In this document: piece after piece, positions 1 to 64,000 of the stretch | Layout of the letters: each line of letters starts with the position of its first letter | Position numbering within the stretch: position 1 is the first letter of the stretch | Assembly (NCBI GenBank): GCA_964634935.1 | Contig: CAZWJT010000001.1 | Span: 16,203-80,202 of the forward strand | DNA length: 64,000 bases | Origin: an uncultured Planctomycetia bacterium | Lineage (GTDB): Bacteria > Omnitrophota > Gorgyraeia > Duberdicusellales > Duberdicusellaceae | Reading direction: 5' to 3' | Notes under the pieces: generated by a model | Told to the model about the DNA's origin: nothing | Databases searched by the model: none | Seen by the model: the letters and a program-made list of their open reading frames with translations, nothing else | Position numbers and translations under genes: made by a program

Positions 1-46
1 TTCCTTTCTGATTCGCTTGCAATTGCGCTAAAGAAATTTTTTTCAT
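1..46 (-). CDS. N-terminal fragment of an unidentified CDS that runs off the window (MKKISLAQLQANQKG...)
   Basis: ATG at 44-46 on the minus strand, preceded by an AAAGGGGAAC ribosome-binding-like motif. The frame stays open to the window edge. Too short to assign a function. Confidence 0.3.
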   Translation of the reverse strand, partial: MKKISLAQLQANQKG

Positions 47-121
47 GAGTTCCCCTTTATCGTTCGACTACTTGCTCTGAAACTTTACCAACAAAAACAT
101 ACGCACAGATTGCCAACCCTG

Positions 122-628
122 CTAATTATTTTTCCCGAATGCCCTAGGATTTTTCTCCACTATCTCCGCTGATTTGGTTAATTCCTCGAGAATATGCTGC
201 GCATCTTCACGAGATAAGAGCGGAATAGGATCTGCTGATCGCAATCTAGATAAAAAAGAACCTTTTAGAAAACGCATGGAAAAATAGACCTTGCTTCCAC
301 GCATATAGGTTTTTGGGGTTGGCCGCGGATAGGAAAACATGAAAGTTTTAAGTTGAATTGAACACTTTGGTTTTAGATAAATCTGTAATTCATTTTCTTC
401 ATGGAAAATATTATAATCCCATCCGAATTTACGCGTTTGATACATACCACTTAAACAAAGCGTCATACCGAAGAACCGAGATATAACTTTTGGCATTTCA
501 AGAAACTGCGAAAAAGCGCTAAAGCTTTGAATCGCCCTATTTCTCTGGCGTTTAAGCCAGTAAACAGCAAAAATGCAAACAAAACCAAGAAGAACTAAAT
601 GATAGAGATTTTTCGGACACATATACAA
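122..628 (-). CDS. hypothetical membrane-anchored protein
   Basis: 168-aa ORF with an N-terminal hydrophobic segment (LVLLGFVCIFAVYWL). No recognisable motif. Confidence 0.35.
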   Translation of the reverse strand: MYMCPKNLYHLVLLGFVCIFAVYWLKRQRNRAIQSFSAFSQFLEMPKVISRFFGMTLCLSGMYQTRKFGWDYNIFHEENELQIYLKPKCSIQLKTFMFSYPRPTPKTYMRGSKVYFSMRFLKGSFLSRLRSADPIPLLSREDAQHILEELTKSAEIVEKNPRAFGKNN

Positions 629-725
629 ATCGGATTTGGTAGTGTATATGATATCATAAATAACGGAAGGATAAATAAAAAAAGGCTACCACTAAAAGAC
701 AGCTCTAGAGAAACAAAAATAGTTT

Positions 726-1146
726 TCAAGATTGACAATCAAGCCAGGCTTTAACTTTATCCTCAATCTGTTTCCTGATCACCCTTATCTTACGCAATCT
801 CTCGCCCTCTGATCCCGTAAAACTTGAAGGATCCTGAAATCCCCAATGAAGCCGTTCCCCTTTACCCGGGAACACCGGACAAGCCCCAGATTGCGACTCA
901 TCGCAGACCGTAATCACATAATCGTATTGTTTACCCTGCTTATAGAAATCAAAAACACTCTTGGTCTTATTTTTCGAGATATCTATGCCGACTTCCTTCA
1001 TAGCCCCAACCACAATAGGATTGAGCTTGCCCGGCTCAAGACCGGCGCTTTCCACCTCAAAGCGATCACCTCCATATTTCTTCAAGAATGCCTCTGCCAT
1101 CTGCGAGCGCGCAGAGTTGTGAATACATACAAACAAAACCTTTTTC

Positions 1147-1154
<8 letters not shown>
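726..1154 (-). CDS. arsC: arsenate reductase, LMW-PTP/thioredoxin-coupled type
   Basis: Starts [16 protein letters not shown], the CX5R(S) P-loop of the low-molecular-weight phosphatase family. Downstream Cys residues present. 142 aa. Overlaps the ACR3 gene by 8 nt. Confidence 0.85.
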
Positions 1155-2247
<1,093 letters not shown>

Positions 2248-2260
2248 TTACTCTCCTTCC

Positions 2261-2947
2261 CTAAAACAACTTCAAGATATAAATTCCGGAATAATATAAG
2301 CCAACGAGAATAAAAATAACCCCGGTGATCCTGCGGGTATAAAATTCCAGCTTCGTGATTTTATGGAACCAATGGCTCATCGATGTCACTCCCAGCGCAA
2401 CAGCAACAGCGAAACCCAGCACCGGAAGTCCTGTCCCTATACCATAGATAAACGGCAATATCGTTCCGGCTTTGCTATTAAGCGCCAATGGAATAAGACT
2501 CCCGAAGAATAACGCCGCCGAGACAGGACAAAACGCTAAAGCAAATATAACCCCCAAAAGGAAAGCGCCGGGAGCACCCGACTCCACAAGTTTATTGTGG
2601 TGCTTTTGAGACAGTGTCACGCCGGGCAATTTTATCGTGATAACTTCCAACAAAAACAATCCTGTAATTATCAAAAGAGGCCCTAATGCCTTAACCATGT
2701 ATTTCTGCAAAAACTGCGCAACTTGCGGAACGCTTAACAGCGAACCGATAATGATCCAGCCGAGAACAGCGTAAGCAACCATCCTGCCGAGCGTATAGGC
2801 GAGCCCTGAAATAAACACCATAAACGGATGAGCTATCTTCTTTGAAAGAAATGATACCGCCGCAATATTTGTGGCTAAAGGGCATGGGCTGATTGACGTC
2901 AATATTCCAAGCCAAACGGCTGAACCTAAAGCGATTAAAAACTCCAT
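2261..2947 (-). CDS. ccdA: CcdA/DsbD-family transmembrane thiol:disulfide electron transporter
   Basis: 228 aa, about 6 TM segments. SPCPLA motif in TM1 and a second Cys (FCPVSAALFF), typical of the DsbD transmembrane-domain family. Its start overlaps the stop of the upstream thioredoxin-like gene (TAATG). Confidence 0.75.
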   Translation of the reverse strand: MEFLIALGSAVWLGILTSISPCPLATNIAAVSFLSKKIAHPFMVFISGLAYTLGRMVAYAVLGWIIIGSLLSVPQVAQFLQKYMVKALGPLLIITGLFLLEVITIKLPGVTLSQKHHNKLVESGAPGAFLLGVIFALAFCPVSAALFFGSLIPLALNSKAGTILPFIYGIGTGLPVLGFAVAVALGVTSMSHWFHKITKLEFYTRRITGVIFILVGLYYSGIYILKLF

Positions 2948-3366
2948 TATTGCGTATCCTTCATAAATGTATTTAATTCACCAGTCACATAATCCATAAA
3001 CTTTTGCTTATTGCGGGCAAGCTCCCAGATCTTATCAAGATTCTTCGATTTAGCTTCCTTGCCGTCTTTGACCAGCGAAAGAATAAGCGACTTGGTGTAC
3101 AGCTTATAGTCATCTACAAAATGCTCATTGCCCCGGTCCTCAACGTTTACCGCCTTAAACTCAAGTCTGCCCGAAGTGAGAGCATCTTTAAAATTCACCT
3201 CGATTGCCTCTCTGGAATACTTCTCCATGTTGGTGCAAGTGACACACCGAAATGATCCATGGAAATAATAAACGATGACTTTCGCTTGCGGACTTGATTG
3301 GGCTAAAGCGAAGGAACCGGTGCTAATTGCCGCAACAACCGCAAGAACCTGAATTATTTTTCTCAC
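2947..3366 (-). CDS. exported thioredoxin-fold protein with CxxC (CVTC) motif
   Basis: The track ORF runs to 3399. I prefer a GTG start at 3364-3366 because AGGAGG lies 5 nt upstream of it. That start gives the signal peptide M-RKIIQVLAVVAAISTGSFALA/QS. CVTC redox motif in a thioredoxin-like context (VIVYYFHGSFRCVTC). Confidence 0.55.
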   Translation of the reverse strand: MRKIIQVLAVVAAISTGSFALAQSSPQAKVIVYYFHGSFRCVTCTNMEKYSREAIEVNFKDALTSGRLEFKAVNVEDRGNEHFVDDYKLYTKSLILSLVKDGKEAKSKNLDKIWELARNKQKFMDYVTGELNTFMKDTQ

Positions 3367-3604
3367 ATCCGCCTCCTGAAAGGATTGTTTTGATCTCATT
3401 CTTACTTAAGACTTTCCCGGATGAAACTACCTTGCCATCAATAGCCAATCCGGGCGTCATCATGACACCGTATGCGGTAATTTTATCGATATCCGTGACC
3501 TTACCGATCTCGGCTTGAATGTTAAGTTCTTTAATAGCTTCCTCGGCGTTCGCCGTAAGCTGTTTGCATTTAGGGCACCCGACACCCAATATTTCAATCT
3601 TCAT
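3323..3604 (-). CDS. small thioredoxin-family protein (redox-active disulfide protein 2 type) with a C-terminal Cys-rich tail
   Basis: Real start is MKIEILGVGCPKCK with GGAGG 6 nt upstream; the first 37 codons of the track ORF are upstream read-through. CPKC active site and YGVM.TP..AIDGKVV core. Extra tail GGGCEKNNSGSCGCCGN. Confidence 0.7.
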   Translation of the reverse strand: MKIEILGVGCPKCKQLTANAEEAIKELNIQAEIGKVTDIDKITAYGVMMTPGLAIDGKVVSSGKVLSKNEIKTILSGGGCEKNNSGSCGCCGN

Positions 3605-3716
3605 ATCCCGCCTCCATCTTAACTTTAACCATTGTTTAATCAGAGTAAATATCTTTAGCCCTACCGCACTAAAGAATACGTAGCACAATCCCGTATTTCC
3701 ACAATATTGGCACATA

Positions 3717-4889
3717 TCATTTAACTATTGCTCCAAAAATCATTCCGCTTATCGTCGCCATAATGACAACGAGTGCCACGTATATAATTGTTTTTTTGGT
3801 ACCGATAACTCCTCTTATAACCAGCATACTCGGCAAGCTCAGCGCAGGCCCGGCCAAGAGAAGCGCTAACGCAGGCCCTTTACCCATTCCTGATCCGATC
3901 AATCCCTGCAAGATCGGAATCTCGGTAAGCGTGGCAAAATACATGAATGCCGCTACAATCGATGAGAAGAAATTCGCCCGCAAAGAATTGCCTCCGACCA
4001 ACGCCTCTACCCAGCGGGAAGGAATAACGCCTTCGTGACCGACCCTTCCCAAGAGAAACCCGGAAATCAGAACACCGCCCAAAAGAAGCGGAAGTATTTG
4101 CAAAGCGAAAGCCCATGTTGCCGAAGTCCACTCTTTTAATTCATCCTTTTTGAACCACTTGATAAGCATTGCCGCCAAGCTAACAAGAGAGAAACCTGCG
4201 ATCCACCATTTATATTGATAAATGAACGACCATGCGCCATGATCGCCTTCTAATGGCTTGCCCCAATTAGCGAAAACCAGTATTACCACCATAGAGGCAA
4301 AATAAAGAACGGCCTGTGCTAATGAGCGGGTTTCTTTTACCTCTCCGACGTTAAAATCGCCGTTTGCATGCCGAGCTCTCTCTTTTTTTAGAAATATCAA
4401 ATGCATCAATAATCCGATTACGACGCTAAAAACCACAGCCCCGATAGCTCGAGCCAATCCTAATTGCCAGCCAAGGATCCGGGCCGTCAAGATAATCGCC
4501 AAAACATTGATTGCGGGTCCGGAATAAAGGAAGGTGATCGCAGGCCCAAGCCCTGCGCCGCGTTTGTAGATGCCGGAAAACAAAGGCAAAACCGTACACG
4601 AACATACCGCCAAGATCGTCCCGGACACGGACGCCACACTGTAGGAAAGAAACTTATTCGCCTTCGCGCCGAAATACTTCATAACCGACGCTTGACTGAC
4701 AAACACAGAAATGGCTCCCGCAATAAAGAACGCCGGAACAAGACACAAAAGCACGTGCTCCCGGGCGTACCATTTAACAAGCGCCAAAGCTTCAAAGACA
4801 GCGTTGGTAAAACGAAAATTCTCAACCGGCAGGTAAAAACAGCCTAAGAATATGGCGGCAATATATAAAAATTTCTTCCATTCTTTCAT
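3717..4889 (-). CDS. COG0701/DUF318-type membrane permease (ArsP-like)
   Basis: 390-aa polytopic membrane protein with an intramembrane CSC motif (AVCSCTVLPLF), as in ArsP-type organoarsenical permeases. Embedded in the ars cluster. ATGA overlap with the upstream regulator gene. Confidence 0.65.
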   Translation of the reverse strand: MKEWKKFLYIAAIFLGCFYLPVENFRFTNAVFEALALVKWYAREHVLLCLVPAFFIAGAISVFVSQASVMKYFGAKANKFLSYSVASVSGTILAVCSCTVLPLFSGIYKRGAGLGPAITFLYSGPAINVLAIILTARILGWQLGLARAIGAVVFSVVIGLLMHLIFLKKERARHANGDFNVGEVKETRSLAQAVLYFASMVVILVFANWGKPLEGDHGAWSFIYQYKWWIAGFSLVSLAAMLIKWFKKDELKEWTSATWAFALQILPLLLGGVLISGFLLGRVGHEGVIPSRWVEALVGGNSLRANFFSSIVAAFMYFATLTEIPILQGLIGSGMGKGPALALLLAGPALSLPSMLVIRGVIGTKKTIIYVALVVIMATISGMIFGAIVK

Positions 4890-5194
4890 CTTTTAATCGC
4901 CTTCCCTACGACAGAACAACAGCCCCCCTCAATGCGTATTGCCTTAATATTCACCAGTGCGTCAGTCACTTTTTTATGGGCTGATGCTAGAATACGCGAA
5001 ATCGTCGATTGATGTATTTTCATCTGCTTAGCTATCTTTCCCTGCTCATACCCCTCAAGATATGAAAGGCGCATTGCCTCAAATTCATCTAAAGTAAGGA
5101 TAACACCTTCAAGCTCGCTTTTTGACTTGCATTGAGGCCGGAAACAACGCTCTCCCGGCTCACATGTTACCCATCTTGTCTTTTTAGGCCTCAT
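4886..5194 (-). CDS. DUF134/UPF0251-type small DNA-binding protein (sigma-70 region-4-like HTH) with N- and C-terminal Cys clusters
   Basis: 102 aa. HTH segment GKIAKQMKIHQSTISRILASA. Cys residues at VTCEPGERCFRPQC and GGCC. First gene after a strong promoter, with GGAGAAGG ribosome-binding site. Confidence 0.6.
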   Translation of the reverse strand: MRPKKTRWVTCEPGERCFRPQCKSKSELEGVILTLDEFEAMRLSYLEGYEQGKIAKQMKIHQSTISRILASAHKKVTDALVNIKAIRIEGGCCSVVGKAIKR

Positions 5195-5210
5195 CCTTCT
5201 CCGCGTAGTT

Positions 5211-5240
5211 ATGCATATATATGCATTATAGTAGAATGCA
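5211..5240. promoter_or_regulatory. candidate operator: perfect 16-bp palindrome ATGCATATATATGCAT (5211-5226) and overlapping TGCATT-N7-AATGCA (5222-5240)
   Basis: Read directly from the sequence. The palindromes overlap the -10 element and the +1 region of the promoter above. Confidence 0.45.
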
Positions 5241-5252
5241 TTCCTTTGTCAA
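5225..5252 (-). promoter_or_regulatory. near-consensus sigma-70 promoter for the ars-like operon (minus strand TTGACA-16 nt-TATAAT)
   Basis: The reverse complement of 5225-5252 reads TTGACAaaggaatgcattctacTATAAT. It lies 30 nt upstream of the ATG at 5194. Confidence 0.5.
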
Positions 5253-5296
5253 GATCGATATGAGCAGAAATTATTTTCCGGCCTGGGAGAAAAGGC

Positions 5297-7903
5297 TTAT
5301 TTTTTACGCTTCGCCAAGAGGCTTGAATCGCTGGAAAAACAAAGTACTTTTTGGGTTATAACATCAGCCATAATTTTTAGCTCTTTTTCTGAAGCATCAT
5401 ATACTTTAATAACTTTGTCATATTTTTTGTAGGAAGGAAGGTACCGCCCCAAACCATCAAAATAGGTGTTGAAAATATCAGATCGCACACAGACGCCCGG
5501 CTTACCTGGAAACAACGCCAAGTAAAAGATGCCGGCCTCGACTAAATCCTGGAAAAAATGGGTTCCGTAGGAAAGTTCGGGCATAACATTACCTTCTGAA
5601 AAAGCAATTTCTCCCAAAACAGAAACATTATTAATCTCGGAAAAAGAAACCGGAACTCCAAGCGAAGGAGTACTCGTCCCCCATCGTCCAGGCCCCAAAA
5701 GCATGGTTACTTTTTCTTCCGTATGCCGTATTTGCTTATTCAATTCTCCTATCGCACGGGCGATATCATACCGGGACGATTGAGACTTCAAAGCACAGTA
5801 AGCTTTTGGATCAACATAAATAATCCGATGAAGATTCAAAGATACATTGCCCCCGATGAAATTACCGTGTGACTGGAAAAGAATCTTTTCCCGATCTATT
5901 GTTTCCGGAATATCAACCTTGTTCCCTAAACCTTTCGTCTGCATGGGCCTGCACTGTAAAAGATTCAGCTGAAATCCGCCGTTCCTTTTGAAATTCACCG
6001 TAAACTCTATATCGACAGGATATTGATAAGTTTCCTGAAGAACCCGAAGAAGCTTCCGCATTGTTTCCCCAAATCTAGTCTTGGAAAAAAGCTGATCAAA
6101 AGTAATAATCCAGCCTCTTTTATCTTGCTCTAAGCTATCCGCCTCTCCTTCAATCCCGGGTCCCTTTGTAGCAATCAAGTCTAAATCCAAGTCCAGTCCT
6201 TCATCGAGTAAATGACCCAAAAAAACTGTCTGCAGGGTATTTTCCCGAACATTCAACACATCAACATCATGCTGAGAGAACCTTTGTGCCTCTTCGATGT
6301 CGCCATGGACTTTCAGCAATGGGTCATCTAAGGCTACAATGCGGGGATAATCACCTTCAACGCGGTTTACAGCCCGGGTGCCAAGACCGAGTACCAACCG
6401 TAACATTCCTGCTTTGGGGTCTAAATCTTTCTTCCAAACAAAAGCATTATACGAAATCCCGACGCCGGCAACGTCCGGGAAAAAATACTTCCCATGAAAA
6501 ATACCTGAAACACGTTGTACTAGTAAAGCCATCTGCTCGTCAAGTTTATCTAAACCGCGTTGTAAGCGATAAGCCAAAGCATCTTCGTTTAAAGTGGAAG
6601 CATATACTTGCAGGATAGCACGGACGAACTTTTCATATCGTTCTTCCGGCGTGCCTTGATTCACCAAAAAAATGCTTTCGTATTTTCCCGCGAAAGCATT
6701 GCCGTAACCATCTTCTAGCAAACTACTTGACCGAACAATAATCGGCGATTGACCAAAATAATCAATCAAATGTTGAAATTGTTCTTTGAGCTCCTCTGGG
6801 AAAAAACCTCGCAATAGCTTTTCTCGCAAAGTACGAGCAACCGTAAAATACCCTTCCTGTGTTTTCTGTTCCATACGTTCATTCCACCAACCGTTCTCTA
6901 CAATATAGGTATAGAAAACATCTGAACCAATATAGAAAGAATCATGTGGTTCAAAAAACTTTTCTACCTGTAAAGACTTCTCTCGCGCAAGTATATTTCG
7001 AGCAATCAACATCCCAACAGACTTTCCTCCAATGAAACCTGTCCCGATCATCCGTGATTTAATCGTAAGAAAATCTTCTATCGTCAGATTTTCCCTAGCA
7101 AGCTTCAGTATTTTTTCATCACGGGAAATAATCAATTTTGACAGCTGGTCAATTACCCGCGCTTTTTCCTTGCGCGATATTCCTTTTTGACCGGCAAGAT
7201 CTTCCGCTTTCATAAAAATCCTATCCCAACTGTCCAATTTTCGTTTTGTACTCTTTGTTCCCTGCTTAAACACATTTGAAAATAAACGAGCGGTATCAAC
7301 ACTACTCGCAATAGGAACAAAACACCCTTTCTTTTTTACATGAGGCAAAAACATCGCTGGGGTATATCGATTCCAGACTTTCAGCGGGTGCACATAATGA
7401 TGACCTTGGTAACGATAGACGTCAATGAGAAGTTGCGTCGTATCACGAATACGAGCAATCGTCTTGAAAGAGTGGCTATAGCGGAAAATCGAAAAATAGG
7501 CAATGGTGTCAAGTTCAAAAAGGAATGGGCAGGTTATTTTAAAAAAATTTCCGATCATTAAATCATTGGACCAGACAGAAAGCAGATCAGAAAGACAATC
7601 AAAAACATAAAAAACACCTTTACCTTCTCTCCTGATAATGCCGTTGAGCGTGGTAGAAAAAGATTCAAATCCAAGCGAAGCATTGACTTCGTAAAAAACC
7701 GATACCTGTGATTTCTCAAAAAGAGGTTTATGATTGGCAAAGCGTATATAAACAACGCGTCTTTTTTCTTTGAGGGAATTACGCACAAAGGGAGCAGTAA
7801 GATCCCGGTAGTCATGCATAGAATCAATCTGCCAGACGACGTTATCACCCAGTTGTAAACCAGTGAGAACTTTATCTAAACTCAGATCTCCGGTACTAAC
7901 CAT
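5297..7903 (-). CDS. PEP/pyruvate-binding (PPDK_N, ATP-grasp) domain protein with a large unknown N-terminal domain
   Basis: 868 aa. The central region has FIGGKSVGMLIARNIL ... IIVRSSSLLEDG ... GPGRWGT, typical of the nucleotide-binding domain of PEP synthase / pyruvate phosphate dikinase. No His swivel domain or PEP-utilising C-domain is evident. Confidence 0.6.
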   Translation of the reverse strand: MVSTGDLSLDKVLTGLQLGDNVVWQIDSMHDYRDLTAPFVRNSLKEKRRVVYIRFANHKPLFEKSQVSVFYEVNASLGFESFSTTLNGIIRREGKGVFYVFDCLSDLLSVWSNDLMIGNFFKITCPFLFELDTIAYFSIFRYSHSFKTIARIRDTTQLLIDVYRYQGHHYVHPLKVWNRYTPAMFLPHVKKKGCFVPIASSVDTARLFSNVFKQGTKSTKRKLDSWDRIFMKAEDLAGQKGISRKEKARVIDQLSKLIISRDEKILKLARENLTIEDFLTIKSRMIGTGFIGGKSVGMLIARNILAREKSLQVEKFFEPHDSFYIGSDVFYTYIVENGWWNERMEQKTQEGYFTVARTLREKLLRGFFPEELKEQFQHLIDYFGQSPIIVRSSSLLEDGYGNAFAGKYESIFLVNQGTPEERYEKFVRAILQVYASTLNEDALAYRLQRGLDKLDEQMALLVQRVSGIFHGKYFFPDVAGVGISYNAFVWKKDLDPKAGMLRLVLGLGTRAVNRVEGDYPRIVALDDPLLKVHGDIEEAQRFSQHDVDVLNVRENTLQTVFLGHLLDEGLDLDLDLIATKGPGIEGEADSLEQDKRGWIITFDQLFSKTRFGETMRKLLRVLQETYQYPVDIEFTVNFKRNGGFQLNLLQCRPMQTKGLGNKVDIPETIDREKILFQSHGNFIGGNVSLNLHRIIYVDPKAYCALKSQSSRYDIARAIGELNKQIRHTEEKVTMLLGPGRWGTSTPSLGVPVSFSEINNVSVLGEIAFSEGNVMPELSYGTHFFQDLVEAGIFYLALFPGKPGVCVRSDIFNTYFDGLGRYLPSYKKYDKVIKVYDASEKELKIMADVITQKVLCFSSDSSLLAKRKK

Positions 7904-8094
7904 TCATATTCTCTTGTATGATCATTTTTATGAATACCCCACGAAATGCCAGTGTACTCTGCAGGGTTTTTCCCTGGACATCATTGTAGCATAAAAACTA
8001 TACCAAAAATAAGTTTTGAATGTATAAAAGTATTTTAAAAAAGATACCGGAATATCAAAGAAGATAAAATCGTAACTGGAAAAACAAGGGTTAT

Positions 8095-8134
8095 TACAAA
8101 AAACGCTAGCCAGATTTACCCTGACTAGCGTTTT
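8095..8134 (-). terminator. intrinsic terminator-like hairpin downstream of gdhA
   Basis: AAAACGCTAGCCAG / CTGACTAGCGTTTT inverted repeat (9 of 10 bp paired, plus A:T extension). On the minus strand it is followed by TTTTTTGTAATAA. Confidence 0.45.
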
Positions 8135-8153
8135 GCTCTCTCAGAAAAATTTT

Positions 8154-9491
8154 CTATACGACTCCTTGTGCTAACATTGCGTCAGCCACTTTGACAAACC
8201 CAGCGATATTCGCGCCTTTTACGTAATTTATGTATTTATCGTCTTTCCCATAACGCACGCAATTTTCGTGGATTGCAATCATGATATCGTGAAGCTTGCT
8301 GTCGACTTCCTCGCGCGACCATGACATCCGCATGCTGTTCTGGCTCATTTCCAAGCCTGACGTAGCAACACCACCGGCATTTGCTGCTTTACCCGGGGCA
8401 TATAAAATCTTTGCTTTCTGAAATATTTCTATCCCTTCAGGCGTGGTAGGCATATTCGCGCCCTCTCCTATCGCGATACAACCACTCTTGACAAGTACCT
8501 TTGCGTCTTCGCCTGAAATTTCATTCTGAGTGGCCGAGGGGAAAGCAACATCGCATTGTACCTGCCAGGGTTTTTTCTTCTCAAAATATTTGCATTTGAA
8601 TTCTTTTGCACACTCTTTAATACGCCCGCGGCGGTTGTTCTTTAGATCCAAGACGCATTTTAACTCCTTGTGATCAATCCCACCCTCATCATAGATAAAA
8701 CCGTCCGAATCCGATAAAGTAACGACTTTTGCTCCCAGTTGCAAAAGTTTCTCAACCGTATACTGCGCAACGTTTCCTGAACCGGATACTGCACAAACTT
8801 TACCTTTTAGTGAGTCACCCCTGGTTTTTAACATTTCCTCCACAAAATAAACGCACCCATATCCTGTTGCTTCCGGCCGAATGAGACTTCCGCCCCAGTT
8901 CAAACCCTTACCGGTAAGAACTCCCGTAAATTCATTTCTCAATCTTTTGTATTGGCCAAACATGTACCCAATTTCACGCCCACCGACACCGATATCTCCA
9001 GCCGGAACGTCTGTGTCCGGGCCAATATGCCGGAAAAGTTCACTCATAAAACTCTGGCAAAAACGCATCACTTCATTATCCGATTTTCCTTTTGGATCAA
9101 AATCAGAACCGCCTTTTCCGCCTCCCATAGGAAGCGTAGTCAAGCTGTTCTTTAGAACCTGTTCAAAAGCCAGAAATTTAAGAATGCTCAAATTAACGCT
9201 TGGATGAAACCGAAGGCCGCCTTTATATGGCCCTATGGCGCTGTTCATCTCAATGCGATAGCCCTTATTAATTTGGACTTCTCCTTTATCGTCAAGCCAA
9301 GGAACCCGAAACATAATCACCCGTTCCGGTTCAGTCATCCTTTCCAGAATTTTAGCATCACGGTATTTTGGGTTTTTCTCAATGAATGCGTACAACGACT
9401 CAACAACTTCCCGCACTGCCTGATGAAATTCAGGTTCTCCCGGATTTTTGCGCATAACATCATTCATGATTGCCTGAATCTTGCTTTCCAT
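8154..9491 (-). CDS. gdhA: NADP-specific glutamate dehydrogenase
   Basis: 445 aa. GPYKGGLRFHP, LPMGGGKGGSDFDPKG and VPAGDIGVGGREIG are hallmark Glu/Leu/Phe/Val dehydrogenase motifs. Confidence 0.9.
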   Translation of the reverse strand: MESKIQAIMNDVMRKNPGEPEFHQAVREVVESLYAFIEKNPKYRDAKILERMTEPERVIMFRVPWLDDKGEVQINKGYRIEMNSAIGPYKGGLRFHPSVNLSILKFLAFEQVLKNSLTTLPMGGGKGGSDFDPKGKSDNEVMRFCQSFMSELFRHIGPDTDVPAGDIGVGGREIGYMFGQYKRLRNEFTGVLTGKGLNWGGSLIRPEATGYGCVYFVEEMLKTRGDSLKGKVCAVSGSGNVAQYTVEKLLQLGAKVVTLSDSDGFIYDEGGIDHKELKCVLDLKNNRRGRIKECAKEFKCKYFEKKKPWQVQCDVAFPSATQNEISGEDAKVLVKSGCIAIGEGANMPTTPEGIEIFQKAKILYAPGKAANAGGVATSGLEMSQNSMRMSWSREEVDSKLHDIMIAIHENCVRYGKDDKYINYVKGANIAGFVKVADAMLAQGVV

Positions 9492-9542
9492 ACTTAGCCT
9501 CCTTAACCTTGTTAGTATTTTGTATGATGAAACACCTAAAAA

Positions 9543-10967
9543 TCACTGTAAACGAGATAAATAATTGAGCAGGGCAAGCGAGGCTTTCTTAGCCATCCCC
9601 ATCGCCTCGATGACGGTGCCTTCACCTCCTACAATATCACCTCCGGCAAAAACACCCGGAATAGAAGTTTCCATGGTTTCGAAATTCACCTTTACGTCTC
9701 CATAGGTATCCACTGTCAATTGCGGAGTAACACTGGTAAGTATCTTGTTCGCTCCTAAGCCGACTGCAATTACGGCAAGATCACACGCAGCGTCGGAAGA
9801 ACTGTCCGGGATAACAACAGGTTTGCGCCGGCCGCTTGCATCCGGTTCTCCTAATTCACACCTTGAAAAACGCATCTTTGTGACAAACCCTTTTTCATCG
9901 CCTAAAAATTCCTCTGGTTTTACCAGCACAGCAAATTGAACGCCTTCTTCCTTAGCGTGTTCTATTTCCAGTCGGCGAGCCGGCATTTCGATCTCGCTGC
10001 GCCTGTAAGCTATGGTTGTATCGGGAGTTATTCCGCTTGCATGCTGGAGTCTGATAGCAACACGCGCCGCATCCATCGCAGTATTTCCTCCTCCGATGAC
10101 CACAATGTGTTTGCCGATATTAATCGGCGTATGATATTTGGGAAATTGATTGGCAGACATTAAGTTTACCCGCGTTAAAAATTCATTCGCCGAATAAATA
10201 TTGCAGAGATTCTCTCCGGGAATCCCCATAAAAGAAGGAATACCAGCGCCTAAACCTAGAAAAACAGCAGAAAAACCTTCTTTGAAAAGCTCATCGAGCG
10301 TCTTTGCTTTCCCAACTATATAGTTCGTTCTGATTTCAACTCCAAGCTTCTTTAGAGAATCAATCTCAAAATCAAGAATAGTCCTCGGAAGCCTGAAAGG
10401 CGGGATGCCATAACGCAGAACGCCTCCAGTTTTGTGCAAACCTTCAAAAACAACCACCTGCACGCCATTCCGCGCCAGTTCCCCGGCACAGCATAATCCT
10501 GCGGGACCAGAGCCAACAATAGCAACCTTAAACTTTGAGTATCGGCCGTCATGCTTCGTTTCTACAGTGAGCCCTTTCTGCGCGCCATAATCTCCGACAA
10601 ACCTTTCAAGAAAATGGATATTAATCGCTTCTTCGGAAGCAAAAACATCGCCTTTCTTTGTAAAAATACAAGCTTTGCGGCATTGATATTCTGCAGGACA
10701 GACTCTTCCGCAGATAGAAGGAAAATTATTTTTCTGCCGTATCGTGGCATAGGCTTGATCATAATTTCTTTTCGTTATATGCCCGATAAAAGTTTTGATA
10801 TCAATGCCAACCGGACAACCTGAAATACATTTTGGATCTTTACACTGAACACACCTTGAGGCCTCTTCCAAAGCTTCTGCCTCAGAAAAACCCAGAACTA
10901 CCTCTTCAAAACTCTTTACCCTTGCTGCTTTATCTTTCTCTTGTACATGTACTGGTTTCTTTTTCAT
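9543..10967 (-). CDS. nfnB: NfnB/SudA/GltD-like NADPH-dependent oxidoreductase, large subunit (FAD, 2x[4Fe-4S])
   Basis: CxxCxxxxCxxxCP ferredoxin-like N-terminus (CVQCKDPKCISGCPVG) and two dinucleotide-binding folds (VAIVGSGPAGL, VVIGGGNTAMD). I chose MKKKPV as the start because it has GAGGTGG upstream and leaves a 13-nt gap to the preceding gene. The track ORF reaches 11093. Confidence 0.8.
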   Translation of the reverse strand: MKKKPVHVQEKDKAARVKSFEEVVLGFSEAEALEEASRCVQCKDPKCISGCPVGIDIKTFIGHITKRNYDQAYATIRQKNNFPSICGRVCPAEYQCRKACIFTKKGDVFASEEAINIHFLERFVGDYGAQKGLTVETKHDGRYSKFKVAIVGSGPAGLCCAGELARNGVQVVVFEGLHKTGGVLRYGIPPFRLPRTILDFEIDSLKKLGVEIRTNYIVGKAKTLDELFKEGFSAVFLGLGAGIPSFMGIPGENLCNIYSANEFLTRVNLMSANQFPKYHTPINIGKHIVVIGGGNTAMDAARVAIRLQHASGITPDTTIAYRRSEIEMPARRLEIEHAKEEGVQFAVLVKPEEFLGDEKGFVTKMRFSRCELGEPDASGRRKPVVIPDSSSDAACDLAVIAVGLGANKILTSVTPQLTVDTYGDVKVNFETMETSIPGVFAGGDIVGGEGTVIEAMGMAKKASLALLNYLSRLQ

Positions 10968-10980
10968 TGCCCACCTCTTC

Positions 10981-11808
10981 TTATAAAGTGTTGAGACGAC
11001 AAATATGCTGTTCTTTTTCGCCATAGACACTGTTTCGTTTCCCCAATTCCTGCCAATCAACTGCGCTCGCATCGAACTCCGGACCATCAACACAGCTGAA
11101 TTTTACTGCTCCACCCACGCTAACCCGGCAACAACCGCACATTCCAGTCCCGTCAACCATAAGCGCATTCAAGGATACAAGTGTAGGCACGGAAGAAATC
11201 TTAGTCACCTCAGCAACAGCTCGCATCATCGGCAATGGGCCTACCGCATATGCTAAATCGCATTTCTCTTGGGTCAAAAGCTCTTTCAGTGCTTCAGTTA
11301 CAAATCCTTTTCTCGCATATGAACCATCATCAGTCATAACAACCAATTGATTTGAAACTTCTTTTAATTCTCGTTCCAGGATCAAAAGCGCCTTTGTGCG
11401 CGCGCCGATAATTGTCGTAACACTATTGCCTGCACCTTTTAAAGCTTTAGCCACAGGATATATTTCTGCTATTCCAACCCCGCCTCCAATCAAAACAACC
11501 TTACCATATTTTTTAATTTCAGTAGGATGGCCCAAGGGGCCAACAAATGAATACAGAGCATCACCGGGTTGAAGACTTGCGAGAAGCTTTGTGGTAAATC
11601 CGGCTGCCTGAGCAATGAGCACCACGACACCCTGAACCGAATCAGTGCTTACGATGGTCAAGGGAATTCGTTCTCCTTCTTCTTTCACCATGAGAACAAC
11701 AAATTGACCAGCCTGTGCTTTTGTAGCGATATCGGGTGATTGAATCCCAAGTTTTACGATAACCGCACCGCGGACATCTGCTAAGATTTCTTTACTTACA
11801 ATCTTCAT
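10981..11808 (-). CDS. nfnA: NfnA/SudB/PyrK-like ferredoxin-NADP+ reductase small subunit (FAD, [2Fe-2S])
   Basis: 275 aa. C-terminal DGTGMCGCCRV ... KFSCVDGPEF Cys cluster typical of PyrK/GltD-partner electron-transfer subunits. Confidence 0.8.
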   Translation of the reverse strand: MKIVSKEILADVRGAVIVKLGIQSPDIATKAQAGQFVVLMVKEEGERIPLTIVSTDSVQGVVVLIAQAAGFTTKLLASLQPGDALYSFVGPLGHPTEIKKYGKVVLIGGGVGIAEIYPVAKALKGAGNSVTTIIGARTKALLILERELKEVSNQLVVMTDDGSYARKGFVTEALKELLTQEKCDLAYAVGPLPMMRAVAEVTKISSVPTLVSLNALMVDGTGMCGCCRVSVGGAVKFSCVDGPEFDASAVDWQELGKRNSVYGEKEQHICRLNTL

Positions 11809-11871
11809 AAACCCTTTCCTTGTTCAGTGATTGTCATATAAATAACTGCCTAGTTATCGGGCATCTATGCT

Positions 11872-11904
11872 AAAAAAAAAGACGCCCGCTGTATGGACGT
11901 CTTT
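11872..11904 (-). terminator. intrinsic terminator downstream of uvdE
   Basis: Hairpin AAAGACG(CC)...(GG)ACGTCTTT. On the minus strand it is followed by T9-10 (plus strand A9 at 11872-11880). Confidence 0.5.
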
Positions 11905-12055
11905 GTCTTACATGAAATACAGTGATTGGCTATCGAACAACAAAATGGATTTTATATTTATTTTTTAATTTTGTCAATTATTATTTTACCTCAATCATGT
12001 CAAGGCGCTCGAGATGAGATACAAATATCGCGTACAGCACACATTGAATACGCGC

Positions 12056-12994
12056 CTAAGATTTAAGCATCCGGCTGGCCTCAACAAAAAGGGACTTCTT
12101 CTTTTTTGAAAGCTCTTGATACAGTTTCTTCACTGCCAATTCTTTCGCTTTTGCCTCTACTTCAACCGTGATATTTAAGGAAATCCATTCTCGGGGAAAA
12201 TCTCGTATATCAATAGAGTCATGATGCCATCGTAATCGCTTATTTTTCCACCCGTATTTTGGACTTGAAATATGGAAGAGTGGCTCGCGATTCCATGTTT
12301 TAAGAGCTAACCGTGTTGCTTCTGGAATAGTGAGTGTATCCGGCAAGCAGCGATGATGATGTACATCATACACGAATGGAATTCCGTGAACGTTGCAAAA
12401 TGGGATCAAATCAACTGGTGTATAGATACGGTCATCATTCTCGAGAGTTAACAGGGATCGAAGATGCCTACTCAACTTTTTAATAACTTTATCCATACGC
12501 TGCAGCGTCAAAGCTTTATCACCGTACGCGCCTCCCGCATGAATGTTGATCACATCAGCTCCGATAAGACGGCTTACTTCTGCCTGATATTCAAGCTCTC
12601 TGAGCGACCGTTGAACCAATACATCATCTTGAGAACTCAAAAGCACAAATTGATCAGGATGAAATGAAAGACGAACGTTACAACTCTCTGCCTCTTTGTG
12701 GCATGTGTTTAAAATGAGAAGGAGTCTGTGTCTGTCTGGTAAATCTTTTATCGCATACCCGAAATCAGGGTGTGTTGCAAGCGGGAAAAATCTACTGTTG
12801 ACCCGGAAACAGCCGATGTTATTTTGCGCGCAATATCGGATAGCGCTTGAGAGCGACAATGCGTTCTCAATGCACAGGTCTGAGAGTTTCTGAAGCTGCC
12901 ACGGACGACTAAAACCGCTCAGATATTTGGCGGTAATAGTGCGAAAACGAATTGGCTCTTGAGAAAACTTACAACAGAGCCCTAGCCGCATCAT
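12056..12994 (-). CDS. uvdE: UV DNA damage endonuclease
   Basis: RLSFHPDQF, INIHAGGAYGDK, TLENDD and VYDVHHH align with the conserved blocks of the UvsE/UVDE family. Confidence 0.85.
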   Translation of the reverse strand: MMRLGLCCKFSQEPIRFRTITAKYLSGFSRPWQLQKLSDLCIENALSLSSAIRYCAQNNIGCFRVNSRFFPLATHPDFGYAIKDLPDRHRLLLILNTCHKEAESCNVRLSFHPDQFVLLSSQDDVLVQRSLRELEYQAEVSRLIGADVINIHAGGAYGDKALTLQRMDKVIKKLSRHLRSLLTLENDDRIYTPVDLIPFCNVHGIPFVYDVHHHRCLPDTLTIPEATRLALKTWNREPLFHISSPKYGWKNKRLRWHHDSIDIRDFPREWISLNITVEVEAKAKELAVKKLYQELSKKKKSLFVEASRMLKS

Positions 12995-13041
12995 GAAAAT
13001 CTACCGATAAAGCTACTTTGGGTTAAAATGACCAAAAAATC

Positions 13042-13812
13042 CTATTTACCTTCTTGTGAAAAAATACCCTGCAGATCCTTCTTGGTTTTATCAAGAGATG
13101 CTTTGGCCGATGTTTCAATCTCTTTTACTGAAGATTGCACGGCTTTCGCGCTTGCATCCAAAGCCTGCGTAACTGCCTGTTGCGTTTGATTCACCTGTTC
13201 TGAAATATCGAATGCCGCGAATTTTGTTATACCAATACGCGAAAGAATTTTTTTAAGAATTTGCCCTGATAGCGCCGAGGGATTTGTCACGTCTTTAAAC
13301 GTCTCTTCGATATCCGGATGAAATTCCATTGTTTTCTTGCCCAGGGGAGCAAAAAAAGATTTATATCCAACTTTCCCAATTTTTACGGAGAATTCATCAA
13401 TTTTTACTTCCGGAGATTTGCCAGTGCCTGGTTTGGGCATCAGGAGGGTCAATGCATTTAGGTTCAATTTTCCCTGTTCATTCAAAACAACCAAAAGCTC
13501 TTGGACTTCGATTGCTATTTTATTCAAGTGCACGCGGTTTCCAAAAAATCCTCCCAGATCATAATCGACAAAAACCCTGGGAATCTCAATCATCATCGCT
13601 CCAGGAAAACCGTCGGGATTAAAAATCTTTAGGGAATTAATCTCAAAGGTATGATTAAATCCCATATTGACTTTCTCGATCTCAACCGGCACTCCTGCCA
13701 GCGCTTCAACCCCTTTTACGATTACTTTCTTGATGATAAAGTTTCGCCCCACCATGACAATCGCAATCAAACAAAAGAATAGCACGAAAAGACCAATCAA
13801 TATTTTTTTCAT
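13042..13812 (-). CDS. hypothetical N-terminally membrane-anchored protein
   Basis: Start chosen at MKKILIG (GGAGGG 5 nt upstream). One TM segment followed by a soluble domain of unknown function. Confidence 0.4.
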   Translation of the reverse strand: MKKILIGLFVLFFCLIAIVMVGRNFIIKKVIVKGVEALAGVPVEIEKVNMGFNHTFEINSLKIFNPDGFPGAMMIEIPRVFVDYDLGGFFGNRVHLNKIAIEVQELLVVLNEQGKLNLNALTLLMPKPGTGKSPEVKIDEFSVKIGKVGYKSFFAPLGKKTMEFHPDIEETFKDVTNPSALSGQILKKILSRIGITKFAAFDISEQVNQTQQAVTQALDASAKAVQSSVKEIETSAKASLDKTKKDLQGIFSQEGK

Positions 13813-13884
13813 AAATACCCTCCAGGATATTTTGAATTCAACTGACGATAACCATATGCTTCCGTCTGAAAACAAGCATTCTTG

Positions 13885-13922
13885 TGAAAACAGGCTGCAA
13901 CAGATTATTCTGCTGCAGCCTG
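13885..13922 (-). terminator. terminator-like hairpin after the DUF4337 gene
   Basis: CAGGCTGCAACAG / CTGCTGCAGCCTG inverted repeat (1 mismatch) followed by TTTTC on the minus strand. Confidence 0.4.
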
Positions 13923-13947
13923 TTGCGATCTGATAATCTAAAACAAT

Positions 13948-14484
13948 CTAGAAAAGAAGTGGCCCAAGGAATAAACCGTAACCCAAAAGAACCGTCGCAA
14001 GAACACCAAAGACTAAACCAAAAAACCACATCAATTTCCGCTTGAGCAAAGCGCTCACCGAAGAAAGCATAATCGCTATCTGGAAAAAAACCACTGCCGC
14101 TGAGAAAAAAGTCCCCTTTTTTGCCAAGCGTTTATTTTCTGCCGCAGTATTTTCAGCTTCTTCTTTTATTTGGTTCTTTTCACCTTCATAGCGCTCCGCT
14201 TCAAGAATTGCTGTTTTCAACTTCTCAGCATAGAGTGCTTTCTGCTGAGCATTCATTGCTCCTAAAATTTCAACTTCAAAAGCGTTCTTCTGTGTTTCAA
14301 CTAAATTCTGCTTAATACTCTTGGCTTGGTAATAAGCCCATTTGCTGGACTCAATCGCGGTTAATAACTGTGTCTTGGCACCGCAGGCTGCTCCACGCGC
14401 CGCTGCGATAGCAGTCATAACCGCAAGACATGTCGTAGTTACCGCTACTCCTCTCATCCATTTTTCTTGTAAAATTTCTGCCAT
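13948..14484 (-). CDS. DUF4337-like membrane protein
   Basis: 178 aa with a coiled-coil, Ala/Lys/Glu-rich middle region and two C-terminal TM helices. This architecture is typical of DUF4337. Confidence 0.5.
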   Translation of the reverse strand: MAEILQEKWMRGVAVTTTCLAVMTAIAAARGAACGAKTQLLTAIESSKWAYYQAKSIKQNLVETQKNAFEVEILGAMNAQQKALYAEKLKTAILEAERYEGEKNQIKEEAENTAAENKRLAKKGTFFSAAVVFFQIAIMLSSVSALLKRKLMWFFGLVFGVLATVLLGYGLFLGPLLF

Positions 14485-14510
14485 AAAACACCTTTCGGGG
14501 GCTTGCTCAA

Positions 14511-14852
14511 CTACTTACCGAGCAGTTTTTTCTTAACATCGTCTGCCGCCTTCTGCGCCGCTGCCTGAAGCTGAGCTTTCGCTTTCTCGATTAAATCTTT
14601 TGCTGCCTGAGAATTCTTATCGATATTGCTCAAAATATACTGAGCAGTTTCGATGGCCTGTTGAAATTCTTTAGAACTATAGAATGCCTCCGCCTGCTTA
14701 ACGAGGTAATTTGCTTTCTCTTCAACGGTCTTCATAGCCTGCGAATTCTGAATTGCTTCATTGACTGACGCAGCTTTTTTAGCGCAACCGATATTCATAA
14801 ATACGCTACAACTCAAACAAACGACAAGCGCAAATAACCATACTATTCTCAT
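14511..14852 (-). CDS. hypothetical exported/lipo-protein, coiled-coil
   Basis: N-terminal signal sequence with a Cys (FMNIGC), then a helical Ala/Lys/Gln-rich region. Confidence 0.4.
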   Translation of the reverse strand: MRIVWLFALVVCLSCSVFMNIGCAKKAASVNEAIQNSQAMKTVEEKANYLVKQAEAFYSSKEFQQAIETAQYILSNIDKNSQAAKDLIEKAKAQLQAAAQKAADDVKKKLLGK

Positions 14853-14863
14853 GGATACCCTCC

Positions 14864-15043
14864 TTAATTAGTCATCTTTCTTTTTTGATCAGTCAAAACT
14901 AGCCATAAAGCATGTATAATCCCAGGAACTATACCGAGAATCGTCAAAATGATATTAATCCACAGATGCGCTGTAACGCCTACCTGAAGAAAAGCAGCTA
15001 TGGGCGGGAAAATAATTGAAAAGATAACCTTTAGAATTTTCAT
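14864..15043 (-). CDS. Pmp3/YqaE (UPF0057) family small membrane proteolipid
   Basis: Core sequence MKILKVIFSIIFPPIAAFLQVG...ILTILGIVPGIIHALWLV is the signature of the YqaE/Pmp3 family. Start chosen at MKILK (GGAGGTGG upstream). Confidence 0.7.
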   Translation of the reverse strand: MKILKVIFSIIFPPIAAFLQVGVTAHLWINIILTILGIVPGIIHALWLVLTDQKRKMTN

Positions 15044-15063
15044 ACCACCTCCTTTTTCAACCA

Positions 15064-15387
15064 TCATGCTGATTTCTTCTTCAAAGTATTCAGGCCTTTT
15101 ACGACGATAAAAATAGAGAATGCGACGATCAGAAAATCAATCAGGGTATTGATAAACTGGCCATAGTTTAAGGTTACTGCTGGGGCCTCCAGTGTAGCGG
15201 ACTTAAGAGTAAATTTAAGGTTCTTAAAATCAACTCCTCCTAAAAGTAATCCGATAGGCGGCATAATCACGTCAGAAACAAGAGAAGTAACAATCTTACC
15301 AAAGGCCGCTCCGATAATAATACCCACCGCCATATCTACGGCATTTCCCTTCACTGCGAATTCTCTAAATTCCTTGATAATCGACAT
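15064..15387 (-). CDS. mscL: large-conductance mechanosensitive channel
   Basis: [33 protein letters not shown], 107 aa: canonical MscL. Confidence 0.9.
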
Positions 15388-15404
15388 TGCTCACCTCCCT
15401 TTTC

Positions 15405-15911
15405 TCATGCTCGATGAATCAAAATTTTATCAGCAGTTATTTTTGCATTAGGAATAATAACGGTTTTATTGTCTCTTGTCTCCATGATTGTGCTGAAAAT
15501 CTGTATCTCTTTGACAATGCCGCTTGCTCCGCTTACTTCAACCTCATCCCCAACTTTAAACGGCTGAAAAAGAATCAACATCACTCCGGCGGCAAAATTA
15601 GCCAACGAACCTTGTAAAGCAAGCCCAACCGCTAAGCCAGCTGCTCCAATCAGCGCAACGAATGAAGTAGTTTCGATACCAAGCTTATTTAAAGCCGCGA
15701 TAGAAACAAAAATAAGCAGAATATAATAAATAATATTTTTTAGGAATGAAGAAAGCGTCTGATTCAGCTTTGCTTTCGCCATAACATTAGCCGCAATCCT
15801 AGAGACAAGTCGCGCAACCCATTTTCCAATAATAAAAATAAGAATGGCGTAGATAAAACTGAGACCGTATTGCATGAGGTAGGTTAGAGCCTTATCAAGC
15901 ATATCCTGCAT
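15405..15911 (-). CDS. short MscS-family mechanosensitive channel (TM3 and beta-domain only)
   Basis: GLAVGLALQGSLANFAAGVMLILFQPFKVGD followed by the beta-domain. The ORF ends at 168 aa with no C-terminal alpha-beta or barrel domain. Confidence 0.65.
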   Translation of the reverse strand: MQDMLDKALTYLMQYGLSFIYAILIFIIGKWVARLVSRIAANVMAKAKLNQTLSSFLKNIIYYILLIFVSIAALNKLGIETTSFVALIGAAGLAVGLALQGSLANFAAGVMLILFQPFKVGDEVEVSGASGIVKEIQIFSTIMETRDNKTVIIPNAKITADKILIHRA

Positions 15912-15972
15912 TATGCCCCCCTGTTTTGAAGAAATGATTTTATGGAAGAAATAGCTGCAAGAAACACCTCAT

Positions 15973-16000
15973 AGTATAGAAACAAAAAGAACCAAGTCAA
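15973..16000 (-). promoter_or_regulatory. candidate sigma-70 promoter for the short MscS gene (TTGACT-16-TATACT on minus strand)
   Basis: Reverse complement of 15973-16000 reads TTGACTtggttctttttgtttcTATACT, about 60 nt upstream of the ATG at 15911. Confidence 0.35.
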
Positions 16001-16080
16001 GAGCAATTTTTCGAAAAATAAGGAATGATTATCGGAATCTTTGAATATCTAAAAATCTTATATCCTATATTCATATAACC

Positions 16081-16590
16081 CTATGGACAATAAGGTATTA
16101 GACGCGGAATCCAACGGGGAACATGTTCCTTATAATCCTGATAATCCTTGCCAAACCTTCTCAACAAGCTTTTTTCTTCAAAAAAGGGAAGATAGATAAG
16201 GTTGGCTAGAAAAAATAGCAACATCCAGAAAAACAACAGCCAAGAACTAAATAGCAGAGACTCTCCCGCCAGCAAAAACAATACTCCAGTAATCATTGGA
16301 TTTCTCACAAATCTATAGGGCCCGAGAACAACTAATTTTTTAGGAGGATCCCAAGGAGCAGGAGTTCCTTTTCCTTTCGTAAGAAATAAACGGACTGTTA
16401 AGAATGCAAGTAACGAACCAATGAAAAAAAATATGAGCGATAAAAAAATATGATACCAAACCTGAGAAATAACATGATTTACCCCTACAAAAGTAGCTGA
16501 GATATAGAGAAGGACCGCGGGAATAAAAACAACTACGGTGCCAGGAAGAACGATGAGGGACATAAAAAGAGACCTTGCCCGCTGTGTCAC
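16081..16590 (-). CDS. ICMT/PEMT-family membrane methyltransferase
   Basis: 169 aa, 4-5 TM. C-terminal PYRFVRNPMITGVLFLLAGESLLFSS matches the isoprenylcysteine carboxyl / phospholipid methyltransferase family. Confidence 0.6.
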   Translation of the reverse strand: MTQRARSLFMSLIVLPGTVVVFIPAVLLYISATFVGVNHVISQVWYHIFLSLIFFFIGSLLAFLTVRLFLTKGKGTPAPWDPPKKLVVLGPYRFVRNPMITGVLFLLAGESLLFSSWLLFFWMLLFFLANLIYLPFFEEKSLLRRFGKDYQDYKEHVPRWIPRLIPYCP

Positions 16591-16679
16591 AATACTACGA
16601 CCTTCTCCTCTTTTTACTCTTTTCTGATATACTTGAGAATAAACAGAAAGAATGGATTATAAAACTCAAATGTGTTCAT

Positions 16680-17891
16680 CTATAAATAAACTAAATCCTC
16701 TTTATGATACAAGGAAAGAAATAAAAGCATGTAATCCCTAAGGTGCCGCGTTAATAAAAAATTATTCCGGATATGCTCGCGCCCATTCTCTCCTAATTTT
16801 TTCGCATAGGCTGGGCTATTCAGCAATTGTTTTAACGCAAAAGCTGCTCCATCTACTGAATGACAAAGTAACCCGGAATATTTATGGGTAATTTGCAATG
16901 GAATACCGCCTACGTTTGAAGCCACTACTGGCTTTGCCTTCCATAAAGCCTCAGTAACCGTTAACCCAAATCCTTCCTTAAGAGACTTCTGAATCAGGAT
17001 TGTCGAAGCCCTCTGAATGGCATTTACCTCTAAGTCATTCTGCTGAAGAAGCAAAATATGGATGTCTGGATCATGTTTTGCTTGCTCTTGAACTTCCGCG
17101 TATACCTGCATACCCTCTGGATCATCGAGAGCAGTTCCACCCGCCAAAATAAGACGGCACTCAACATAGCGTTTTACTCTTTTATATGCCTCAATCACGC
17201 CAAGGGGGTCTTTAAGACGATCAAAACGCGAAATTTGCGTAAGTATCGGTTTATCGTTCGGTATCGAGTATTTCTCTAAAACTCTGCCAATCTCATCCTG
17301 TGAAAGCTCTTTATTCTTATCGCTTAATGGATCTATGGATGGGGCAATCAAAAACTGGCGGGTTGGAAATCTTTGCGAAAAGGCAGGAGCTGAAAATACT
17401 GCGGCATCATACTGGATGATAAAATCCCTTAAAAAATCCCATACCTGCTTGTCGGGATGTGAAACGTCGATATGGCATCTCCAGATCCATTTATTCCCGG
17501 CCCGCTTCTGTATCAGAGCAATAGGCTGAGGATCATGAATAAAAACAACATCCCCGTATGTGCGTACTTCTTCGATATTTTTCAAGCTTGTTTCCATAAA
17601 AATATCGAAATCTCGCTGAACCAAATCTTCCGGTTTCCCGTGTAAGGCGTTATGAAACTTCTTCGTAACCTCGAAAAACTGTTCTCCCCCTTTTATCACA
17701 TCCCATTTCGTTTCTACGCCTAATTCGTTTAAGAGAGGAACCATACGGTTTAGAATCTCCGCCACTCCGCCTCCAACAGCAGTAGAATTAATATGCTGAA
17801 TAACTTTCCCGCGTAAACGTTCAGAAAGAAGCCAAAGATCTTCAAGAATTGACTGCCCAACAATAGGTGCATACGCATCAAGCTTTATCAT
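16680..17891 (-). CDS. treT: trehalose glycosyltransferring synthase (GT4), TreT-like
   Basis: Blocks INSTAVGGGVAEIL, HDPQP, IWRCHID, IAPSIDPLS, TQISRFDRLKDP, DDPEG and QKSLKEGFGLTVTEALWK match the TreT family as remembered from Thermococcus/Thermotoga enzymes. Confidence 0.75.
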   Translation of the reverse strand: MIKLDAYAPIVGQSILEDLWLLSERLRGKVIQHINSTAVGGGVAEILNRMVPLLNELGVETKWDVIKGGEQFFEVTKKFHNALHGKPEDLVQRDFDIFMETSLKNIEEVRTYGDVVFIHDPQPIALIQKRAGNKWIWRCHIDVSHPDKQVWDFLRDFIIQYDAAVFSAPAFSQRFPTRQFLIAPSIDPLSDKNKELSQDEIGRVLEKYSIPNDKPILTQISRFDRLKDPLGVIEAYKRVKRYVECRLILAGGTALDDPEGMQVYAEVQEQAKHDPDIHILLLQQNDLEVNAIQRASTILIQKSLKEGFGLTVTEALWKAKPVVASNVGGIPLQITHKYSGLLCHSVDGAAFALKQLLNSPAYAKKLGENGREHIRNNFLLTRHLRDYMLLFLSLYHKEDLVYL

Positions 17892-18559
17892 TCCGTAATT
17901 CTCTCCTTAATTATGTTCAACAGCGTCGTTCTTAATCCTTCCATCGTTTGCGTATAAGGATCAAGCCGGGATATCATCCTGGCAAGCTGAATATCACCGA
18001 GCGAATGCTCAATCCAGTTTGAAAAATCATTATTGATGCGTTCAAGTCGAAGCCTCGCCTCGAAAACATGAAAATAGATTGAATCAATGGTTACTTTTCT
18101 GAGTGCTTCTTCAAACTCTTTTAAATCATAAACCTTATATCGCGTAGGTAGCACGAAACTAATTGATTTCATGAAATGAAATTCTTCGCCTGATTGAGAA
18201 AACCTTAAATGCGCTGTTTTATGCTCACTGAGATATTCTTCAATGGTAGCAACGATTTTTTCCCGCAACTGGCGTATTGTTCCATATTGTATCGTATCGA
18301 TACTCGCGAGTTTTTCTCCTAATTCATCCTCGCCTAAAACCTCAGTCACCCAATATGCAAAATCATTGGGAGGCTCTGGAGAAATATATTGATGCTGCTG
18401 TAAAAACCTGTGGGTATGGTGATAAATGCACGCGCCAGGAACTTCTTTAAGTAAGCCTGCTAAATGAACCAATGTAGCAGCGCGTAAACCGGTTAGCTCT
18501 GAAAGATTAAGCCTTGTCTGAAACTGGAAAGGTTCTTGAGCGCGCTTTAAACCACTCAT
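17888..18559 (-). CDS. hypothetical protein co-transcribed within the trehalose operon
   Basis: 223 aa with no recognised motif. Overlaps both neighbours by 4 nt (ATGA), which suggests translational coupling. Confidence 0.4.
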   Translation of the reverse strand: MSGLKRAQEPFQFQTRLNLSELTGLRAATLVHLAGLLKEVPGACIYHHTHRFLQQHQYISPEPPNDFAYWVTEVLGEDELGEKLASIDTIQYGTIRQLREKIVATIEEYLSEHKTAHLRFSQSGEEFHFMKSISFVLPTRYKVYDLKEFEEALRKVTIDSIYFHVFEARLRLERINNDFSNWIEHSLGDIQLARMISRLDPYTQTMEGLRTTLLNIIKERITE

Positions 18560-19347
18560 GACATATATCCTCTAATCTTCCGTAAAAATCTTATCACTTC
18601 TTTGATGTCGTTCAAGTGATATATGGCGGAAGTTTTCGCTGTGTATCCGACAACGATAGGAATTCCTTTTTTTCGAAGTACCCGAAAAGCATCCTCATCA
18701 GTTTTATCATCGCCAATATAAAGAACAAGGGACGCCTCTTGCTGAGGAAAGATGCTTTGTTTTAAAAGCCAAAGAATAATTTTGCCCTTTCCCCAGGCCA
18801 GAGAAGGCTGCACTTCCAGCACCATTTTTCCTGAATGGACCTTTACGATTCCCTGGAAACGATACGGCGCTGTTACTTTCTGAAAAATCATCTTCGCATC
18901 CTTGATGTTCTTTCTATCTACCAAACGATAATGATAACCCAATGAATATGTTTTATTTTCCAAAAAAACTCCAGGGATAGAAGCAGCGTTCTTTCGAAGG
19001 CGATTCTCAATCTTTCGAAGCGCGACCCGGTACGACCGTGTAATGGGCAACTTAAGCCGAAGGCCAAACCCACAAAGCTCAAAACCATGATTCCCGGCAT
19101 ACAATGCACGCCGTATTCCTATCCTCTTCTTTAAATCACTGAGTTTCCGACCGCTGATAAACGCTAATCGTATTTTTGGGATACGAGAAATCCGCCACAA
19201 TAGATTTCTCGTACTTCTTGCAAGCACAGCCCGTTTCGGCGTAGAAACAATTGGAGTTAGAGTCCCATCAAAGTCTAAACAAAACAGTATATTTTTTAAA
19301 ATAAGTCTCTTTTCGATCTCTGGAAAACTCTGGAGCGCGTGCTTCAT
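18556..19347 (-). CDS. otsB: trehalose-6-phosphate phosphatase (HAD-IIB)
   Basis: DFDGTL motif I, SGR motif II and GDDKTDEDAF motif IV. The start at MKHALQ leaves a 13-nt gap to otsA; the track ORF extends to 19434. Confidence 0.8.
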   Translation of the reverse strand: MKHALQSFPEIEKRLILKNILFCLDFDGTLTPIVSTPKRAVLARSTRNLLWRISRIPKIRLAFISGRKLSDLKKRIGIRRALYAGNHGFELCGFGLRLKLPITRSYRVALRKIENRLRKNAASIPGVFLENKTYSLGYHYRLVDRKNIKDAKMIFQKVTAPYRFQGIVKVHSGKMVLEVQPSLAWGKGKIILWLLKQSIFPQQEASLVLYIGDDKTDEDAFRVLRKKGIPIVVGYTAKTSAIYHLNDIKEVIRFLRKIRGYMS

Positions 19348-19360
19348 TATTGACACAAAA

Positions 19361-21598
19361 TCAAGTTTTTCGGAGAGAAACCAACTCGGTAACAATATTC
19401 CCAACCCAACGATAGATGTTGTTTGCAGAAACAATTTTTCTCATATTCTCCATACGTTTCTTTTTTTCTGGATCAGGCATTTCAACTGCGATTTTTATTG
19501 ACTCTGCAAACTCTTCAATTGCATACGGGTTAAATTGAACTGCATCCGTAAGTTCTCGAGCAGCACCAGTAAACTGGCTTAGAATGAGACTGCCGGATAA
19601 ATCGCTCTTACTTGCAACGTATTCCTTGGCAACCAGATTCATCCCATCATGTAGGGAACTGACAATGCAAAAATCGGCTAATTTATAAAAAGGCATAATT
19701 TCTTCGGCCGAGAAATGTTTTTTAAGATATACGATGGGCTTCCAATCTCCATCCATGTGTTTCCAGTTTTTCTTCTCCACAAGCTCATCAACTTCGGCGA
19801 TAAGATCGTGGTATCGTTTTATGTGCACACGACTTGGGGCAGCCATCTGGATGAAAGTCACTTTCTTCTTATAGTGAGGGTATTTTTCAAAGAATCTGTC
19901 AAGAGCTAAAATTCGCTCAATCAGCCCTTTTGTGTAATCAATTCTGTCTACTCCGATGCCGATGATCCTGCCTTCTAAATCAAATTCACTCTTGATCTTT
20001 GCGATCTGCCGCTCTAGAGGAGAATTATCACATGCTACGGGCATATCCTCTTTCACGCTGATCGGAAAAGCCTTAATAAATGTTTCTTTCTGTGAACGAA
20101 CGACGCTGAATTTCTCCGTGTCTACTCTTGACTCAAGAAGCCGATTTACAGTATCCAAAAAATTATTACAATGATTTTGTACATGAAAACCGATCAAATC
20201 ACACCCGAGCATTCCATCAAGCACTTCTTTCTGATATGGGCATATTGCGAATGATTCTGGGGTAGGCCACGGTATATGCCAAAACAAAGCGATAATCGCA
20301 TCCGGCCTTCTCTCCTTAATCATCTTTCCCAACAGGGTAAAGTGGTAATCCTGAATGAATACAAAAGGGGCAGTCGCAGGCAACTCAGCTATGATACTAT
20401 CAGCAAACTTTTGGTTTACTTGCTTATACATAATCCAATCAGATTCTCGAAAAATAGGGCGGGTATGCGTATTATGACAAAGAGGCCAGAGCCCCTCATT
20501 AGAAAACCCATAATAGTAACCGTCTTCTTCTTCTTTAGTAAGCCAAATCCGCTTAAGAATATACCTGTTGTCTTCCGGAGGAACCCCAAGCTTATCTTTC
20601 GAATTAACGAATTTTTTATCCGCGTTTCCAGCGCCATGCGCAATCCATGTGCCGCCACAAGCGCATAAAATCGGATGAATGGCAGTAACAACGCCACTCG
20701 CCGGTTGTATGCAACGAGCTATCCCTGTTTCCTCGTCAGTAACGTGCATATAGGGCTCACGGTTAGAGACGACAAATAACGAATTCTCTCCTAACTTTGC
20801 TCGCACAAGATCTCTGAGCTTTGCCTCGGTCCAAGCTTCGTCTTTTTGGAGACGCTCTGAAGCTTCTTCCGAGACTGTTCGGCGTGCGATACGTAAACTC
20901 AAAGCAACCTGTTCTACTTCACTTGCCAGCTTCCCAAACTCTCCGTGTTCTTTGATAGGATGCAATTCGTCCGTCTCTCCCTTTTGAAAGTGCGAAAACC
21001 ATACCGTCAATCGTTCAACCGGCAAGGAAAAAATCTGCCTGTGAAGAAAAATCGCTACGATGAAAATAGCAATAACAAGAATGACAAGTGTTACACTGAT
21101 TCTTCGCCAAATCTCAATGAGTCGAGCAAACACATAGGAGGTGTCATGGATAACCTCAACAAGACCAAGAAGCAAGCCCTCTTCATTAACAATCGGCAAC
21201 AAATAACTATATACCGTATAATCCTTAAATTTTTCAAGCTCTCCCCGAGGGATCTGGGTGGACAAAACATCCGGGAGATACGGTTTTTCTTTTTCTTTCC
21301 AATCACTGAATCTTTTCGTGATCGCAATAATTTCTCCTGAAGCATTATACAAAACACAACCTTGCAACCTCTCCCGTGTTTCAAACTTCTCAACTAAATA
21401 ATTAGCATGCCGCATGTTCTTAGCAGTAAAAACCCCCTGGGCCGAAAGCTCCATGCTCTCAGCTATATGTTTTGACTTTCTCTTCAAATCATCAAGAAGC
21501 CTCTCTTCTTCAAAATGAACCTGAAAGTAACCAAACAACGTAAACGCTGCTGTTACAACAATGAGGATTGGAAGAATAAAAAGTAAAACGCGTTTCAT
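19361..21598 (-). CDS. otsA: fusion protein: N-terminal 2-TM periplasmic sensor + HAMP-like linker, C-terminal trehalose-6-phosphate synthase (GT20)
   Basis: Residues ~250-745 carry SLFVVSNREPY, WPLCH, WIQDYHF, GIGVDRIDYTKGL and SLHDGMNLVAKEY (OtsA). Residues 1-250 have TM1 (LLFILPILIVVTAAF), a ~140-aa extracytoplasmic domain, TM2 (VTLVILVIAIFIVAIFL) and an amphipathic linker. Confidence 0.85.
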   Translation of the reverse strand: MKRVLLFILPILIVVTAAFTLFGYFQVHFEEERLLDDLKRKSKHIAESMELSAQGVFTAKNMRHANYLVEKFETRERLQGCVLYNASGEIIAITKRFSDWKEKEKPYLPDVLSTQIPRGELEKFKDYTVYSYLLPIVNEEGLLLGLVEVIHDTSYVFARLIEIWRRISVTLVILVIAIFIVAIFLHRQIFSLPVERLTVWFSHFQKGETDELHPIKEHGEFGKLASEVEQVALSLRIARRTVSEEASERLQKDEAWTEAKLRDLVRAKLGENSLFVVSNREPYMHVTDEETGIARCIQPASGVVTAIHPILCACGGTWIAHGAGNADKKFVNSKDKLGVPPEDNRYILKRIWLTKEEEDGYYYGFSNEGLWPLCHNTHTRPIFRESDWIMYKQVNQKFADSIIAELPATAPFVFIQDYHFTLLGKMIKERRPDAIIALFWHIPWPTPESFAICPYQKEVLDGMLGCDLIGFHVQNHCNNFLDTVNRLLESRVDTEKFSVVRSQKETFIKAFPISVKEDMPVACDNSPLERQIAKIKSEFDLEGRIIGIGVDRIDYTKGLIERILALDRFFEKYPHYKKKVTFIQMAAPSRVHIKRYHDLIAEVDELVEKKNWKHMDGDWKPIVYLKKHFSAEEIMPFYKLADFCIVSSLHDGMNLVAKEYVASKSDLSGSLILSQFTGAARELTDAVQFNPYAIEEFAESIKIAVEMPDPEKKKRMENMRKIVSANNIYRWVGNIVTELVSLRKT

Positions 21599-22677
21599 GA
21601 GAAATTCTTCTCCTGGTTGTAGTTCATTGCCCGAATAGGATAAGGAATAACGATCCCCTCTTTTTTATAACGGCTATGGAGCGCTTTAATAAATTCATGC
21701 TTGACAAGATGCTGATCGACAAATTCTTGAACTCGCAAAATAACTGTAAAATTAATGCTAAAATCACCGAAAGTGTGATAGCGGATAAAGGGGTCGAAAT
21801 CTGGAATGCCTCCCGGGACGATCCGCATAATATCCTTGGCTACCTCACGCGTAATGTGTTCTACTTTCACCAAATCACTTTGGTAATGTACTCCAATATT
21901 TACCAAAACAGCAAGCTCCTTATCTGGTAAATAATAATTCGTAATTATCGATTTGGTCAGTTTTTCGTTCGGCACGAGTATGGCATTATTTGGAAGCATC
22001 CGTATTTTAGTAGTACGCCAGGTTATATCCATCACATACCCCTCTTCTCCTGTTTCGAGTTTAATATAATCGCCGATTTTTACTTGCCGTGCTATGATAA
22101 TATAAAATCCAGAAAAGATATTAGAGAGGGTATCTTGTAACGCCAAAGCAACCGCTAAACTCCCTATGCCCAAAGTAGCCAAAAGCGGAGCAATAGAAAG
22201 CCCCAGGCTGTTCAAAATAATGAGTATTCCTATAGCGAAAATAACCGTCCGACTAATATTTTGGGTGAGCGAGGTTATCGGAAGGGTGGTTTGGATCTTG
22301 TGAGAATACACCCGAATCACACGCGTTGAAATATGCCCCAAAACCAGCATAACCGAAACAACTCCGAGAATAAAAATTGCCTTCTCTACGCCCACAATAA
22401 TCTCTCCTGGAAAACGAGAAATTGCAAGCCCAAAATACGCACCAAGCATAATAAACCAAAGAAGAAAAGGACCCCTTACTGCTTCAATAATAATGTCATC
22501 AATCTGAGACTTGGTGTGCTGAGACCATTGAACCAATCTCTGAAATAAAAATCTCCGTGTACTATACCCGCAAAGGAGTGTAACCAGAAAAACAAGCAAT
22601 GGATTGACAATAAGAACCAGATTTTGCGTAACATACTCCCAAAACATATTCCTCCTGCTCTTAAAATAAAAAGCCAC
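21595..22677 (-). CDS. MscS-family mechanosensitive channel
   Basis: 360 aa, 4-5 TM. Pore helix GIGSLAVALALQDTLSNIFSGFYII, then a beta-domain (VKIGDYIKLETGEEGYVMDITWRTT). Confidence 0.8.
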   Translation of the reverse strand: MAFYFKSRRNMFWEYVTQNLVLIVNPLLVFLVTLLCGYSTRRFLFQRLVQWSQHTKSQIDDIIIEAVRGPFLLWFIMLGAYFGLAISRFPGEIIVGVEKAIFILGVVSVMLVLGHISTRVIRVYSHKIQTTLPITSLTQNISRTVIFAIGILIILNSLGLSIAPLLATLGIGSLAVALALQDTLSNIFSGFYIIIARQVKIGDYIKLETGEEGYVMDITWRTTKIRMLPNNAILVPNEKLTKSIITNYYLPDKELAVLVNIGVHYQSDLVKVEHITREVAKDIMRIVPGGIPDFDPFIRYHTFGDFSINFTVILRVQEFVDQHLVKHEFIKALHSRYKKEGIVIPYPIRAMNYNQEKNFS

Positions 22678-22902
22678 CTTGCGTTATTAAGCAAGATGGC
22701 GGCCCGACCATCAAAAAACCTCCAGGAGAATTATTCCTGGACCCAAATCTTTTTTACTTTACTATTTCGTTCTGTCGCTGAGTCTTATTTTCTGATCGCT
22801 TCTTGCATATCGTTCAGCGCTTGGATGTAGGTTGTTGAATGTAAATATAAGTTTATTATATACAAAAAAAACTTTTCGGCAAGGATGAATTCAGCGAGAA
22901 AC

Positions 22903-23508
22903 TTAAGTGTTATTCCGGGCAAACATTACGTCAAAATTGATTGTAACTTCATCCTGCACTCTTATAATCCCAAGAACGGTTGGCGGCCGCAAGGTAAACT
23001 CTTTGAGGCTAACGACTGTAAATCCGCGCACGATAAATCCGTCGCCCATAGGAATGATCTGAACTGGACACTCAAAAGATCTCTGAATATCCTTGATCTT
23101 CAGAACTGCCCTGAGTTTTCCGTCTTGTTGAGAGCTTAAATCCGCAGCGGTAAATTCCAAGACATCAATCTGACAATAAATCTTAGGGTAGAGCTTCGCA
23201 TGAAACATCCGATACATATTCCGATCTAGAGCCTTATTACCGCTTACTAATCCCTCAACTTCCACCTCAACGTTTCCGTTTATCACGGGAACAAAAGATC
23301 CAGATTCAGCCTTAAGTATCCCCTTAAATTTTTTTGCCTTACCATAAATGGGGTGTAATGTCGATTTTGCTTTAAACATAATCTGGCTTTTCGAAGAATC
23401 TATGGGATAGAACGCAACCTCGGCATAGATAGATACCGAACAAAAACTTAAAAAACACATAAACAAGAAAATCGTAGAAACTTTTTTTCTATGTGCGTTT
23501 TTGGCCAT
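22903..23508 (-). CDS. YceI-like periplasmic protein
   Basis: Signal peptide followed by HPIYGKAKKFKG and a beta-barrel-like composition, as in the YceI family. Start chosen at MAKNAH (AGGGAG upstream); the track ORF extends to 23577. Confidence 0.65.
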   Translation of the reverse strand: MAKNAHRKKVSTIFLFMCFLSFCSVSIYAEVAFYPIDSSKSQIMFKAKSTLHPIYGKAKKFKGILKAESGSFVPVINGNVEVEVEGLVSGNKALDRNMYRMFHAKLYPKIYCQIDVLEFTAADLSSQQDGKLRAVLKIKDIQRSFECPVQIIPMGDGFIVRGFTVVSLKEFTLRPPTVLGIIRVQDEVTINFDVMFARNNT

Positions 23509-23566
23509 AGAAACTCCCTGGTGACTTTTCATCCAATTCAACCGTGTTTCCGTATAGCATTTTCTT

Positions 23567-23695
23567 CTATTTCTCAATTTCCATCATTGGTTTTTTGCAA
23601 CAAACAAGTTCCCCTCCTCCAACTTTCTTAACCTCAACGATATTTCCACATACGCTGCATTCGTAAATCTCGCCAACGTTCTGAACATTTGCCAT
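23567..23695 (-). CDS. dsr: desulforedoxin (42 aa, Fe(Cys)4)
   Basis: Not in the ORF track because it is under 60 aa. Translation is [42 protein letters not shown], with the C-x2-C ... G-G-G-x-L-V-C-C pattern of desulforedoxin. GGAGG lies 6 nt upstream of the ATG. Confidence 0.75.
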
Positions 23696-23708
23696 ACATA
23701 TCCTCCGG

Positions 23709-24467
23709 TTAAACCTCTTTTACCTCAACTGAGGCGTTTCCATCAAATGGATTAGTCCGCATTGCCAATGAGAAAAGATATGGATAATCATTCTTCAAAT
23801 GCCGCATATAATCAAGCCATTGTCCAAGAATCTGATGATAAACCCGCTCAATATCTCCTAAAAGATGCTGCCGGTCTTGAGCGTATAGGTTGCTTACATC
23901 TTTTCTCTGTACAAGTTCATCAGTCAGATGAAAAACTGCCCAAAGCAAATTTGTGAACGATTCATGCTCCAATAAATTCGGATTCTCCAAAAGCACCAAT
24001 AAAAACCCCCTTTTCCTTACAAGAAAATCCTTGATTTGGCAAAGGTCTTTCGATGTAGCAAGAAAACGAGCTCTATAATCGCACACGATTCTTTGTACTC
24101 GTAAAAAATCGCGATGGGACCATTCCCTGGTAACTACAAGCTCTTTACTGACTGCTCGAATATTGGCATCAATTTGCGCGCATTGCCTCATAAGCTCTAT
24201 GCCAACTTCGCTAAAAAAAGTTCCGATAACCATATTGAGTTTTCTCAGGATTGATTTTTTCTCGCGATATTCAAGCAAACGGTGCAACACGAGCATCACG
24301 ATAAGCACATCGATAAATAGAAAGGCAATATCCCCAATCAGATATAAGAAAATATGGTGCGCATCGCGGAAGATAAAATAATGAATACAGTAAAAAACCG
24401 TGGATAGGAAAATAAGAATAAACCCAAGAATGATTTGTCCGCTAAAGAAACGTCTGAGGGTACTCAT
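23709..24467 (-). CDS. hypothetical membrane protein
   Basis: 252 aa. Two N-terminal TM helices, then a soluble domain with no recognised motif. Confidence 0.4.
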
Positions 24468-24468
24468 T

Positions 24469-25281
24469 TTATCCTAAGGCAACGTCCAACACCATCATGA
24501 TCAAGAAACCGAATATTGCGCCACCCGTAGCGAGATCAGTATTTCCATTCCGCTGCGACTCTGGAATTACCTCTTCCACCACAACAAAAATCATTGCACC
24601 GGCAGCAAACCCTAAAGCATATGGTAGCAATGGTCGCGCGAAGAATACTGCTGCTGCACCAATACAGCTTGCGATCGGCTCAACAAACGCAGAAAGCTGT
24701 CCAAACCAAAAACTCTTAAAACGTGACACTCCTTCGCGCCGCAAAGGAATTGAGACTGCGCAACCTTCAGGAAAATTCTGAATACCAATACCTAAGACCA
24801 GCGCGAGGGCTCCCGATAATGTAGCTTCAGGAAAACCAGCAGCGGCAGCACCAAATGCAACACCAATAGCTAAACCTTCTGGAATGTTATGCAAAGTAAT
24901 TGCTAACACAAGGAGCGTGCTTCGCTGCCATGAAGTTTTTATCCCTTCGGCTTCATTCCTGGGAAATCCAAGATGGAGATGAGGTAAAATCTTATCAATG
25001 ACACGTAAACAAATTGCCCCCAATAAAAACCCTCCGGCAGCAGGCATCCAAGGAGCGCCAGATCCGCCCCGGGACATTGCAATAGCGGGAGCAAGCAAAG
25101 ACCAGAAACTTGCTGCAATCATGATTCCACCGGCAAATCCCAGCATAGTATCAAGCATTTTTTGATCAACCCGCTTCGTGATAAAGACAAGCGCCGCACC
25201 GAGAGCAGTCAAAAACCAAGTAAAAACTCCAGCTATAAGCGCCTGAATAATCGGGTTGAAAGGCGTAAAAAATCCAACCAT
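24469..25281 (-). CDS. zupT: ZIP-family divalent metal transporter
   Basis: [19 protein letters not shown] and [11 protein letters not shown] are the two ZIP signature helices. 270 aa, 8 TM. Confidence 0.85.
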
Positions 25282-25284
25282 AGT

Positions 25285-25593
25285 CTATTCCTCCTGACCT
25301 CGTTGATCCATGCGCCATCGGTTCTGCACATGAGAAACAAAATTGTTAATCTCTCCTATGCGCTCTTGATCTACCACAACATGAAAATGTTCTGAAAGTT
25401 CGCATTGAATAAAAGCGGATAATCTCTTGCGGGTTGCTCCCTCTTTGAGTAACGAATAAAGACCATTCACGAAACAATCGTACTCATCTTCCGGAGCACC
25501 CAGAGAAAGAAGCTTAACCGGATCCCAAGCGTTGACAAGAGTTCTTAAAGCGGTGATTTTGCGCTTATTATCCCGGCAATGCTGCTGTGTCAT
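25285..25593 (-). CDS. small hypothetical protein (DUF1871-like, AWDP...PEDEYD motif)
   Basis: 102 aa, soluble. Motif NAWDPVKLLSLGAPEDEYD. Assignment tentative. Confidence 0.35.
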   Translation of the reverse strand: MTQQHCRDNKRKITALRTLVNAWDPVKLLSLGAPEDEYDCFVNGLYSLLKEGATRKRLSAFIQCELSEHFHVVVDQERIGEINNFVSHVQNRWRMDQRGQEE

Positions 25594-25602
25594 CTTTTTT
25601 AT

Positions 25603-25923
25603 CTATTTTTTCTTGAGCTTTACTGCTGTTCCATAGACAAACAGTTCCGAAGCTGCCTGCATAATCGAAGATGTCGTGAAACGTATGCAGACAATCCCAT
25701 CTGCCCCCATACTGTGAGCGTGCTCAACCATTCTATCAATTGACTGTTCACGAGATTCAGCAAGGAGTTTTGTATACTCAATAATTTCTCCACCGATGAT
25801 ATTTCGAAAACCCGCTAAGATATCTTTTCCAATATGCCGGGCACGCACGGTATTTCCCCGAACAAGACCAAGGGTTTCGGTAACCTCATAGCCTTCCAAA
25901 GTATCTTGCGTAGTTAAAAGCAT
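25603..25923 (-). CDS. ybjQ: YbjQ/UPF0145 family protein
   Basis: 106 aa. GYEVTETLGLVRG ... GADGIVCIRF matches the YbjQ heavy-metal-binding-like family. Confidence 0.8.
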   Translation of the reverse strand: MLLTTQDTLEGYEVTETLGLVRGNTVRARHIGKDILAGFRNIIGGEIIEYTKLLAESREQSIDRMVEHAHSMGADGIVCIRFTTSSIMQAASELFVYGTAVKLKKK

Positions 25924-25931
25924 ACATTCTC

Positions 25932-26135
25932 CTATTGTTCTATAGTGTTTGAATACTTATCATCTTTCTTGGTGTTTAGACGATCCGCCAGCGCTCGTAC
26001 GAAAAGAAACCCCAGCCCAATGATTGCAAGCAATCCGATAATTCCAACCGGGAAAGTTACTATCATTCCCGCAATCATTGCGACAATCCAACAACATGCG
26101 ACAAAGCCCAATATTATGTATCCAATCCTCTCCAT
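25932..26135 (-). CDS. small 2-TM membrane protein
   Basis: 67 aa, two hydrophobic helices. GGGGAG ribosome-binding site. Lies 8 nt upstream of ybjQ. Confidence 0.35.
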   Translation of the reverse strand: MERIGYIILGFVACCWIVAMIAGMIVTFPVGIIGLLAIIGLGFLFVRALADRLNTKKDDKYSNTIEQ

Positions 26136-26204
26136 TATTCTCCCCTTTCTTTTCTCAACCTCTGTCCACCATGAAAACAGCAGCGCATAAAAACCGGCAA
26201 TTTA

Positions 26205-27773
26205 TCAACCTCTCAGATGGTCCTGTGCTTTTTTAAGTCGATGAGAAAATATTCCCTTTTTAAATTCTGAATTCCAGCCTTTCATAATGAGCCAACCCCC
26301 AAAACGAATGAGATTATTACGCCATGGCCGATACCACCGTTTCCATCCCATATTAAGGTTGTGCAAAAAGAAAACAAGCGACGGGAAAGAAAATATTTGC
26401 AACCCTATCATAAACATATACTTAAACTGATAGAATTTTCCCATAATTTTCCGGATGGAATGTTGCAATCTTTCGGGCGTTAAAGGTTGATCCGGCTCAA
26501 AAGTAGGAAAATTACCATCATAATACTCCCAACCAATATCCTGACTTGGATAGATTCTATTTTGCACCTGCAATCTCTGCCTTAACTCTGTTCCAGGCAA
26601 AGGTACAGGCAAAAGCACCTGTATAGTGTCTATCTGGGCACGCTTAATAAAAATTCTGTACGTTTCGATGCGCTCACGCAAGGACATCGTAAAAGAAAGA
26701 TTTTCCCGGAGCGGGTAACCAAAAATAAACATTCCATGGACCAAAAATCCAAAACGGTGGTAAATCTTAGCAAGATCGATCATTTCCTGAGGTTTTATTT
26801 GTTTTTTCATCGCGGATAACTCTTCTTCAATGGGAGATTCAAATCCAATGGCAACCGTCGTAATTCCTGCTTGACGCATGGCGGCGAGTAATTCCCCGTC
26901 CTTAGCCTTATCTAAACGTATTTGCACAGTGATATCCAAACGTTTGCCTATGTTTCTTTGATAATCCCTGAGCATAGCGCAAAACCGCATAGTTTCATTA
27001 CGGTATTGCCCAAAAAGATCGTCAACAATAAAAAAATGCCGAGCATCCAGTGTTTCCAAAGGATAGCGAATATCCTCAAGCAAACGTTCGGGAGAAGCTG
27101 ACCTTGGCTTCCCTTTCACGGTACAAAACTCACAATCCATGCCACAGCCTCGAATCCGGCCTACGGGATATAGCGTAATCTTCGCGTAACGCACGAGGGA
27201 AAAATCCGGTGAAGGCAAAACATCAAAATCAGTAATCGGCTCACGAGGTTCAGTCATAATACATTTATCGTTTTCTAAATAAGCAATGCCTTTGACTCGG
27301 CTTAAATCCTGATTATTCCGAAGCGAGGTCAGAATCTCTTTTATGGTCAATTCGCCTTCGCCAATAACCAAATAATCAATTGAAGATCGCAAGGCTTCAT
27401 CGATATTTTCCTGGACAAAATGCTGTCCGCCAGCAATCGTTATAGTTCCCATTGATTTATAAAATCGTGCGATTTCATAGAGCCGCGGAATCGTACTGGT
27501 TAACCCCCCGTACAAACCAACAATATCTGCTGGCCTCTCCCGCTGGAGAAACGCGTGATCAACCCCGCCAGATTGAGTTTTCGGGCCATACCGGCGGAAA
27601 TTATTCTCATCGATAACTTCTACATCCCACCCTTCAATTTCGTTGACCATGCTCGCGATACATACAGGTCCTAAAGCGGTGGTTCTGCGGGCAATGCTCG
27701 AGTAAATATTAAAAGTCGGATAAGCTGGAATTACAATCCTTAGTCTATGTCTTTTTTTATTTGAATCAAGCAT
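26205..27773 (-). CDS. B12-binding-domain radical SAM protein (class B) with hydrophobic DUF4070-like C-terminus
   Basis: N-terminal Rossmann-like B12-binding region (DYLVIGEGE), then radical SAM CGMDCEFC (CxxxCxxC) and a C-terminal amphipathic/hydrophobic tail. Confidence 0.75.
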   Translation of the reverse strand: MLDSNKKRHRLRIVIPAYPTFNIYSSIARRTTALGPVCIASMVNEIEGWDVEVIDENNFRRYGPKTQSGGVDHAFLQRERPADIVGLYGGLTSTIPRLYEIARFYKSMGTITIAGGQHFVQENIDEALRSSIDYLVIGEGELTIKEILTSLRNNQDLSRVKGIAYLENDKCIMTEPREPITDFDVLPSPDFSLVRYAKITLYPVGRIRGCGMDCEFCTVKGKPRSASPERLLEDIRYPLETLDARHFFIVDDLFGQYRNETMRFCAMLRDYQRNIGKRLDITVQIRLDKAKDGELLAAMRQAGITTVAIGFESPIEEELSAMKKQIKPQEMIDLAKIYHRFGFLVHGMFIFGYPLRENLSFTMSLRERIETYRIFIKRAQIDTIQVLLPVPLPGTELRQRLQVQNRIYPSQDIGWEYYDGNFPTFEPDQPLTPERLQHSIRKIMGKFYQFKYMFMIGLQIFSFPSLVFFLHNLNMGWKRWYRPWRNNLIRFGGWLIMKGWNSEFKKGIFSHRLKKAQDHLRG

Positions 27774-27800
27774 ATCCTGCTCATTAGCTTAGAGTCTTTT

Positions 27801-28535
27801 TTATTTCTTTGCATGAATTATAAGATGCCGTCCAAATAACAGTTCTCTTGAAAAAAGTATCCGATGTATCCGCTGAAAACCAACATTCCCCTTTCTCCGA
27901 TCTCTGCGCTCTTTTAGATAGGCTTGTCCCTTTAAAAATGGACTTAAGAAAAAATAAAGAAATTTGAGCGGCATACGTTCTAAATCAGTATAAATTCCAG
28001 CCACGCGCAACTTATTCTTGCAAAGAAGATACTCCAGTTCGTGATAACGCCAAGGAATAACATGCATGTTTTGGAAAGCACCCGGAAAAACCCGACAATA
28101 ATCAGCTAATGGCTCACGAAAAAAATCAAAACTACCCTCAAACAAAAATCTCATCCTTGAGCCTACATTCAAGATGTTTGGTGTGGATAAAAATAAACTA
28201 CCATCGGACTTTAACACCCTCTGTATTTCAGAAATAACAAAATCCGGGTTATAGAGATGTTCAATTACCTCAAGAAAAAGAACAAAATCAAATGCTTTAT
28301 CGGAAAATGGAAGCGGAAAACTAAGGTTAGAATGGATAAAAGGTATTTCCTGGTCAAACTGGAATCTCTGTTTGTCCATGTCTGATGCCGTAACCGAAAA
28401 ACCTAAATCAAATAAACGCTTTGAGGTTATTCCATGCCCGCAGCCTAAATCAAGAACAGCGCCCTTTGTCTGCTGAGAACAGAGAGCAATGACTTTCTCT
28501 GAAAGATAATTTTGTGAGCGTTTATTGATTTTCAT
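27801..28535 (-). CDS. class I SAM-dependent methyltransferase
   Basis: VLDLGCGHG (motif I) and a D/E acidic loop. 244 aa. Confidence 0.7.
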   Translation of the reverse strand: MKINKRSQNYLSEKVIALCSQQTKGAVLDLGCGHGITSKRLFDLGFSVTASDMDKQRFQFDQEIPFIHSNLSFPLPFSDKAFDFVLFLEVIEHLYNPDFVISEIQRVLKSDGSLFLSTPNILNVGSRMRFLFEGSFDFFREPLADYCRVFPGAFQNMHVIPWRYHELEYLLCKNKLRVAGIYTDLERMPLKFLYFFLSPFLKGQAYLKERRDRRKGNVGFQRIHRILFSRELLFGRHLIIHAKK

Positions 28536-28840
28536 AGAGATAACTCTCCATGCTCTGTCGCATAGAAACTACTCAAAGAGCCCCCGCATTTGTTTATTAA
28601 CTCTTGCTTCTGCTTCCGTGTTAATTTCTTAAATCGTAATTCGGCAAGAAACGCTGGCTTAAAATATTTATATTCCCGATACCATACAAGCTTCACGGGA
28701 AGTCTGGCGCGTGTGTACTTCGCTCCTTTCCCTGAAGCATGAAGCTTAAAGCGCTCGGCAAGATCTGAAGTATATCCCGTATAGTAGGTAGAATCGGCAC
28801 ATTGCAGTATATAGACATAGAATTTACCGCTCCGTTTCAC
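28532..28840 (-). CDS. GIY-YIG domain protein (UPF0213 type)
   Basis: FYVYILQCADSTYYTGYTSDLAERFKLH is the canonical GIY-YIG block. 102 aa. Confidence 0.8.
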   Translation of the reverse strand: MKRSGKFYVYILQCADSTYYTGYTSDLAERFKLHASGKGAKYTRARLPVKLVWYREYKYFKPAFLAELRFKKLTRKQKQELINKCGGSLSSFYATEHGELSL

Positions 28841-28934
28841 AAGTATGTATTATAGCAGAAGAACGAAATTCTCTGACAATTTTTTACAGACGTAGTACGA
28901 CAACCTTGGAAAAAGCAGGAAAAAATTTCCGCAC

Positions 28935-31022
28935 CTAAACTCTTCGTTCCTGTATCGGAAGCACAAAGTAAAAGACTGATCCCGACCCAGATACTGATTC
29001 AACCCAAATCTTGCCACGATGCGATTCAATAATTTTTTTAGAGATAGCAAGCCCAAGACCACTGCTTCCTTTGCTGCGTTCGCCTGAGTTGTGCAACTGA
29101 ACAAATTGCTGGAACAATTTCGTGATGTCCTCTGCTTTAATGCCAGGTCCAGTGTCCGAAACAGACACTTCAACAATGTTATTCTTGCAAATGGTAGCTA
29201 CCGTAACCTGCCCTTTTTCGGTAAATTTTAAAGCATTACTCAGAAGATTCGTTATCACCTGAATAATTTTATCCCGGTCAAACTCAATCCGCGGTATATG
29301 CTCTCCAAGCTTCAAAAACAACCCGATACCTTTTGCCTTCGCCATCGGCTCCATACTCGCATATACCTCCCGAGCAACTTCATTGATATCATGCTCCTGA
29401 AATACAAAAGACATCTTGCCTGAATCAAGTTTCTGAAAATCAAGAACTGAGTTAATAAGCCGTGTTAACCTCTCCACGTTCCGTTTTGCAAGATTCAAAA
29501 ATTCTGTCTGTTCTGGACTTAATGTTCCGGTTGTGCCATCTAAAACAATAGCAATGCCCTCTTTGATTGCTGTCAACGGGGTCCTCAATTCATGGGAAAC
29601 CATTGAAGTAAAATCTGATTTTATCGCAAGAGCAAGTTCCAGTTTCTTTTTCACTTCGGTTAAATCCTCTAGAATATTCATCGTTGCCTCCTGGGTTCTC
29701 GTTAATTCACGAGTACGATCTGTAACTTTTTCTTCCAGATGCTTCGATAGCTCTTCGAGTTCTTTCTGAGTCTGTAAGAGTATATTTTGTTTTGACTTGA
29801 TCTGGGAAATCATCTCTTGAAAAGTTTCGGAGAATTGCTCGATTTCATCACGAGTGTGGATATCAAGCGAATAATTCCAGTTACCCTCGAGAATCTTTTC
29901 AGTCGCCATATGTAATTCATGAATCGGTTTGGAAAAGATAGAACCAAAAACATAACCCAAAGGAATGATAAGCATAATAAGTAAAAAAAGAACAAAAAGA
30001 AGATTTGCTATATATTTTGTAAGAGGAATGAAAGCTTCTCGGGAATCCTGGGCAAACACGACAAACAAGATCGGCCCATCTTCTTGCACCGGGGAAAGCC
30101 GGGATCGTGCAAATACCATAAGTATTTTCTCGTGATGTGGAATAAACTTGTCTTTTTCTTCGCTATGCGCGCGCGGATCAGCTATGAGCCACCCATTCTC
30201 TTGGCCTAAGATACGAGGAATCAGATTTTCTGGTAGAATTTTCTGGGTTAATGGCGTTACATTCTGATGAAAAATAACAGTACCCTGTTCATCCACCAAG
30301 CTAGCATGCCCGGTGGTTCCTGCACGAAAATCAGAGAGTATGGATATTACCGATGAGAGATTAAGAACCCCCTTGCAGACACCGATTACTTTTCTGCTAG
30401 AATCGAAGATCGGCACAGCAAGCGGAAGCGAAAATACTCCAGCAGACTCATCAAACTCCACATTACCGATATAATTACTTCCGGCACCATCTGAAAATGC
30501 TGCCTGCCACCATCGTTCGTCTGCTTGATAAAAATCAGAAGTTTTATCCGAGCTGGCAACGAGACCACCATACTGGTCGGTAATAAAGAGTTCCGCTATA
30601 CGCGTATCACTCGCTGCTATTTCTTTCAGTTCTTGAGCGAGTGGTGTCGCAAGCTGCATCGCAAAAACTTCCTCATTCTCGGAGTGTTTCCATGTGGAAT
30701 CTTTCTCGATGAGCAATTGTTCTATTTCGTCGGACTTCAGAGAAACGTATCCCTTATTAGCCTGGCGAATCTCCTCCTTCCAAGATGTGCTTCTTGAATA
30801 TACGCGTAAATCCTCAAGCTCTTCATGGATAATTCTTTCCAAGGCCGCAACAAGAACTTTGACTTCGAGTAACCTTTGGTCCACGAGAATCTTTGTGATC
30901 AGGGTTTTCCCATAAAAATATGCAGCAACAGCGCCGCTCAACGCTACAACAAGAGCAAAACAACAAATCAACAATGTCACTTTCCTCTGAATACCCCGTT
31001 TAGACTTCTTTTTTGTGTTCAT
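28935..31022 (-). CDS. sensor histidine kinase (TM, extracytoplasmic dCache-like domain, TM, HAMP, HisKA, HATPase_c)
   Basis: SHELRTPLTAI H-box. N, G1 (DTGPGI) and G2 (GSSGLGLAI) boxes. Two TM helices flank a ~300-aa sensor domain. Start chosen at MNTKKK. Confidence 0.8.
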   Translation of the reverse strand: MNTKKKSKRGIQRKVTLLICCFALVVALSGAVAAYFYGKTLITKILVDQRLLEVKVLVAALERIIHEELEDLRVYSRSTSWKEEIRQANKGYVSLKSDEIEQLLIEKDSTWKHSENEEVFAMQLATPLAQELKEIAASDTRIAELFITDQYGGLVASSDKTSDFYQADERWWQAAFSDGAGSNYIGNVEFDESAGVFSLPLAVPIFDSSRKVIGVCKGVLNLSSVISILSDFRAGTTGHASLVDEQGTVIFHQNVTPLTQKILPENLIPRILGQENGWLIADPRAHSEEKDKFIPHHEKILMVFARSRLSPVQEDGPILFVVFAQDSREAFIPLTKYIANLLFVLFLLIMLIIPLGYVFGSIFSKPIHELHMATEKILEGNWNYSLDIHTRDEIEQFSETFQEMISQIKSKQNILLQTQKELEELSKHLEEKVTDRTRELTRTQEATMNILEDLTEVKKKLELALAIKSDFTSMVSHELRTPLTAIKEGIAIVLDGTTGTLSPEQTEFLNLAKRNVERLTRLINSVLDFQKLDSGKMSFVFQEHDINEVAREVYASMEPMAKAKGIGLFLKLGEHIPRIEFDRDKIIQVITNLLSNALKFTEKGQVTVATICKNNIVEVSVSDTGPGIKAEDITKLFQQFVQLHNSGERSKGSSGLGLAISKKIIESHRGKIWVESVSGSGSVFYFVLPIQERRV

Positions 31023-31353
31023 CTGATTGCATTGTTGTGCCATCCGGTAGCAAATTCTCAGGGACATTTTTTCCAGACTCTCTCAGCAGATAACGTTGGC
31101 AGGTATTCGCTTGTAGCGTTAAGCAATATCGCTCAGTAAGCTTCACAAGCGCATCAAAGTTTAGGGCTCCAAAATACTTAAAAAGAACGCATTGTTTTAT
31201 ATAGATACACGCAACATCTGGATTTTGGAGCACCTGATAAAAAGGGCATCCTTTATATCTTTCGCTCGTGCAGAATTCAAAAGTATCCTGCGGTATATTT
31301 CCTACATGGTTGGTACACTCCCGAATATAATCTATGAATAACGGACAATTCAT
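31000..31353 (-). CDS. hypothetical Cys-rich small protein (8 Cys)
   Basis: 117 aa. Overlaps the kinase start and the PAS-protein stop (ATGA). No recognised motif. Confidence 0.4.
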   Translation of the reverse strand: MNCPLFIDYIRECTNHVGNIPQDTFEFCTSERYKGCPFYQVLQNPDVACIYIKQCVLFKYFGALNFDALVKLTERYCLTLQANTCQRYLLRESGKNVPENLLPDGTTMQSDEHKKEV

Positions 31354-31955
31354 AATTGTTGCGAAAGCTGTAACTTCAGTTTCGCAAGCTCTGCCTTAAG
31401 CTCTTTCATTCTTAACTCCCGGTCCACCGTAATGCGCTGGAAACGCTCGAGCGCTTCTATTTTTTTCGTTAACTCCTGCTCGGACATCTTGTAACCAGTC
31501 ACATCATATACCAGATGGACCGAACCCAAAAATTCTCCCTCGGCGCTAAAAAGCGGTGAAGTAGTAACCCTCAGATACAACTGCAGGCGTTCATCAAAAA
31601 ACTCAGCACTATGTTTTTCTTGAGTAGCAATAGTATGCGTGTGAGGACAAACCCACAAAGGACTTTTGGTGCCATGGACTATTTCATAACAATGCTTACC
31701 AAGCGCGTCGTCCGGATTTATCTTTAATGCAGAGGCAAAAGACTGATTAATACGTACCACTCTATGATCTTTATCAATCAAAGCGACCATCTCTGTTATA
31801 GAGTTAAATATTTTCTCCCATTCATCTTCCTGGAGACGCAGTTTCGCTATTACCTGTTCAAGCTCAGATTGCTTCTCCAGCAGACGATTCAGTTCTTCCT
31901 GAAGAATTTTTATCTTGTTGTTTAAAGATTCAGACTCAGCGGCATTGCGATCCAT
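31350..31955 (-). CDS. PAS-domain protein flanked by coiled coils
   Basis: N-terminal and C-terminal heptad-rich segments (LQEELNRLLEKQSELEQVIAKL; LKAELAKLKLQLSQQL) around a PAS-like core. Confidence 0.55.
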   Translation of the reverse strand: MDRNAAESESLNNKIKILQEELNRLLEKQSELEQVIAKLRLQEDEWEKIFNSITEMVALIDKDHRVVRINQSFASALKINPDDALGKHCYEIVHGTKSPLWVCPHTHTIATQEKHSAEFFDERLQLYLRVTTSPLFSAEGEFLGSVHLVYDVTGYKMSEQELTKKIEALERFQRITVDRELRMKELKAELAKLKLQLSQQL

Positions 31956-31968
31956 ACATGCTCCAGAT

Positions 31969-34065
31969 CTATCTTCTGTGTAAAATCATCTTAATCCGCG
32001 CCAGCAACTTGTCAGAATCAAAGGGTTTGATAATATAGTCATCCGCGCCTTGCGCAAAACCCTCAAGCTCACTTGACTTATCCTGCCGAGCAGTCAGCAT
32101 AATTACCGGAATCACTGCTGTTTCTAAACGCGATCGCAAATGGCGCAACATCTCGAAACCGTTCATCTTCGGCATAGTAACATCACTAATAATCAAATCC
32201 GGCTTGGCCCGATGCGCAAGCTCTAGAGCTTCGCTTCCGTCGCGGGCGACAATCACTTGATACCCAAAGCTCTGCAATCGGGCTTCGAGAATCCTTAAAA
32301 TATCCTCTTCATCATCGGCGATAAGAATTTTTATTTTTTGTCCGGTATCCCGGGAAAACTTATCGATTCTATCCTCTTCTCTCACTCCAATAACCCGAAT
32401 AAGCTCATCGAGGGTGCTCATTCCGGATGCAACTTTGTCCATCCCGGAATAGATAAGGGGCTTGAGACCGTTGTTTTGGGCGGCGAGGAAAATCTGTTCT
32501 TCAGGAACTTCTTCGGCAATTAGTCTACGGATAGAATCATTGATTGCCATCATCTCAAAAATAGCTGTTCTCCCCATATATCCAGTAAAATTGCATCGCG
32601 GACATCCTTTGCCATGGAAAAATTTAGTAATCCGCAACTCTTCTATGTGTTTTCGAAAATCAGCAATTAAATTTTGCGGAGGAACATATTCTTCCCGACA
32701 ATCAGAACAAATCACTTTTATAAGCCTCTGTGCCACTATCAGGACAACCGACGAAGCAATACTATACGCTTCAACACCTAAATCTCTCAGGCGCGTTACC
32801 GAAGAAACAGAATTATTTGTGTGCATTGTCGAAAGAACCAGATGTCCGGTAAGTGAAGATTGGAATGCGATTTCCGCTGTCTCTTGGTCTCGGATTTCGC
32901 CTACGAGAATAATATTAGGATCCTGTCGTAAAATACTCCTCAATCCGGTAGCAAAGGTGACATTCTTCTGAGGATTTACCTGCATTTGGTTAACCCCCGC
33001 GATAAGATACTCAATCGGATCTTCAATGGTGACGATGTTTTTTGTCTCGTGCTTTATATAATTTAAAGCGGCGTAAAGCGTGCTGGTTTTCCCTGAACCA
33101 GTAGGCCCAGTTACTAAAATCATTCCCTGGGGTTTCCGAATGGCACTCTGAAAAATATGCGAATCAGAAGAACTTAAGCCTATTTTGGCTAAATCGATCT
33201 TTGCCTCTTGAAGATCAAGGAGTCGCATCTCAACTTTTTCTCCGAAAAAAGTTGGAATAACCGAAACACGCAGATCAATCTTCCTGCCATATACAAGAAT
33301 TTTGCTTCGCCCGTCTTGTGGCTTGCGCGTCTCAGCAATATCAAGCTCGGAAAGAATCTTGAGACGAGAAACAATGAACGGATGGAGGGCGGCGGGAATC
33401 CGCATAACATTTTGGAGATCTCCGTCTACCCGATAACGCACGATTACCTCGGATTCTTGCACTTCGACATGAATATCACTTGCCCGGGCTTTCACGGCAT
33501 CGGTAATAATAAGGGTACAAAGACGAACTACCGGAGCGTCTGAATCTTCAATAAGCTGAACAGCGCCGCTGGATGTGAATTTTTTAATCGGCTCAAGAGA
33601 TGTTTGATCGACAATATTCTTTAAAATATCATACACCGTTTCATCTGAATGATAGTGCTGCTCAAGAAAAACCTTAATCACACTTTTTGAACAGAGAATT
33701 GGCTGAATATCCTTTTTCGCAATAACCGCAAGGTCATCCCGCGCGATAACATCTTGAGGATCACTCATCGCAAGAACAAGTGCATTTCTTTCAATCCGAA
33801 CAGGAAACACGCCATATCGTTTTGCCAGTTCATAGGGAACAAGCTTAACAACTTCAGGATCAAACGACTCAGCGGAAAGATCGCATATGGGCATATGGAA
33901 AACTTCCGCGGCTACTTCAACCACCACTTCTTCCTTGATAAAACCCATATCAATAAGCACTTCGTGCAAAGGAATTTTTGCTCCCTGCTGTTTTGATCTG
34001 GCATCATTGATTTGCTCTTGAGTCACCAGTTCTTTTTCCAATAATGCGGTTACGAGTAGTGACAT
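31969..34065 (-). CDS. GspE/PilB-family secretion ATPase fused to a C-terminal CheY-like receiver domain
   Basis: T2SSE_N-like N-domain. Walker A GPTGSGKTST and tetracysteine (CSDC...CPRC). C-terminal ILIADDEEDI...DLIISDVTMPKMNGFE...K receiver domain with the phospho-acceptor Asp. Confidence 0.8.
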   Translation of the reverse strand: MSLLVTALLEKELVTQEQINDARSKQQGAKIPLHEVLIDMGFIKEEVVVEVAAEVFHMPICDLSAESFDPEVVKLVPYELAKRYGVFPVRIERNALVLAMSDPQDVIARDDLAVIAKKDIQPILCSKSVIKVFLEQHYHSDETVYDILKNIVDQTSLEPIKKFTSSGAVQLIEDSDAPVVRLCTLIITDAVKARASDIHVEVQESEVIVRYRVDGDLQNVMRIPAALHPFIVSRLKILSELDIAETRKPQDGRSKILVYGRKIDLRVSVIPTFFGEKVEMRLLDLQEAKIDLAKIGLSSSDSHIFQSAIRKPQGMILVTGPTGSGKTSTLYAALNYIKHETKNIVTIEDPIEYLIAGVNQMQVNPQKNVTFATGLRSILRQDPNIILVGEIRDQETAEIAFQSSLTGHLVLSTMHTNNSVSSVTRLRDLGVEAYSIASSVVLIVAQRLIKVICSDCREEYVPPQNLIADFRKHIEELRITKFFHGKGCPRCNFTGYMGRTAIFEMMAINDSIRRLIAEEVPEEQIFLAAQNNGLKPLIYSGMDKVASGMSTLDELIRVIGVREEDRIDKFSRDTGQKIKILIADDEEDILRILEARLQSFGYQVIVARDGSEALELAHRAKPDLIISDVTMPKMNGFEMLRHLRSRLETAVIPVIMLTARQDKSSELEGFAQGADDYIIKPFDSDKLLARIKMILHRR

Positions 34066-34112
34066 ATTATTGTTGCATGAAATGAGTTTCTAACGAGTAT
34101 GCCCTCGAAAGT

Positions 34113-35600
34113 TTACAGGTTTTTTGTGCATCTGCAATCATCTTGTTTTTGCCTTTTGGGTATATTTTGTTTATCTTGAGAATACATCTTATCGCGCATA
34201 CCGGAGGAATTACCCAACCAACAATAGAGACATAAATTTTCCCTGGGAAGCCCGATAGCAGACACCATATCTTCTATGGTCTGAAAACGCAATGTGGTAA
34301 CCCCTAAATCTTTCGTAATCCAAGAAACCATCTGCTGGTATTTCTCAGAGTGAGGACTCAAGTAATCGGACACATCGTCAATGTCGTGTCCCTCAAGAGC
34401 ACGAATTGCACGGCGGGCGGCAAGCTCATGAATGCTCCGGGTAGAAAGACAAAATTTGCAGGGAAACAGCAACGGTGGACACGCAGGTCGAACATGGATT
34501 TCCCGGGCGCCGTTCTCCCACAATTTATTTGTAGTAAAATTTTTGAGTTGGGTTCCACGCACTATTGAATCTTCACAAACAACAATCCGCTGCCCGGCAA
34601 TAATTTCCCGGATAGGAACAAGCTTCATACGGGCTATCAAATCTCTCGTTTCTTGTGACGGAGGCGTATAACTTCTCCCGTATCCCGGCGTATACTTGAC
34701 GAGCGGCCGACGATGCGGAATTCCGGATTCCATGGAATAACCAATAGCATGCGCTGTCCCCGAATCAGGAATCCCGCAAACAAGATCCGCCTGCATATCA
34801 ATGTCTTTCTTCGCCAAAAACCTTCCACATCGCTCCCGAACTGTTTCCACGGTAATCCCTTCATAGCTTGAGGCTGGAAAACCAGTATAAATCCAAAGAA
34901 AAGAACAAATTTGTTTTTTACTCATTCCTGAAACTTTAGAAACTATGCCGGTTTCATTCAATAAAACGATCTCCCCGGGATCAAGATATTTAACTATAGT
35001 AAAACCGAGGTTTGGAAACGCGCTGGTCTCTGTGGCAATAGCCCAATCGTTATCTTTTTGTGCGATAACCAGTGGCGTATAACCAAACCTATCCCGAGCA
35101 GCATAAATTCCGTCTTTATGCAGAATAAGCAACGAACAAGAACCCTCAATAAGATCAAACATCCGCTCAATTCCGTTTTCTAGTGTTACCCCTTCAAGAA
35201 TAAGTTTTCCAATAAGCTCAGTAACATTCACTCCGCTTTTTCCTACCTCGCTGAACGAAACACCCCCCTGAAGTAAACGTTCCGCCAGAATTTCTTTATT
35301 TTCCAAAAGTCCCGCGGTAACAATACAAAAGGAACCAAATTTTGAATGTAGATAAATGGGTTGCTCGTTGCTATCACTAATAACCCCGATTCCCTTATTC
35401 CCATGCATATGCTTATAATCTTCGAAGAATTTAGACTTAAACTGGCTCTGGCTGATATTATGAATATGCCGGCTGAGTTTTTCTCCTAGAATAGCAAGTC
35501 CTCCATATTCTGTCCCAAGGTGCGAATGATAATCTGTTCCATAAAATAAAAATTGTGCGCAATCTCCTTGGGCGCAAACTGTTCCAAAAATTCCACTCAT
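34113..35600 (-). CDS. amidophosphoribosyltransferase (PurF)-like protein with Ser in place of the N-terminal nucleophile Cys
   Basis: Ntn-type glutamine amidotransferase domain (MSGIFG..., GIGVISD) plus a type-I PRTase motif VVCEDSIVRGTQL. Codon 2 is AGT (Ser), where PurF has TGT (Cys1). Confidence 0.7.
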   Translation of the reverse strand: MSGIFGTVCAQGDCAQFLFYGTDYHSHLGTEYGGLAILGEKLSRHIHNISQSQFKSKFFEDYKHMHGNKGIGVISDSNEQPIYLHSKFGSFCIVTAGLLENKEILAERLLQGGVSFSEVGKSGVNVTELIGKLILEGVTLENGIERMFDLIEGSCSLLILHKDGIYAARDRFGYTPLVIAQKDNDWAIATETSAFPNLGFTIVKYLDPGEIVLLNETGIVSKVSGMSKKQICSFLWIYTGFPASSYEGITVETVRERCGRFLAKKDIDMQADLVCGIPDSGTAHAIGYSMESGIPHRRPLVKYTPGYGRSYTPPSQETRDLIARMKLVPIREIIAGQRIVVCEDSIVRGTQLKNFTTNKLWENGAREIHVRPACPPLLFPCKFCLSTRSIHELAARRAIRALEGHDIDDVSDYLSPHSEKYQQMVSWITKDLGVTTLRFQTIEDMVSAIGLPRENLCLYCWLGNSSGMRDKMYSQDKQNIPKRQKQDDCRCTKNL

Positions 35601-35654
35601 AGCATATCCTCCCGATGTTATCAGCCTGTACCGAAAATTCGCCTCAGAAAAAAA

Positions 35655-37535
35655 TCAATTCTTCTCAACCGGAGAAAAATTTCCTTCATCCTGCGGCTTT
35701 ACTCCCATTATTTCTTTTGGCCTAGTAATTTGAAAAACCTTATTGAAGTCGGAAAATAATTGCATGTACTCAAGATCAACCGGGTTATTTTTTGCCGTAG
35801 TTCCTTTAACTTTTACCACCGTTTTCACGATAGTTTTCGATGCTTTATCAATCCAAATAAACAGAGAGAAAGAGATATTATCTTCGCTCTGTTTCTGGTA
35901 AAAATCAAGCAGTTGTTTTGGCTTGTATTCTAAAACCGCGTATCGGCTTCCTGAACAATAGATTTCTCCGGGGTCAGGGCTATTCTCTTCCATAAGCTTC
36001 AGGTATTTTTCGATAGTAAGAAAATTGTTTGTTTTATTCCGATCCCAGGTTTGACTTGTATTTTCCGGCTCCTCAAACCACATGCCAATCTCAAAATAGT
36101 GCTTCTTTTCAATACTCATCCACCGGTCAGCAACCCCATGCTCATGATCCTGCTGCATCACTGAAAATCTATCCGGGGTTTCATACTGGATATCCCACTC
36201 GATACCCTTGTATTGTTTCGATTGTAACTTCTCGTTGGTAAAATCAAACATATACAATCTGCTCCCATATGAACTTGCCGCGCGGACAGCCGCGATGGTT
36301 TCTTTGACCAAATTCGTAAGAGCAACCGCTTCTTGAATCTTTTCGAGCTTATTGATTTCCAGAACTTCAAGCCTCGCATAATCTAGCTCCCGCTCAAGAA
36401 GAGCAGCCGATTCACTGCCGAGCGACCGTAAAGAATCGATCTCCAAAGATGCTCCCTGAAAATCTCGGTTCCTCAGGTGAATCATTCCAAGGGAATAATG
36501 CGCAAAAGCATCATTGGGATTCTCTAAAATAAGCTGTTTCAAGCGGTATGCCGCCTCTGAAATATTATAATCAGAAAGGTATTTCATAATCACCATTCTC
36601 AAAAGCTCTATTCTGGCAGAACCTTTCTGCCGTGCAATTTCTTCTAGACAAATCTCAAAAACCCTGGGATGTTGGCGACAATTACTGTCTAAAGACCAGC
36701 TGGCAGACCATTTAGTTACAAGATATAAAAATTCCTGATCAGTTAAACGGAGCGCATCCCGAATCGCGTGAAAAGCCTCTGGATCTTTCTTTGAGTACCG
36801 CAAGGACTTTGCCAAAATAATATCTAAATCGTCCCTTGTTGTAATTTCCTGTTTCTTGAGGTCAGAGGCAATTTGTAAACGGGTATTCAAAAGCTGTATG
36901 ATTTTCTCTTTTTCTTGAGACGCAGCCTGGCTCCTCAAGTATTCGGTTAATTTAGAACGAACCCTATCCGGCCAATTCAGCACACTAATAATTTTCTGAA
37001 CCGCTCCAGCGTCCCCGGAAACCATAAATTCAGCCCACAAGAAATCAAGATCCTCCGCAGTCTGTGCTTCCCGTAAGAGCGGGTTAAATTTCATTGGAAA
37101 ATCCTGAGCAAGAAAACTTTGAATAATTTCGCGCTCTTGAGAAAAATCGGTATCCTGAACTTTGCTCAAAAGGAAGTCTTGCACTTCTTTCGTCGCACAA
37201 AATTGGAAAACCTGAAGAAGAAAAATTCTTCCCTTGGATGACGCAGTCGCAAAAAGCTCCAGGTAACTGGAAAGTATCTCGGGAGAAAACTGAGCAATCC
37301 GCCCAAATGAATAAGCAGTGCTGTTTAAATTCTTTTGCTGGGTAGCGTTTAAACCATTAAAGAATGAAGAAGAAATAAACTCTTTCAGTGCTTGCGGAAC
37401 TTTTTCTGGAAGGGGGTGGACATAGTAATAAGTGAGAATGTCTCCTACCTTGTTTTTCGGATCCTCTTGAGCATACATCATGCTTACCCCAATCCAGAAA
37501 AGAAAAAACATAGAAAGAATTTTCATCCCGCGCAT
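35655..37535 (-). CDS. hypothetical exported protein with TPR-like segment
   Basis: Signal peptide MRGMKILSMFFLFWIGVSMMYAQ. 626 aa. One TPR-like stretch (AYRLKQLILENPNDAFAHYSLGMIHL). Confidence 0.45.
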   Translation of the reverse strand: MRGMKILSMFFLFWIGVSMMYAQEDPKNKVGDILTYYYVHPLPEKVPQALKEFISSSFFNGLNATQQKNLNSTAYSFGRIAQFSPEILSSYLELFATASSKGRIFLLQVFQFCATKEVQDFLLSKVQDTDFSQEREIIQSFLAQDFPMKFNPLLREAQTAEDLDFLWAEFMVSGDAGAVQKIISVLNWPDRVRSKLTEYLRSQAASQEKEKIIQLLNTRLQIASDLKKQEITTRDDLDIILAKSLRYSKKDPEAFHAIRDALRLTDQEFLYLVTKWSASWSLDSNCRQHPRVFEICLEEIARQKGSARIELLRMVIMKYLSDYNISEAAYRLKQLILENPNDAFAHYSLGMIHLRNRDFQGASLEIDSLRSLGSESAALLERELDYARLEVLEINKLEKIQEAVALTNLVKETIAAVRAASSYGSRLYMFDFTNEKLQSKQYKGIEWDIQYETPDRFSVMQQDHEHGVADRWMSIEKKHYFEIGMWFEEPENTSQTWDRNKTNNFLTIEKYLKLMEENSPDPGEIYCSGSRYAVLEYKPKQLLDFYQKQSEDNISFSLFIWIDKASKTIVKTVVKVKGTTAKNNPVDLEYMQLFSDFNKVFQITRPKEIMGVKPQDEGNFSPVEKN

Positions 37536-37565
37536 ACCAGCTCCTTGTGGTTCGCAAAAATTATT

Positions 37566-38198
37566 CTACTCGTATAACAGGTTGTCAATTTGAACACGCT
37601 TCACATAAATAATCTCACAAGAACCCATCCCTGTGTCTGATCTACTTAAACTCGTATTCCACCATACTGGATTTTCCCCTTGAAATCCTTTAATGTTAAC
37701 AAGATAGCCCTCGATTCGCATCTTCTGGTTAATGCGCGCAGCACACATCGCCCGATACACGCTTTCATTAGCAGGAATTGTATGGTTATTAGAAGAATGA
37801 GTAATGATATCTTCATTCTGGAAAGGACTCTCTGGGGTATATTGCCAATAATACCATCGATTATTCTGCCAATAGCGGACGAAACGCTTGGCTTCCGACT
37901 CAGCCAGCTTCCCCCAAACAAAAGCAACATCAAACGGAGCTAAACATGCTTCCCAGCTCGAAGAGTACTTTTTTTTGCCCACTACTACGCCAGAAAGAGC
38001 ATAGCGCGCAACTGGCAGAATTTGAAATTCTTCCGTTCCGCATCGAACAGTCAATGTTTCACCGTCAAACGGTTCTTGACAAGGATCCTCGTAGATATCA
38101 ATGATTTGGGAAACTTCTTCTTTTCCCTTATGATTACCACACCCAGAAACTATCAAACCAATGGAACAGAACCCCAGAAAAACAACCAGACTTTTCAT
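37566..38198 (-). CDS. hypothetical lipoprotein
   Basis: Signal peptide with lipobox LIVSGC. 210 aa, Trp/Tyr-rich. Confidence 0.45.
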   Translation of the reverse strand: MKSLVVFLGFCSIGLIVSGCGNHKGKEEVSQIIDIYEDPCQEPFDGETLTVRCGTEEFQILPVARYALSGVVVGKKKYSSSWEACLAPFDVAFVWGKLAESEAKRFVRYWQNNRWYYWQYTPESPFQNEDIITHSSNNHTIPANESVYRAMCAARINQKMRIEGYLVNIKGFQGENPVWWNTSLSRSDTGMGSCEIIYVKRVQIDNLLYE

Positions 38199-38267
38199 AG
38201 AAATAACGGCATTTTTCAGGTGTTTCCCGATAAAGAATAAAACAATTGAACTTTATTCTTCAACCAG

Positions 38268-38870
38268 TCACGAAATGACCAATTCAACAGTGTCAAAATA
38301 AAAGACTCCCTTACTTTCTGGCTTTGGTTCAAACTGAAAACTCTTTAACGGAAAGTCCAGCTGGAAATTGTTATCGGCATTATCCGGCTGCCAGTCTCCT
38401 CGAGGAAGAAAATCATCGAGAGAACAAACAATCTGCTTCCAGCCAGTAAAGGTATCTTCGATAAGATACCGGAAAATCTCATTACCGCTATCTTTTATGT
38501 CGAACGCGATATTAGCCTGGGAATTATTTCCATATACCCAGACGGAAATTGCGCGAACTTTCTTCCATTCAATTCCATCGGGCTTGATGAGCCAAGAAGA
38601 GTTTTTGGCGTCCAGGCCGTACCCGCGAGCAATCCAGATATAGCCGCCAGAAACTGCTTGATAGTCGACTTTAAGCGACTGGTTCCCCGTGTGTTTCATT
38701 TGCTGGTCGGCAGAAACTGCCACCGCTGAACCATTCCCGGATCCAAAATCAACAGTTCCCTCTGGACCACCAATTAAATTTCCCTCAAAATCATCAAGTA
38801 AAATATTTGCTCCTTCCGCGAAACAAACACCTGCAAACAACACGATAACAATCAACCAAAATAAACGCAT
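38268..38870 (-). CDS. hypothetical exported beta-rich protein
   Basis: Start chosen at MRLFWLIVIVLFAGVCFA/EG (GGAGGGG upstream); the track ORF extends to 38924. No motif recognised. Confidence 0.4.
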   Translation of the reverse strand: MRLFWLIVIVLFAGVCFAEGANILLDDFEGNLIGGPEGTVDFGSGNGSAVAVSADQQMKHTGNQSLKVDYQAVSGGYIWIARGYGLDAKNSSWLIKPDGIEWKKVRAISVWVYGNNSQANIAFDIKDSGNEIFRYLIEDTFTGWKQIVCSLDDFLPRGDWQPDNADNNFQLDFPLKSFQFEPKPESKGVFYFDTVELVIS

Positions 38871-38907
38871 TATCCCCTCCTTTTTCATGCTATTAGTATA
38901 CACGAAA

Positions 38908-39927
38908 TCATCGAATATTCCCATTCAAAACGGCTTCTTCCTGGTATTTTCTTAGAAATGGTTCCTCGCATGAATACGAGTTAAAGCATGCTTCAGCCGC
39001 AGCTTTGCATCCGCCGAAACAGCGAAGTCGTAATTTGCATAAACGACAGAATGGAGGAAAAACAGCGACAAAATCCCGTGCAGCCTTTTTCGCGATAATA
39101 TGCTCAAATGACTCAGTATCAATATTACCAAGGATCATCCCGCTATGATTGCACATGCGCACATTACCAAGCGGATCAATCGTGTAATACGCGTTTTCGG
39201 TTCCGGCAGAACAAAATCCAAAGTGAAGCTTCTGGAATTTTCCTAGATTTATTAGGCAGGGCTGAATAGGAATTGAACATGAAATTGGAAAATTATATCG
39301 CATACTAAAAGCGTCTGCTTGCGCAAGAACCAAATCTATCTGGGAAGGTGTCGGAAGCAGCTCTTCGCAATGAAAAACCCCTTCACCGCCGGGATTAAAA
39401 CGGTTAAGCATTAAACTATCCGCACCCAAAGCAAAAGCCAGCTTCGCGGTACCCTCAAAATCCTCAATATTCTTACGGGTTGCAACAAACACAACGACTA
39501 CTCGCGCATGATATTGTTTTAAAGTTACCAGCGTACGGGTAATCTCGTCGAAAGCATCATATCGCATAAGAGCGTTATGAACTGCACGATGACAGCTCAA
39601 TAACGGCAACTCAAAGGTAACGAACTTGGAACAATTTCTTGCCGCTTGCTGAGAGATAAGAGTTCCATTCGTAATGATATTAATCAGAACAGCCTGATCT
39701 TTTAAAAAATGAACTATTTCTTCAAGATCATCACGAAGAAATGGTTCTCCGCCAGTAAGCGTTATAACCGAGGCTTTCGTCTCAGAAAGAATCTTTGCCA
39801 ATAAATCCTTGGTTTTTGCGGTATCAAGTTCTCCCCGCGGGTAGCTAGGATTGCGTTTCCATACGTTATAACAATAAACACAAGAACTGTTACAGCGCTG
39901 GGTAATCTCAAAAATAATATTCCTTAT
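38908..39927 (-). CDS. radical SAM / SPASM-domain maturase; no canonical start codon
   Basis: The in-frame translation upstream of the track ORF gives ...IRNIIFEITQRCNSSCVYCYN (CxxxCxxC), then GGEPFL, and a C-terminal auxiliary-cluster Cys array (CRLCKLRLRCFGGCKAAAEAC). There is no ATG, GTG or TTG between the upstream in-frame TGA and the Cys motif. The only candidates are ATA at 39925-39927 (5 nt after AAGGAGGG) or ATT. The 5' boundary is uncertain. Confidence 0.6.
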   Translation of the reverse strand: MRNIIFEITQRCNSSCVYCYNVWKRNPSYPRGELDTAKTKDLLAKILSETKASVITLTGGEPFLRDDLEEIVHFLKDQAVLINIITNGTLISQQAARNCSKFVTFELPLLSCHRAVHNALMRYDAFDEITRTLVTLKQYHARVVVVFVATRKNIEDFEGTAKLAFALGADSLMLNRFNPGGEGVFHCEELLPTPSQIDLVLAQADAFSMRYNFPISCSIPIQPCLINLGKFQKLHFGFCSAGTENAYYTIDPLGNVRMCNHSGMILGNIDTESFEHIIAKKAARDFVAVFPPFCRLCKLRLRCFGGCKAAAEACFNSYSCEEPFLRKYQEEAVLNGNIR

Positions 39928-39940
39928 GGCTCCCTCCTTC

Positions 39941-41380
39941 TTATTGATTCATTGCTACGATAAAAGAAAGTGCTTCAATCATTTCTGGCCGCACGGGAAA
40001 ATCATCTCGTATCTCTGCTGAATCATATTCCTGGTTTATAAAATAACTCAAAAGTTTCTGCTCTTCTTTTTGATAAAGTTCCCAATTTTTCCCGGATGCT
40101 TTTTTCCAGGCTCCTTCGATGCAAAGCACCATTTCCATATCTTTTGCCAGATTCTTCTCAGCTTGGGCGAGAACTCCCCGTTCAACGATACCCTGCCCTT
40201 GCAACGTTCGAAGCTCTTTTAATCGCGCCTCAATATCGTCACGTAACTTTTGCTGTTTAAATCCCAACACTGTTGGCTCGTAACACGTAATTGCGCTCGT
40301 TGAACGCAAGCGGTGAAAGACACGGTCCTTATAAATACCAACGAGCAGCTCAGCCGTTGAAACGCTGATAATCTTTCTCGCCGTGAACACCGAAAGAAGA
40401 TTACGAAGCTCTTCCTCTTCGCGGGCAAGCGTTGCTGGTATATTTGATGAACGGAAATCCGCTAATCCATTAAACTCATGAACCGAATTCCATTTTTTCT
40501 TCAACACAGCCCACTCAGAAAACGCAGAATAATCTTGGTTTTGGAAATCATTCTCGGACGTATGCCTTTTCGCAACATTCGGAGCAGCCAAAGAATAGAA
40601 ATCAATTATATAGTTGACAGCCTCTTGGACAGAAGGACTGACCACAAGCTCAAAACTCACTTTTCCTTCAGCAAAAAGAAGCGCCAACGCCTCCTCTTCC
40701 TGAAAATCATACTGATGGGTTTGCTGTGTTTTCGCAAAAAGAGCTTCAGCGCGCTTGAGATATTCGATATCGCGACCCAAGGTTTCTTTGGAAGCCCGAA
40801 TAATACTTTCTTCAACATACCCACGGGCCGCAATCTCACCAAGCATTTGGCATCGCTTTTCTAAATTCTCTCGTACAGACCAAACTGAACTACCCAAAGT
40901 AGTCGGTTTATAACAGGTTTCTCCCGATTGCGAGCGCAACCGATGAAAAATCATCTCACCATAAATCATTTCCAGAACAATGGCAACATCTTTTCGAATC
41001 AACCCTTTATCAACAAGAGCAGAAAAATTTCTGGCGAGAATCTGCTTTTTTGTAGCGATAACATCCCGATAATCCGCAGCAGCAGCAACCGCCTCTTTTG
41101 TAAGATCAAGCCACTGCGAGCGAATAGCCAGCCATTCGGAAGTATTTTTCAAATCAGGGGTCTTGGAAAATAAACAATCTTCATTGTTCTTTGCTTGTGC
41201 ATAAGCAAAAGATTGTTGTTGCGAAAAGATAGCAAGAAACGAGGAAAGTGCGATGAAAAATTGCCGACTTAAAAAAGTATTTCCTTTCAGATGAAAAATG
41301 GGTTTTTTTCTCGTGCAGATATAGTAAAGAGCAACAAAAAACGCAAACACGCTCAGCGTAAAAACAGCTATCTTATGCAT
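39941..41380 (-). CDS. hypothetical exported protein with an internal ~190-aa tandem duplication
   Basis: Repeat 1 contains SEWLAIRSQW ... IYGEMIFHRLRSQSGETCYKPTTLG. Repeat 2 contains SEWAVLKKKW ... IYKDRVFHRLRSTSAITCYEPTVLG. N-terminal TM or signal segments. Confidence 0.45.
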   Translation of the reverse strand: MHKIAVFTLSVFAFFVALYYICTRKKPIFHLKGNTFLSRQFFIALSSFLAIFSQQQSFAYAQAKNNEDCLFSKTPDLKNTSEWLAIRSQWLDLTKEAVAAAADYRDVIATKKQILARNFSALVDKGLIRKDVAIVLEMIYGEMIFHRLRSQSGETCYKPTTLGSSVWSVRENLEKRCQMLGEIAARGYVEESIIRASKETLGRDIEYLKRAEALFAKTQQTHQYDFQEEEALALLFAEGKVSFELVVSPSVQEAVNYIIDFYSLAAPNVAKRHTSENDFQNQDYSAFSEWAVLKKKWNSVHEFNGLADFRSSNIPATLAREEEELRNLLSVFTARKIISVSTAELLVGIYKDRVFHRLRSTSAITCYEPTVLGFKQQKLRDDIEARLKELRTLQGQGIVERGVLAQAEKNLAKDMEMVLCIEGAWKKASGKNWELYQKEEQKLLSYFINQEYDSAEIRDDFPVRPEMIEALSFIVAMNQ

Positions 41381-41635
41381 ATTTCTCCTTGGTTAATCTT
41401 GCGGGAATTATTCGCAAAGATAGTTTCTCCGAAAAATTCTTCCGGCTGCATAATGCGCTATCTTCTTTTCCTCCATTCAAGCGCACCAAAAAACAGTAAA
41501 CATAGCAAACAGGTACCATATTATTTCAAATACCGCGCACAGCCTTCCTAAGAGACCGCGGAAAAAACTCTCGGTCAATCATACAACATCCACGGCATAA
41601 ACAACCGGCAAGAATCACAAGACAAGAATACTTTT

Positions 41636-42853
41636 CTAATTTTCATGGTTTATACCGCAACTTGCACGGAAAATTGCCTGCCTGCCAAGTTTGCTTCGGA
41701 TTTTTTCAACCGCCCGGTGTAAATTTTCTCTACGCTTCTCTTCCTGCCAAAAAATAGTCTCGCTCTCTTTTTGACCGCTTAAACGGGAAATCTTAATCCC
41801 GAGAAGCCTAATCATTCCCGCTTGGTCTATGTGTTGGAAAAGAGCGACTGCGTGACGAAACAATATGTCAACAAAGTTTGTGGAAAAAGCTAACGTCACG
41901 GATTTTGTTGTCGTGGTGAAATCTGAGAACCGCACCTTTACTACCAGTGTTCTTCCAACAATCTGTTCATGCCTCAATCTCTCAGAAACATCCTCACAAA
42001 GAGAAAATAGTGTTTTCCTGAGAAGATCGCCATCTCGGGTATCGCGTTCGAAGGTAACCTCGGAACTTATCGATTTTGTCGTAGCATTCTCCTCAACCTG
42101 GTGTGCATCTCTGCCCCAAGCAAGTTCAAAGAAATAATTTCCGTTCTTTCCAAACAATCTCTGCAAAACCTTTAAATCATACCGTGCGAGAGCTCCAATC
42201 GTAGCGACACCCATCCGACGAAGAACTTCTTCTGTTTTCTTACCCAAACCGCACAACTTGGTTACCGGGAGAGGCCACAAAAATTTAAGCAGATCTTGGG
42301 GAACAACCTCGACTAATCCATCTGGCTTCTGAAGATCAGAAGCTATTTTTGCCGCCATTTTTGTTGGTGCAATTCCTAAAGAAGCAGTAAGACCAAGTTT
42401 TTTCAAGATACATTCTTTTAAACTTCTTGCGGCATGAAGACTGGATGCGTATCGATGCATCGTACTCGTCATGTCTAAAAATGCTTCATCGATACTCACG
42501 ACCTCATGCACGGGGGTAAAAGCATCAAAAATCTGATACAATTGACGGGAAACCTGTTGGTAGCGTTCCATACGGACCGGAACGAATACCGCCTGAGGGC
42601 ATAACTTATACGCAATAGATATGGGCATCGCGGAATGTATTCCAAAGGCGCGCGCCTGGTAAGAACAAGTAGAAACTACTCCTCGCCCCCGCCCTCCCTT
42701 GGGGTCGGCGCCAACAATGAGAGGACGGTCACGATAGCTAGGGTTATCTTTCTGCTCTACAGAAGCAAAGAAAGCATCCATGTCTACATGAAAAATTACC
42801 GAAAAATGTTCAACAGACACGCTTTTATTCAATCTAAGCAACCAGTCCATCAA
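41636..42853 (-). CDS. dinB: DNA polymerase IV (Y-family)
   Basis: IFHVDMDAFFASVE catalytic block, SIDEAFLD, and a little-finger domain. 405 aa. Confidence 0.85.
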   Translation of the reverse strand: MMDWLLRLNKSVSVEHFSVIFHVDMDAFFASVEQKDNPSYRDRPLIVGADPKGGRGRGVVSTCSYQARAFGIHSAMPISIAYKLCPQAVFVPVRMERYQQVSRQLYQIFDAFTPVHEVVSIDEAFLDMTSTMHRYASSLHAARSLKECILKKLGLTASLGIAPTKMAAKIASDLQKPDGLVEVVPQDLLKFLWPLPVTKLCGLGKKTEEVLRRMGVATIGALARYDLKVLQRLFGKNGNYFFELAWGRDAHQVEENATTKSISSEVTFERDTRDGDLLRKTLFSLCEDVSERLRHEQIVGRTLVVKVRFSDFTTTTKSVTLAFSTNFVDILFRHAVALFQHIDQAGMIRLLGIKISRLSGQKESETIFWQEEKRRENLHRAVEKIRSKLGRQAIFRASCGINHEN

Positions 42854-45218
42854 CCACTCTTACAGCTTCGACGCAATCTTTCGCATATTCTGCGCCGATG
42901 CTTTGAGCATACCTTTGCGTCACGACTGCTCCGCCAACCACAAAAAAACAATCGATACCTTCTTTCCGAGCCGCTTGAATTACTTCATCCATCTTCACCA
43001 TTGTCGTTGTCATGAGAGCCGAGAGTCCGACGACCTTTGGTTTATGCTGCTTTATTGCCTTGATAATTGTGCCTGTTGAAACATCCTTTCCTAAATCCAC
43101 CACCTCAAAACCATGATTCTTAAGCATCAAGGAAACTAAATTTTTTCCAATATCATGAATATCACCTTCAACGGTAGCTAAAATAACAACGGCTTTGTAG
43201 GCATTTCCCGCATGCTCACGACGCAGTAAAGGATTTAAATGCTCTAATGCTTTCTTTACCACTTCAGCGCTTGCAATAAGCTGAGGAAGAAAATATTCTT
43301 TCCGGTCAAACAAATGACCGACATTTGTGATAGCCGGAATTACAACCGTGTTAACCAAAGCAATGGCCGAGATACCCTCTGCCAAAGCCTGCTTCACAAA
43401 CTTCAAAATTTCTTCCTTATTCCCCTGGCAGATCGCGGAAAAAATTTGATCATGAGAAGAAGTTTTTCCCGACTGAATGTGTTTTGTTCCGTCTTTCTTA
43501 AAATGAACAACATACCTCTGAGCGTGAGTGTCCCGTCCAAGCAAAAGTTCGGCGGCCTTCTTGGTGCAAACAAGTTCTTCGCTCAAAGGATCAGCGATGA
43601 CCGCTGAAAGACCCTTCTGAACCGCCATAGAAAGAAAAGAAGAATTGACCCAAGCGCGCCCAGGCAATCCAAATGAAATATTTGAAAGACCAATCACTGT
43701 ATGTGCTTTCAGTTTTTGCGTGCACCATTCGATAGTCTCTAGCGCTTCAGAAGCAGCATCTGCGCATGACGCAACACTCAAAGCCAAAGCATCAATGAAA
43801 ATATCGTCTGTAGTAAAACCGTGTTTCCGGGCAACCTCCAATACCTTTTCGATAACGTCCTTACGTTGATTGAAGGTTTCCGGAATTTTCTTCCCAGCCA
43901 CCGGCAAAAGAATAAACATAGCTCCGTACCGCCTTGCTAAAGACAAAAACCTGTTTAACTTCGATTTTTCCCCTGAAATTGAATTAATCAACGCTCTCCC
44001 TGGATAAATACGCAAGGCTTGTTCCAGGGCTTCAAAATTCGTTGTGTCCAAAACCAAAGGCAATGGACTGATTACCGATAATAAGCGGACGGCAGAAATT
44101 AAACTCTTCTCCTCAGATATCCCAGCCGCCCCCACATTAACATCCAGCAGATGTGCTCCTTTTTCTCTCTGAGCGTATGCCTGTGTACGTATATAATTTG
44201 TTGAGGAATTCCTCAACTCTGCCTGGAATGCCTTTTTACCAGTTGGATTGATTCGTTCTCCGATAAGTATAATTTCTGGGGTATTTTTGAACAAAAACCC
44301 CTCTCGGGATGAGCTGAGAGCAGAAAGAGAGATGCGTTTATTCTTTACTGGCCTAACGCCTTCTAAATGTTCTTTTAAGGCTGCTATATGTCCAGGAGTC
44401 GTACCACAACACCCTCCAATCATCCGCGCTCCGGATTGAACAATATGTACAGCTTGATGAGCAAAATCTTGCTTATTCATAGTAAATACTGCCTGCCCGT
44501 TGATTAAATGCGGGATATCAGCATTGGGTTTAGCAATGAGAGGCACAAGTGAATAGGGTTGCGCTTGCTGCATACACACAAGCATATCTTCTGGCCCAGT
44601 TGAACAATTACACCCCACAGCATGGGCCCCAAGACTCTGCAGAGTAATCAACGCAGAAAGCATTGTTGTTCCGTTTAAAGTACGGCCGTTCTTCTCGTAG
44701 GTCATCGTAACACAGGTGAATTTTTTCGTGAGTTCCTGTGCTGCAAGAAGTGCTGCTCGAGCTTCCTGGATATCGATCATCGTCTCAATCACCAAAAGAT
44801 CCACTCCGCCCGCAAGCAAACCTTCAATCTGTTCACGAAAAACCAGAACTGCCTCTTCAAACGGAAAGTCTCCGAACGGTTCAACAAATCTTCCGGTAGG
44901 ACCGATATCTCCCGCGACGAGACACCTGCCGTTGGCAGATTTACGTGCAAGCAGTGCTAAATTACGGTTAACAGCCTTAACGTCTTTACGGGAAAAATGA
45001 TCCAACTTACAACGGTTAGCGCCAAACGTGCAAGTATAAAGCACATCAGACCCAGCTCGAACATACGCATCATGAATGGTTTGAAGCACCTTGGGGTTTT
45101 CCAAACACCACAGTTCCGGACAAACTCCGGAGCGCATACCGTGTTTCTGCAACTCAGTTCCCATAGCACCATCAAGAAGAACAACTCGTTTTTGAAGAAG
45201 CTCTTGAATTTTTTCCAT
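42834..45218 (-). CDS. metH: cobalamin-dependent methionine synthase, short form (Hcy-binding, pterin-binding, B12 cap and B12-binding domains; no activation domain)
   Basis: N-terminal homocysteine S-methyltransferase domain (LLDGAMGTEL), GCCGTTP zinc site, pterin-binding barrel, and DIHDIGKNLV (DxHxxG cobalamin motif). Only 794 aa. Confidence 0.9.
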   Translation of the reverse strand: MEKIQELLQKRVVLLDGAMGTELQKHGMRSGVCPELWCLENPKVLQTIHDAYVRAGSDVLYTCTFGANRCKLDHFSRKDVKAVNRNLALLARKSANGRCLVAGDIGPTGRFVEPFGDFPFEEAVLVFREQIEGLLAGGVDLLVIETMIDIQEARAALLAAQELTKKFTCVTMTYEKNGRTLNGTTMLSALITLQSLGAHAVGCNCSTGPEDMLVCMQQAQPYSLVPLIAKPNADIPHLINGQAVFTMNKQDFAHQAVHIVQSGARMIGGCCGTTPGHIAALKEHLEGVRPVKNKRISLSALSSSREGFLFKNTPEIILIGERINPTGKKAFQAELRNSSTNYIRTQAYAQREKGAHLLDVNVGAAGISEEKSLISAVRLLSVISPLPLVLDTTNFEALEQALRIYPGRALINSISGEKSKLNRFLSLARRYGAMFILLPVAGKKIPETFNQRKDVIEKVLEVARKHGFTTDDIFIDALALSVASCADAASEALETIEWCTQKLKAHTVIGLSNISFGLPGRAWVNSSFLSMAVQKGLSAVIADPLSEELVCTKKAAELLLGRDTHAQRYVVHFKKDGTKHIQSGKTSSHDQIFSAICQGNKEEILKFVKQALAEGISAIALVNTVVIPAITNVGHLFDRKEYFLPQLIASAEVVKKALEHLNPLLRREHAGNAYKAVVILATVEGDIHDIGKNLVSLMLKNHGFEVVDLGKDVSTGTIIKAIKQHKPKVVGLSALMTTTMVKMDEVIQAARKEGIDCFFVVGGAVVTQRYAQSIGAEYAKDCVEAVRVVDGLVA

Positions 45219-45230
45219 GTTTTTCTCTCC

Positions 45231-45854
45231 TTATATCCCGCTAATGCCCGCTAGCGCGGTAACTGATTTTTCAGGAATCAACATATAGCTCGTACTCAAG
45301 GTAACACCCAGATCTTCAAGACCAAGAATCTTATAAATCAAAGATTGATTCTCAAGGGCAAAATCACCATACCCGGCAGAGAAACGCTTTGAGGTAAGGT
45401 GTTTCTTATAGCGACGTACACTTTGCTGAAAATAATCCATAATCCAATCAAGGCCGCTGTCTGTCATTTCACTCGCAACGGCATCAAAAATCACCGCTCT
45501 GGTGAAATCTTGATCTGCCGTTACCTGACGAATAATCCGCAGTATTTCTGCTCCAGCAGTAACAGCCATCACCAAAATTTCGTCTGAGTGTTTCAAAAAT
45601 CCAGAAAGCTGCCTACTCTCGAAAAGCGTCTTATCTTCCAAAAGCACGGTATTGTCTGTGATGTCACGAATACCCATGCGCACGGCAAGGCCACGTAAAT
45701 GAATATATCGAAGCGCCTCATGCATGAAGAGCGCAAATTCCTCTTCTTTGCCATCATCGATCCGAGTCAAATGCTCATGATATCCAAGTCGCCGATAAAC
45801 TCGCTCACGAGGTAAAGCAACTGCAGTAATGTCGGAAAATTTTATTTTTTCCAT
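45231..45854 (-). CDS. stand-alone methionine synthase activation (AdoMet-binding) domain protein
   Basis: RFSAGYGDF ... LSTSYMLIPEKSVTALAG parallels the RPAPGYP ... LTESFAMWPGASVSG blocks of the MetH reactivation domain. 207 aa, immediately downstream of metH. Confidence 0.6.
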   Translation of the reverse strand: MEKIKFSDITAVALPRERVYRRLGYHEHLTRIDDGKEEEFALFMHEALRYIHLRGLAVRMGIRDITDNTVLLEDKTLFESRQLSGFLKHSDEILVMAVTAGAEILRIIRQVTADQDFTRAVIFDAVASEMTDSGLDWIMDYFQQSVRRYKKHLTSKRFSAGYGDFALENQSLIYKILGLEDLGVTLSTSYMLIPEKSVTALAGISGI

Positions 45855-45865
45855 TCTATGGGCAT

Positions 45866-47017
45866 TTAGAAAAACCTGTTCGCAATATACCCCAGAATAA
45901 CAATTTGTGGAATCGTGATAATCGGAAGCCAGAGAGCGGTTTTTTTACCGATATTCTTCCAAAGAAGACCTATTTCGGTATAATCAGTAGCAACCCCGCC
46001 TAAAAGGAAAACAAGACTATTGCCAAAAGCGCCGGTTTGCCGAAAAATCTCAAAGGCGACAGGAGAAGAACCTTCTGAACAAACTTCAATGATCATCGCA
46101 AAAACGATTGTCGTCAATAAACCCAAAAGAGTCGGACCAAAATAATGTTCAAAAATATGTCCGGGGATGTAGGCGCCGATGAAACTGGCCAGGATAACAC
46201 CAAACAAGATCCACCCAAGAATCATATCAGAAATACCGCGAATCGAAAGAACAACCCCTCGGAGTTGAATCTTAGCTTCTCGCCAAGAAAATTTAATTTT
46301 TTTCAAGCGTTCTTGGATATCGGCAATGACTGAAAAATTGCCTTCAAAAACAACCGTATTTTTATTTTGCTCAATCCTTTTCAGAAATTCGAGATACTGG
46401 AAAATAAAACCGCTGTTTAAAGCAACAAGGATTGCTGACCCGATTAAAAAAAACGCCTTGAGCCCAAAAAAACTAAAAAACATAACCGTTAGAGGAAAGT
46501 TCGCCCATGGGCTGGCCAGAAGAAAAGCAACCACAGACGCGGCCGAAGCACCTTTTTTATAGAGTGCCATTGCTAACGCCAAAATACCGTGTGAACAAAC
46601 GCTCATAAAAAAACCCAATACAACCGCGCGGAAAATAGTTCTTTTTTCTGGCCGAGCAAGAAACCAAGAAATGTATTCTTGAGGAATATAATAGTCAACG
46701 AATCCTCCCAGAAAAATTCCTAATGCAATTGCCCACCATATTTTTTTTATGTACAAGAAAAATATTTCTCGGAATGGAATAAGCAGGGAGAAAAAATAAG
46801 AACTTCCGCAAACGACAATAGAAAACGCGGCAAGAAGAAAAGCTTTATTCTTGAGAAATCCCCGCCGCGAGAAAAGGCGGGTTAAGACTCTTTCTTGGGA
46901 AACGGAGAATTCTTGACGGCAACGCTGGCTGCAGAAAAAGTAGGTTACTCCTTCTTTGGTTAAAATAATATCTGTCTTCTCATCAACCTGCATCCCACAA
47001 ACAGGATCTCGCGCCAT
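45866..47017 (-). CDS. YHS/TRASH-domain fused to a polytopic membrane permease
   Basis: N-terminus DPVCGMQVDEKTDIILTKEGVTYFFCSQRC (YHS/TRASH metal-binding motif), then about 8 TM helices. Confidence 0.55.
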   Translation of the reverse strand: MARDPVCGMQVDEKTDIILTKEGVTYFFCSQRCRQEFSVSQERVLTRLFSRRGFLKNKAFLLAAFSIVVCGSSYFFSLLIPFREIFFLYIKKIWWAIALGIFLGGFVDYYIPQEYISWFLARPEKRTIFRAVVLGFFMSVCSHGILALAMALYKKGASAASVVAFLLASPWANFPLTVMFFSFFGLKAFFLIGSAILVALNSGFIFQYLEFLKRIEQNKNTVVFEGNFSVIADIQERLKKIKFSWREAKIQLRGVVLSIRGISDMILGWILFGVILASFIGAYIPGHIFEHYFGPTLLGLLTTIVFAMIIEVCSEGSSPVAFEIFRQTGAFGNSLVFLLGGVATDYTEIGLLWKNIGKKTALWLPIITIPQIVILGYIANRFF

Positions 47018-47023
47018 CTATAC

Positions 47024-48277
47024 CTACTTTTTTTCCTGGAACGGCAATTCAATTCTCTGAAGAATCTCTCGAATTTCTTCATTCTCAGAATCGAGAATAG
47101 CGGCTTTTCGAAAATACTGCCGTGCACCTTGAGCATCATAAGCAAGCTTTGAGAAGCCTATCTTACCATAATAATGCGCTGCCCATTGTTTATAGCCTAG
47201 ATGTTCGTACGACATAGCTAAAATAAGATCAATCTCTTGAACTCCCCGTAATGCCCCGGGTATATTCAAAATTTTTTCATACTCTTTGACCACCAACGCA
47301 TATCGTTTTTCCTTAAAAAGCTTCTTGAGCTTCTCTTCGGAGTGAGTAAAAGAACCTGCTGTTTGAAACTCTGCGCGATGACTATAGCTCTTCTTTTCGC
47401 CTTCGACAAGTGTCTTTTTTTGTCCTCCGTATCTCCAGGTTATCTCTTCATACGGAATAATAGGATTCACGATTGGAAAAGGAACTAAGCCATAGAATTG
47501 GCATACGCCCGTTCCTTGGCTTCCTACTACCTCGAAAGTAAACGTTGTTTCTTGATCAGAAAAACCATAAATAACATTATTTGCTGCATGGCGAGCTGGG
47601 CCAAGAGAAGAAATTTTGCCAATATCTTCCTGAATTACTCGCGAACGACGCACCTTTTCTGCAGCCTGCGAGTAATAATTGCCGAATTTCTCTATCGCCC
47701 ATGCGTGTCGAAAAGCCAAGCTACCCTGAGCGGGAAAATCACTCCACTTAATAGTGCAGAGAATCGGGATGGAAAACAACAAAACCCCAAAAAACCCAAG
47801 TACGATTCTTTTCTGGATGCTCCGAGGAGTCGCCCTTTCAAAACTGGATGCAATACGGATACCAAAAAAATACGAAATAACAAAAATGCAGTATCCGATA
47901 CCTTGAACCAAAAAATACCCTGGAAGCGCGGTGCGTTTAAAAATATTCCAGAAAATAAAAGCAATGAGATTCGCGATAAGATGCCCCAGAAAAACACCAA
48001 GCACGCCCCCAAGAGCCACAACAATCGGAATAAAATTCTTCTCGCGCTTAGAAAAGAACCAGACGGCGAATCCTCCGAGAAAATTTGCAAGAACGAAAAA
48101 GAAAAAATCACGAATTGTTTTTTCGATATCTTGAGTAAGAACGCTGAAAACACGGTAATTATAGAGAACTGTATTGAGCGCATCCCGGAAAAAAAAGAAA
48201 AAAACAAGCCAGAAAAGGACGCTAGCCGCCATGATAATACAAGACACCCTGATTTTACGATGTAGCCGTATACGCAT
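47024..48277 (-). CDS. hypothetical membrane protein with C-terminal TPR-like repeats
   Basis: Several TM helices in the first ~200 aa. C-terminal HLGYKQWAAHYYGKIGFSKLAYDAQGARQYFRKAAILD. Confidence 0.4.
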   Translation of the reverse strand: MRIRLHRKIRVSCIIMAASVLFWLVFFFFFRDALNTVLYNYRVFSVLTQDIEKTIRDFFFFVLANFLGGFAVWFFSKREKNFIPIVVALGGVLGVFLGHLIANLIAFIFWNIFKRTALPGYFLVQGIGYCIFVISYFFGIRIASSFERATPRSIQKRIVLGFFGVLLFSIPILCTIKWSDFPAQGSLAFRHAWAIEKFGNYYSQAAEKVRRSRVIQEDIGKISSLGPARHAANNVIYGFSDQETTFTFEVVGSQGTGVCQFYGLVPFPIVNPIIPYEEITWRYGGQKKTLVEGEKKSYSHRAEFQTAGSFTHSEEKLKKLFKEKRYALVVKEYEKILNIPGALRGVQEIDLILAMSYEHLGYKQWAAHYYGKIGFSKLAYDAQGARQYFRKAAILDSENEEIREILQRIELPFQEKK

Positions 48278-48350
48278 AAAATACAGATACTATGCTATTA
48301 TGATATCACGTTCCCTCAAAGACGCAATTTGGAAGTGAAAAATTATCACT

Positions 48351-48863
48351 CTATCGTGACGGATACTTTGCCTTCAGCTGAGTTAAATAGAGTACATGCT
48401 GCCGTTCTTCCTCCAAAAGCTCCTGGATAATTTCCTTCTGGCTTGAAACAAAATTAAGCAGTTCACTGAAAAAAAGTATAGCGTCCTTTTCGAAACTAAT
48501 CGCATAGAGAAGTGCGTCCACCGGAGTTTTTATTTTTTTCGAAAAACGCACCGCGACTATGTCCGCATAGAGATGATTGTCCATAATCGCCTGAAGATAT
48601 TGGCCGCGGTCAAGATGGCCGATCGAAGTATATTGAACATTCACCAGAACAGCTGCTCGTTCTCTTCCTTCTTCAATGAGTCTTCGGCGAAGCTGAGTAA
48701 ATTTCTCAACATGCTCAGACTCCCAGTCTCGCAAAGACTCAAATAATTCTCGCAAGTCTTGTTCACTAAACTTTTTGGCTACTAGAGCGTAAAATTCTTT
48801 CCGAAGTTTCTCTTTTTCAATTCCCATATCAACAACATCAAGAACGCTCAATATTCTACTCAT
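48351..48863 (-). CDS. ferritin-like/rubrerythrin-like helical protein (tentative)
   Basis: 170 aa, all-helical, with paired E..H-type segments (WESEHVEKF; EEERQHVLYL). Weak assignment. Confidence 0.35.
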   Translation of the reverse strand: MSRILSVLDVVDMGIEKEKLRKEFYALVAKKFSEQDLRELFESLRDWESEHVEKFTQLRRRLIEEGRERAAVLVNVQYTSIGHLDRGQYLQAIMDNHLYADIVAVRFSKKIKTPVDALLYAISFEKDAILFFSELLNFVSSQKEIIQELLEEERQHVLYLTQLKAKYPSR

Positions 48864-48873
48864 AGCCCTCCTC

Positions 48874-50049
48874 TCATTCTGCTTTGCTAAAAACCCGTTT
48901 CAGTAACAGAGTTCCATAGCTGCCCCGGGGAAGCGAAAAACTCAATATCAACTTTTTCTTCTGAGGGTATAGTTCGTCATCGAATACCTGCGCAAAAAGA
49001 TTCTCAGGGATAACGGAAATGCTTCGTGGTATCGACTTAAAAAATGCCTGCCGCAGAGAACGAATATTCAATAATGAAGAACGCATCCCAAACTCTGCCA
49101 AAGTTTCAGAATATACTTCCCTCAAAAGCTGGTCACTAATATTGCTTTTTGCGCCAAGAGTAGGCAAAATAAGCGCTAAGAAAAAATCCTGTTTCTCTGG
49201 TTGAAGATTTCCATAAAAGACATAATCACCAACTATTCCGGGGTATCGCCTGAAAGAATTCTTGAAAAATTTCTGGATAAATTTTTTGGTTGTTATGTTC
49301 CAAATATGCGCCTGATAGCAAGCATAATAAAGAGACATTTCTTCTTTCGAGATTTGCTGTAAAAGAGGCAGAAAATCTCGCGGGTGTTTCATGAGATACT
49401 GGAAACTCTTTTTCTCAAGCCAACTTTCAGCACGTTCCAAACACTCAGCCCATTTCTGCCAGTGATGAAAAAAGAAATCTTTCCGTATCCTTTCTGATTT
49501 GGTATCCCGGGTAGATACTCTCGTAAGATGAATCTTTAAGGCCCCCCCATAGTGCTTTTTCAGAACTTTCTCCGCGAAAAACCCGCTCCGTTGATCAAAG
49601 CTGCCAAAACGCTGATCATCAAAATAGTTCGGATAGCCTATCTTTTTAATTATTTCAAGCTCATCCAAAACACTCTGAATGGAATCACGATGAAGTTTCC
49701 GGACAACGATAGTAAAATCATTCTTGATAATCAGGTCCGGTCCTATCGGCCGCTCAAGAAATCCTTGAAAAGTTGCGCTGTATCCTCTTCCTTTAAGGTT
49801 GAACGGATAATTTCCTTGAAGCGAGATGTATTGGGAAGTACAGCCATGCCTATCTTTCCGGCCCGCATAAGAAAAACTCGCAAGCGGGATTTTCATCTTC
49901 CGGGCAAGTTCTTTTAGAAGATCGATCGTATTCCAACCGCATTTTTCCAATTGGAAAACACTATAGCCGCCAGAATTCCCAAAACAAGCGTTAATCTTTT
50001 CCCGTACGATAAAATCTTCTGGTTTAACTTTTAAGGTAAGCTGAACCAT
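48874..50049 (-). CDS. truD: tRNA pseudouridine(13) synthase
   Basis: YAGRKDRHGCTSQ (catalytic Asp block) and PNYFDDQRFG are the TruD signatures. 391 aa. Confidence 0.8.
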   Translation of the reverse strand: MVQLTLKVKPEDFIVREKINACFGNSGGYSVFQLEKCGWNTIDLLKELARKMKIPLASFSYAGRKDRHGCTSQYISLQGNYPFNLKGRGYSATFQGFLERPIGPDLIIKNDFTIVVRKLHRDSIQSVLDELEIIKKIGYPNYFDDQRFGSFDQRSGFFAEKVLKKHYGGALKIHLTRVSTRDTKSERIRKDFFFHHWQKWAECLERAESWLEKKSFQYLMKHPRDFLPLLQQISKEEMSLYYACYQAHIWNITTKKFIQKFFKNSFRRYPGIVGDYVFYGNLQPEKQDFFLALILPTLGAKSNISDQLLREVYSETLAEFGMRSSLLNIRSLRQAFFKSIPRSISVIPENLFAQVFDDELYPQKKKLILSFSLPRGSYGTLLLKRVFSKAE

Positions 50050-50077
50050 TTTGTTGTGTTTGTATAGCGTACAGCTA

Positions 50078-52960
50078 TTAAAAAACCGAGGTGGGAATCG
50101 TAAAAGTAAACCGAGTGCCCTCTTCAGGTTTACTCGTTACTGTAATTTTACCGCCGTGTGCCTCAACAATCCCCTTGCAAATCGCAAGACCCAGACCTGT
50201 ACCTTTTTCCTGACCTTCATGAATTCTACCAAATTGCTCAAATTTACTAAAAAGCTTCGGAAGGTTTTCGGACGCGATGCCACGGCCAGTATCGAGAACA
50301 CTGCATTCAATCACCCTGTCTTTATCCTTCTGTAGAATTGAAATTTCAATAAAACCCTCATTGGTAAATTTGAGGGCGTTATCGACTAAATTGGTGAAAA
50401 CCTGAATAATCTTATCTTTGTCAACGTAGGCTTCAATCACGCTATGGGAAAAACGCATCTTCAATTCAACTCTCTTGGCCTGGGCCCGCGAGAAAAATCC
50501 GTCAATTATTGTCTTAGCAAGCGCTGTAATATCGACTATTTCTTTACGCAGTTGCATCTTACCGGCTTCAAGCTTCGAGACATCAAGTAAGTCATTAACG
50601 ATACGGCCAAGCCGGTCAATAGCTCCCAAAGTAACATTCAGAAGTTCCCGTTGTGCCTGAGTAATCTTTCCATGCATCTCTCCTAAAATTTGCGAGACGC
50701 TTTCCCGGATAATCGCCATTGGCGTACGTAATTCGTGTGAAGCAGTACCGATAAAATCATCTTTTAATTGTTCGATCTGCTTACGCTCGGTAATATCGGT
50801 ACCGACACAAAGAATCTCTTCAAGTAATCCCTGATCAGAAAAGATGGGGCGATAGGTCCAGAATACCCAGGTTCCCTCTCCTCCTTTTTTCATATGCTCG
50901 GTAATCCGGCTTATGCTCTTCCCGCTGTTTTGTTGAATCTCCTCGAGAAGCCCCCCAAGATAATCTCCCTGAAACACCCCTGGACTAATTACCGTTCCAA
51001 TGAACGACCGGCCAATAGCCTCATCAGCCGAAAAGCCAAAATACAGGGCCGCGAATTTATTCCAAAAGTTAATCCGTCCTGTTGTATCCATCTTGAAAAT
51101 AATATTGTTTACGTTATCAACTAAATCGCGGTATCGCTCTTGGCTCTGTCGTAAAGCCCGTTCAGCTTTTTTTGTTTCGGCAATATCCCGGATAACTCCG
51201 ATGGATCCGGTAATTTCATTATTTTCATTCCGCAATACGCTAATAGAAATGTCTACTTCAATCAGAGTGCCATCTTTTCTCAGTACGCATGTTTCAAAAT
51301 GATGCTGGATACCTTTCTCTCGAATATTTTCTTGACGGATACGGAGCCACTCCTCTTCCGGGTAAAGAATACTCACGTTTTTCATGTATAAATCTTCAGT
51401 AGTCATACCCAGAAGAATCTCAGTAAACGGATTCCAGGAAATGATGTTTTCTTCTTTGTCGGTAACAGTTATCGCAACCGCAGAGTTATTAAAAATAGTG
51501 CGAAACTTTGCCTCTGATTCCGCGATCTTTTTTTCTGCCATCTTACGTTCAGTAATATCACGCGAGTTAAATACCAACCCTTCTATTTCTTTTTCAAGCA
51601 AGAAATCGTGCGCTATTGATTCTAAGTAAATCCACGCACCATCGCTCCGTCGGTACCGATAATTAATAGAAACAGGCTGCCCACCCTTGGGGAAAGCTTC
51701 CTGAATGGCTTTCTTGACCGATTCTAAATCGTCAGGATGGATGTACTCAAAGAAATTCTTCCCTAGCATCAGCGCTGAGTTATACCCAAGAACCCGCTCA
51801 CTGGAAGGACCCTGATAATGGATCGTGCCTCCTTGATCAATAACCGTAATCACATCAGAGGCATTCTGGATGAGAAATTTGAATCGATCTTCGCCCTCAA
51901 GAAGCTTCTGATGTGATGACTCAAGCTTGCTAAGCATTTTGTTAATCTCATGAGCAAGGCCAGCGATTTCATCATCTCCGTCGATAGAAACGTAGGAAAG
52001 AAAACCTTGATTGTCACTGACCGTGGCAACTTTCGTACTGACGGCATGAAGTCTGGAGAGTATTTCTTTCTCCAGAAAAACGAAAAGAAAAACGAACAAA
52101 AGAAAAAGAACAGAAAAAACTAATAGGCCTAATTGGATAAAACTAGAAAATCCTTGTTGGTAAATTTCCCGAGATACCTCCAGGGTGACAAGAAATGAGT
52201 GTTTACCGGAAATGTCCGGGAAAAGCGTATACCCAAGAAGTTTGTTCGAAGAAACAGGAATCGTAAGATAACGCGCTTTGTCTGAGAATTGCTCCAGCAT
52301 GTTCCCTTCTTCTGGTATCGTAAGTTCCGACGTGTGGCGCAGGGTAAAATTGAGTTGCGTTAATTTTCTAAGTTTATCGATTTCTTGGTTATCTAAAAAA
52401 CGTCCGAACAGGAGCGCGCCGCGCACAGGACCGGTATTATTGCTCCGCAAAACAGGCCAAACAGCAACAAGAAATGGAGTACCTGAAAAGTTATAGATAC
52501 CGCTCTTTGATTTCCCTGCACAGGCATCACGAATAAGAGAAAGAGGATCGGATTGAACAAGCTGGGAAAAAGAATCAGCGATCGGAGTAATTTTCTTTTC
52601 TCCGAGATCAAACCCTCTTTGAAAAACAACTTTACCGTTGACGTCGAAAAGATAAACAACATTGAGCGTTAAATTCATCAACGTATCTTCGACAAAATTT
52701 TTTTCGATATAGTCTCCCGTGCGATCCTGCAAGAAAAAATACGTATCATCCCACATGGCATAATCTCGAGCCATAGTTGAAAGCTGAGCGATAGAGTTTG
52801 AAAAAGCAGCCTCTATCCGCTGAAGATTGCTTTGTGTCCGATCGCGCTCTATTTTCTGGAATCCCCGGAATACAACAAGGTGAAAGATGAAAAAAAGTGC
52901 CGCATAAGAAACTACGGCCACAATAATCATCATGAGAAAAACTTTATTCCGAACCTTCAT
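50078..52960 (-). CDS. multi-PAS sensor histidine kinase with extracytoplasmic N-terminal sensor domain
   Basis: Two TM helices flank a ~250-aa domain. At least three PAS repeats, H-box SHELRTPMAI, and HATPase boxes (DTGRGI; GTGLGLAI). 960 aa. Confidence 0.8.
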   Translation of the reverse strand: MKVRNKVFLMMIIVAVVSYAALFFIFHLVVFRGFQKIERDRTQSNLQRIEAAFSNSIAQLSTMARDYAMWDDTYFFLQDRTGDYIEKNFVEDTLMNLTLNVVYLFDVNGKVVFQRGFDLGEKKITPIADSFSQLVQSDPLSLIRDACAGKSKSGIYNFSGTPFLVAVWPVLRSNNTGPVRGALLFGRFLDNQEIDKLRKLTQLNFTLRHTSELTIPEEGNMLEQFSDKARYLTIPVSSNKLLGYTLFPDISGKHSFLVTLEVSREIYQQGFSSFIQLGLLVFSVLFLLFVFLFVFLEKEILSRLHAVSTKVATVSDNQGFLSYVSIDGDDEIAGLAHEINKMLSKLESSHQKLLEGEDRFKFLIQNASDVITVIDQGGTIHYQGPSSERVLGYNSALMLGKNFFEYIHPDDLESVKKAIQEAFPKGGQPVSINYRYRRSDGAWIYLESIAHDFLLEKEIEGLVFNSRDITERKMAEKKIAESEAKFRTIFNNSAVAITVTDKEENIISWNPFTEILLGMTTEDLYMKNVSILYPEEEWLRIRQENIREKGIQHHFETCVLRKDGTLIEVDISISVLRNENNEITGSIGVIRDIAETKKAERALRQSQERYRDLVDNVNNIIFKMDTTGRINFWNKFAALYFGFSADEAIGRSFIGTVISPGVFQGDYLGGLLEEIQQNSGKSISRITEHMKKGGEGTWVFWTYRPIFSDQGLLEEILCVGTDITERKQIEQLKDDFIGTASHELRTPMAIIRESVSQILGEMHGKITQAQRELLNVTLGAIDRLGRIVNDLLDVSKLEAGKMQLRKEIVDITALAKTIIDGFFSRAQAKRVELKMRFSHSVIEAYVDKDKIIQVFTNLVDNALKFTNEGFIEISILQKDKDRVIECSVLDTGRGIASENLPKLFSKFEQFGRIHEGQEKGTGLGLAICKGIVEAHGGKITVTSKPEEGTRFTFTIPTSVF

Positions 52961-52975
52961 CGTTCTATCGGTTTC

Positions 52976-53962
52976 TCAGAGCCATTTTTTCCTCCGAAAA
53001 TAAAAAAGCATGAAAAACGCCACGAGAAGCATAAGCCCTAAGGCAGAAATATAACCGTATTTCGAGTTCAACTCCGGCATATTCCAGAAAGACACCTGGG
53101 TGTTAAAATTCATTCCATAGATACCCGCAATGAGCGTCAGCGGCATGAAAACAGTAGTAACTATTGTCAGGCGTTTCATAACTTCATTCAACTTGTTAGA
53201 AAGAGCAGAAAGATATACTTCAAAAACACTGGTAATAAGATCTTGCTGAACTTCGAGCAGCTCATAAATTCTCATCATATGATCATATGTGTCCCGAAAA
53301 TAAACCATATTACGGGTAGAAACCATCGAAATATCCCGCCGGCATAATCTGTTGATAACATCGCGCTGAGGAGTAAGACTTTTCCGCAGATCAAGAATTT
53401 CTTTCTTAAGGGCGAGTGTTTTTGAGATAGCGCAATCACCGGTCTGAGTAAGAACGTCCTGCTCTAAAGACTCTACAGCATCATCAAAATGATCGAGAAC
53501 CTGCATCGCATGATCACAAAGTAATTCAGTAAGCAGATAAAGCAAAAAATCTGGACCGCGATTAAAAAATGGGGGGGTTTTCAATAATCTGCCCTCAAGT
53601 TCAGTAATCAAACTTGATGGCGCCACGTGAACCGTCACCAAATAGTTCTTCCCCAGAAACGCATCAATCTCGGCATGCTCAACCTGATGAGTGGCTTCTG
53701 TAAAAAAAACATCGCGGAGAATAATAAAAAGATACTCCTCAAACTCCTCAATTTTCGGCCAATCAGTAAATTTTTGGCAGGCATCAACGGTCAAAGGATG
53801 AAATCCGAATAACTCACGAAGTAACTCAAATTCTTCGGCAGTTGGAAGAGAAAAATCAAACCATACTGGATTCCGTTTTTCGGCAAGAAAAGATGAAACG
53901 TGCTCGCGGGTCAGAGCAACTTGAACAATTCTGTTCGTATCTATATAAGAAACGTTAATCAC
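52976..53962 (-). CDS. corA: CorA-family Mg2+/Co2+ transporter
   Basis: C-terminal two TM helices with GIYGMNF (the YGMNF motif). 328 aa. Confidence 0.85.
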   Translation of the reverse strand: MINVSYIDTNRIVQVALTREHVSSFLAEKRNPVWFDFSLPTAEEFELLRELFGFHPLTVDACQKFTDWPKIEEFEEYLFIILRDVFFTEATHQVEHAEIDAFLGKNYLVTVHVAPSSLITELEGRLLKTPPFFNRGPDFLLYLLTELLCDHAMQVLDHFDDAVESLEQDVLTQTGDCAISKTLALKKEILDLRKSLTPQRDVINRLCRRDISMVSTRNMVYFRDTYDHMMRIYELLEVQQDLITSVFEVYLSALSNKLNEVMKRLTIVTTVFMPLTLIAGIYGMNFNTQVSFWNMPELNSKYGYISALGLMLLVAFFMLFYFRRKKWL

Positions 53963-53986
53963 TTGCGCTGTATTCAGAGAAAGAAA

Positions 53987-56047
53987 TTATTCTTGCGTTT
54001 TGACATGACTAAAGCTTTCTACCCGATCAGCATAAATAACACCCCGGCCGCCAAAAGCCTTCTGGGCTAAAAGACCATCGAAAATTGGATACACTGCTTC
54101 ATCGAGATATAATTTTACCAAACCGGGCATTTCTTTTTGCCGTTCATATTTTAAACGCGCCATTTCACGTTCTTCCTGTTTTTTCTCCAACTCAAGCTTG
54201 ACATTCTCAAGTGCCTCTTGCGCTTCGGAAACCCCGACCGCAATATCTTCAAGTTCCTTTTGTTTCTCCGAAATATCAACTCCTTGACCCTGCAAATCCT
54301 TTAACTCCTGTTGTGCTGCAGTCTGCCTAACATTCAAAGACGCAAGAAACTCTTGTTTCTCTACAAATGTATTCTCCAAATCCGTAACTTCTTGTTCAGC
54401 AGAACCAAAATCTCCTGGCTGTTGCGCCGAAAGAAGAGAAAACCAACCAATTCCCCATTCACAGAGCCCTCGAAGTCTCCTGACCAAAAGATCGGTCTTT
54501 AAGAAAAATAAGGAGTTGCTCTCTGTGCTAAAGCCAGGTACTACTTCTTGAAAATCCCTGTTCTCACTTAAGGCCTGGCTCTTATTCTGCAATGCATCAA
54601 CTGTATCTTGCAAAATCTTTCTATTCACGGAAATTAAAAAATAGTCTTTCAGCACACAATATCCAGGCTGCAGGCCTTCGCCGAAGGGCAGCGATATGTA
54701 ATGGAGCGTCGTTCCTTTATAATTTTCCTCCTGTAGCTGTAGTCCATTCTTTTGCAGTAGTCCAGCGATAAGATTTGGTATTTTTGCCTTATCTTTGATT
54801 TGCACAAAAAGGAGAAGGTCGGGAATCGGGAAAGGACCTTGAAGATTAATATCGGAAAGATAGCCGCCGCATTCATTACCCAATGAACGGATAAGATCGT
54901 TTTCAATACTGAAACCAAAAGAATCTTCAAATGCCTTAATAAACGCATCTGGTGAAACTTGGGTTTGCTGCTGGCTAGCTCCTTCTTTAAAACCATCAAG
55001 AAAACTCTTCCAAAGCTCTTCAAAGTCAAACGTATTTGACCAATGGTAACCAATGACTGACTTTGGGACAAAATAAATAGTTTCATTCTTCTCCGGTTTA
55101 CGAGAAAAAATTGTGACATACTTGGGGTTGATCTTCCCGCGGTCATACCGGACAATACCAAGAGTTTTAGAAATATCCCCTGCCACAAAGACTGAGGTCG
55201 CGGTCTTGAATCCTTCTATCATCTCAAGCCGTTCTTCCAGATTTTTTGGCCCAAAATCACCCCCTGCCTGCCGGCCAAGATCAAAACCTTCGAGAATAAT
55301 ATCCAAAAGATTTTGGAAATTAATAAACGAAACTATCTGGGCTGTTTTGGGAAGTTGCCCGCGAGAAAGTCGATACTCTTTATCGGTAGAAAGCGCCGCG
55401 GCACTGTGGGTTGCCGTATCAATACAAGAACGAATCATCTGGGAACTAAGACTCACAACAAGTAAATCCTTTATTTTTACATAATATACGTTCATTCCTG
55501 CGCCAACCTGAACAATAACTATCTCATAATCTTTGTATTTTTCTTGGCGCGTCTGGACGGTTTGACTGAAGGCGCTGTAAATCTTCCCAATGAATTCGAG
55601 AACCTGAGCGTCTGGTTTAAGCCGACTTACCAAAGCAAATGAATAGAGGTCTTCAGAGATTTTCTCGGCAGCCAGAAAAGCGCTAAAAGCTTGCTTGGGC
55701 TTATAGAGAGCAAATGCGATTTCTTGGCCAAAAAATTTTTCAAGGAAAAGGCTGGAGGTAACCCGCTGGAATTCATCAGAAACTTTCCTGTATTGTTCCC
55801 GGGTAGTTGCATCAACGCCGCTTTTCTCAAGCAGCAAATCAACATTAATCTTACTGATATTACGCCATAGTTTTGTGCTGGAGAATTTTTTAACACTTTT
55901 TTCAACGTCCGAAACGCAGATATATACAATTGGATTTTGAGGCAGAACGCTCTCAGGGGCTATTTTGGTTTGAGTAATCTTATACACAAGAACAATTCCT
56001 GAAACCACAACCACACCCGCCAAAAAAATACCAATTATCTTTTTCAT
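53987..56047 (-). CDS. hypothetical N-terminally anchored periplasmic protein with C-terminal coiled coil
   Basis: Signal-anchor MKKIIGIFLAGVVVVSGIVLV. 686 aa. The C-terminal ~120 aa are Glu/Lys/Gln-rich heptads. Confidence 0.4.
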   Translation of the reverse strand: MKKIIGIFLAGVVVVSGIVLVYKITQTKIAPESVLPQNPIVYICVSDVEKSVKKFSSTKLWRNISKINVDLLLEKSGVDATTREQYRKVSDEFQRVTSSLFLEKFFGQEIAFALYKPKQAFSAFLAAEKISEDLYSFALVSRLKPDAQVLEFIGKIYSAFSQTVQTRQEKYKDYEIVIVQVGAGMNVYYVKIKDLLVVSLSSQMIRSCIDTATHSAAALSTDKEYRLSRGQLPKTAQIVSFINFQNLLDIILEGFDLGRQAGGDFGPKNLEERLEMIEGFKTATSVFVAGDISKTLGIVRYDRGKINPKYVTIFSRKPEKNETIYFVPKSVIGYHWSNTFDFEELWKSFLDGFKEGASQQQTQVSPDAFIKAFEDSFGFSIENDLIRSLGNECGGYLSDINLQGPFPIPDLLLFVQIKDKAKIPNLIAGLLQKNGLQLQEENYKGTTLHYISLPFGEGLQPGYCVLKDYFLISVNRKILQDTVDALQNKSQALSENRDFQEVVPGFSTESNSLFFLKTDLLVRRLRGLCEWGIGWFSLLSAQQPGDFGSAEQEVTDLENTFVEKQEFLASLNVRQTAAQQELKDLQGQGVDISEKQKELEDIAVGVSEAQEALENVKLELEKKQEEREMARLKYERQKEMPGLVKLYLDEAVYPIFDGLLAQKAFGGRGVIYADRVESFSHVKTQE

Positions 56048-56141
56048 CCGGTTCCTCCTTCGTATAGAATAAAATAGGTAAATAATATTAACAATATCAT
56101 ACTTGTTTCATCTGTCAATATGCATTTTCCTTTCTAGCGCG

Positions 56142-56912
56142 CTAGAGCTGGAAAAAATCTCGAGAATTCTGTAAAACCTGCTCTTCAACAATCTGGACTG
56201 GAATGCCTTTCACTCTGGAAATCTCTCCTACAACGTCTTTTGTTGCAAGAGGAGTATTCAGTTGACCGCGTAAACGCTGTGGAGCCAAATACGGAGAATC
56301 TGTCTCGGTAAGCACACGCTCCAAAGGAGCCTGTTGTACTGATTGACGAAGAAGTGAAGCATTCTTAAAAGTTACATTCCCTGCAAATGAAATAAAATAA
56401 CCACGGGCAATAACCTGCGCAAGAAAACCCGGATCTTGAGAAAAACAGTGAAAAACAACTTTGGAAGGCTTATATTCATCAAGAATTTGGAGAATTTTTT
56501 GATCAAAACCGCGGTTATGAATAACTAAAGGCAAGGAAAATTCACGAGCAAGTTCGATAGATTTTCGGAACGCATGCTCTTGAGAATCAAAAGGAACACT
56601 GCTTTTTTGATCAAAGCCAATCTCACCGAAAGCCTTTATTTTTTCGCGGTTCTCCGTAAGAAGCTTCCGGTATTGCTCAAAAACAGAATCATTAATTCCC
56701 TGAACATTGTAGGGATGTAATCCGAGACTGCTGTAAATCATCGTATACCGTGAAGATAAGGCGAGCGAACGACACGAACTTGCGTAATCAATACTGCAAT
56801 CAATCAACGCAAAGAAGTCTTTTTGCTGAATAGCTTGTACCAATTGCTCAACCTGAAGAAGAAGTTCTGGAAAATTGAGATGACAGTGACTGTCAACCAG
56901 CATACGCTTCAC
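56142..56912 (-). CDS. tatD: TatD-family metal-dependent DNase
   Basis: MLVDSHCHLNFPE N-terminal HxH motif. 256 aa. Confidence 0.85.
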   Translation of the reverse strand: MKRMLVDSHCHLNFPELLLQVEQLVQAIQQKDFFALIDCSIDYASSCRSLALSSRYTMIYSSLGLHPYNVQGINDSVFEQYRKLLTENREKIKAFGEIGFDQKSSVPFDSQEHAFRKSIELAREFSLPLVIHNRGFDQKILQILDEYKPSKVVFHCFSQDPGFLAQVIARGYFISFAGNVTFKNASLLRQSVQQAPLERVLTETDSPYLAPQRLRGQLNTPLATKDVVGEISRVKGIPVQIVEEQVLQNSRDFFQL

Positions 56913-56913
56913 A

Positions 56914-58461
56914 CTATTCCCTGCGAGGAAAAAGCGGATTCCCTTTCTGTATTTTCCAAAGACGCCGGGTATCCCAAGTAACTAAGGAACAGAGGGAATT
57001 CTTCTGTGGATCAAGTTCAGGAACAATCCCAAGTTGATGCTGAATCTCCCGGGCAGTTCCGGGAATGAACGGATAAAGATAAACGCTGACAATGCGGATT
57101 GTTTCAAGAAGAGCGTAGAGAAAACCGGAAAGCTTCCGAAGATCCCCCCCCCTCAAAAGAAGCCATGGTTTTTCTTCTTCAATAGATCTATTGGCGCGAC
57201 CAATCAAAGCAAAAACTGATTCAAGAGCTTTAAAAAAATGAACTCCTTCCATAGCGACAACATAGTTCTCATATGTTTGATCGGCCTGCTGTCGCAGATA
57301 AAGAAACAGGCCATCGACAAACTCCGGACTCTGACCCTGCAAGTATTTTTCGGTCATACTCAAAACACGAAAAACAAGATTCCCTAAATCGTTCGCAAGG
57401 TCGCTGTTGATTCTTTTTAGAAATCCCGCACGGGAAAATGTCCCGTCAGTGCCAAAAGGCACTTCGCGTAGCAGAAAGAAACGAAGAGAATCACAACCGA
57501 ATTCTCTGATAATCTCTCCTGGGTCAACCACATTGCCCAATGATTTCGACATCTTTTGGGATACATCCCCCGCCTCAGCCAGCCACCAGCCATGGGCAAA
57601 TACCGTTTTGGGTAATTCCATATCCAAGGCTTTTAGAATAATAGGCCAGTACACTGTATGCTGACGAATAATATCTTTCCCCACGCAGTGCAACGATGCC
57701 GGCCAGAAGGTTTTTAACTTTTCCTTGTCAGAAGAAAATCCAACAGCACTAATATAATTCAGGAGCGCATCGAACCAGACATAGGTAACGTAATTCTTGT
57801 CAAAAGGAATCTCAATACCCCAGGATAACCGTTCCTTCGGACGACTTATGCAGAGATCAGAAAGCGTATTATTCTTCAGAAAACTAACAACTTCATTGAA
57901 ACGGGTTCTCGGCTGGATAAACAAAGGGTGCTCCTGCATATAAGTTAACAACCAAGATTGATATTGAGCCATCCGGAAAAAGTAGTTCTGTTCCTGTATG
58001 CGTTCAAGTGGTCTCTTACAATCAGGGCATAGCTGGCCGTCTTTCAATTGAGATTCAATCCAAAATAATTCACAAGGAACACAATACCATCCCGAATAGG
58101 AAGAAAGATAAATATCGCCTTTTTGATATAATACTTCCAGTGCTTTCTGCACACTTTCCATATGGCGGGTTTCGGTAGTACGAATAAAATCCGTATATTC
58201 AATATTCAGATCTTTCCAAAGCTGTTTAAAGTTATCGACAATCCCATCGATAAAATCCATAATAGCAAGATTTTTTTCTTCAGCTGCCTTGGCTATCTTT
58301 CTGCCATGCTCATCCGTCCCGGTTAGAAAGTAAACCTTTTTTCCCTGAAGCGCCTGATAGCGGGATAGCGTGTCCATCGCAACATTGGTATAAGCATGTC
58401 CGATATGAGGCGAAGAATTCACGTAATAGAGCGGAGTGGTGACGTAAAAAGTTGATTCCAT
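56914..58461 (-). CDS. metG: methionyl-tRNA synthetase (short form)
   Basis: HIGH (SPHIGHAYT), KMSKS (KMSKSLGN), and the zinc knuckle CVPCE...CPDCK. Confidence 0.9.
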   Translation of the reverse strand: MESTFYVTTPLYYVNSSPHIGHAYTNVAMDTLSRYQALQGKKVYFLTGTDEHGRKIAKAAEEKNLAIMDFIDGIVDNFKQLWKDLNIEYTDFIRTTETRHMESVQKALEVLYQKGDIYLSSYSGWYCVPCELFWIESQLKDGQLCPDCKRPLERIQEQNYFFRMAQYQSWLLTYMQEHPLFIQPRTRFNEVVSFLKNNTLSDLCISRPKERLSWGIEIPFDKNYVTYVWFDALLNYISAVGFSSDKEKLKTFWPASLHCVGKDIIRQHTVYWPIILKALDMELPKTVFAHGWWLAEAGDVSQKMSKSLGNVVDPGEIIREFGCDSLRFFLLREVPFGTDGTFSRAGFLKRINSDLANDLGNLVFRVLSMTEKYLQGQSPEFVDGLFLYLRQQADQTYENYVVAMEGVHFFKALESVFALIGRANRSIEEEKPWLLLRGGDLRKLSGFLYALLETIRIVSVYLYPFIPGTAREIQHQLGIVPELDPQKNSLCSLVTWDTRRLWKIQKGNPLFPRRE

Positions 58462-58515
58462 TGAATACGGATTTTATGTTACCCAGTCAGTCAGTCTTCG
58501 AAGATGCTCGCTCGC

Positions 58516-59298
58516 CTAATACTTTACCTTGACCACTTTTTTATCTTCGGTTTCAGCGCGCACTTCTCGCTTTAAGCTATTTACCTCAAGGACTCTCGCC
58601 TTCCCTTCTGGAGTAGTAATCCACTGTCCTTCTCGAGGAAGATGCTTATTACATTCGACATAATTCTGGTATTCATATCCTAAACAACAGAGAAGCCGAC
58701 CGCAGATTCCTGAAATCTTGGTAGGATTTAACGAAAGCCTCTGTTCTTTAGCCATCTTGATGGAAACAGCGTCAAAATTGCGCAGGTATGTTGCACAGCA
58801 AAGTGATTTACCGCACGGACCAACACCGCCAAAAATTCTTGCTTCATCCCGCACTCCTACCCGGCGCATTTCAATACGCACTTTGAATATTTTTGCCAAT
58901 TCTTTGACTAATTCACGAAAATCAACTCGGTCTTCAGAGGTAAAATAAAAAAGGATCTTGGTATTGTCAAAGGAGTATTCGGTCTCGACCAATTTCATAG
59001 GAAGCTTGAATTCTTCGATTTTGCGGGAACAAATCCGGGAAGCACGCCTCGCTTTTCCTCTGTTATTTTCCACCTGAGCCACATCCTCAGGGGTCATTTT
59101 ACGGACAATTCTTCTCAAAGACTTCTCGTCCGCAATACCTTGAGCCATACCTCTTGGTTCAGCAACCACTTGCCCGTAGTCGAGCCCGCGTTCAGCTTCA
59201 ACAATAACATTGTCTCCGACTAAAATATCCTCTAAAGAACACAGGTAGTTACCAACCAAACCTGCTTCACGGAGTTTCACAGTAATAATTGCGCTCAT
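58516..59298 (-). CDS. ricT: PSP1 C-terminal domain protein (RicT/YaaT-like)
   Basis: Conserved PSP1 block (KILFYFTSEDRVDFRELV...GVGPCGKSLCCATYL...CGRLLCCLGYE). 260 aa. Confidence 0.8.
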   Translation of the reverse strand: MSAIITVKLREAGLVGNYLCSLEDILVGDNVIVEAERGLDYGQVVAEPRGMAQGIADEKSLRRIVRKMTPEDVAQVENNRGKARRASRICSRKIEEFKLPMKLVETEYSFDNTKILFYFTSEDRVDFRELVKELAKIFKVRIEMRRVGVRDEARIFGGVGPCGKSLCCATYLRNFDAVSIKMAKEQRLSLNPTKISGICGRLLCCLGYEYQNYVECNKHLPREGQWITTPEGKARVLEVNSLKREVRAETEDKKVVKVKY

Positions 59299-60236
59299 AG
59301 ATTTTCTCGTATCATCATGCCCATCAAATTGCTGTTTGCCGTCTCAACCCCATCGTACAGCACACTTATCTTCTCAAAAGCCCGCAAAAGCTGTTGTACT
59401 GTCTTCTTTTGTTGATAGGCGCGTATTATCTCACATCTATCCTTATTTATCAATAGATCGTCGTACCCTAACTTCACGATCAGGCAATCGCGTAAAAAAG
59501 CACTAACCAGGTTTATTTTTTCTTTGAATTCCTGGCGGGTAGATTTTTCTAAGAAAAAACCGGAAAGACCATTCTGACAATCATGTCCGGTAAAAGATTG
59601 AAAGAAATAGTCTCTCTGGTCACTCGGTGATTCCAAAAAATTCTTCAGCTGTCCGAAACGACCCTCGTAGTAGTTCAGAGCTGCTTCATACCCATCCTCT
59701 GTTCCACAGGAAGCACGATGTTTCCCTAAGTGCCCTTCTATTGCTTGAGCATCAGGAAAGATCCAAAGTGTTGCCGCTCGGGAACGAACAGTATTGGCAA
59801 TTAAAGAAATACGGTGAGTAATAAGAACAATCACGCTCCTGCCGGGAGGTTCCTCTTGGAGTTTCAGAAAAGCGTTTGCCGCTTCGGAAGTCATCGTATG
59901 AGCGTTATCAATCAGCAAAACTTTCCATTCTCCGATTCCCGCAAGAAACATCTTACGCTGCGCTTCTCGGACATCATCTATCGCAATAATCCTTTTACCT
60001 TTGATTTCTACAACATCCAAATACCGGCCTTCCTCAATCTCCAAACATGTTTCACACTCTCCGCACCCTGAACCATTTTGACAATTCAACATCTTGGCAA
60101 GATGTTTGGCAAGCAAAAACTTCCCGGTGCTTTCCGGGCCGATGAATAAATAAGAATGTCCCAGCCGCCCTGAAGCTTTGCAGCGCTCCAGGTATGTAAT
60201 GTATCTATCTAAACCGATAATTTGTGTTTTTTCCAT
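59295..60236 (-). CDS. holB: DNA polymerase III delta' subunit
   Basis: HSYLFIGPESTGK Walker-like box and the zinc module C-x-x-C-x-x-C (CGECETC). Confidence 0.8.
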   Translation of the reverse strand: MEKTQIIGLDRYITYLERCKASGRLGHSYLFIGPESTGKFLLAKHLAKMLNCQNGSGCGECETCLEIEEGRYLDVVEIKGKRIIAIDDVREAQRKMFLAGIGEWKVLLIDNAHTMTSEAANAFLKLQEEPPGRSVIVLITHRISLIANTVRSRAATLWIFPDAQAIEGHLGKHRASCGTEDGYEAALNYYEGRFGQLKNFLESPSDQRDYFFQSFTGHDCQNGLSGFFLEKSTRQEFKEKINLVSAFLRDCLIVKLGYDDLLINKDRCEIIRAYQQKKTVQQLLRAFEKISVLYDGVETANSNLMGMMIRENL

Positions 60237-60835
60237 CGCTGAATAAAAATATCGCGGAGTACAACAAAGGCTTCTTCCTTACCGAGTGGCCGGATGTAAA
60301 AAATACGTTTAGGATCCGCCTTGCAAATTGTATGATATGCCTGACGAATTTGTTCATGGAATACTAATGGACGACTTTCCATGCGATCTTTCTCCTGGAT
60401 TCTCCCTAAGGCAACCCTGGGTTGAGCATCGAGAAAAAAAGTAAGATGGGGAATAATCCCAAAAGAAAAGAAACGGATTAAAGATTGAACCCGGGGCACA
60501 GACAATCCTGAAGCGTACCCCTGATAAGCAAGAGTTGAATCAAAAAACCGGTCGCACAACACAACCTCATACTGTGCCAGTGCCGGCTTCAATCGTTCAT
60601 GAATGAGTTGGGAGCGGGCCGCAAGATACAATAACAATTCAGTCCAGATGTTCATTTGAACGTTGCGTTTGTCAAGAAGAATGGAGCGAATCTTTTCTCC
60701 GATAACCGTTGACCCAGGGTCACGGAAAACTTTGACTGAAACTTTTTGCTCCTGGAGAAATTTTGTAAGTAAGGCCATCTGCGTGCTTTTGCCGCTTCCC
60801 TCTAAGCCTTCAAAAGTAACCAAAAAACTCTTCAT
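60209..60835 (-). CDS. tmk: thymidylate kinase
   Basis: FLVTFEGLEGSGKST P-loop and DRF..S.AYQG motif. Start chosen at MKSF, forming an ATGA overlap with the cysS stop. Confidence 0.85.
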   Translation of the reverse strand: MKSFLVTFEGLEGSGKSTQMALLTKFLQEQKVSVKVFRDPGSTVIGEKIRSILLDKRNVQMNIWTELLLYLAARSQLIHERLKPALAQYEVVLCDRFFDSTLAYQGYASGLSVPRVQSLIRFFSFGIIPHLTFFLDAQPRVALGRIQEKDRMESRPLVFHEQIRQAYHTICKADPKRIFYIRPLGKEEAFVVLRDIFIQRWKKHKLSV

Positions 60836-62247
60836 GCTTTTCTTCGCCATCTACTTCCTTCCTTTGTATCTTCGACGATAATTCCTTGAGCAAGCAATTC
60901 ACTGCGGATTTTATCGGCTTGAACAAAATCCTTGTTTTGTTTGCAAACAATGCGCCGCTGTATCAATTCTTCAATCATAGATTCATCAACAGTGCGCTCG
61001 CTTTTCTGGGATGAAAAAATACCCAAGATTTCCATCAATTCATTGAGAAGAATTCTCGCTGAAACAAAATCCTCAGAAGAAAAAAAAGATTGTCCACCGT
61101 CAAACATCTTATTGCAAAAACCAATGAACTCAAAAAACGCTGAAAGGGCACGAGGAGTGTTAAAATCATCATCAAGATACTTCAGAAATCTTTCTTTATA
61201 AGACAAAAACTCGTCGCTCTGCAAGGTAGAATCCGAACTGCTCTCTGCGCGCAAACGAGTATGCATCTCCAGTCGATCCTTGAGACTGCAGATACGCTCA
61301 TAAGCCTTCTTTGCTTCATCGAGTTTCTGCCAAGAAAAATCTACTGGCTGGGAATAGTGGGCATTCAGGTAAAAAAGCTTAAGGGCAGCTGCCGGAAAAC
61401 GCGTAAGCACATCCTGGATTGTAATAAAATTTCCTAACGATTTCGCCATCTTCTGGCCCTGAATCGTCAAAAGACCATGGTGTATCCAATACCGAGAAAA
61501 CTGTTTTCCACTTTTGGCTTCGGATTGGGCAATTTCATTCTCATGGTGCGGGAATAATAAATCTCTCCCACCAGCATGAATCGTCAGGGTATCAGTATTG
61601 AGAAATTTCTGACTCATAACCGAACATTCAATGTGCCAACCAGGGCGCCCTCTTCCCCAAGGACTCTCCCAGAATGGCTCCGAAGGCTTCGATATCTTCC
61701 AGAGAGCAAAATCAAGAGGATCGTCTTTTGTTTCATCTGGCTCCTTGCGGACTCCTGCCTTCATCTCATCAATGCTCTGGCCAGAAAGCTTTCCATATCC
61801 CGGAAATTTCCGCACACTGAAATAAACCCCGCTCTGCGTTGCATACGCATAACCCTTTTGAATCAACGCTTCGATAAAACGTATAATATCTGGCACGGCT
61901 TCTGTCGCCCGCGGTTCTTGATCGGCTTTCGCAATGCCGAGACTAGCAAGATCAGCATAGTATTTTCCAATATATTCTTCAGTAAGAACACGCCAATCAA
62001 TATCGCGTTCCTCAGCTCGGCGGATTATTTTATCATCAATGTCGGTAATATTCCGGACAAACTCAACTTTAAACCCACGATAGAGCAGATAACGTCGAAT
62101 AAGGTCAAATATGTATAAACTCCGGGCGTGGCCAATATGGCAAACATCGTACACGGTAACCCCACACGTATACATCTTTATTGTATCGCCAGGACGCAAT
62201 AAAAATTCTTCTTTGCGCTGAGAAAGAGAATTGTAGACTTTAATCAT
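60832..62247 (-). CDS. cysS: cysteinyl-tRNA synthetase
   Basis: CGVTVYDVCHIGHAR (HIGH with the Zn-binding Cys) and KMAKSLGN (KMSKS). Confidence 0.9.
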   Translation of the reverse strand: MIKVYNSLSQRKEEFLLRPGDTIKMYTCGVTVYDVCHIGHARSLYIFDLIRRYLLYRGFKVEFVRNITDIDDKIIRRAEERDIDWRVLTEEYIGKYYADLASLGIAKADQEPRATEAVPDIIRFIEALIQKGYAYATQSGVYFSVRKFPGYGKLSGQSIDEMKAGVRKEPDETKDDPLDFALWKISKPSEPFWESPWGRGRPGWHIECSVMSQKFLNTDTLTIHAGGRDLLFPHHENEIAQSEAKSGKQFSRYWIHHGLLTIQGQKMAKSLGNFITIQDVLTRFPAAALKLFYLNAHYSQPVDFSWQKLDEAKKAYERICSLKDRLEMHTRLRAESSSDSTLQSDEFLSYKERFLKYLDDDFNTPRALSAFFEFIGFCNKMFDGGQSFFSSEDFVSARILLNELMEILGIFSSQKSERTVDESMIEELIQRRIVCKQNKDFVQADKIRSELLAQGIIVEDTKEGSRWRRKA

Positions 62248-62318
62248 AGAGGAAAAATTTGAAGGTTATTATATCACGCCATTTCTACAATGAAACACCT
62301 TCTCTGTAAGGAACGCCG

Positions 62319-63002
62319 TTAGCTTTTACTCTTCCGGAGCGAACCTAGCAACGCCAGATCTTCTGGAAACGTAACCTTGATATTATGAAACTCACCCTCA
62401 ACGGCCTTTACCTTAATTTTTTTCTCAACCAACATTGCATCATCATAAACAAGATGACGATTCTGCAGACGCAGCATATCAAGGACGCATTTCTTTCGAA
62501 AACCCTGAGGCGTTTGAACACTTCGTAGTGAATCTCTGGGAAGTGTACGAAGAACAAAACCATGTTTATCGACGAGTTTCACGGTATCGCGTAGACTGAC
62601 AACGGGAACAACCGCCTGATAGTAATGCAAAGCGCTCATCACCCGGTCTATCAAAAAAGAAGTGACAAACGGCCGGGCGGCATCATGAATGAGTACAGCT
62701 GAAGTCGCTGGATCAAGAACTGTTAAGCCTGCACGCACGGAATCAAACCGCTCCTTCCCTCCAACCACAATAGCATTAATTTTTCTCCAGCGCTTTTTTG
62801 TGAATAGCGTGCGGGCCAAAACAAAGTCTTTCTGAGAAACTACCAAAACTATCCCTTGAACCCTGGGATGTTTTTCAAAAACATCCAGGGAAAATTCCAC
62901 AAGAAATTTTCCTCTCACCGGGATAAAAGCTTTGGAAGCCTTTGTACCAAGCCGTGTCCCTCTCCCGGCGGCAACAATCACCGCCTCCGTTCGCAGCTGC
63001 AT
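62319..63002 (-). CDS. ispD: 2-C-methyl-D-erythritol 4-phosphate cytidylyltransferase
   Basis: AVIVAAGRGTRLG...KAFIPV glycine-rich CTP-binding loop. Start chosen at MQLRTEA, which gives a TGATG one-base overlap with the yacL stop. The track ORF extends to 63089. Confidence 0.85.
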   Translation of the reverse strand: MQLRTEAVIVAAGRGTRLGTKASKAFIPVRGKFLVEFSLDVFEKHPRVQGIVLVVSQKDFVLARTLFTKKRWRKINAIVVGGKERFDSVRAGLTVLDPATSAVLIHDAARPFVTSFLIDRVMSALHYYQAVVPVVSLRDTVKLVDKHGFVLRTLPRDSLRSVQTPQGFRKKCVLDMLRLQNRHLVYDDAMLVEKKIKVKAVEGEFHNIKVTFPEDLALLGSLRKSKS

Positions 63003-63979
63003 CAGATAAGCTTGGTAAAAATAATTCTTCCGCTCGGACCCTGAAGAATTGAAGTAACTTCGACTTTCACTGTTTTCCCGATAAGCCAACGCGAATTTTC
63101 AACAACGACCATAGTACCATCTTCAAGATATCCAACAGCCTGATTGTATTCCTTACCCTCCCGAACAAGCTTCAACGAGAACTTTTCTCCCGGAAGCAAC
63201 ACCGGCTTTAAAGCCTCGGTCAACTGATTGATATTAAGCACCTTTATCCCCTCAAGTTCAGCAACCCGATTCAAATTGTAATCGGTGGTCAGCAATTTTG
63301 CATCTAAAAGCTGGGCGAGTCGCACCAGCTTTGCGTCATTATCCAAATTTCCTTCTGGTTCTTGGTCATGAATCTTTAAATTGGCGTGCGGCAATGTCTG
63401 CATCTCTTTTAAAATATCCAATCCGCGCTGCCCCCTTTGCCGCTTAATCGGGTCTGTGGAATCGGAAATGGTCTGCAGCTCCTTGAGGATAAAGCGGGGA
63501 ATATAGAGATGCGCTTCGATAAATCCTGTTTTAATAATATCGATGATACGGCCATCAATAATAACGCTTGTATCCACAAGCACAATGTCGGTAGTTTCTT
63601 TCTGGCTCTTAAAACGAATATAGGGAATCACAAGGTGAAACTCGTCTTTACCCTTCATACCGAGAATAAGACCAACATAGGCGAAAATAAGAGTTAGAAT
63701 AGTCCGAACCGTTGGCAGAACTTCACCGGAAAATGGAACAAGACTGACGACATCACCAATGAGCTTTGCCAAAAACAAACCAAGCAACACGCCAAAAACA
63801 CTGCTTGAAAGACCTCGCAGTGAAATGCGGTGAGTTACTGCTTCAAAAAATACAACAAAAAGGGAAACGAAAACAGCAACCACCGCTCCCAGATATGGAT
63901 TATCGAAAGTTACTCCGGTATGCCAGCCAACAAGAGCGAAAATAATGATGAATAAAATACGGATAAACCACAACCCCAT
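63002..63979 (-). CDS. yacL: PIN/TRAM-domain membrane-associated protein (YacL-like)
   Basis: N-terminal TM helices, PIN block IVLVDTSVIIDGRI, and a C-terminal TRAM-like beta domain. GGGAGG ribosome-binding site. Confidence 0.75.
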   Translation of the reverse strand: MGLWFIRILFIIIFALVGWHTGVTFDNPYLGAVVAVFVSLFVVFFEAVTHRISLRGLSSSVFGVLLGLFLAKLIGDVVSLVPFSGEVLPTVRTILTLIFAYVGLILGMKGKDEFHLVIPYIRFKSQKETTDIVLVDTSVIIDGRIIDIIKTGFIEAHLYIPRFILKELQTISDSTDPIKRQRGQRGLDILKEMQTLPHANLKIHDQEPEGNLDNDAKLVRLAQLLDAKLLTTDYNLNRVAELEGIKVLNINQLTEALKPVLLPGEKFSLKLVREGKEYNQAVGYLEDGTMVVVENSRWLIGKTVKVEVTSILQGPSGRIIFTKLI

Positions 63980-64000
63980 ACATCCTCCCTTTTTTAAATT

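Follow-up and report, generated by a model that had tools for sequence, protein, structure and literature searches.

The ars operons are textbook examples of metalloregulation. According to a paper published in 2025, they are commonly controlled by repressors of the ArsR family, in which the As(III)-binding sites consist of three cysteines and have evolved independently at different positions (PMC11868830). The type 2 and type 3 sites of ArsR proteins contain a vicinal cysteine pair located at or near the dimer interface; the site of AfArsR is composed of Cys95-96-102, and that of CgArsR of Cys15-16-55' (PMC11868830). Another described system that is relevant here is the DeoR repressor of Bacillus subtilis; in the 3.7 Å structure of DeoR bound to OL18, R39 is reported to contact G4 and T14, and R34 to contact T12, contacts that the authors of the structure themselves rated as low-confidence at this resolution (PMC11229326).

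In the locus described here, the first gene of a seven-gene ars operon encodes a protein of the DUF134/UPF0251 family. The literature searched, which covered few subscription journals, contained no functional study of DUF134/UPF0251/COG1342/PF02001. The locus is part of a stretch of 64,000 nucleotides (hereafter, the window), and all positions are counted from the first letter of the window. The region 5208-5252 is probably the autoregulated promoter-operator of this operon, with the DUF134 protein acting as the repressor and arsenic as the signal that releases it.

Gene Content of the ars Operon

The following genes and terminal element were delineated in the operon:

4886-5194, minus strand: DUF134/UPF0251 gene, 102 aa, predicted autorepressor (Pfam PF02001)
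3717-4889, minus strand: ArsP_1-family permease (Pfam PF03773, E = 5e-77)
3323-3715, minus strand: MTH895/ArsE-family thioredoxin-like protein (Pfam/NCBIfam)
2947-3399, minus strand: ArsF-family protein, NCBIfam nitrophenyl compound nitroreductase subunit (NF040494, 112.6 bits against a cut-off of 60)
2261-2947, minus strand: ArsG-family protein, NCBIfam aromatic aminoarsenical efflux permease (NF040495, 282 bits against a cut-off of 200)
1147-2247, minus strand: ACR3 arsenite efflux transporter (TIGR00832, 408.6 bits against a cut-off of 282.8)
726-1154, minus strand: ArsC-like arsenate reductase of the low-molecular-weight phosphatase type (Pfam LMWPc)
685-703, minus strand: terminator-like hairpin with a T-run, located after arsC

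Judging by the gene content, these seven co-directional genes are a genuine ars operon, as an earlier note on this DNA had supposed; the ArsE-like, ArsF, ArsG, ACR3 and ArsC proteins were identified by NCBIfam and the ArsP_1 permease by Pfam. Efflux and arsenate reduction are encoded together, in one direction and behind one promoter, and the ACR3, ArsG and ArsF proteins pass the cut-offs of their families; the ArsC-like protein scores 121.6 bits with TIGR02691, which is under the equivalog cut-off of 174.3. All the genes are read from the minus strand, and neighbouring genes overlap or are separated by short gaps. The ATG of the ArsP permease overlaps the stop codon of the DUF134 gene as ATGA, which suggests translational coupling of the two genes, and the hairpin at 685-703 is the probable end of the operon. 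The real start of the thioredoxin-like protein is probably the Met codon at 3604, since the conserved domain starts at residue 38; this protein possesses a Cys-rich C-terminal tail, CGCCGN. The ArsG-family transporter also matches Pfam DsbD_2 (DsbD_2 fold). The ArsP_1 permease scores under the cut-offs of the named NCBIfam transporter families (Cu/Zn efflux, SaoE), so arsenic is not its sole conceivable substrate. A tblastn search with two ArsR queries revealed no ArsR-like sequence in the 64-kb window.

Promoter and Inverted Repeats Preceding the DUF134 Gene

The region between the DUF134 gene and the -35 hexamer contains the following elements:

5252-5247, minus strand: -35 hexamer TTGACA
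5246-5231, minus strand: promoter spacer of 16 nt
5230-5225, minus strand: -10 hexamer TATAAT, its last two bases being the first two of the palindrome
5211-5226: predicted core operator, a perfect 16-bp palindrome ATGCATATATATGCAT, i.e., ATGCAT-ATAT-ATGCAT, of class I (see below)
5208-5229: predicted extended 22-bp operator, plus strand GTTATGCATATATATGCATTAT, 9 of 11 symmetric pairs
5236-5241: third ATGCAT hexamer, located inside the promoter spacer, source of the second inverted repeat
5195-5202, minus strand: purine-rich ribosome-binding region GGAGAAGG, abutting the ATG

The order of the elements read along the minus strand is TATCGATC TTGACA AAGGAATGCATTCTAC TATAAT GCATATATATGCAT AACTACGCGGAGAAGG ATG. 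The earlier note had placed TTGACA and TATAAT, 16 nt apart, on the minus strand 30 nt upstream of the DUF134 gene, and this reading proved exact: the -10 hexamer is separated from the ATG (5194) by the 30 nt at 5224-5195. With both hexamers and a spacer within 16-18 nt, the promoter matches the sigma-70 consensus in 12 of 12 positions with 16 nt between the hexamers; no other 12/12 match was revealed by the consensus scan of positions 1-9000 or by a scan of all 64 kb, and 11/12 matches were found at two other places. GGAG-like motifs occur in related loci at the position matching GGAGAAGG.

The perfect 16-bp palindrome at 5211-5226, which had been proposed to lie over the +1 region, is also present as described. 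It occurs once in the window and extends from the last bases of the -10 element over the predicted +1 region, and the transcription start, as read from the promoter, would fall at about 5216-5220, within the palindrome. In the extended operator, the promoter-proximal flank is taken up by TATAAT. Copies of ATGCAT start at 5211, 5221 and 5236, with spacings between starts of 10 and 15 nt, and are the source of every dyad in this region, since the hexamer is self-complementary and any two copies of it form a dyad. The window as a whole shows no enrichment of the hexamer, with 15 copies where 20.5 would be expected, and it contains three perfect 16-bp palindromes against 1.4 expected from first-order Markov simulations. 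The palindrome alone is thus unexceptional, and what makes it significant is that it lies on the only full-consensus promoter of the window and is retained in about 150 related loci.

Related Loci and Conservation of the Putative Operator

Database searches revealed more than 2,000 relatives of the DUF134 protein, mainly in metagenome-assembled genomes of Candidatus Omnitrophota, with some in bins labelled as Elusimicrobia, Planctomycetes, Deltaproteobacteria and others. The comparison included 160 loci (80 from reference genomes and 80 from metagenomes), all from uncultured organisms; 158 loci were analysable for the operator, 147 of them with a clear site, 79 loci entered the promoter alignment, and the gene neighbourhoods were counted in the 132 loci whose downstream sequence extends for 1.5 kb or more. 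Same-strand ars genes are present in 129 of these 132 loci, and in 119 the distance from the DUF134 start codon to the start of a gene for ArsP, ArsF or ACR3 is no more than 700 nt, the first downstream gene being that of ArsP in 107 loci, ACR3 in 8 and ArsF in 4. The commonest extra gene encodes an ArsM-like methyltransferase (27 loci), and a gene for CDF cation efflux is inserted in 4 loci. A linked ArsR was considered as the true regulator and rejected: tblastn searches found ArsR homologues in only 4 of the 160 loci and none in the window. Judging by these neighbourhoods, the DUF134 protein seems to replace the usual ArsR repressor at these loci.

The promoters of the related loci share a recurrent layout composed of TTGACA, a -10 hexamer and the dyad ATG[C/A]A[C/T]-N4-[A/G]T[G/T]CAT, followed by the DUF134 and ars genes. 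The dyad is kept at the matching promoter position in 147 of 158 loci and is located 29-37 nt upstream of the start codon in nearly every locus. In the alignment of 79 promoters, TTGAC precedes the palindrome by 26-27 nt in 52, and the -10 position is occupied by TATAAT in 51 and by TATTAT in 11. With the dyad as the reference point of this alignment, high information content is confined to the -35 and -10 hexamers, the dyad and the AAC following the dyad, whereas the spacer and the upstream DNA diverge, which indicates selective conservation and not recent common ancestry. All 73 occurrences of the relaxed pattern TG[CA]A[CT]-N4-[AG]T[GT]CA in the first 80 loci (770 kb) are at these promoters, while each of the control spacings (N0-N15 except N4) gave 4-16 matches. 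A single match to the relaxed pattern outside the promoter is present in the window (TGCATTTAGGTTCA, starting at 13453).

Three classes of the dyad can be distinguished: class I, to which the locus in the window belongs (ATGCAT..ATGCAT), class II (ATGCAC..GTGCAT) and class III (ATGAAC..GTTCAT). Adjacent classes differ by one change, which is mirrored in both half-sites. In class III, the -10 hexamer is located 4 nt upstream and the site is a full 22-bp palindrome, GTTATGAAC-N4-GTTCATAAC. On this evidence and that of the covariation described below, the 16-bp palindrome is very probably the operator of the DUF134 protein.

The earlier note had regarded both dyads at this promoter as operators, and the two fared differently. 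The 16-bp palindrome is supported by its presence in 147 of 158 loci and by the covariation described below. The second inverted repeat, TGCATT-N7-AATGCA, does exist at 5222-5240, but an operator role for it was rejected on several observations. The third ATGCAT is missing in the closest relatives (loci L002 and L003, with DUF134 proteins 95-96% identical), whose promoter spacers are T-rich. The spacing is wrong, ATGCAT-N9-ATGCAT with starts 15 nt apart against the conserved N4 with starts 10 nt apart. Of the 79 promoters, only 5 contain additional half-site-like hexamers, at variable offsets from -28 to -11; by a rough estimate assuming uniform base composition, this number is no more than chance. 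The third hexamer is, from this comparison, probably fortuitous.

DUF134 Protein and Its Similarity to DeoR

The 102-aa protein is clearly a member of DUF134/UPF0251, matching PF02001 over residues 2-91 with 71.1 bits against a cut-off of 27. The Pfam and NCBIfam scans revealed solely the DUF134 domain, a helix-turn-helix like that of sigma-70 region 4 and similarity to the N-terminal part of DeoR; they gave no match to the ArsR winged-helix domains (HTH_5/HTH_20), which places the protein outside the ArsR family. The presence of a DeoR-type N-terminal helix-turn-helix is indicated by a profile search against the PDB, which matched the DNA-binding domain of B. subtilis DeoR with E = 4e-5, and by a Foldseek comparison with the same domain (42% identity over 40 residues, rmsd 0.4 Å). 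The C-terminal sugar-phosphate-binding effector domain is absent from the 102 aa, where no further domain was found, and the protein is therefore not a SorC/DeoR repressor. Beyond the helix-turn-helix, it consists of a basic, Cys-containing N-terminal arm and a short Cys-Cys tail.

No DUF134 structure was found in the PDB. The AlphaFold model has a mean pLDDT of 75.8, with values above 90 at residues 30-80 and a confident core at residues 30-88; it comprises a strand (30-33), three helices (35-46, 51-58 and 62-82) and a strand (85-88), followed by GGCC. The model is of low confidence (pLDDT 44-68) in the N-terminal arm and the C-terminal tail, where the cysteines are located. DeoR dimerises via a β-strand that follows the helix-turn-helix, and the strand 85-88 of the DUF134 model is placed likewise.

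The similarity to DeoR extends to the DNA sites. The left half-operator of DeoR, ATTGAAC-AAAA-TTTCAAT, contains TGAA-N6-TTCA and shares this geometry with the class III operator, and the class III DUF134 sequence I-S-R-P-T-F-S-R has the motif ISRPT.SR in common with I-S-R-P-T-V-S-R of DeoR. The DUF134 numbering is that of DeoR plus 28, and R34 and R39 of DeoR correspond to residue 62 and the invariant R67 of the DUF134 protein. On the DNA side, G4 of the DeoR site corresponds to the invariant G3 of the DUF134 operator and T12 to its covarying position 11.

Covariation of the Recognition Helix and the Putative Operator

Of all columns of the protein alignment, that of residue 62 shares the most mutual information with the operator class; this residue is the first of the recognition helix (H-Q-S-T-I-S-R). 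In the 147 loci, Q62 is accompanied by T6/A11 in 26 of 26 cases and R62 by C6/G11 in 121 of 121; at the neighbouring position, S63 occurs with C4/G13 in 63 of 67 cases and P63 with A4/T13 in 74 of 80. In a neighbour-joining tree built without residues 61-65, two Fitch steps are required for residue 62 and three for residue 63. One locus with Q62 and a class I site is isolated within the R62 clade (L034), and one with S63 and a class II site within the P63 clade (L156). With so few independent events, shared ancestry explains part of the perfect association. In protein-DNA recognition, Gln tends to contact A and Arg tends to contact G, and the direction of the covariation is thus chemically sensible.

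Cysteine Residues

Each of the five cysteines C11, C17, C22, C92 and C93 is found in 153-158 of 158 ars-type proteins. The C92-C93 pair is present in only about 6 of 141 representative DUF134 clusters, namely the best-scoring ones; the remaining ones have Gly at position 22 (115 of 141), mainly Tyr or Phe at position 17, and Tyr, Val or Phe in most cases at position 93. C11 is also common beyond the ars-linked clade. Within the sequences compared, C17, C22, C92 and C93 are specific to the ars-linked clade. The other clusters mostly have different residues at these positions, so the four cysteines emerged precisely in the clade whose genes stand at the head of ars operons. The clade-specific cysteines and the three-cysteine precedent of ArsR are the reasons for proposing that the protein senses As(III) or trivalent organoarsenicals; taken together, they suggest a thiol-based mode of As(III) sensing.

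DUF134 Proteins Outside the ars-Linked Clade

A search of 1.8 billion cluster representatives yielded 2,585 DUF134 clusters (about 2,600 clusters at 50% identity). The DUF134 proteins of the Escherichia coli IncC plasmid pEc78, Peptoclostridium acidaminophilum and Clostridium butyricum share the M(x)RP(K/R) arm and the helix-turn-helix with the protein studied here, but differ from it in having neither C22 nor C92 and C93; most of the family is also without C17. The genes of these three proteins differ too in having no adjacent ACR3, ArsC or other ars structural gene. The pEc78 and Peptoclostridium genes adjoin NifB/NifX-like genes, the Peptoclostridium gene also adjoining MrpORP, whereas the C. 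butyricum gene adjoins neither. Related palindromes or repeats precede the genes of these proteins as well; one such palindrome, GTTATTGACATATGTCAATAAC, is located upstream of non-ars DUF134 genes in Clostridia, and flanks of the GTTAT...ATAAC type are also found upstream of non-ars DUF134 genes; the palindrome of the non-ars loci itself contains TTGACA. The occurrence of related palindromes upstream of non-ars members implies that the DUF134 family as a whole may be autoregulatory.

Proposed Mechanism and Alternative Explanations

The sequence elements, the operon content, the conservation of the site, the covariation and the clade-specific cysteines are computational observations; from them we infer where transcription starts, that a dimer binds and represses rather than activates, which compound is the inducer and by what allosteric route it acts. 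A dimer of the 102-aa DUF134 protein would bind ATGCAT-N4-ATGCAT through the helix-turn-helix resembling sigma-70 region 4 and occupy 5208-5229, with residue 62 reading operator positions 6 and 11, residue 63 influencing positions 4 and 13, and the invariant R67 reading the invariant G3 and its partner at position 14. The bound dimer would cover the end of the -10 element and the start region, thereby excluding RNA polymerase from a very strong promoter. As(III) or a trivalent organoarsenical may then bind to C92-C93 together with at least one of C11, C17 and C22. The vicinal pair directly follows strand 85-88, which, by analogy with DeoR, would be at the dimer interface, and since the pair adjoins this presumed dimer strand, arsenic would be expected to alter the geometry of the dimer, so that the DNA is released and the operon, including the repressor gene, is induced. 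The repressor gene being the first gene of the operon, the circuit would be autoregulated.

The part of this scheme that is most readily replaced is the signal. The DUF134 protein may repress its own promoter from the palindrome and yet respond, via Zn, an Fe-S cluster or disulfides, to oxygen, to redox or thiol stress, or to a soft metal, e.g., Cd, Cu, Zn or Sb. Five cysteines could bind Zn or an Fe-S cluster, one of them, C11, is common outside the ars-linked clade, and other DUF134 genes adjoin genes for cluster-binding proteins of the NifB/NifX type and for Mrp/ORP Fe-S carriers; among the named NCBIfam families, the permease comes closest to the Cu/Zn efflux and SaoE transporters, in both cases below the cut-off, and the CDF cation-efflux gene in 4 loci points in the same direction. 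However, the clade-specific cysteines coincide exactly with the clade linked to ACR3, ArsC, ArsM, ArsF and ArsG, and in 8 loci the gene next to DUF134 is ACR3, which begins no more than 700 nt from the start codon of DUF134. These loci have no other regulator for an arsenic response, and a vicinal cysteine pair with a third cysteine is a recurrent design of the As(III) sites of ArsR. A signal other than arsenic is, therefore, rather unlikely, and an arsenic-released repressor is the preferred reading.

The sign of the regulation and the identity of the binding protein can also be questioned. The resemblance of the DNA-binding domain to sigma-70 region 4, and the TTGACA lying inside the palindrome at non-ars DUF134 loci, would fit an activator or a sigma-like specificity factor bound at the palindrome. 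The site is, however, located over -10/+1 in classes I and II and over the start region in class III, and proteins bound at such places normally occlude RNA polymerase; moreover, with a 12/12 sigma-70 match and a 16-nt spacer, the promoter needs no activator, which makes this option quite unlikely. Activation of the MerR type was rejected, as the spacer is 16 nt long against 19-20 nt and the conserved dyad is at -10/+1, outside the spacer. It is highly improbable that the palindrome has nothing to do with the DUF134 protein, being the site of another regulator, a hairpin of the RNA leader or a by-product of an AT-rich promoter. The near-chance number of perfect 16-bp palindromes in the window and the ease with which two self-complementary ATGCAT copies make a dyad would allow such an origin, but a by-product would hardly keep a fixed position in about 150 loci with diverged flanks, and the symmetric changes of the half-sites covary with the DUF134 recognition helix. 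An RNA-level element was rejected as well: the longest plausible leader folds like shuffled sequence (z = -0.29) and has no match in Rfam, and the left arm of the palindrome would escape transcription, since the predicted start is inside the palindrome.

If the arsenic-released DUF134 repressor is real, this would be the first functional assignment for DUF134/UPF0251, accompanied by a defined operator and by a recognition code of two residues that can be tested; it would account for the control of ars operons in candidate phyla without a linked ArsR, and the 102-aa protein would be a compact candidate scaffold for arsenic biosensors. A broader reading, to which we incline more tentatively, is that DUF134 is a large family of small autoregulatory repressors that bind 22-bp palindromes of the GTTAT...ATAAC type through a DeoR-like helix-turn-helix, with the specificity readable at residues 62 and 63. 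One clade that acquired four new cysteines would then be a non-ArsR, arsenic-sensing ars repressor, found widely among Omnitrophota and other uncultured anaerobes in place of ArsR.

Comparison with Known Systems

Outside the helix-turn-helix, DeoR (PDB codes 7bhy and 8r7y) differs from the DUF134 protein in its sugar-phosphate-binding domain of about 250 aa, its tetrameric state and its role in nucleoside catabolism. The DeoR operator is 39 bp long and located at -60 to -21, whereas the DUF134 palindrome is at -10/+1.

With the ArsR/SmtB repressors (R773 ArsR, AfArsR, CgArsR), the DUF134 protein shares the organisation of the locus, in which a small repressor gene is the first gene of the ars operon and a dyad operator overlaps the promoter, autoregulation being predicted for DUF134. 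A further likeness is the predicted thiol site for As(III), with its vicinal cysteine pair near the dimer interface. The difference lies in the family (PF02001), which has another fold, and in the sequence of the operator. The promoter-operator layout is ordinary, and the new part is the family of the regulator and the readable recognition code; if the proposed mechanism is correct, a different fold would have converged on the job of ArsR, the vicinal-cysteine sensor included.

Operator-like dyads in and beyond the ars loci

A pattern scan of the 80 related DUF134/ars loci from reference genomes (L001-L080, 770 kb in all) revealed no matches to TG[CA]A[CT]-N4-[AG]T[GT]CA outside the DUF134 promoters, where about 10 such operator-like sequences would be expected judging by these half-sites set at different spacings; a possible reason is that selection disfavours stray repressor sites. 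DUF134 genes that are not associated with ars operons have related upstream dyads or repeats whose core is CATATG, in the following regions:

L163, 2830-2900, upstream region of a non-ars DUF134 gene
L164, 2890-2960, upstream region of a non-ars DUF134 gene
L082, 5880-5950, upstream region of a non-ars DUF134 gene
L081 (Escherichia coli IncC plasmid pEc78), 5940-5990, upstream region of a non-ars DUF134 gene

Dyads and repeats upstream of the non-ars DUF134 genes

C. butyricum: GTTATTGACATATGTCAATAAC
Subdoligranulum: GTTATTGACATATGCCA
Peptoclostridium: TTGACATATGCCA...TGGCATATGTCAA
pEc78: direct repeat, TTGCATATGCCA and TAGCATATGCCA

Some of these dyads and repeats contain a -35-like TTGACA. 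The recurrence of related CATATG-core dyads at non-ars genes suggests an operator common to the whole DUF134 family.

Upstream gene and other sites in the window

Other features of the window include the gene upstream of DUF134, two further perfect 16-bp palindromes and two 11/12 matches to a sigma-70-like promoter:

5297-7903, minus strand, gene encoding an 868-aa protein
44201-44216, palindrome TTGAGGAATTCCTCAA
49943-49958, palindrome TTTTCCAATTGGAAAA
37588 and 11977 (minus strand), TTGACA-17-AATAAT and TTGACA-17-TAAAAT, respectively

The end of the upstream gene is separated by 102 nt from the DUF134 start; PPDK_N (ATP-grasp) was the sole domain found in its product, which fell well short of all the NCBIfam cut-offs for PEP synthase.

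Composition and distribution of the ars cassette

An ArsM-like SAM methyltransferase gene is present in 27 related loci (e.g., L002, 6826-7608), and in roughly one in three of the first 80 loci it separates arsP from the thioredoxin gene; the window ars operon lacks it. Bins labelled Planctomycetales, Deltaproteobacteria or Elusimicrobia (L043, L074, L073 and others) encode Ars proteins 90-97% identical to those of the window, including an ACR3 with 97% identity; this near-identity could mean that the cassette was transferred horizontally in its entirety or that sequences were mis-binned.

The ArsE-like thioredoxin of the window has a Cys-rich C-terminus (3323-3370, minus strand), and Cys-rich tails of the ...CGCCGN or ...GGCCGN type reappear on other proteins encoded in these operons, among them the products of DGC-domain genes found in 12 related loci (e.g., L043). 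These tails resemble the GGCC motif of the DUF134 protein, and together they may represent a shared arsenic-binding module. The ArsE-like and ArsF ORFs share 77 nt (3323-3399), each reading them in a different frame, and the thioredoxin domain begins only at residue 38 of the former, so the starts of both genes are uncertain.

DUF134 genes on plasmids

In pEc78 and 190 other Enterobacterales plasmids, DUF134 is paired with a NifB/NifX-like gene, and Dps and ArsR/SmtB-family genes are located nearby. The pair has a wide distribution among conjugative plasmids of Klebsiella, Citrobacter and E. coli.

Follow-up and report, generated by a model that had tools for sequence, protein, structure and literature searches.

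Solved trehalose-6-phosphate (T6P) synthases of the OtsA type (E. coli 1gz5/1uqu/2wtx; M. thermoresistibile 5jij) are soluble, cytosolic proteins of about 455-500 aa. The window (the whole stretch of 64,000 nucleotides analysed here) encodes an OtsA that differs from them in having a 273-residue membrane sensor in front of the catalytic domain. The segment at 20833-21598 (-), to which the initial annotation had drawn attention, corresponds to residues 1-255 within a 745-aa ORF at 19361-21598 (-). The locus raises the question of whether this N-terminal part is translated, what kind of module it is, and whether it controls T6P synthesis. The features on which our answer draws are collected in Table 1.

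Table 1. Features of the sensor-OtsA gene and its operon in the window.
Feature	Position	Strand	Description
Sigma-70-like promoter candidate	22855..22882	(-)	TTGCCG, 16-nt spacer, TATAAT; 10/12 matches in consensus scan; in 225-nt gap upstream of operon
nhaA-I (Li+-I / Na+-II type) riboswitch aptamer	22694..22744	(-)	Rfam RF03057, 51.9 bits vs gathering 37, E 2.3e-7 for whole window
Intrinsic-terminator hairpin and T-run (expression platform)	22663..22700	(-)	Terminator scan; 5' arm reuses 3' arm of aptamer stem P2
MscS-family mechanosensitive channel	21595..22647	(-)	Probable start ATG 22647, preceded by AGGAGG; Pfam MS_channel_1st, MS_channel_2nd and MS_channel_3rd above cut-offs
Sensor-OtsA, whole gene	19361..21598	(-)	745 aa; TM1, sCache, TM2, HAMP, linker, GT20 T6P synthase
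TM1	21527..21589	(-)	Residues about 4-24, preceded by MKR; hydropathy, and helix in models
Periplasmic single-Cache / PDC-like sensor domain	21110..21526	(-)	Residues about 25-163, ~139 aa; Pfam on family, Foldseek, profile
TM2	21038..21109	(-)	Residues about 164-187; hydropathy peak 3.3, continuous helix 154-206 in models
HAMP domain	20879..21037	(-)	Residues about 188-240; AS1 from P193, connector 207-219, AS2 from 220
Linker	20780..20878	(-)	Residues 241-273; AS2 extension, short break, amphipathic helix 258-269; models and invariants
GT20 catalytic domain	19364..20779	(-)	Residues 274-745; PF00982 E 6.9e-117
OtsB T6P phosphatase	18556..19347	(-)	Probable start ATG 19347; mechanical ORF from TTG 19434
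DUF5752 protein, OrfY homologue	17888..18559	(-)	PF19027 E 2e-67, 227 bits vs 23; start overlaps OtsB stop
TreT trehalose glycosyltransferring synthase	16680..17891	(-)	PF21269 TreT_GT1 E 6.7e-56, 188 bits, plus Glycos_transf_1

Catalytic domain

The Pfam model PF00982 (Glyco_transf_20) matched residues 274-739 with 391.5 bits against a cut-off of 32.5 and covered profile positions 3-471 of 473. The nearest solved structure to this domain was M. thermoresistibile OtsA (5jij, E 4e-78), and the NCBIfam equivalog cut-offs were missed by both TIGR02400 (412.9 vs 564.85 bits) and PRK14501 (463.4 vs 634 bits). Fourteen of the 15 active-site positions of OtsA were invariant in all 73 fusion proteins compared. 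The equally invariant positions (73/73) include the equivalents of R9, G22, Y76, W85, D130, H154, R262, K267, R300, D361 and E369 of E. coli OtsA (reference sequence identical to 2wtx_A), which we take to be its acceptor (glucose-6-phosphate, G6P) and donor/catalytic residues; Arg280 of the window protein is the equivalent of the G6P-binding Arg9. The window protein belongs to a divergent subfamily, its GT20 domain being apparently active as far as its residues tell, and a pseudo-enzyme was rejected since the active site is intact. Specificity for T6P formation is suggested by the conservation of the G6P-binding residues together with the adjacent OtsB gene. The window protein thus has in common with soluble OtsA a full GT-B GT20 domain, the active-site residues and an otsB gene next to it. 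In soluble OtsA the N-terminal domain is mobile, the enzyme adopts open and closed states and forms variable oligomers, and there is allostery at interfaces; its regulation, where known, is exerted by metabolites at protomer interfaces (PMC6879718).

Start codon and translation of the extension

The start codon, ATG at 21598, shares bases with the TGA that ends the upstream MscS gene (ATGA). The orthologous proteins are 742-756 aa long in 66 of 68 complete ORFs and share an aligned start, M[KR]R[IV][LF]LF[IV]LPIL, with an in-frame stop 0-42 codons 5' of it. Synonymous sites are saturated among the orthologues (pS about 0.9), pN is about 0.15 and pN/pS about 0.16. Because of the ATGA overlap, the shared N-terminus and the low pN/pS, we judge that the extension is translated from ATG 21598. 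Amino acid identity across orthologues is 61% in the periplasmic domain and 75% in both the HAMP domain and GT20; taken with the low pN/pS, these identities point to purifying selection on the sensor. The full-length relatives came from a representative-library search and a search with GT20 as the query; residues 1-270 used as the homologue query returned only fragments of at most 472 aa, and the window protein itself was missing from that output. An assembly chimera was rejected as well, because the fusion is present in all 80 independently assembled loci with room for it.

The extension could also be an annotation artefact, with the true start of an ordinary soluble OtsA near residue 250-284. 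The ORF does contain possible internal starts at GTG265 and ATG284, and some database entries of relatives are shorter (534-582 aa). However, ATG284 falls inside the GT20 fold, past the catalytic Arg280. Every locus conserves the preceding 270 codons as protein while their synonymous change is saturated, the start overlaps the preceding stop, and the N-terminal fold is confidently predicted. We consider an artefact extremely improbable. The initial annotation had itself named a start near residue 250 as the case in which the N-terminal region would not be translated; with orthologue N-termini conserved and synonymous sites saturated, that case does not hold.

Membrane topology, Cache and HAMP domains

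Kyte-Doolittle windows above 1.6 are confined to residues around 1-29 and 160-194 of the 745-aa protein. Pfam on the whole window protein returned GT20 alone, neither HAMP nor Cache reaching E<=0.1, and the excised segments stayed below the cut-offs for both HAMP (PF00672; 15.2 bits, E 0.028, cut-off 25 bits) and sCache (12.1 bits, E 0.22, cut-off 28.4 bits). The two assignments therefore rest on relatives and on predicted structure. Among 45 family members, sCache_3_2 matched 28 at E<=0.01 (best E 2.5e-6), with dCache_1, dCache_3 and CHASE8 models also matching, and HAMP matched 12 at E<=0.01 (best 1.5e-6). One fusion relative (P0211) exceeded the Pfam cut-off for HAMP with 26.5 bits, and co-linear histidine-kinase homologues gave HAMP matches of E 1e-13 to 1e-15 (44-58 bits). 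The HAMP hallmarks P193 (start of AS1), G207 (connector), G222 and E227 (both AS2) are invariant or nearly so. In the sensor domain, Cys81 is an invariant residue.

An AlphaFold2 model of residues 1-270, made with a 45-sequence alignment, had a pLDDT of 84.5. Its fold starts with a long helix, which is followed by a PAS-like core of alpha/beta type (79-152), a helix (154-206), a loop (207-219) and a further helix (220-251). As expected of a Cache fold, the long N-terminal helix is continuous with TM1 and a PAS-like five-strand sheet lies between the TM helices; as expected of a HAMP layout, a helix, a connector of ~14 residues and a second helix come straight after the TM helix. Foldseek assigned the sensor domain a probability of 1.00 to the WalK extracellular domain, CitA, DcuS, KinD and DctB, with TM-scores (target) up to 0.77 (0.74-0.76 for WalK, 0.71-0.77 for CitA and DcuS). 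The sensor profile against PDB sequences gave weak matches to WalK/YycG (5is1, E 0.016) and to the HAMP of Af1503 (E about 0.1); a CBS match in the same comparison was judged spurious. By these models the outside domain is a single-Cache/PDC fold, and the HAMP domain is confirmed at family level. Hydropathy, family HMMs, models and PF00982 thus bear out the initially proposed order of TM1, an outside domain of ~140 aa, TM2 and a HAMP-like linker before GT20.

Kinship with histidine kinases and distribution

Over its full length (residues about 7-260) the module has matches among genuine histidine kinases, with profile E-values of 1e-17 to 1e-23, so that the earlier comparison with chemoreceptor and kinase inputs can be sharpened to homology with real histidine-kinase input modules. 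The top Foldseek match of the N-terminal module was the full WalK model (query-normalised TM-score 0.67 over 261 columns), and the NCBIfam WalK model matched window residues 2-250 at E 7.7e-7. The inputs of WalK/YycG, CitA and DcuS have the same topology, fold and order of parts as the window module. However, WalK-type kinases continue with DHp (HisKA) and HATPase domains, in whose place the alignment has GT20 in the fusion; the homology stops about 15 residues past AS2, and the glycosyltransferase then begins. Since the same sensor module stands on genuine histidine kinases, GT20 has taken the place of the kinase core. Pfam found no HisKA or HATPase match in the window protein; having neither DHp/HATPase nor a phospho-accepting His box, sensor-OtsA is not a two-component protein.

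The fusion is common, which the initial annotation had missed. At least 286 species genomes contain a gene for a relative of the sensor module, the majority of them Omnitrophota, and the sensor-GT20 fusion was found in every retrieved locus with room (80/80). One Acidobacteriota protein also has the fusion.

Operon and neighbouring genes

The sensor-OtsA gene is the second of five genes, in the order MscS channel, sensor-OtsA, OtsB, OrfY-like DUF5752 protein and TreT. The conserved MscS-OtsA-OtsB-OrfY-TreT cassette, like the nhaA-I Li+/Na+ riboswitch upstream of it, had been missed by the initial annotation. The mechanical MscS ORF begins at GTG 22677, inside the terminator hairpin of the leader. 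In about 25 of the 80 loci an MscS orthologue either immediately precedes OtsA or separates it from OtsB, and most loci are without MscS in the immediate cassette. OtsB, identified by TIGR00685 (165.6 bits vs cut-off 68) and Pfam Trehalose_PPase (E 1.5e-42), follows OtsA in nearly all loci, and the DUF5752 protein (54-74% identity) comes after OtsB in nearly all of them. Residues 6-205 of the latter match PDB 4cso, OrfY of Thermoproteus tenax (E 1.1e-21). The description of OrfY as a "transcription factor" is the label given by the depositors of 4cso, and nothing relevant on DUF5752 or OrfY was found in a literature search that had most subscription journals outside its reach. TreT, similar over its full length to PDB 6zj4 (E 4.4e-119) and 2x6q (E 1.4e-100), stands straight after DUF5752 in 51 of 52 loci with room.

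The cassette resembles the msc-gt-tpsp system of T. tenax in its genetic link between T6P synthesis and an MscS-type channel and in having TreT and a protein of the OrfY family. In T. tenax, a soluble TPS-TPP fusion is activated through a complex with a partner GT4 protein, and the proposed model is that trehalose is synthesised on stress and released through the channel on down-shock (PMC3634074). The T. tenax system has neither a membrane sensor nor a riboswitch, whereas the window cassette has both. The msc-trehalose linkage has been stated to be unique to Thermoproteales (PMC3634074); the present cassette contradicts this.

Riboswitch leader

The riboswitch with its terminator precedes the cassette not only in the window but also in roughly half of the related loci. 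The upstream promoter candidate (Table 1) is a consensus match only, and promoter-like sites in the region showed no enrichment over shuffles. A covariance model of the nhaA-I element, built for this analysis, found 63 copies in related loci, all on the operon strand. Among 62 distinct sequences, the two-stem structure had 96.5% of its cells paired and compensatory change in 11 of 15 pairs, and none of 500 shuffles matched the observed covariation. The minimum free energy fold of the leader contains P1 and the terminator hairpin in place of P2. The nhaA-I riboswitch, with its terminator, appears to gate transcription of the operon. Of the 74 loci with room, 25 had no detected riboswitch upstream, so that the RNA and protein layers of control are not obligatorily linked.

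The window element has in common with the Na+-II riboswitch of D. propionicus the P1 base GGGUCC...GGAGGU and the intrinsic-terminator platform, and its arrangement agrees with that of published nhaA-I variants bearing a terminator (PMC9646797). Its putative specificity position is U (GGUCGGGCC) as opposed to the C of the Na+-selective variant (AGCCGGGCC), and U fits the Li+-type consensus; the mapping of "position 54" to this U rests on a sequence comparison between the consensus and the oligonucleotide published for D. propionicus. In this position the window element resembles the C54U mutant of the Na+-II riboswitch, which responded to Li+, Na+ and NH4+ (PMC9646797). Terminator-bearing nhaA-I variants respond to Na+ and had been reported in Deltaproteobacteria only, and among 944 tabulated nhaA-I associations 16 were with otsA and 3 with mscS (PMC9646797). 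The present variants differ from the published ones in belonging to Omnitrophota-type genomes and in standing upstream of a defined operon.

Proposed coupling of the sensor to the catalytic domain

The linker carries the residues W256 and L261, which are specific to the fusions: together with W200 they are invariant in these proteins and missing from the kinase homologues. The distance from W256 to N279 is 23 residues in 73 of 73 proteins, and the successive spacings from TM2 to the catalytic VSNR strand (29, 14, 12, 17 and 23 residues) are constant in 70-73 of 73 proteins. This spacing holds even in clades that are 41-44% identical, with indels confined to the HAMP connector. In the models of residues 1-270 and of the full-length protein, which are monomers read out as secondary structure and confidence, a break at 250-257 separates the AS2 extension from helix 258-269, and there is no single continuous signalling helix.

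The N-terminal module could instead be a membrane anchor and dimerisation scaffold that carries no signal, its Cache-HAMP part being a structural remnant of the kinase ancestor. It would then place T6P synthesis at the inner membrane face, for example by MscS, OtsB or TreT, or so as to protect the membrane locally. The clear origin of the fusion from a kinase-type module is compatible with a remnant, the neighbouring MscS of the operon is itself a membrane protein, the Cache domain has no ligand that could be named, and the T. tenax system acts by complex formation and not by sensing (PMC3634074). However, anchoring needs just a TM helix, whereas here a 139-aa periplasmic fold has been kept at 61% identity with pN/pS of about 0.16, and the HAMP domain is as conserved as the catalytic domain. 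P193, G207, G222 and E227 stay the same even between distant clades, as do all helix lengths, a pattern expected of a transmission device and not of a spacer. We therefore regard a signal-free anchor as unlikely.

A sensor that does transmit might still act on something besides catalysis, with GT20 constitutive: on assembly of a complex with OtsB, TreT or the OrfY-like protein, or on the adjacent MscS. OtsB, the OrfY-like protein and TreT are co-encoded in nearly all loci, the latter two very conserved, and T. tenax TPSP is activated by binding a partner glycosyltransferase whose operon includes a gene for an MscS-like channel as well (PMC3634074). The fixed 23-residue distance between W256 and VSNR and the covalent link to beta1 point to GT20 itself as the target, however, and most loci lack MscS in the immediate cassette, which makes a non-catalytic target quite improbable in our estimate.

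Proposed model

Our preferred explanation, which we consider probable though far from certain, is that the window encodes a receptor-type T6P synthase within a cation-induced osmoprotection operon, the gating of the enzyme by its sensor, which the initial annotation had suggested for an envelope signal, being the inferred part. The input module (TM1, Cache, TM2 and HAMP) would form a dimer, and the linker that ties it to beta1 of OtsA is short and does not vary in length. A signal sensed by the periplasmic Cache domain, or one arising within the membrane, would shift TM2, and the HAMP bundle would turn this shift into altered helix packing. The change in packing could travel along the AS2 extension and then the conserved helix with W256 until it reaches beta1, the strand bearing Arg280; alternatively, the output may be a changed relative arrangement of the two GT20 protomers. 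By either route, T6P production would be turned on or off at the membrane in a matter of seconds, with no phosphorelay in between. As the terminator-bearing riboswitch apparently gates the operon, an increase in cytoplasmic Na+ (or Li+) would induce all five genes together. Control would then combine RNA induction by an internal cation, gating of the protein by an external or envelope signal, and an MscS valve for release on down-shock.

HAMP-coupled membrane adenylyl and diguanylyl cyclases (e.g. those of the mycobacterial Rv3645 type) combine an extracytoplasmic or TM input, a HAMP domain and a dimeric catalytic output in one polypeptide. They produce second messengers and are hence signalling proteins, whereas the output of the window protein is a metabolic glycosyltransferase that makes a compatible-solute precursor. 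To our knowledge, HAMP control has no precedent among GT-B glycosyltransferases. In agreement with the initial annotation, which was aware of no characterised sensor-OtsA fusion, our literature search, beyond which most subscription journals lay, found no paper describing one and no match for a T6P synthase with a HAMP, Cache or sensor domain. Within that search, the second refuting case of the initial annotation, a common annotated OtsA feature of known function, does not hold either. The broader claim, for which we see the chances as about even, is that these proteins form a new class of one-component transmembrane receptor-enzymes in which Cache-HAMP controls the GT-B metabolic enzyme OtsA in place of a signalling output. 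A cue from outside or from the envelope would thereby turn compatible-solute synthesis on or off at the membrane, on top of a cytoplasmic Na+/Li+ riboswitch. The resulting two-input osmoprotection circuit would be conserved across Omnitrophota and would share its MscS, OrfY and TreT parts with the archaeal trehalose system of Thermoproteus.

Understanding of HAMP domains comes almost wholly from kinases, chemoreceptors and cyclases. If the proposed control is true, a HAMP domain on a GT-B glycosyltransferase would mean that an enzyme of primary metabolism can be gated by the same conformational signal, and T6P formation would offer a simple read-out for studies of HAMP signalling. How bacteria start to make compatible solutes within seconds of an osmotic or ionic challenge has long been asked in the field of osmoadaptation, and here a putative sensor, the enzyme, an MscS release valve and a predicted ion-sensing RNA come together in one small, clonable cassette. 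The cassette gives a defined gene context to the otsA-associated nhaA-I riboswitches, which had earlier been tabulated in passing, and it extends the MscS-trehalose linkage past Thermoproteales. For the uncultivated phylum Omnitrophota, it may provide a concrete, conserved stress module.

Reading frame and translation of the N-terminal extension

The region that the initial annotation described as a trehalose-6-phosphate (T6P) synthase, OtsA, fused to an N-terminal sensor constitutes codons 1-255 of a 745-codon ORF. The two transmembrane segments, outside segment and GT20 domain of that description are correct, as hydropathy and Pfam agree. The sensor-OtsA start codon (ATG 21598) shares bases with the TGA that ends the MscS channel gene before it (ATGA), and an AGGAG lies 5′ of this start. 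A GTDB scan of one genome per species, with residues 1-270 as query, found a relative of this region encoded in at least 286 species genomes; 80 loci were retrieved. The N-terminal match continued in frame and without gaps into the GT20 match in all retrieved loci with room. The length was 742-756 aa in 66 of 68 complete orthologous ORFs, and these 66 shared one aligned start, M[KR]R[IV][LF]LF[IV]LPIL (ATG in 65), with an in-frame stop 0-42 codons 5′ of it. Against six orthologues, pS was saturated (0.81-0.94 over residues 1-270 and 0.87-0.99 within the periplasmic part) and pN was 0.14-0.19, giving a pN/pS of about 0.16. ATG284 is the single internal ATG close to the GT20 boundary and lies after the catalytic Arg280. 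An internal start leaving the N-terminus untranslated was ruled out by the shared start, the in-frame orthologues, pN/pS and the position of ATG284. As judged from sequence, the N-terminal extension is translated.

Features of the trehalose locus and of related loci (prefix L, loci retrieved from species genomes)
Feature	Position	Strand	Remarks
252-aa membrane protein	23709-24467	(-)	adjoins YceI, ZIP and YbjQ genes
nhaA-I aptamer (RF03057)	22744-22694	(-)	
nhaA-I aptamer + overlapping intrinsic terminator	22663-22744	(-)	Rfam + terminator scan
MscS	just upstream of sensor-OtsA	(-)	Pfam, three domains; stop overlaps OtsA start
Sensor-OtsA	19361-21598	(-)	745 codons
Sensor-OtsA codons 1-255	20833-21598	(-)	
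Cys81 codon	21356-21358	(-)	
OtsB	after sensor-OtsA	(-)	TIGR00685, 165.6 bits vs 68
DUF5752 protein	17888-18559	(-)	start overlaps OtsB stop; PDB 4cso match
TreT, 403 aa	16680-17891	(-)	start overlaps DUF5752 stop; TreT_GT1 + GT1
PEMT-like methyltransferase	16081-16590	(-)	just downstream of cassette
Short MscS-type protein, 168 aa	15405-15911	(-)	
MscL	15064-15387	(-)	
Lipoprotein, 223 aa	L006:5095-5766		between riboswitch and sensor-OtsA
Counterpart of 252-aa membrane protein	L046:4377-5123		63% identity; upstream of cassette
Kinase P0155, then response regulator	L082:6001-8851		
GH77, GlgB, alpha-amylase, GH57 cluster	L082:370-5714		divergent from P0155
Second nhaA-I-type aptamers	L010:11035-11087, L013:10940-10996, L016:10939-10992, L019:10940-10998, L028:10932-10985, L046:10985-11040, L030:12012-12065, L072:11997-12052		

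Fold of the sensor module

Hydropathy gave exactly two membrane-grade segments, TM1 (about residues 4-24, preceded by MKR) and TM2 (about 164-187), separated by about 139 residues. Beyond Glyco_transf_20, Pfam reported no domain above threshold in the window protein, for which HAMP reached 15.2 bits (cut-off 25) and sCache_3_2 12.1 bits (cut-off 28.4). This protein is too divergent for these thresholds; the assignment is clear at the family level. Among 45 aligned relatives (E ≤ 0.01), Pfam matched sCache_3_2 in 28, dCache_1 in 22, dCache_3 in 17, HAMP in 12 and CHASE8 in 11. The NCBIfam WalK kinase model covers residues 2-250 (E = 7.7e-7), and the family profile matched the WalK/YycG extracellular domain and, weakly, the Af1503 HAMP in the PDB. 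In the AlphaFold2 model of the module (pLDDT 84.5), the TM1 helix extends into a domain with a five-strand PAS-like core (79-152), followed by a helix comprising TM2 and the first HAMP helix AS1 (154-206), a loop (207-219) and a helix comprising the second HAMP helix AS2 and beyond (220-251). The best Foldseek match in the PDB was a full-length WalK model (261 columns, query-normalised TM-score 0.67), followed by isolated sensor domains of WalK, CitA, DcuS, KinD and DctB (target-normalised TM-score up to 0.77). Therefore, the module consists of TM1, a single-Cache/PDC domain, TM2 and HAMP. The topology first proposed, with a HAMP-like linker after TM2, is thus borne out, and its outside domain can now be named.

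The single periplasmic cysteine, Cys81 in the motif RERLQGC, is invariant in the Omnitrophota-type clade and absent from distant fusion clades and kinase paralogues. It may link subunits through a disulfide or serve as a redox site.

Relation to histidine kinases

The module profile matched 1808 of 1.84 billion representative proteins, 301 of them below 1e-10. The long matches split into GT20 fusions (P0093, P0113, P0151, P0174, P0211 and P0102, the last of 913 aa) and real histidine kinases with HAMP, HisKA and HATPase domains (P0155, P0179, P0198, P0187, P0222 and P0167). The kinases align across the entire module (about residues 7-260; E = 1e-17 to 1e-23), and the homology extends through AS2 plus about 12-15 residues. 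Beyond this point the kinases run into the H-box where the fusions run into ...W-T-x-x-x-L...(L/F)(F/I/Y)VV(S/A)NREPY, so GT20 occupies the usual place of the DHp/CA core. A fusion from Acidobacteriota (PYV27934.1), annotated merely as 'trehalose-6-phosphate synthase', shows that the architecture reaches beyond Omnitrophota.

In the L082 locus, the kinase P0155, carrying the same sensor module, precedes a sigma-54-dependent response regulator and lies divergent from an alpha-glucan gene cluster. This one case hints that the sensor family may report on alpha-glucan, carbon or carbohydrate status.

The catalytic domain

A complete Glyco_transf_20 domain occupies residues 274-739 (E = 6.9e-117), and among solved structures it is closest to M. 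thermoresistibile OtsA (5jij; E = 4e-78). The fusions were aligned to E. coli OtsA (reference sequence identical to 2wtx_A). Of the residues that we take to form its active site, R9, G22, Y76, W85, D130, H154, R262, K267, R300, D361, M363, N364, L365 and E369 were invariant in 73/73 fusions, and F339 was kept in 66 of the 73. The enzyme thus appears intact. Sensor-OtsA falls below the NCBIfam equivalog cut-offs and therefore represents a divergent OtsA subfamily; the conserved G6P-phosphate ligands and the downstream OtsB gene suggest T6P specificity.

Databases hold hundreds of such proteins under the name 'trehalose-6-phosphate synthase', and one JGI entry is named 'trehalose-6-phosphate synthase/HAMP domain-containing protein'. 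Our literature search, with most subscription journals outside its reach, found no paper describing or testing the fusion and, for Omnitrophota, just general statements of encoded trehalose synthesis. Both halves come from known families, and receptor-enzymes are already a known concept.

Gene neighbourhood

The cassette genes (MscS, sensor-OtsA, OtsB, DUF5752 and TreT) are tightly packed on one strand. OtsB and DUF5752 followed the fusion almost everywhere in the 80 loci, TreT came next after DUF5752 in 51 of the 52 loci with room, and in about 25 loci MscS either immediately preceded the fusion or separated it from OtsB. The 403-aa protein is, by its similarity to solved structures (6zj4, Thermoproteus TreT, E = 4.4e-119; 2x6q, E = 1.4e-100), a bona fide TreT. 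With OtsA/OtsB and TreT in one operon, two trehalose synthesis routes are co-encoded. Residues 6-205 of the DUF5752 protein match PDB 4cso (E = 1.1e-21), deposited as Thermoproteus tenax 'OrfY protein, transcription factor'. Always placed between OtsB and TreT, DUF5752 has an identity of 54-74% across loci, versus 35-47% for OtsB; no paper mentioning it was found in a search that excluded most subscription journals.

The sole experimentally studied parallel found for the cassette is the T. tenax msc-gt-tpsp operon. In T. tenax, the partner glycosyltransferase (GT4) activates TPSP through complex formation, and the channel was proposed to release trehalose on down-shock (PMC3634074). The msc linkage was stated to be unique to Thermoproteales (PMC3634074); the MscS gene of the present cassette shows that it is not. 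By analogy with GT4, TreT might be a binding partner here. That the sensor governs complex assembly or the channel, with catalysis not its target, is improbable in our estimate.

Counting the MscS of the operon, three mechanosensitive channels are encoded within 8 kb. The 252-aa membrane protein upstream of the cluster had no match in Pfam and has a counterpart in one related locus. The L006 lipoprotein has a coiled coil, and its C-terminal region resembles OmpA on visual inspection. In a greedy non-overlapping ORF map (minimum length about 90 aa) over positions 1-64000, the minus strand carried all 55 gene-sized ORFs, and every 2-kb bin had a negative GC skew; the window is an unusually long co-directional stretch.

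An nhaA-I riboswitch upstream of the operon

The one Rfam family above gathering across the entire 64 kb was nhaA-I, in a single copy (51.9 bits; gathering 37). Its site is the 225-nt gap that precedes MscS, where a promoter candidate (TTGCCG-16-TATAAT) stands 5′ of it. A 10-bp hairpin with a T-run comes directly after the aptamer and overlaps it, the 3′ arm of stem P2 doubling as the 5′ arm of the hairpin; in the MFE fold of the leader, P1 and the terminator form and P2 does not. This layout is predicted to be a ligand-activated (ON) transcriptional switch. The alternative GTG start falls inside the terminator hairpin, which points to ATG 22647, six bases after an AGGAGG, as the start of MscS.

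Thirteen aptamer copies served to build a covariance model, which detected 63 copies in the retrieved loci, every one on the operon strand. Among the 74 loci with room, the aptamer ended less than 400 nt (typically 42-52 nt) before sensor-OtsA or MscS-sensor-OtsA in 37 and lay one gene further upstream in 12 more; in the other 25 the model detected none upstream. The aptamer structure is supported by covariation in the alignment (96.5% of cells paired, double changes in 11 of 15 pairs, 0 of 500 shuffles as high). Several loci have a second nhaA-I-type aptamer about 1 kb downstream of TreT on the same strand. That of L016 precedes a 96-aa ORF; in L010, L013, L019, L028 and L046, no ORF of at least 80 aa starts within 300 nt after it.

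White et al. identified nhaA-I RNAs as Li+-activated switches, speculated on an osmotic role, and listed otsA (16/944) and mscS (3/944) among the associated genes (PMC9646797). Among these RNAs, the rare ones that carry an intrinsic terminator (Na+-II) respond to Na+ with a KD of about 1.4 mM, and a C-to-U change widens the Na+-II response to Li+, Na+ and NH4+ (PMC9646797). The window aptamer has its P1 base and its terminator platform in common with the D. propionicus Na+-II RNA and differs in having U for C (GGUCGGGCC against AGCCGGGCC), a base that we infer to be 'position 54' of that study. Judged by how abundant these ions are in cells, the window aptamer would, physiologically, more plausibly respond to Na+.

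Proposed signal transmission and its implications

Across the 66 orthologues, the parts differed in their identity to the window protein: periplasmic domain 61%, TM2 53%, HAMP 75%, linker 66%, GT20 75%. In the 73 fusions, which include clades just 41-44% identical overall, the spacings W164-P193 (29), P193-G207 (14), G222-E227 (5), E227-R239 (12) and W256-N279 (23) were fixed in 73/73, R239-W256 was 17 in 70, and indels were confined to the HAMP connector. W200 (AS1), W256 and L261 (both linker) are invariant in the fusions and missing from the kinase homologues. In the full-length predicted model (pLDDT 84.7, pTM 0.69), helix 220-249 is followed by a short break, helix 258-269 and strand beta1 (274-278), which runs directly to Arg280. 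The main rival reading, that the module is purely a structural anchor and dimeriser, is unlikely: the 139-aa periplasmic fold and the hallmark positions of HAMP are strongly constrained.

Beyond the architecture, homology, conservation, catalytic integrity, cassette and RNA element observed here, a receptor-type T6P synthase is the best-supported reading and probably the right one; the gating, its sign and the signal are what we infer. In such a receptor-enzyme, TM2 would shift in response to a signal from the periplasm or the membrane, and HAMP would repack. Through the AS2 extension, fixed in length, and the helix of W256, this would act on beta1/Arg280 or on how the GT20 protomers are arranged. 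In soluble OtsA, the N-terminal domain is mobile, open and closed states occur, the oligomers are specific to the species and allostery acts at interfaces (PMC6879718), which makes GT20 plausible as the part controlled in this way. A rising internal cation would induce the operon by way of the riboswitch, and solutes would leave through MscS on down-shock. Terminator-bearing nhaA-I variants were previously known from Deltaproteobacteria only, upstream of genes of unknown function (PMC9646797); the one found here stands before a defined operon, and the riboswitch is conserved ahead of that operon in at least 37 of the 74 related loci with room.

Follow-up and report, generated by a model that had tools for sequence, protein, structure and literature searches.

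The locus described here raises the question of whether a secretion-type ATPase can be a direct output of two-component signalling, and what such an ATPase would drive. Four tightly packed genes, delineated by ORF inspection on the minus strand (34065..28935) of the window, i.e., of the whole 64-kb stretch of DNA analysed, from an uncultured Omnitrophota bacterium, encode a PilB/GspE-type ATPase fused to a receiver (REC) domain, a PAS protein, a Cys-rich protein and a sensor histidine kinase, transcribed in this order (Table 1). The operon is read here, with moderate confidence, as encoding a two-component-controlled pilus or pseudopilus motor. Attachment of ultra-small Omnitrophota to hosts or prey is thought to depend centrally on type IV pili (T4P) and fibres related to them (PMC10066038).

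Table 1. Genes and domains of the operon, with positions in the window.
Feature	Position	Strand	Length or residues	Basis and remarks
PilB/GspE-type assembly ATPase with C-terminal receiver	31969..34065	-	698 aa	First gene; Pfam T2SSE 7.8e-130, MshEN 1.1e-18, Response_reg 5.5e-30
MshEN-type N-terminal domain	33640..34065	-	aa 1-142	Pfam MshEN covers aa 56-142
ATPase core	32395..33546	-	aa 174-557	Motifs conserved in 26-sequence alignment A1
Receiver domain	31990..32328	-	aa 580-692	Pfam Response_reg 5.5e-30, above gathering score
PAS protein, cytoplasmic, coiled-coil/PAS/coiled-coil	31350..31955	-	201 aa	Pfam PAS_4 4.9e-11
Small protein with 8 conserved Cys	31000..31353	-	117 aa	Uncharacterised family
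Membrane sensor histidine kinase	28935..31022	-	695 aa from M16	Pfam, motif positions

Gene junctions, kinase and accessory proteins

The gene order and the first two junctions given in the initial annotation are borne out by the ORFs: a 13-nt gap, with GGAG inside, separates the ATPase and PAS genes, and an ATGA overlap joins the PAS and Cys-rich genes. The overlap of about 23 nt proposed between the Cys-rich and kinase genes holds only with the kinase start at M16 (31022), the start favoured by orthologue alignment, and becomes 44 or 68 nt with the alternative ATG codons at 31043 or 31067. The operon had also been described as ending in the ATPase, which is correct in plus-strand coordinates only, the ATPase gene being the first to be transcribed; the gene order in the same annotation already implied this. 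Spacing this tight would allow translational coupling of the genes, which counts for the two-component-controlled motor.

The kinase is composed of a first transmembrane segment, a periplasmic dCache_1 domain, a second transmembrane segment, HAMP, a coiled coil, HisKA and HATPase_c (Pfam matches dCache_1 2e-19, HAMP 4e-6, HisKA 6.6e-17, HATPase_c 1e-27), with the hydrophobic segments at approximately residues 15–37 and 339–361. It has an H box (SHELRTP with H477, codon 29594..29592), an N box (NLLSNALKF at 592), a G1 box (DTGPGI at 623) and a G2 box (GLGLAI at 655), and together with the two transmembrane segments and HAMP these place it among HisKA-class transmembrane sensor kinases. Pfam scores for the operon proteins are far beyond chance.

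Eleven loci were compared, i.e., the window and 10 related ones (designated by L numbers), and a histidine kinase is present in the cluster in 10 of them. The kinase shares 41–44% identity over its full length with the orthologues lying 3′ of PilB-REC in L081, L083 and L084, and 53–59% in the core with those of L082 and L086, the core being orthologous even where the sensor domains differ. Orthologues of the PAS protein, which has its PAS domain at aa 45–153 and a conserved C-terminal helix, LERFQRITVDRELRMKELK, at aa 163–201, come after PilB-REC in L081, L083 and L084. The kinases of L082, L086 and L090 carry fused PAS domains, which points to a functional tie between the free PAS protein and the kinase. 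The Cys-rich protein matched no Pfam family and is a lineage-variable accessory gene product.

The adjacency of kinase and ATPase might be coincidental, with the dCache kinase acting on an unlinked regulator and the receiver being served by another kinase, e.g., the second, orphan kinase of the window (CHASE4-PAS, 50078..52960). Phosphotransfer from the neighbouring kinase to the receiver would be deduced from co-location, and promoter and terminator scans left the bounds of the operon undefined, both of which leave room for such an arrangement. It is nevertheless highly improbable, given that a 13-nt gap, an ATGA overlap and a 23–68-nt overlap link the four genes and that the orthologous kinase core is found 3′ of PilB-REC at 10 of the 11 loci across the family.

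The receiver-fused ATPase

The ATPase has its best solved relatives in the Geobacter and Myxococcus PilB structures. Its core contains Walker A (GPTGSGKT, G320–T327), the Asp box (EDPIE, E348–E352), Walker B with the catalytic Glu (ILVGEIRD, I386–D393), the His box (TGHLVLSTMHT, T406–T416) and the Zn tetracysteine C453/C456/C488/C491, and these motif residues are strictly invariant in 26 homologues save a few flanking positions (alignment A1). With the motor motifs invariant, down to the catalytic Glu and the Zn tetracysteine, the mechanical ATPase function has presumably been retained. The protein scores 587.4 bits against the NCBIfam PilB equivalog (TIGR02538, cut-off 675.65) and 557.7 bits against the GspE equivalog (TIGR02533, cut-off 630.25), in both cases below the cut-off, which counts against the motor reading.

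The core is joined to the receiver by a linker of some 20 aa that varies in length in alignment A1; for the receiver, the nearest solved structures are PleD REC1, PhoP and YycF. Residues D584, D585, D628, T658 and K680 are invariant in the 26 homologues, so that the receiver is, by its residues, a canonical one with the acidic pair, the phospho-acceptor Asp, the Thr and the Lys all kept; the predicted phospho-acceptor is D628 (codon 32184..32182). The initial annotation had made its interpretation depend on an alignment revealing this Asp, and on that point it stands. It had also stated that the kinase has no cognate response regulator other than the receiver on the ATPase, in agreement with this receiver being the sole REC in the 64-kb window. 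As the receiver is canonical and is the only partner in the window, and the kinase is kept in all but one of the loci, it can soundly be deduced from the sequences that a secretion-type hexameric ATPase is under phosphorylation control.

Phosphorylation is probably the input to this ATPase instead of c-di-GMP. Known c-di-GMP receptors of this type carry two copies in tandem of the motif RLGxx(L/V/I)(L/V/I)xxG(L/V/I)(L/V/I)xxxxLxxxLxxQ (PMC5013675). When N-termini were compared with those of canonical PilB and MshE, both 24-residue motifs were found without the RLG start, L3-L4-V5 and P32-L33-H34 standing in the alignment at R9–G11 and R38–G40 of VcMshE. The two tandem motifs of an MshEN c-di-GMP receptor thus appear to be lost, though the Pfam MshEN fold matches, and the changes reported for the non-binding XpsE are similar to the RLG replacements seen here. 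The relaxed motif of the same study was matched by none of 26 family members, which is weak evidence, many canonical PilBs failing the same regular expression. What is common with the c-di-GMP-gated MshE/PilB ATPases is the N-terminal fold family and the concept of a motor gated directly at the post-translational level (PMC5013675); what differs is the replaced RLG of both motifs. MshEN+REC combinations are mentioned in that study only in passing (PMC5013675).

Related loci and the machine served

The 120 best database homologues (50–61% identity), from Omnitrophota and one member of Auribacterota, are all MshEN+T2SSE+REC fusions. The search for T2SSE and Response_reg fusions suggested in the initial annotation thus led to a whole family, and the receiver-fused arrangement is evidently common in Omnitrophota. 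In a neighbour-joining tree of the ATPase core, calculated without support values, PilB-REC forms a monophyletic paralogue apart from the canonical Omnitrophota PilB. Omnitrophota also have canonical PilB paralogues, each provided with a PilC, pilin and PilM/N locus, which makes a dedicated machine for PilB-REC in the lineage less certain. No experimental description of a receiver-fused PilB was found in the literature.

The initial annotation noted that no GspF/PilC platform, pilin or secretin gene is adjacent, and this is true for the full window: Pfam searches of about 50 ORFs, tblastn with PilC and a prepilin-motif scan gave no T2SSF/PilC, pilin, secretin, PilM/N or PilT within 64 kb, nor was a prepilin peptidase found there. 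Likewise, PilC/GspF, pilin, prepilin peptidase and secretin genes are absent within ±10 kb in eight of the 10 related loci. These absences count against the motor reading. The other two loci, L085 and L088, which form the basal clade of the PilB-REC family, count for it. In both, the ATPase gene is directly followed by GspF/PilC, GspG-, GspI- and GspH-like prepilin genes and a shared unknown gene (387 aa), and in L088 the GspF/G/I/H-like set shares a single cluster with PAS, kinase and REC genes. Platform and prepilin-like genes thus directly adjoin the ATPase gene in two of the 11 family loci. The downstream genes have their best matches in GspF, GspG, GspI and GspH, all with scores below the equivalog cut-offs, and the secretin GspD and GspC/L/M, by which membership of a gsp cluster is recognised, were found neither in the window nor in L085 or L088.

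The missing neighbours could also mean that the major clade, including this genome, is uncoupled from pilus and secretion systems and that its ATPase is a free-standing signalling protein acting on another target. Consistent with this, the diverged, paralogous family falls short of the equivalog cut-offs for both PilB and GspE, and the phylum has canonical PilBs with loci of their own; PilB as a signalling protein has a precedent (PMC5544727), an example being the signalling of M. xanthus PilB to exopolysaccharide production. Such a role is distinctly doubtful, in view of the invariant motor motifs and the GspF/G/I/H operons of the basal clade. Moreover, many genomes have their T4P and type II secretion system (T2SS) genes scattered, so that non-adjacency is weak evidence for uncoupling. 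The stronger form of the proposal, in which the major-clade ATPase left the pilus machinery and the phosphorylation-gated hexamer became a two-component output with a non-pilus target, or a signal-gated alternative motor taking over the canonical T4aP machine, is improbable to the same degree; if true, it would define a new class of response-regulator effector. The initial annotation had seen a signalling output rather than a part of a canonical secretion system. Its phosphorylation-controlled hexameric ATPase stands as a sound deduction, given the canonical receiver and the conserved kinase, and the contrast with secretion is weakened by L085 and L088, where the ATPase heads a GspF-GspG-GspI-GspH-like set.

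Most relatives have further receivers. A stand-alone REC gene lies upstream in nine of the 11 loci, eight of these being an orthologous CheY-like gene (41–60% identity) immediately next to the ATPase gene; the upstream REC of L088 lies about 0.5 kb from the ATPase and has 26–36% identity. One to three additional RECs are encoded 3′ of the kinase in most loci. The sole-receiver situation is therefore specific to this genome. If the stand-alone CheY-like proteins were the true effectors of a branched multi-REC pathway, the fused receiver might act as a phosphate sink, relay or localisation tag, tethering the ATPase or the kinase signal to one place in the cell and leaving ATPase activity unchanged; pilus control offers established examples both of sink receivers and of antagonistic receiver pairs of the PilG/PilH type (PMC11656802). 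This is considered unlikely, as in the window the kinase and the fusion are retained with no other REC, conservation of the receiver equals that of the ATPase (63–73% identity to the L081–L083 orthologues), and the fusion is fixed across the family.

Proposed mechanism and comparison with known systems

For the two-component-controlled motor the following route is proposed. The dCache domain of the membrane kinase would sense an extracytoplasmic ligand, and the separate PAS protein, joined in this lineage by the 8-Cys protein, would probably supply cytoplasmic input. The kinase would autophosphorylate at H477 and pass the phosphoryl group to D628 of the fused receiver, which would then alter the assembly state or activity of the motor, or its docking on the PilC/GspF platform, the likely route being receiver dimerisation between neighbouring ATPase protomers. 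The signal would thereby gate fibre assembly directly, without transcription or a second messenger. Along this route we infer the phosphotransfer from kinase to receiver, how phosphorylation affects the ATPase, the ligand, and the platform and pilins served in this genome. If correct, this would connect an extracellular cue to pilus or pseudopilus assembly more directly than any link seen so far, requiring no transcription, c-di-GMP or adaptor proteins. It would offer a compact testable system made up of a kinase fragment, an ATPase and a single Asp, which could reveal how receiver phosphorylation becomes control of a PilT-like hexamer, and the fusion, in the manner of a Rosetta stone, would support the idea that REC proteins regulate PilB directly in other bacteria.

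The match with PilB (Geobacter PDB 5tsg/6olj, Myxococcus 3jc8, Thermus PilF) is colinear over residues 7–559 at about 450 bits and extends to the MshEN-type N-terminus, N2D and CTD, Walker A and B, the Asp and His boxes and the Zn tetracysteine. Unlike PilB, the ATPase has an extra C-terminal receiver and degenerate c-di-GMP motif residues, scores below the TIGR02538 cut-off, belongs to a separate clade and is adjoined in the window by no pilC, pilM-Q or pilA. With GspE/EpsE of the T2SS it has in common the ATPase core (558 bits against TIGR02533) and, in L085 and L088, the GspF/G/I/H-like 3′ genes; it differs in its N-terminus, of MshEN type and not the GspL-binding N1E type, in the fused receiver, and in that no GspD or GspC/L/M was recognised at those two loci.

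REC-domain proteins that act on PilB in trans include PilG/PilH and FimX (PMC11656802), and PATAN response regulators are reported to interact with the Synechocystis pilus motor (preprint 10.1101/2021.06.11.447907). The logic of these systems (Pil-Chp PilG/PilH, FimX-PilZ-PilB, Synechocystis PATAN), in which a receiver module controls the timing or place of the extension motor, is the same, whereas the receiver of the window is attached covalently to the motor, with a classical dCache kinase, not a CheA-type one, as its partner. A REC-PilB fusion is absent from the 2024 review of PilB cofactors.

Hexameric ATPases gated by REC domains are found in the NtrC family, where receiver phosphorylation controls assembly or activity of the ring ATPase, as proposed here. 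In contrast to NtrC, the ATPase of the window is PilT-like ASCE, not AAA+, has its receiver at the C-terminus, not the N-terminus, and is without a DNA-binding or sigma-54 role. The solved structures that were matched include V. cholerae GspE chains carrying an Hcp1 fusion (4ksr, 4kss), in which the C-terminal Hcp1 reportedly drove hexamer formation and raised ATPase activity; if so, a C-terminal oligomerising partner can control this class of ATPase.

Receiver-fused PilB/GspE ATPases of Omnitrophota

The fusion of a PilB/GspE-type ATPase to a C-terminal receiver (PilB-REC), picked out in the initial annotation, represents a family and not a one-off, since all of the best 120 database matches have the same MshEN, T2SSE and REC architecture, with 50-61% identity (the window's own 100% entry aside). 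The named matches among these 120 come from Omnitrophota MAGs, and one from Auribacterota. In databases, PilB-REC proteins are annotated generically as PilB, TadA or 'response regulator'. PilBs lacking REC are also abundant in Omnitrophota; in a canonical type IV pilus (T4P) locus of this phylum (L016), two such PilBs stand in tandem, along with an MshEN-only protein, PilC, pilin, PilM and PilN. In the NJ tree of the ATPase core, which is without support values, the REC-fused proteins form one clade, to which neither the canonical PilBs of Omnitrophota nor PilB/GspE from other phyla belong. Scanning of species genomes with the family alignment (patterns GPTGSGKT and GADDYxxKP) retrieved mostly generic PilB/GspE and no Omnitrophota PilB-REC locus; it did yield L016 and the arrangements of other phyla described next.

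PilB/REC associations in other phyla are independent. Genes for a kinase, a stand-alone REC and PilB are lined up in a Deltaproteobacteria MAG; a MAG labelled Mycobacteriales encodes a PilB of 818 aa whose C-terminal REC has just 28% identity; and in Alloalcanivorax a GspE-like ATPase accompanies a hybrid kinase and REC proteins.

Residue conservation was assessed over 26 aligned family members. The motifs retained by the ATPase, with invariant key residues, are Walker A (G320-T327), Asp box (E348-E352), Walker B including the catalytic Glu (I386-D393), His box (T406-T416) and the Zn-binding C453/C456/C488/C491. In the receiver, joined to the ATPase by a linker of variable length, the acidic pair D584/D585, T658, K680 and the predicted phospho-acceptor D628 are invariant; the Asp on which the proposal of phosphorylation control depended is thus present. 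The closest solved relatives are full-length PilB of Geobacter and Myxococcus and PilF of Thermus (approximately 420-450 bits over residues 7-559), followed by GspE/EpsE; matched structures include Vibrio cholerae GspE chains fused to Hcp1 (4ksr, 4kss). NCBIfam scores are below both equivalog cut-offs (PilB, 587 vs 675.65; GspE, 558 vs 630.25), and by sequence PilB-REC is a diverged member of the PilB/GspE class and a strict orthologue of neither. The nearest relatives of its receiver are of PhoP, YycF and PleD type.

The MshEN-type N-terminus lacks, in the whole family, the Arg-Leu-Gly start of both 24-residue c-di-GMP motifs, as defined for MshEN (PMC5013675), and resembles in this the changes reported for the non-binding XpsE. 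The relaxed motif from the same source matched 0 of 26 family members, and many canonical PilBs fail this regex too. These features only suggest that c-di-GMP input was lost, and phosphorylation may act in its place.

T4aP were reported as almost universal in Omnitrophota and roles in host attachment were proposed, with no discussion of pilus regulation (PMC10066038; 10.64898/2026.06.07.730766). A 2024 review of PilB cofactors covers c-di-GMP, PilZ/FimX, Pil-Chp and others, and the PilB-REC fusion is absent from it (PMC11656802). Co-occurrence of MshEN and REC was mentioned in passing (PMC5013675), and a literature search found no experimental or dedicated bioinformatic description of PilB-REC.

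The four-gene operon and its surroundings

Features of the operon, its window and compared loci (window positions unless a locus is named)
Feature	Location	Strand	Description
PilB-REC ATPase	34065..31969	-	Gene 1, 698 aa; Pfam MshEN (1.1e-18), T2SSE (7.8e-130), Response_reg (5.5e-30)
MshEN-type N-terminus	33640-34065	-	Part of PilB-REC
PAS protein	31955..31350	-	Gene 2, 201 aa; Pfam PAS folds
PAS domain	31497-31823	-	C88-x4-H93...C102-P-H104 cluster
PAS C-terminal helix	31353-31469	-	LERFQRITVDRELRMKELK
Cys-rich protein	31353..31000	-	Gene 3, 117 aa; no Pfam family
Histidine kinase	end 28935	-	Gene 4; Pfam dCache_1, HAMP, HisKA, HATPase_c
GIY-YIG protein	28532-28840	-	Small protein
SAM methyltransferase	27801-28535	-	
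Orphan kinase	50078-52960	-	960 aa; CHASE4, three PAS, HisKA, HATPase_c
Trehalose synthesis cluster	15405-22677	-	TreT-type synthase, DUF5752, trehalose phosphatase, GT20 OtsA-like
PAS proteins with conserved end helix	L081 12130-13470; L083 12110-13717; L084 12111-12635; L089 521-2260		Helix version of L089: GRELRMIELKKEVN
CheY-like REC abutting PilB-REC	~9610-9999 in related loci		L081-L084, L086, L087, L089, L090
387-aa gene	L085 14658-15821		After pseudopilins
PAS-fused homologue of 387-aa gene	L088 14615-17191		Multiple PAS
Kinase, REC, PilB row	L002 8004-12215		Deltaproteobacteria MAG
818-aa PilB	L008 1828-4284		MAG labelled Mycobacteriales
GspE-like ATPase region	L047 4303-12640		Alloalcanivorax

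The four tightly packed genes were recovered with the contents and junctions first described (ORFs, Pfam, junction sequences), and this observation is statistically secure. The ATPase, originally placed at the end of the operon, is its first gene in transcription order. It is separated from the PAS gene by a 13-nt gap containing GGAG; the PAS and Cys-rich genes share an ATGA overlap. The Cys-rich/kinase overlap measures 23 nt with a kinase start at M16 (31022), the start favoured by alignment with orthologues; starting from the ATG at 31043 or 31067 would lengthen it to 44 or 68 nt. The kinase has an H box with H477 (M16 numbering) and N, G1 and G2 boxes, and its dCache domain is flanked by two hydrophobic segments. 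Scans for sigma-70 promoters and terminators gave hits at or below shuffled expectation, and the operon limits are defined by neither.

The minus strand carries all long ORFs of the window, whose GC skew is negative along its whole length. The strand bias, across approximately 55 genes of the 64-kb window (1-64000), is unusually complete. As first noted for the immediate neighbours, machine genes are missing: Pfam scans of approximately 50 window ORFs detected no PilC/GspF, pilin, secretin, PilM/N/O or PilT, and neither a prepilin-motif scan nor tblastn with two PilC queries found anything in the window. The receiver on the ATPase is the sole one in the window, in agreement with the early view that the kinase has no other partner. 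A second, orphan kinase has no response regulator nearby, and could in principle be an additional feeder of the ATPase receiver. Directly downstream of the operon kinase lies the GIY-YIG gene, overlapping the SAM methyltransferase gene by 4 nt, and a B12-binding radical SAM enzyme follows; no link of these genes to the operon is evident. The trehalose cluster is flanked by two MscS-type mechanosensitive channels, and together they look like an osmoprotection island.

The free PAS proteins encoded in the window and in L081, L083 and L084 have the C-terminal helix in common; its conservation exceeds that of the PAS fold, and it may serve the kinase as a docking site or as a coiled-coil element. 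In three of four orthologues the Cys/His cluster of the PAS domain is retained, which suggests that it binds a metal or cofactor. The Cys-rich protein, with no match in Pfam or NCBIfam, is one of an uncharacterised family that has 121 representatives at E<=1e-3 and eight conserved Cys. A metagenome scan with a three-sequence alignment gave 11 loci, one of which (L091) is on the same contig as L083. The protein is not specific to the PilB-REC system, because the other ten have no PilB-REC, PAS or kinase homologue beside the Cys-rich gene; some look archaeal or adjoin hydrogenase/Nuo-like genes (by eye, from ORF N-termini only). It is an accessory, plausibly one that senses metal or redox state, and does not define the system.

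Neighbourhoods of related loci

Ten related loci (L081-L090) were compared with the window by BLAST. A histidine kinase is present in the cluster in 10 of the 11 loci, with 41-44% full-length identity to that of the window in L081, L083 and L084, and 53-59% over HisKA-HATPase in L082 and L086; on alignment the kinase core is orthologous despite differing sensors. With linkage conserved in this way, a coincidental adjacency of ATPase and kinase is highly improbable. A separate PAS protein directly follows the ATPase in the window, L081, L083 and L084, and is located further downstream, ahead of the kinase, in L087 and L088; in L082, L086, L089 and L090 PAS domains are within the kinase. Of the related loci, only L083 has the Cys-rich gene placed as in the window (45% identity).

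Stand-alone CheY-like RECs lie upstream of the ATPase in nine loci. In eight of the ten related loci this REC abuts the PilB-REC start and is orthologous (41-60% identity); it is absent from the window and L085, and L088 has an unrelated REC approximately 0.5 kb upstream. One to three further RECs come after the kinase in most loci, and none in the window. A receiver serving as sink, relay or localisation tag in a multi-REC pathway would suit these relatives with many RECs, but is unlikely given that the window has no other REC.

In L085 the orthologous ATPase (54% identity) is directly followed by a GspF/PilC-like platform, GspG-, GspI- and GspH-like prepilins and a 387-aa gene; best matches of these downstream genes are all below cut-off, that of the platform being NCBIfam GspF with 332 bits. 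Its sister L088 has the same F-G-I-H set (50-58% identity), and genes for a REC, a PAS kinase and a multi-PAS protein belong to that cluster as well. Because of these gene sets, the PilB-REC family is tied to a compact T2SS/T4P-like fibre module. Within the family, both ATPases take a basal position in the NJ tree and a nested one in the family-only tree. The simplest history starts from an ancestral operon that combined ATPase-REC with platform, pseudopilin and two-component genes; the major clade would later have parted its ATPase and signalling genes from those of the machine. The 387-aa gene has in L088 a homologue (43% identity over 370 aa) fused with multiple PAS domains, which points to an uncharacterised machine component linked to the signalling module. 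A Y1 transposase lies between this PAS-fused homologue and the kinase.

The same two operons bear on the first interpretation, a phosphorylation-controlled ATPase acting as signalling output outside a secretion or pilus machine. Its phosphorylation control is well supported by inference; its independence from a machine is not, in view of L085 and L088. A free-standing signalling ATPase would agree with machine genes not being adjacent and with the divergence of the paralogue, but the invariant motor motifs and the L085/L088 operons make it quite unlikely. PilB-REC is best seen as a receiver-fused PilB/GspE motor with a conserved, putatively cognate kinase, widespread in Omnitrophota.

Proposed control of the motor

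The reading that we favour, and hold to be probable, is a two-component-gated motor. The dCache kinase would sense an extracytoplasmic ligand, the cytoplasmic PAS protein would add input to the kinase, and in the lineage of the window the 8-Cys protein would probably do so as well. The kinase would then transfer the phosphoryl group onto D628, and the phosphorylated receiver would change hexamer assembly, activity or docking on the platform. What we infer here comprises the phosphotransfer itself, whether regulation is positive or negative, the ligand and which platform the source genome uses. OmpR/PhoB-type receivers dimerise upon phosphorylation, and NtrC-type REC-AAA+ proteins offer a regulatory analogy. 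A C-terminal fusion of V. cholerae GspE to Hcp1 reportedly drove hexamer formation and raised ATPase activity, and would show by analogy how ATPases of this class can be controlled from the C-terminus.
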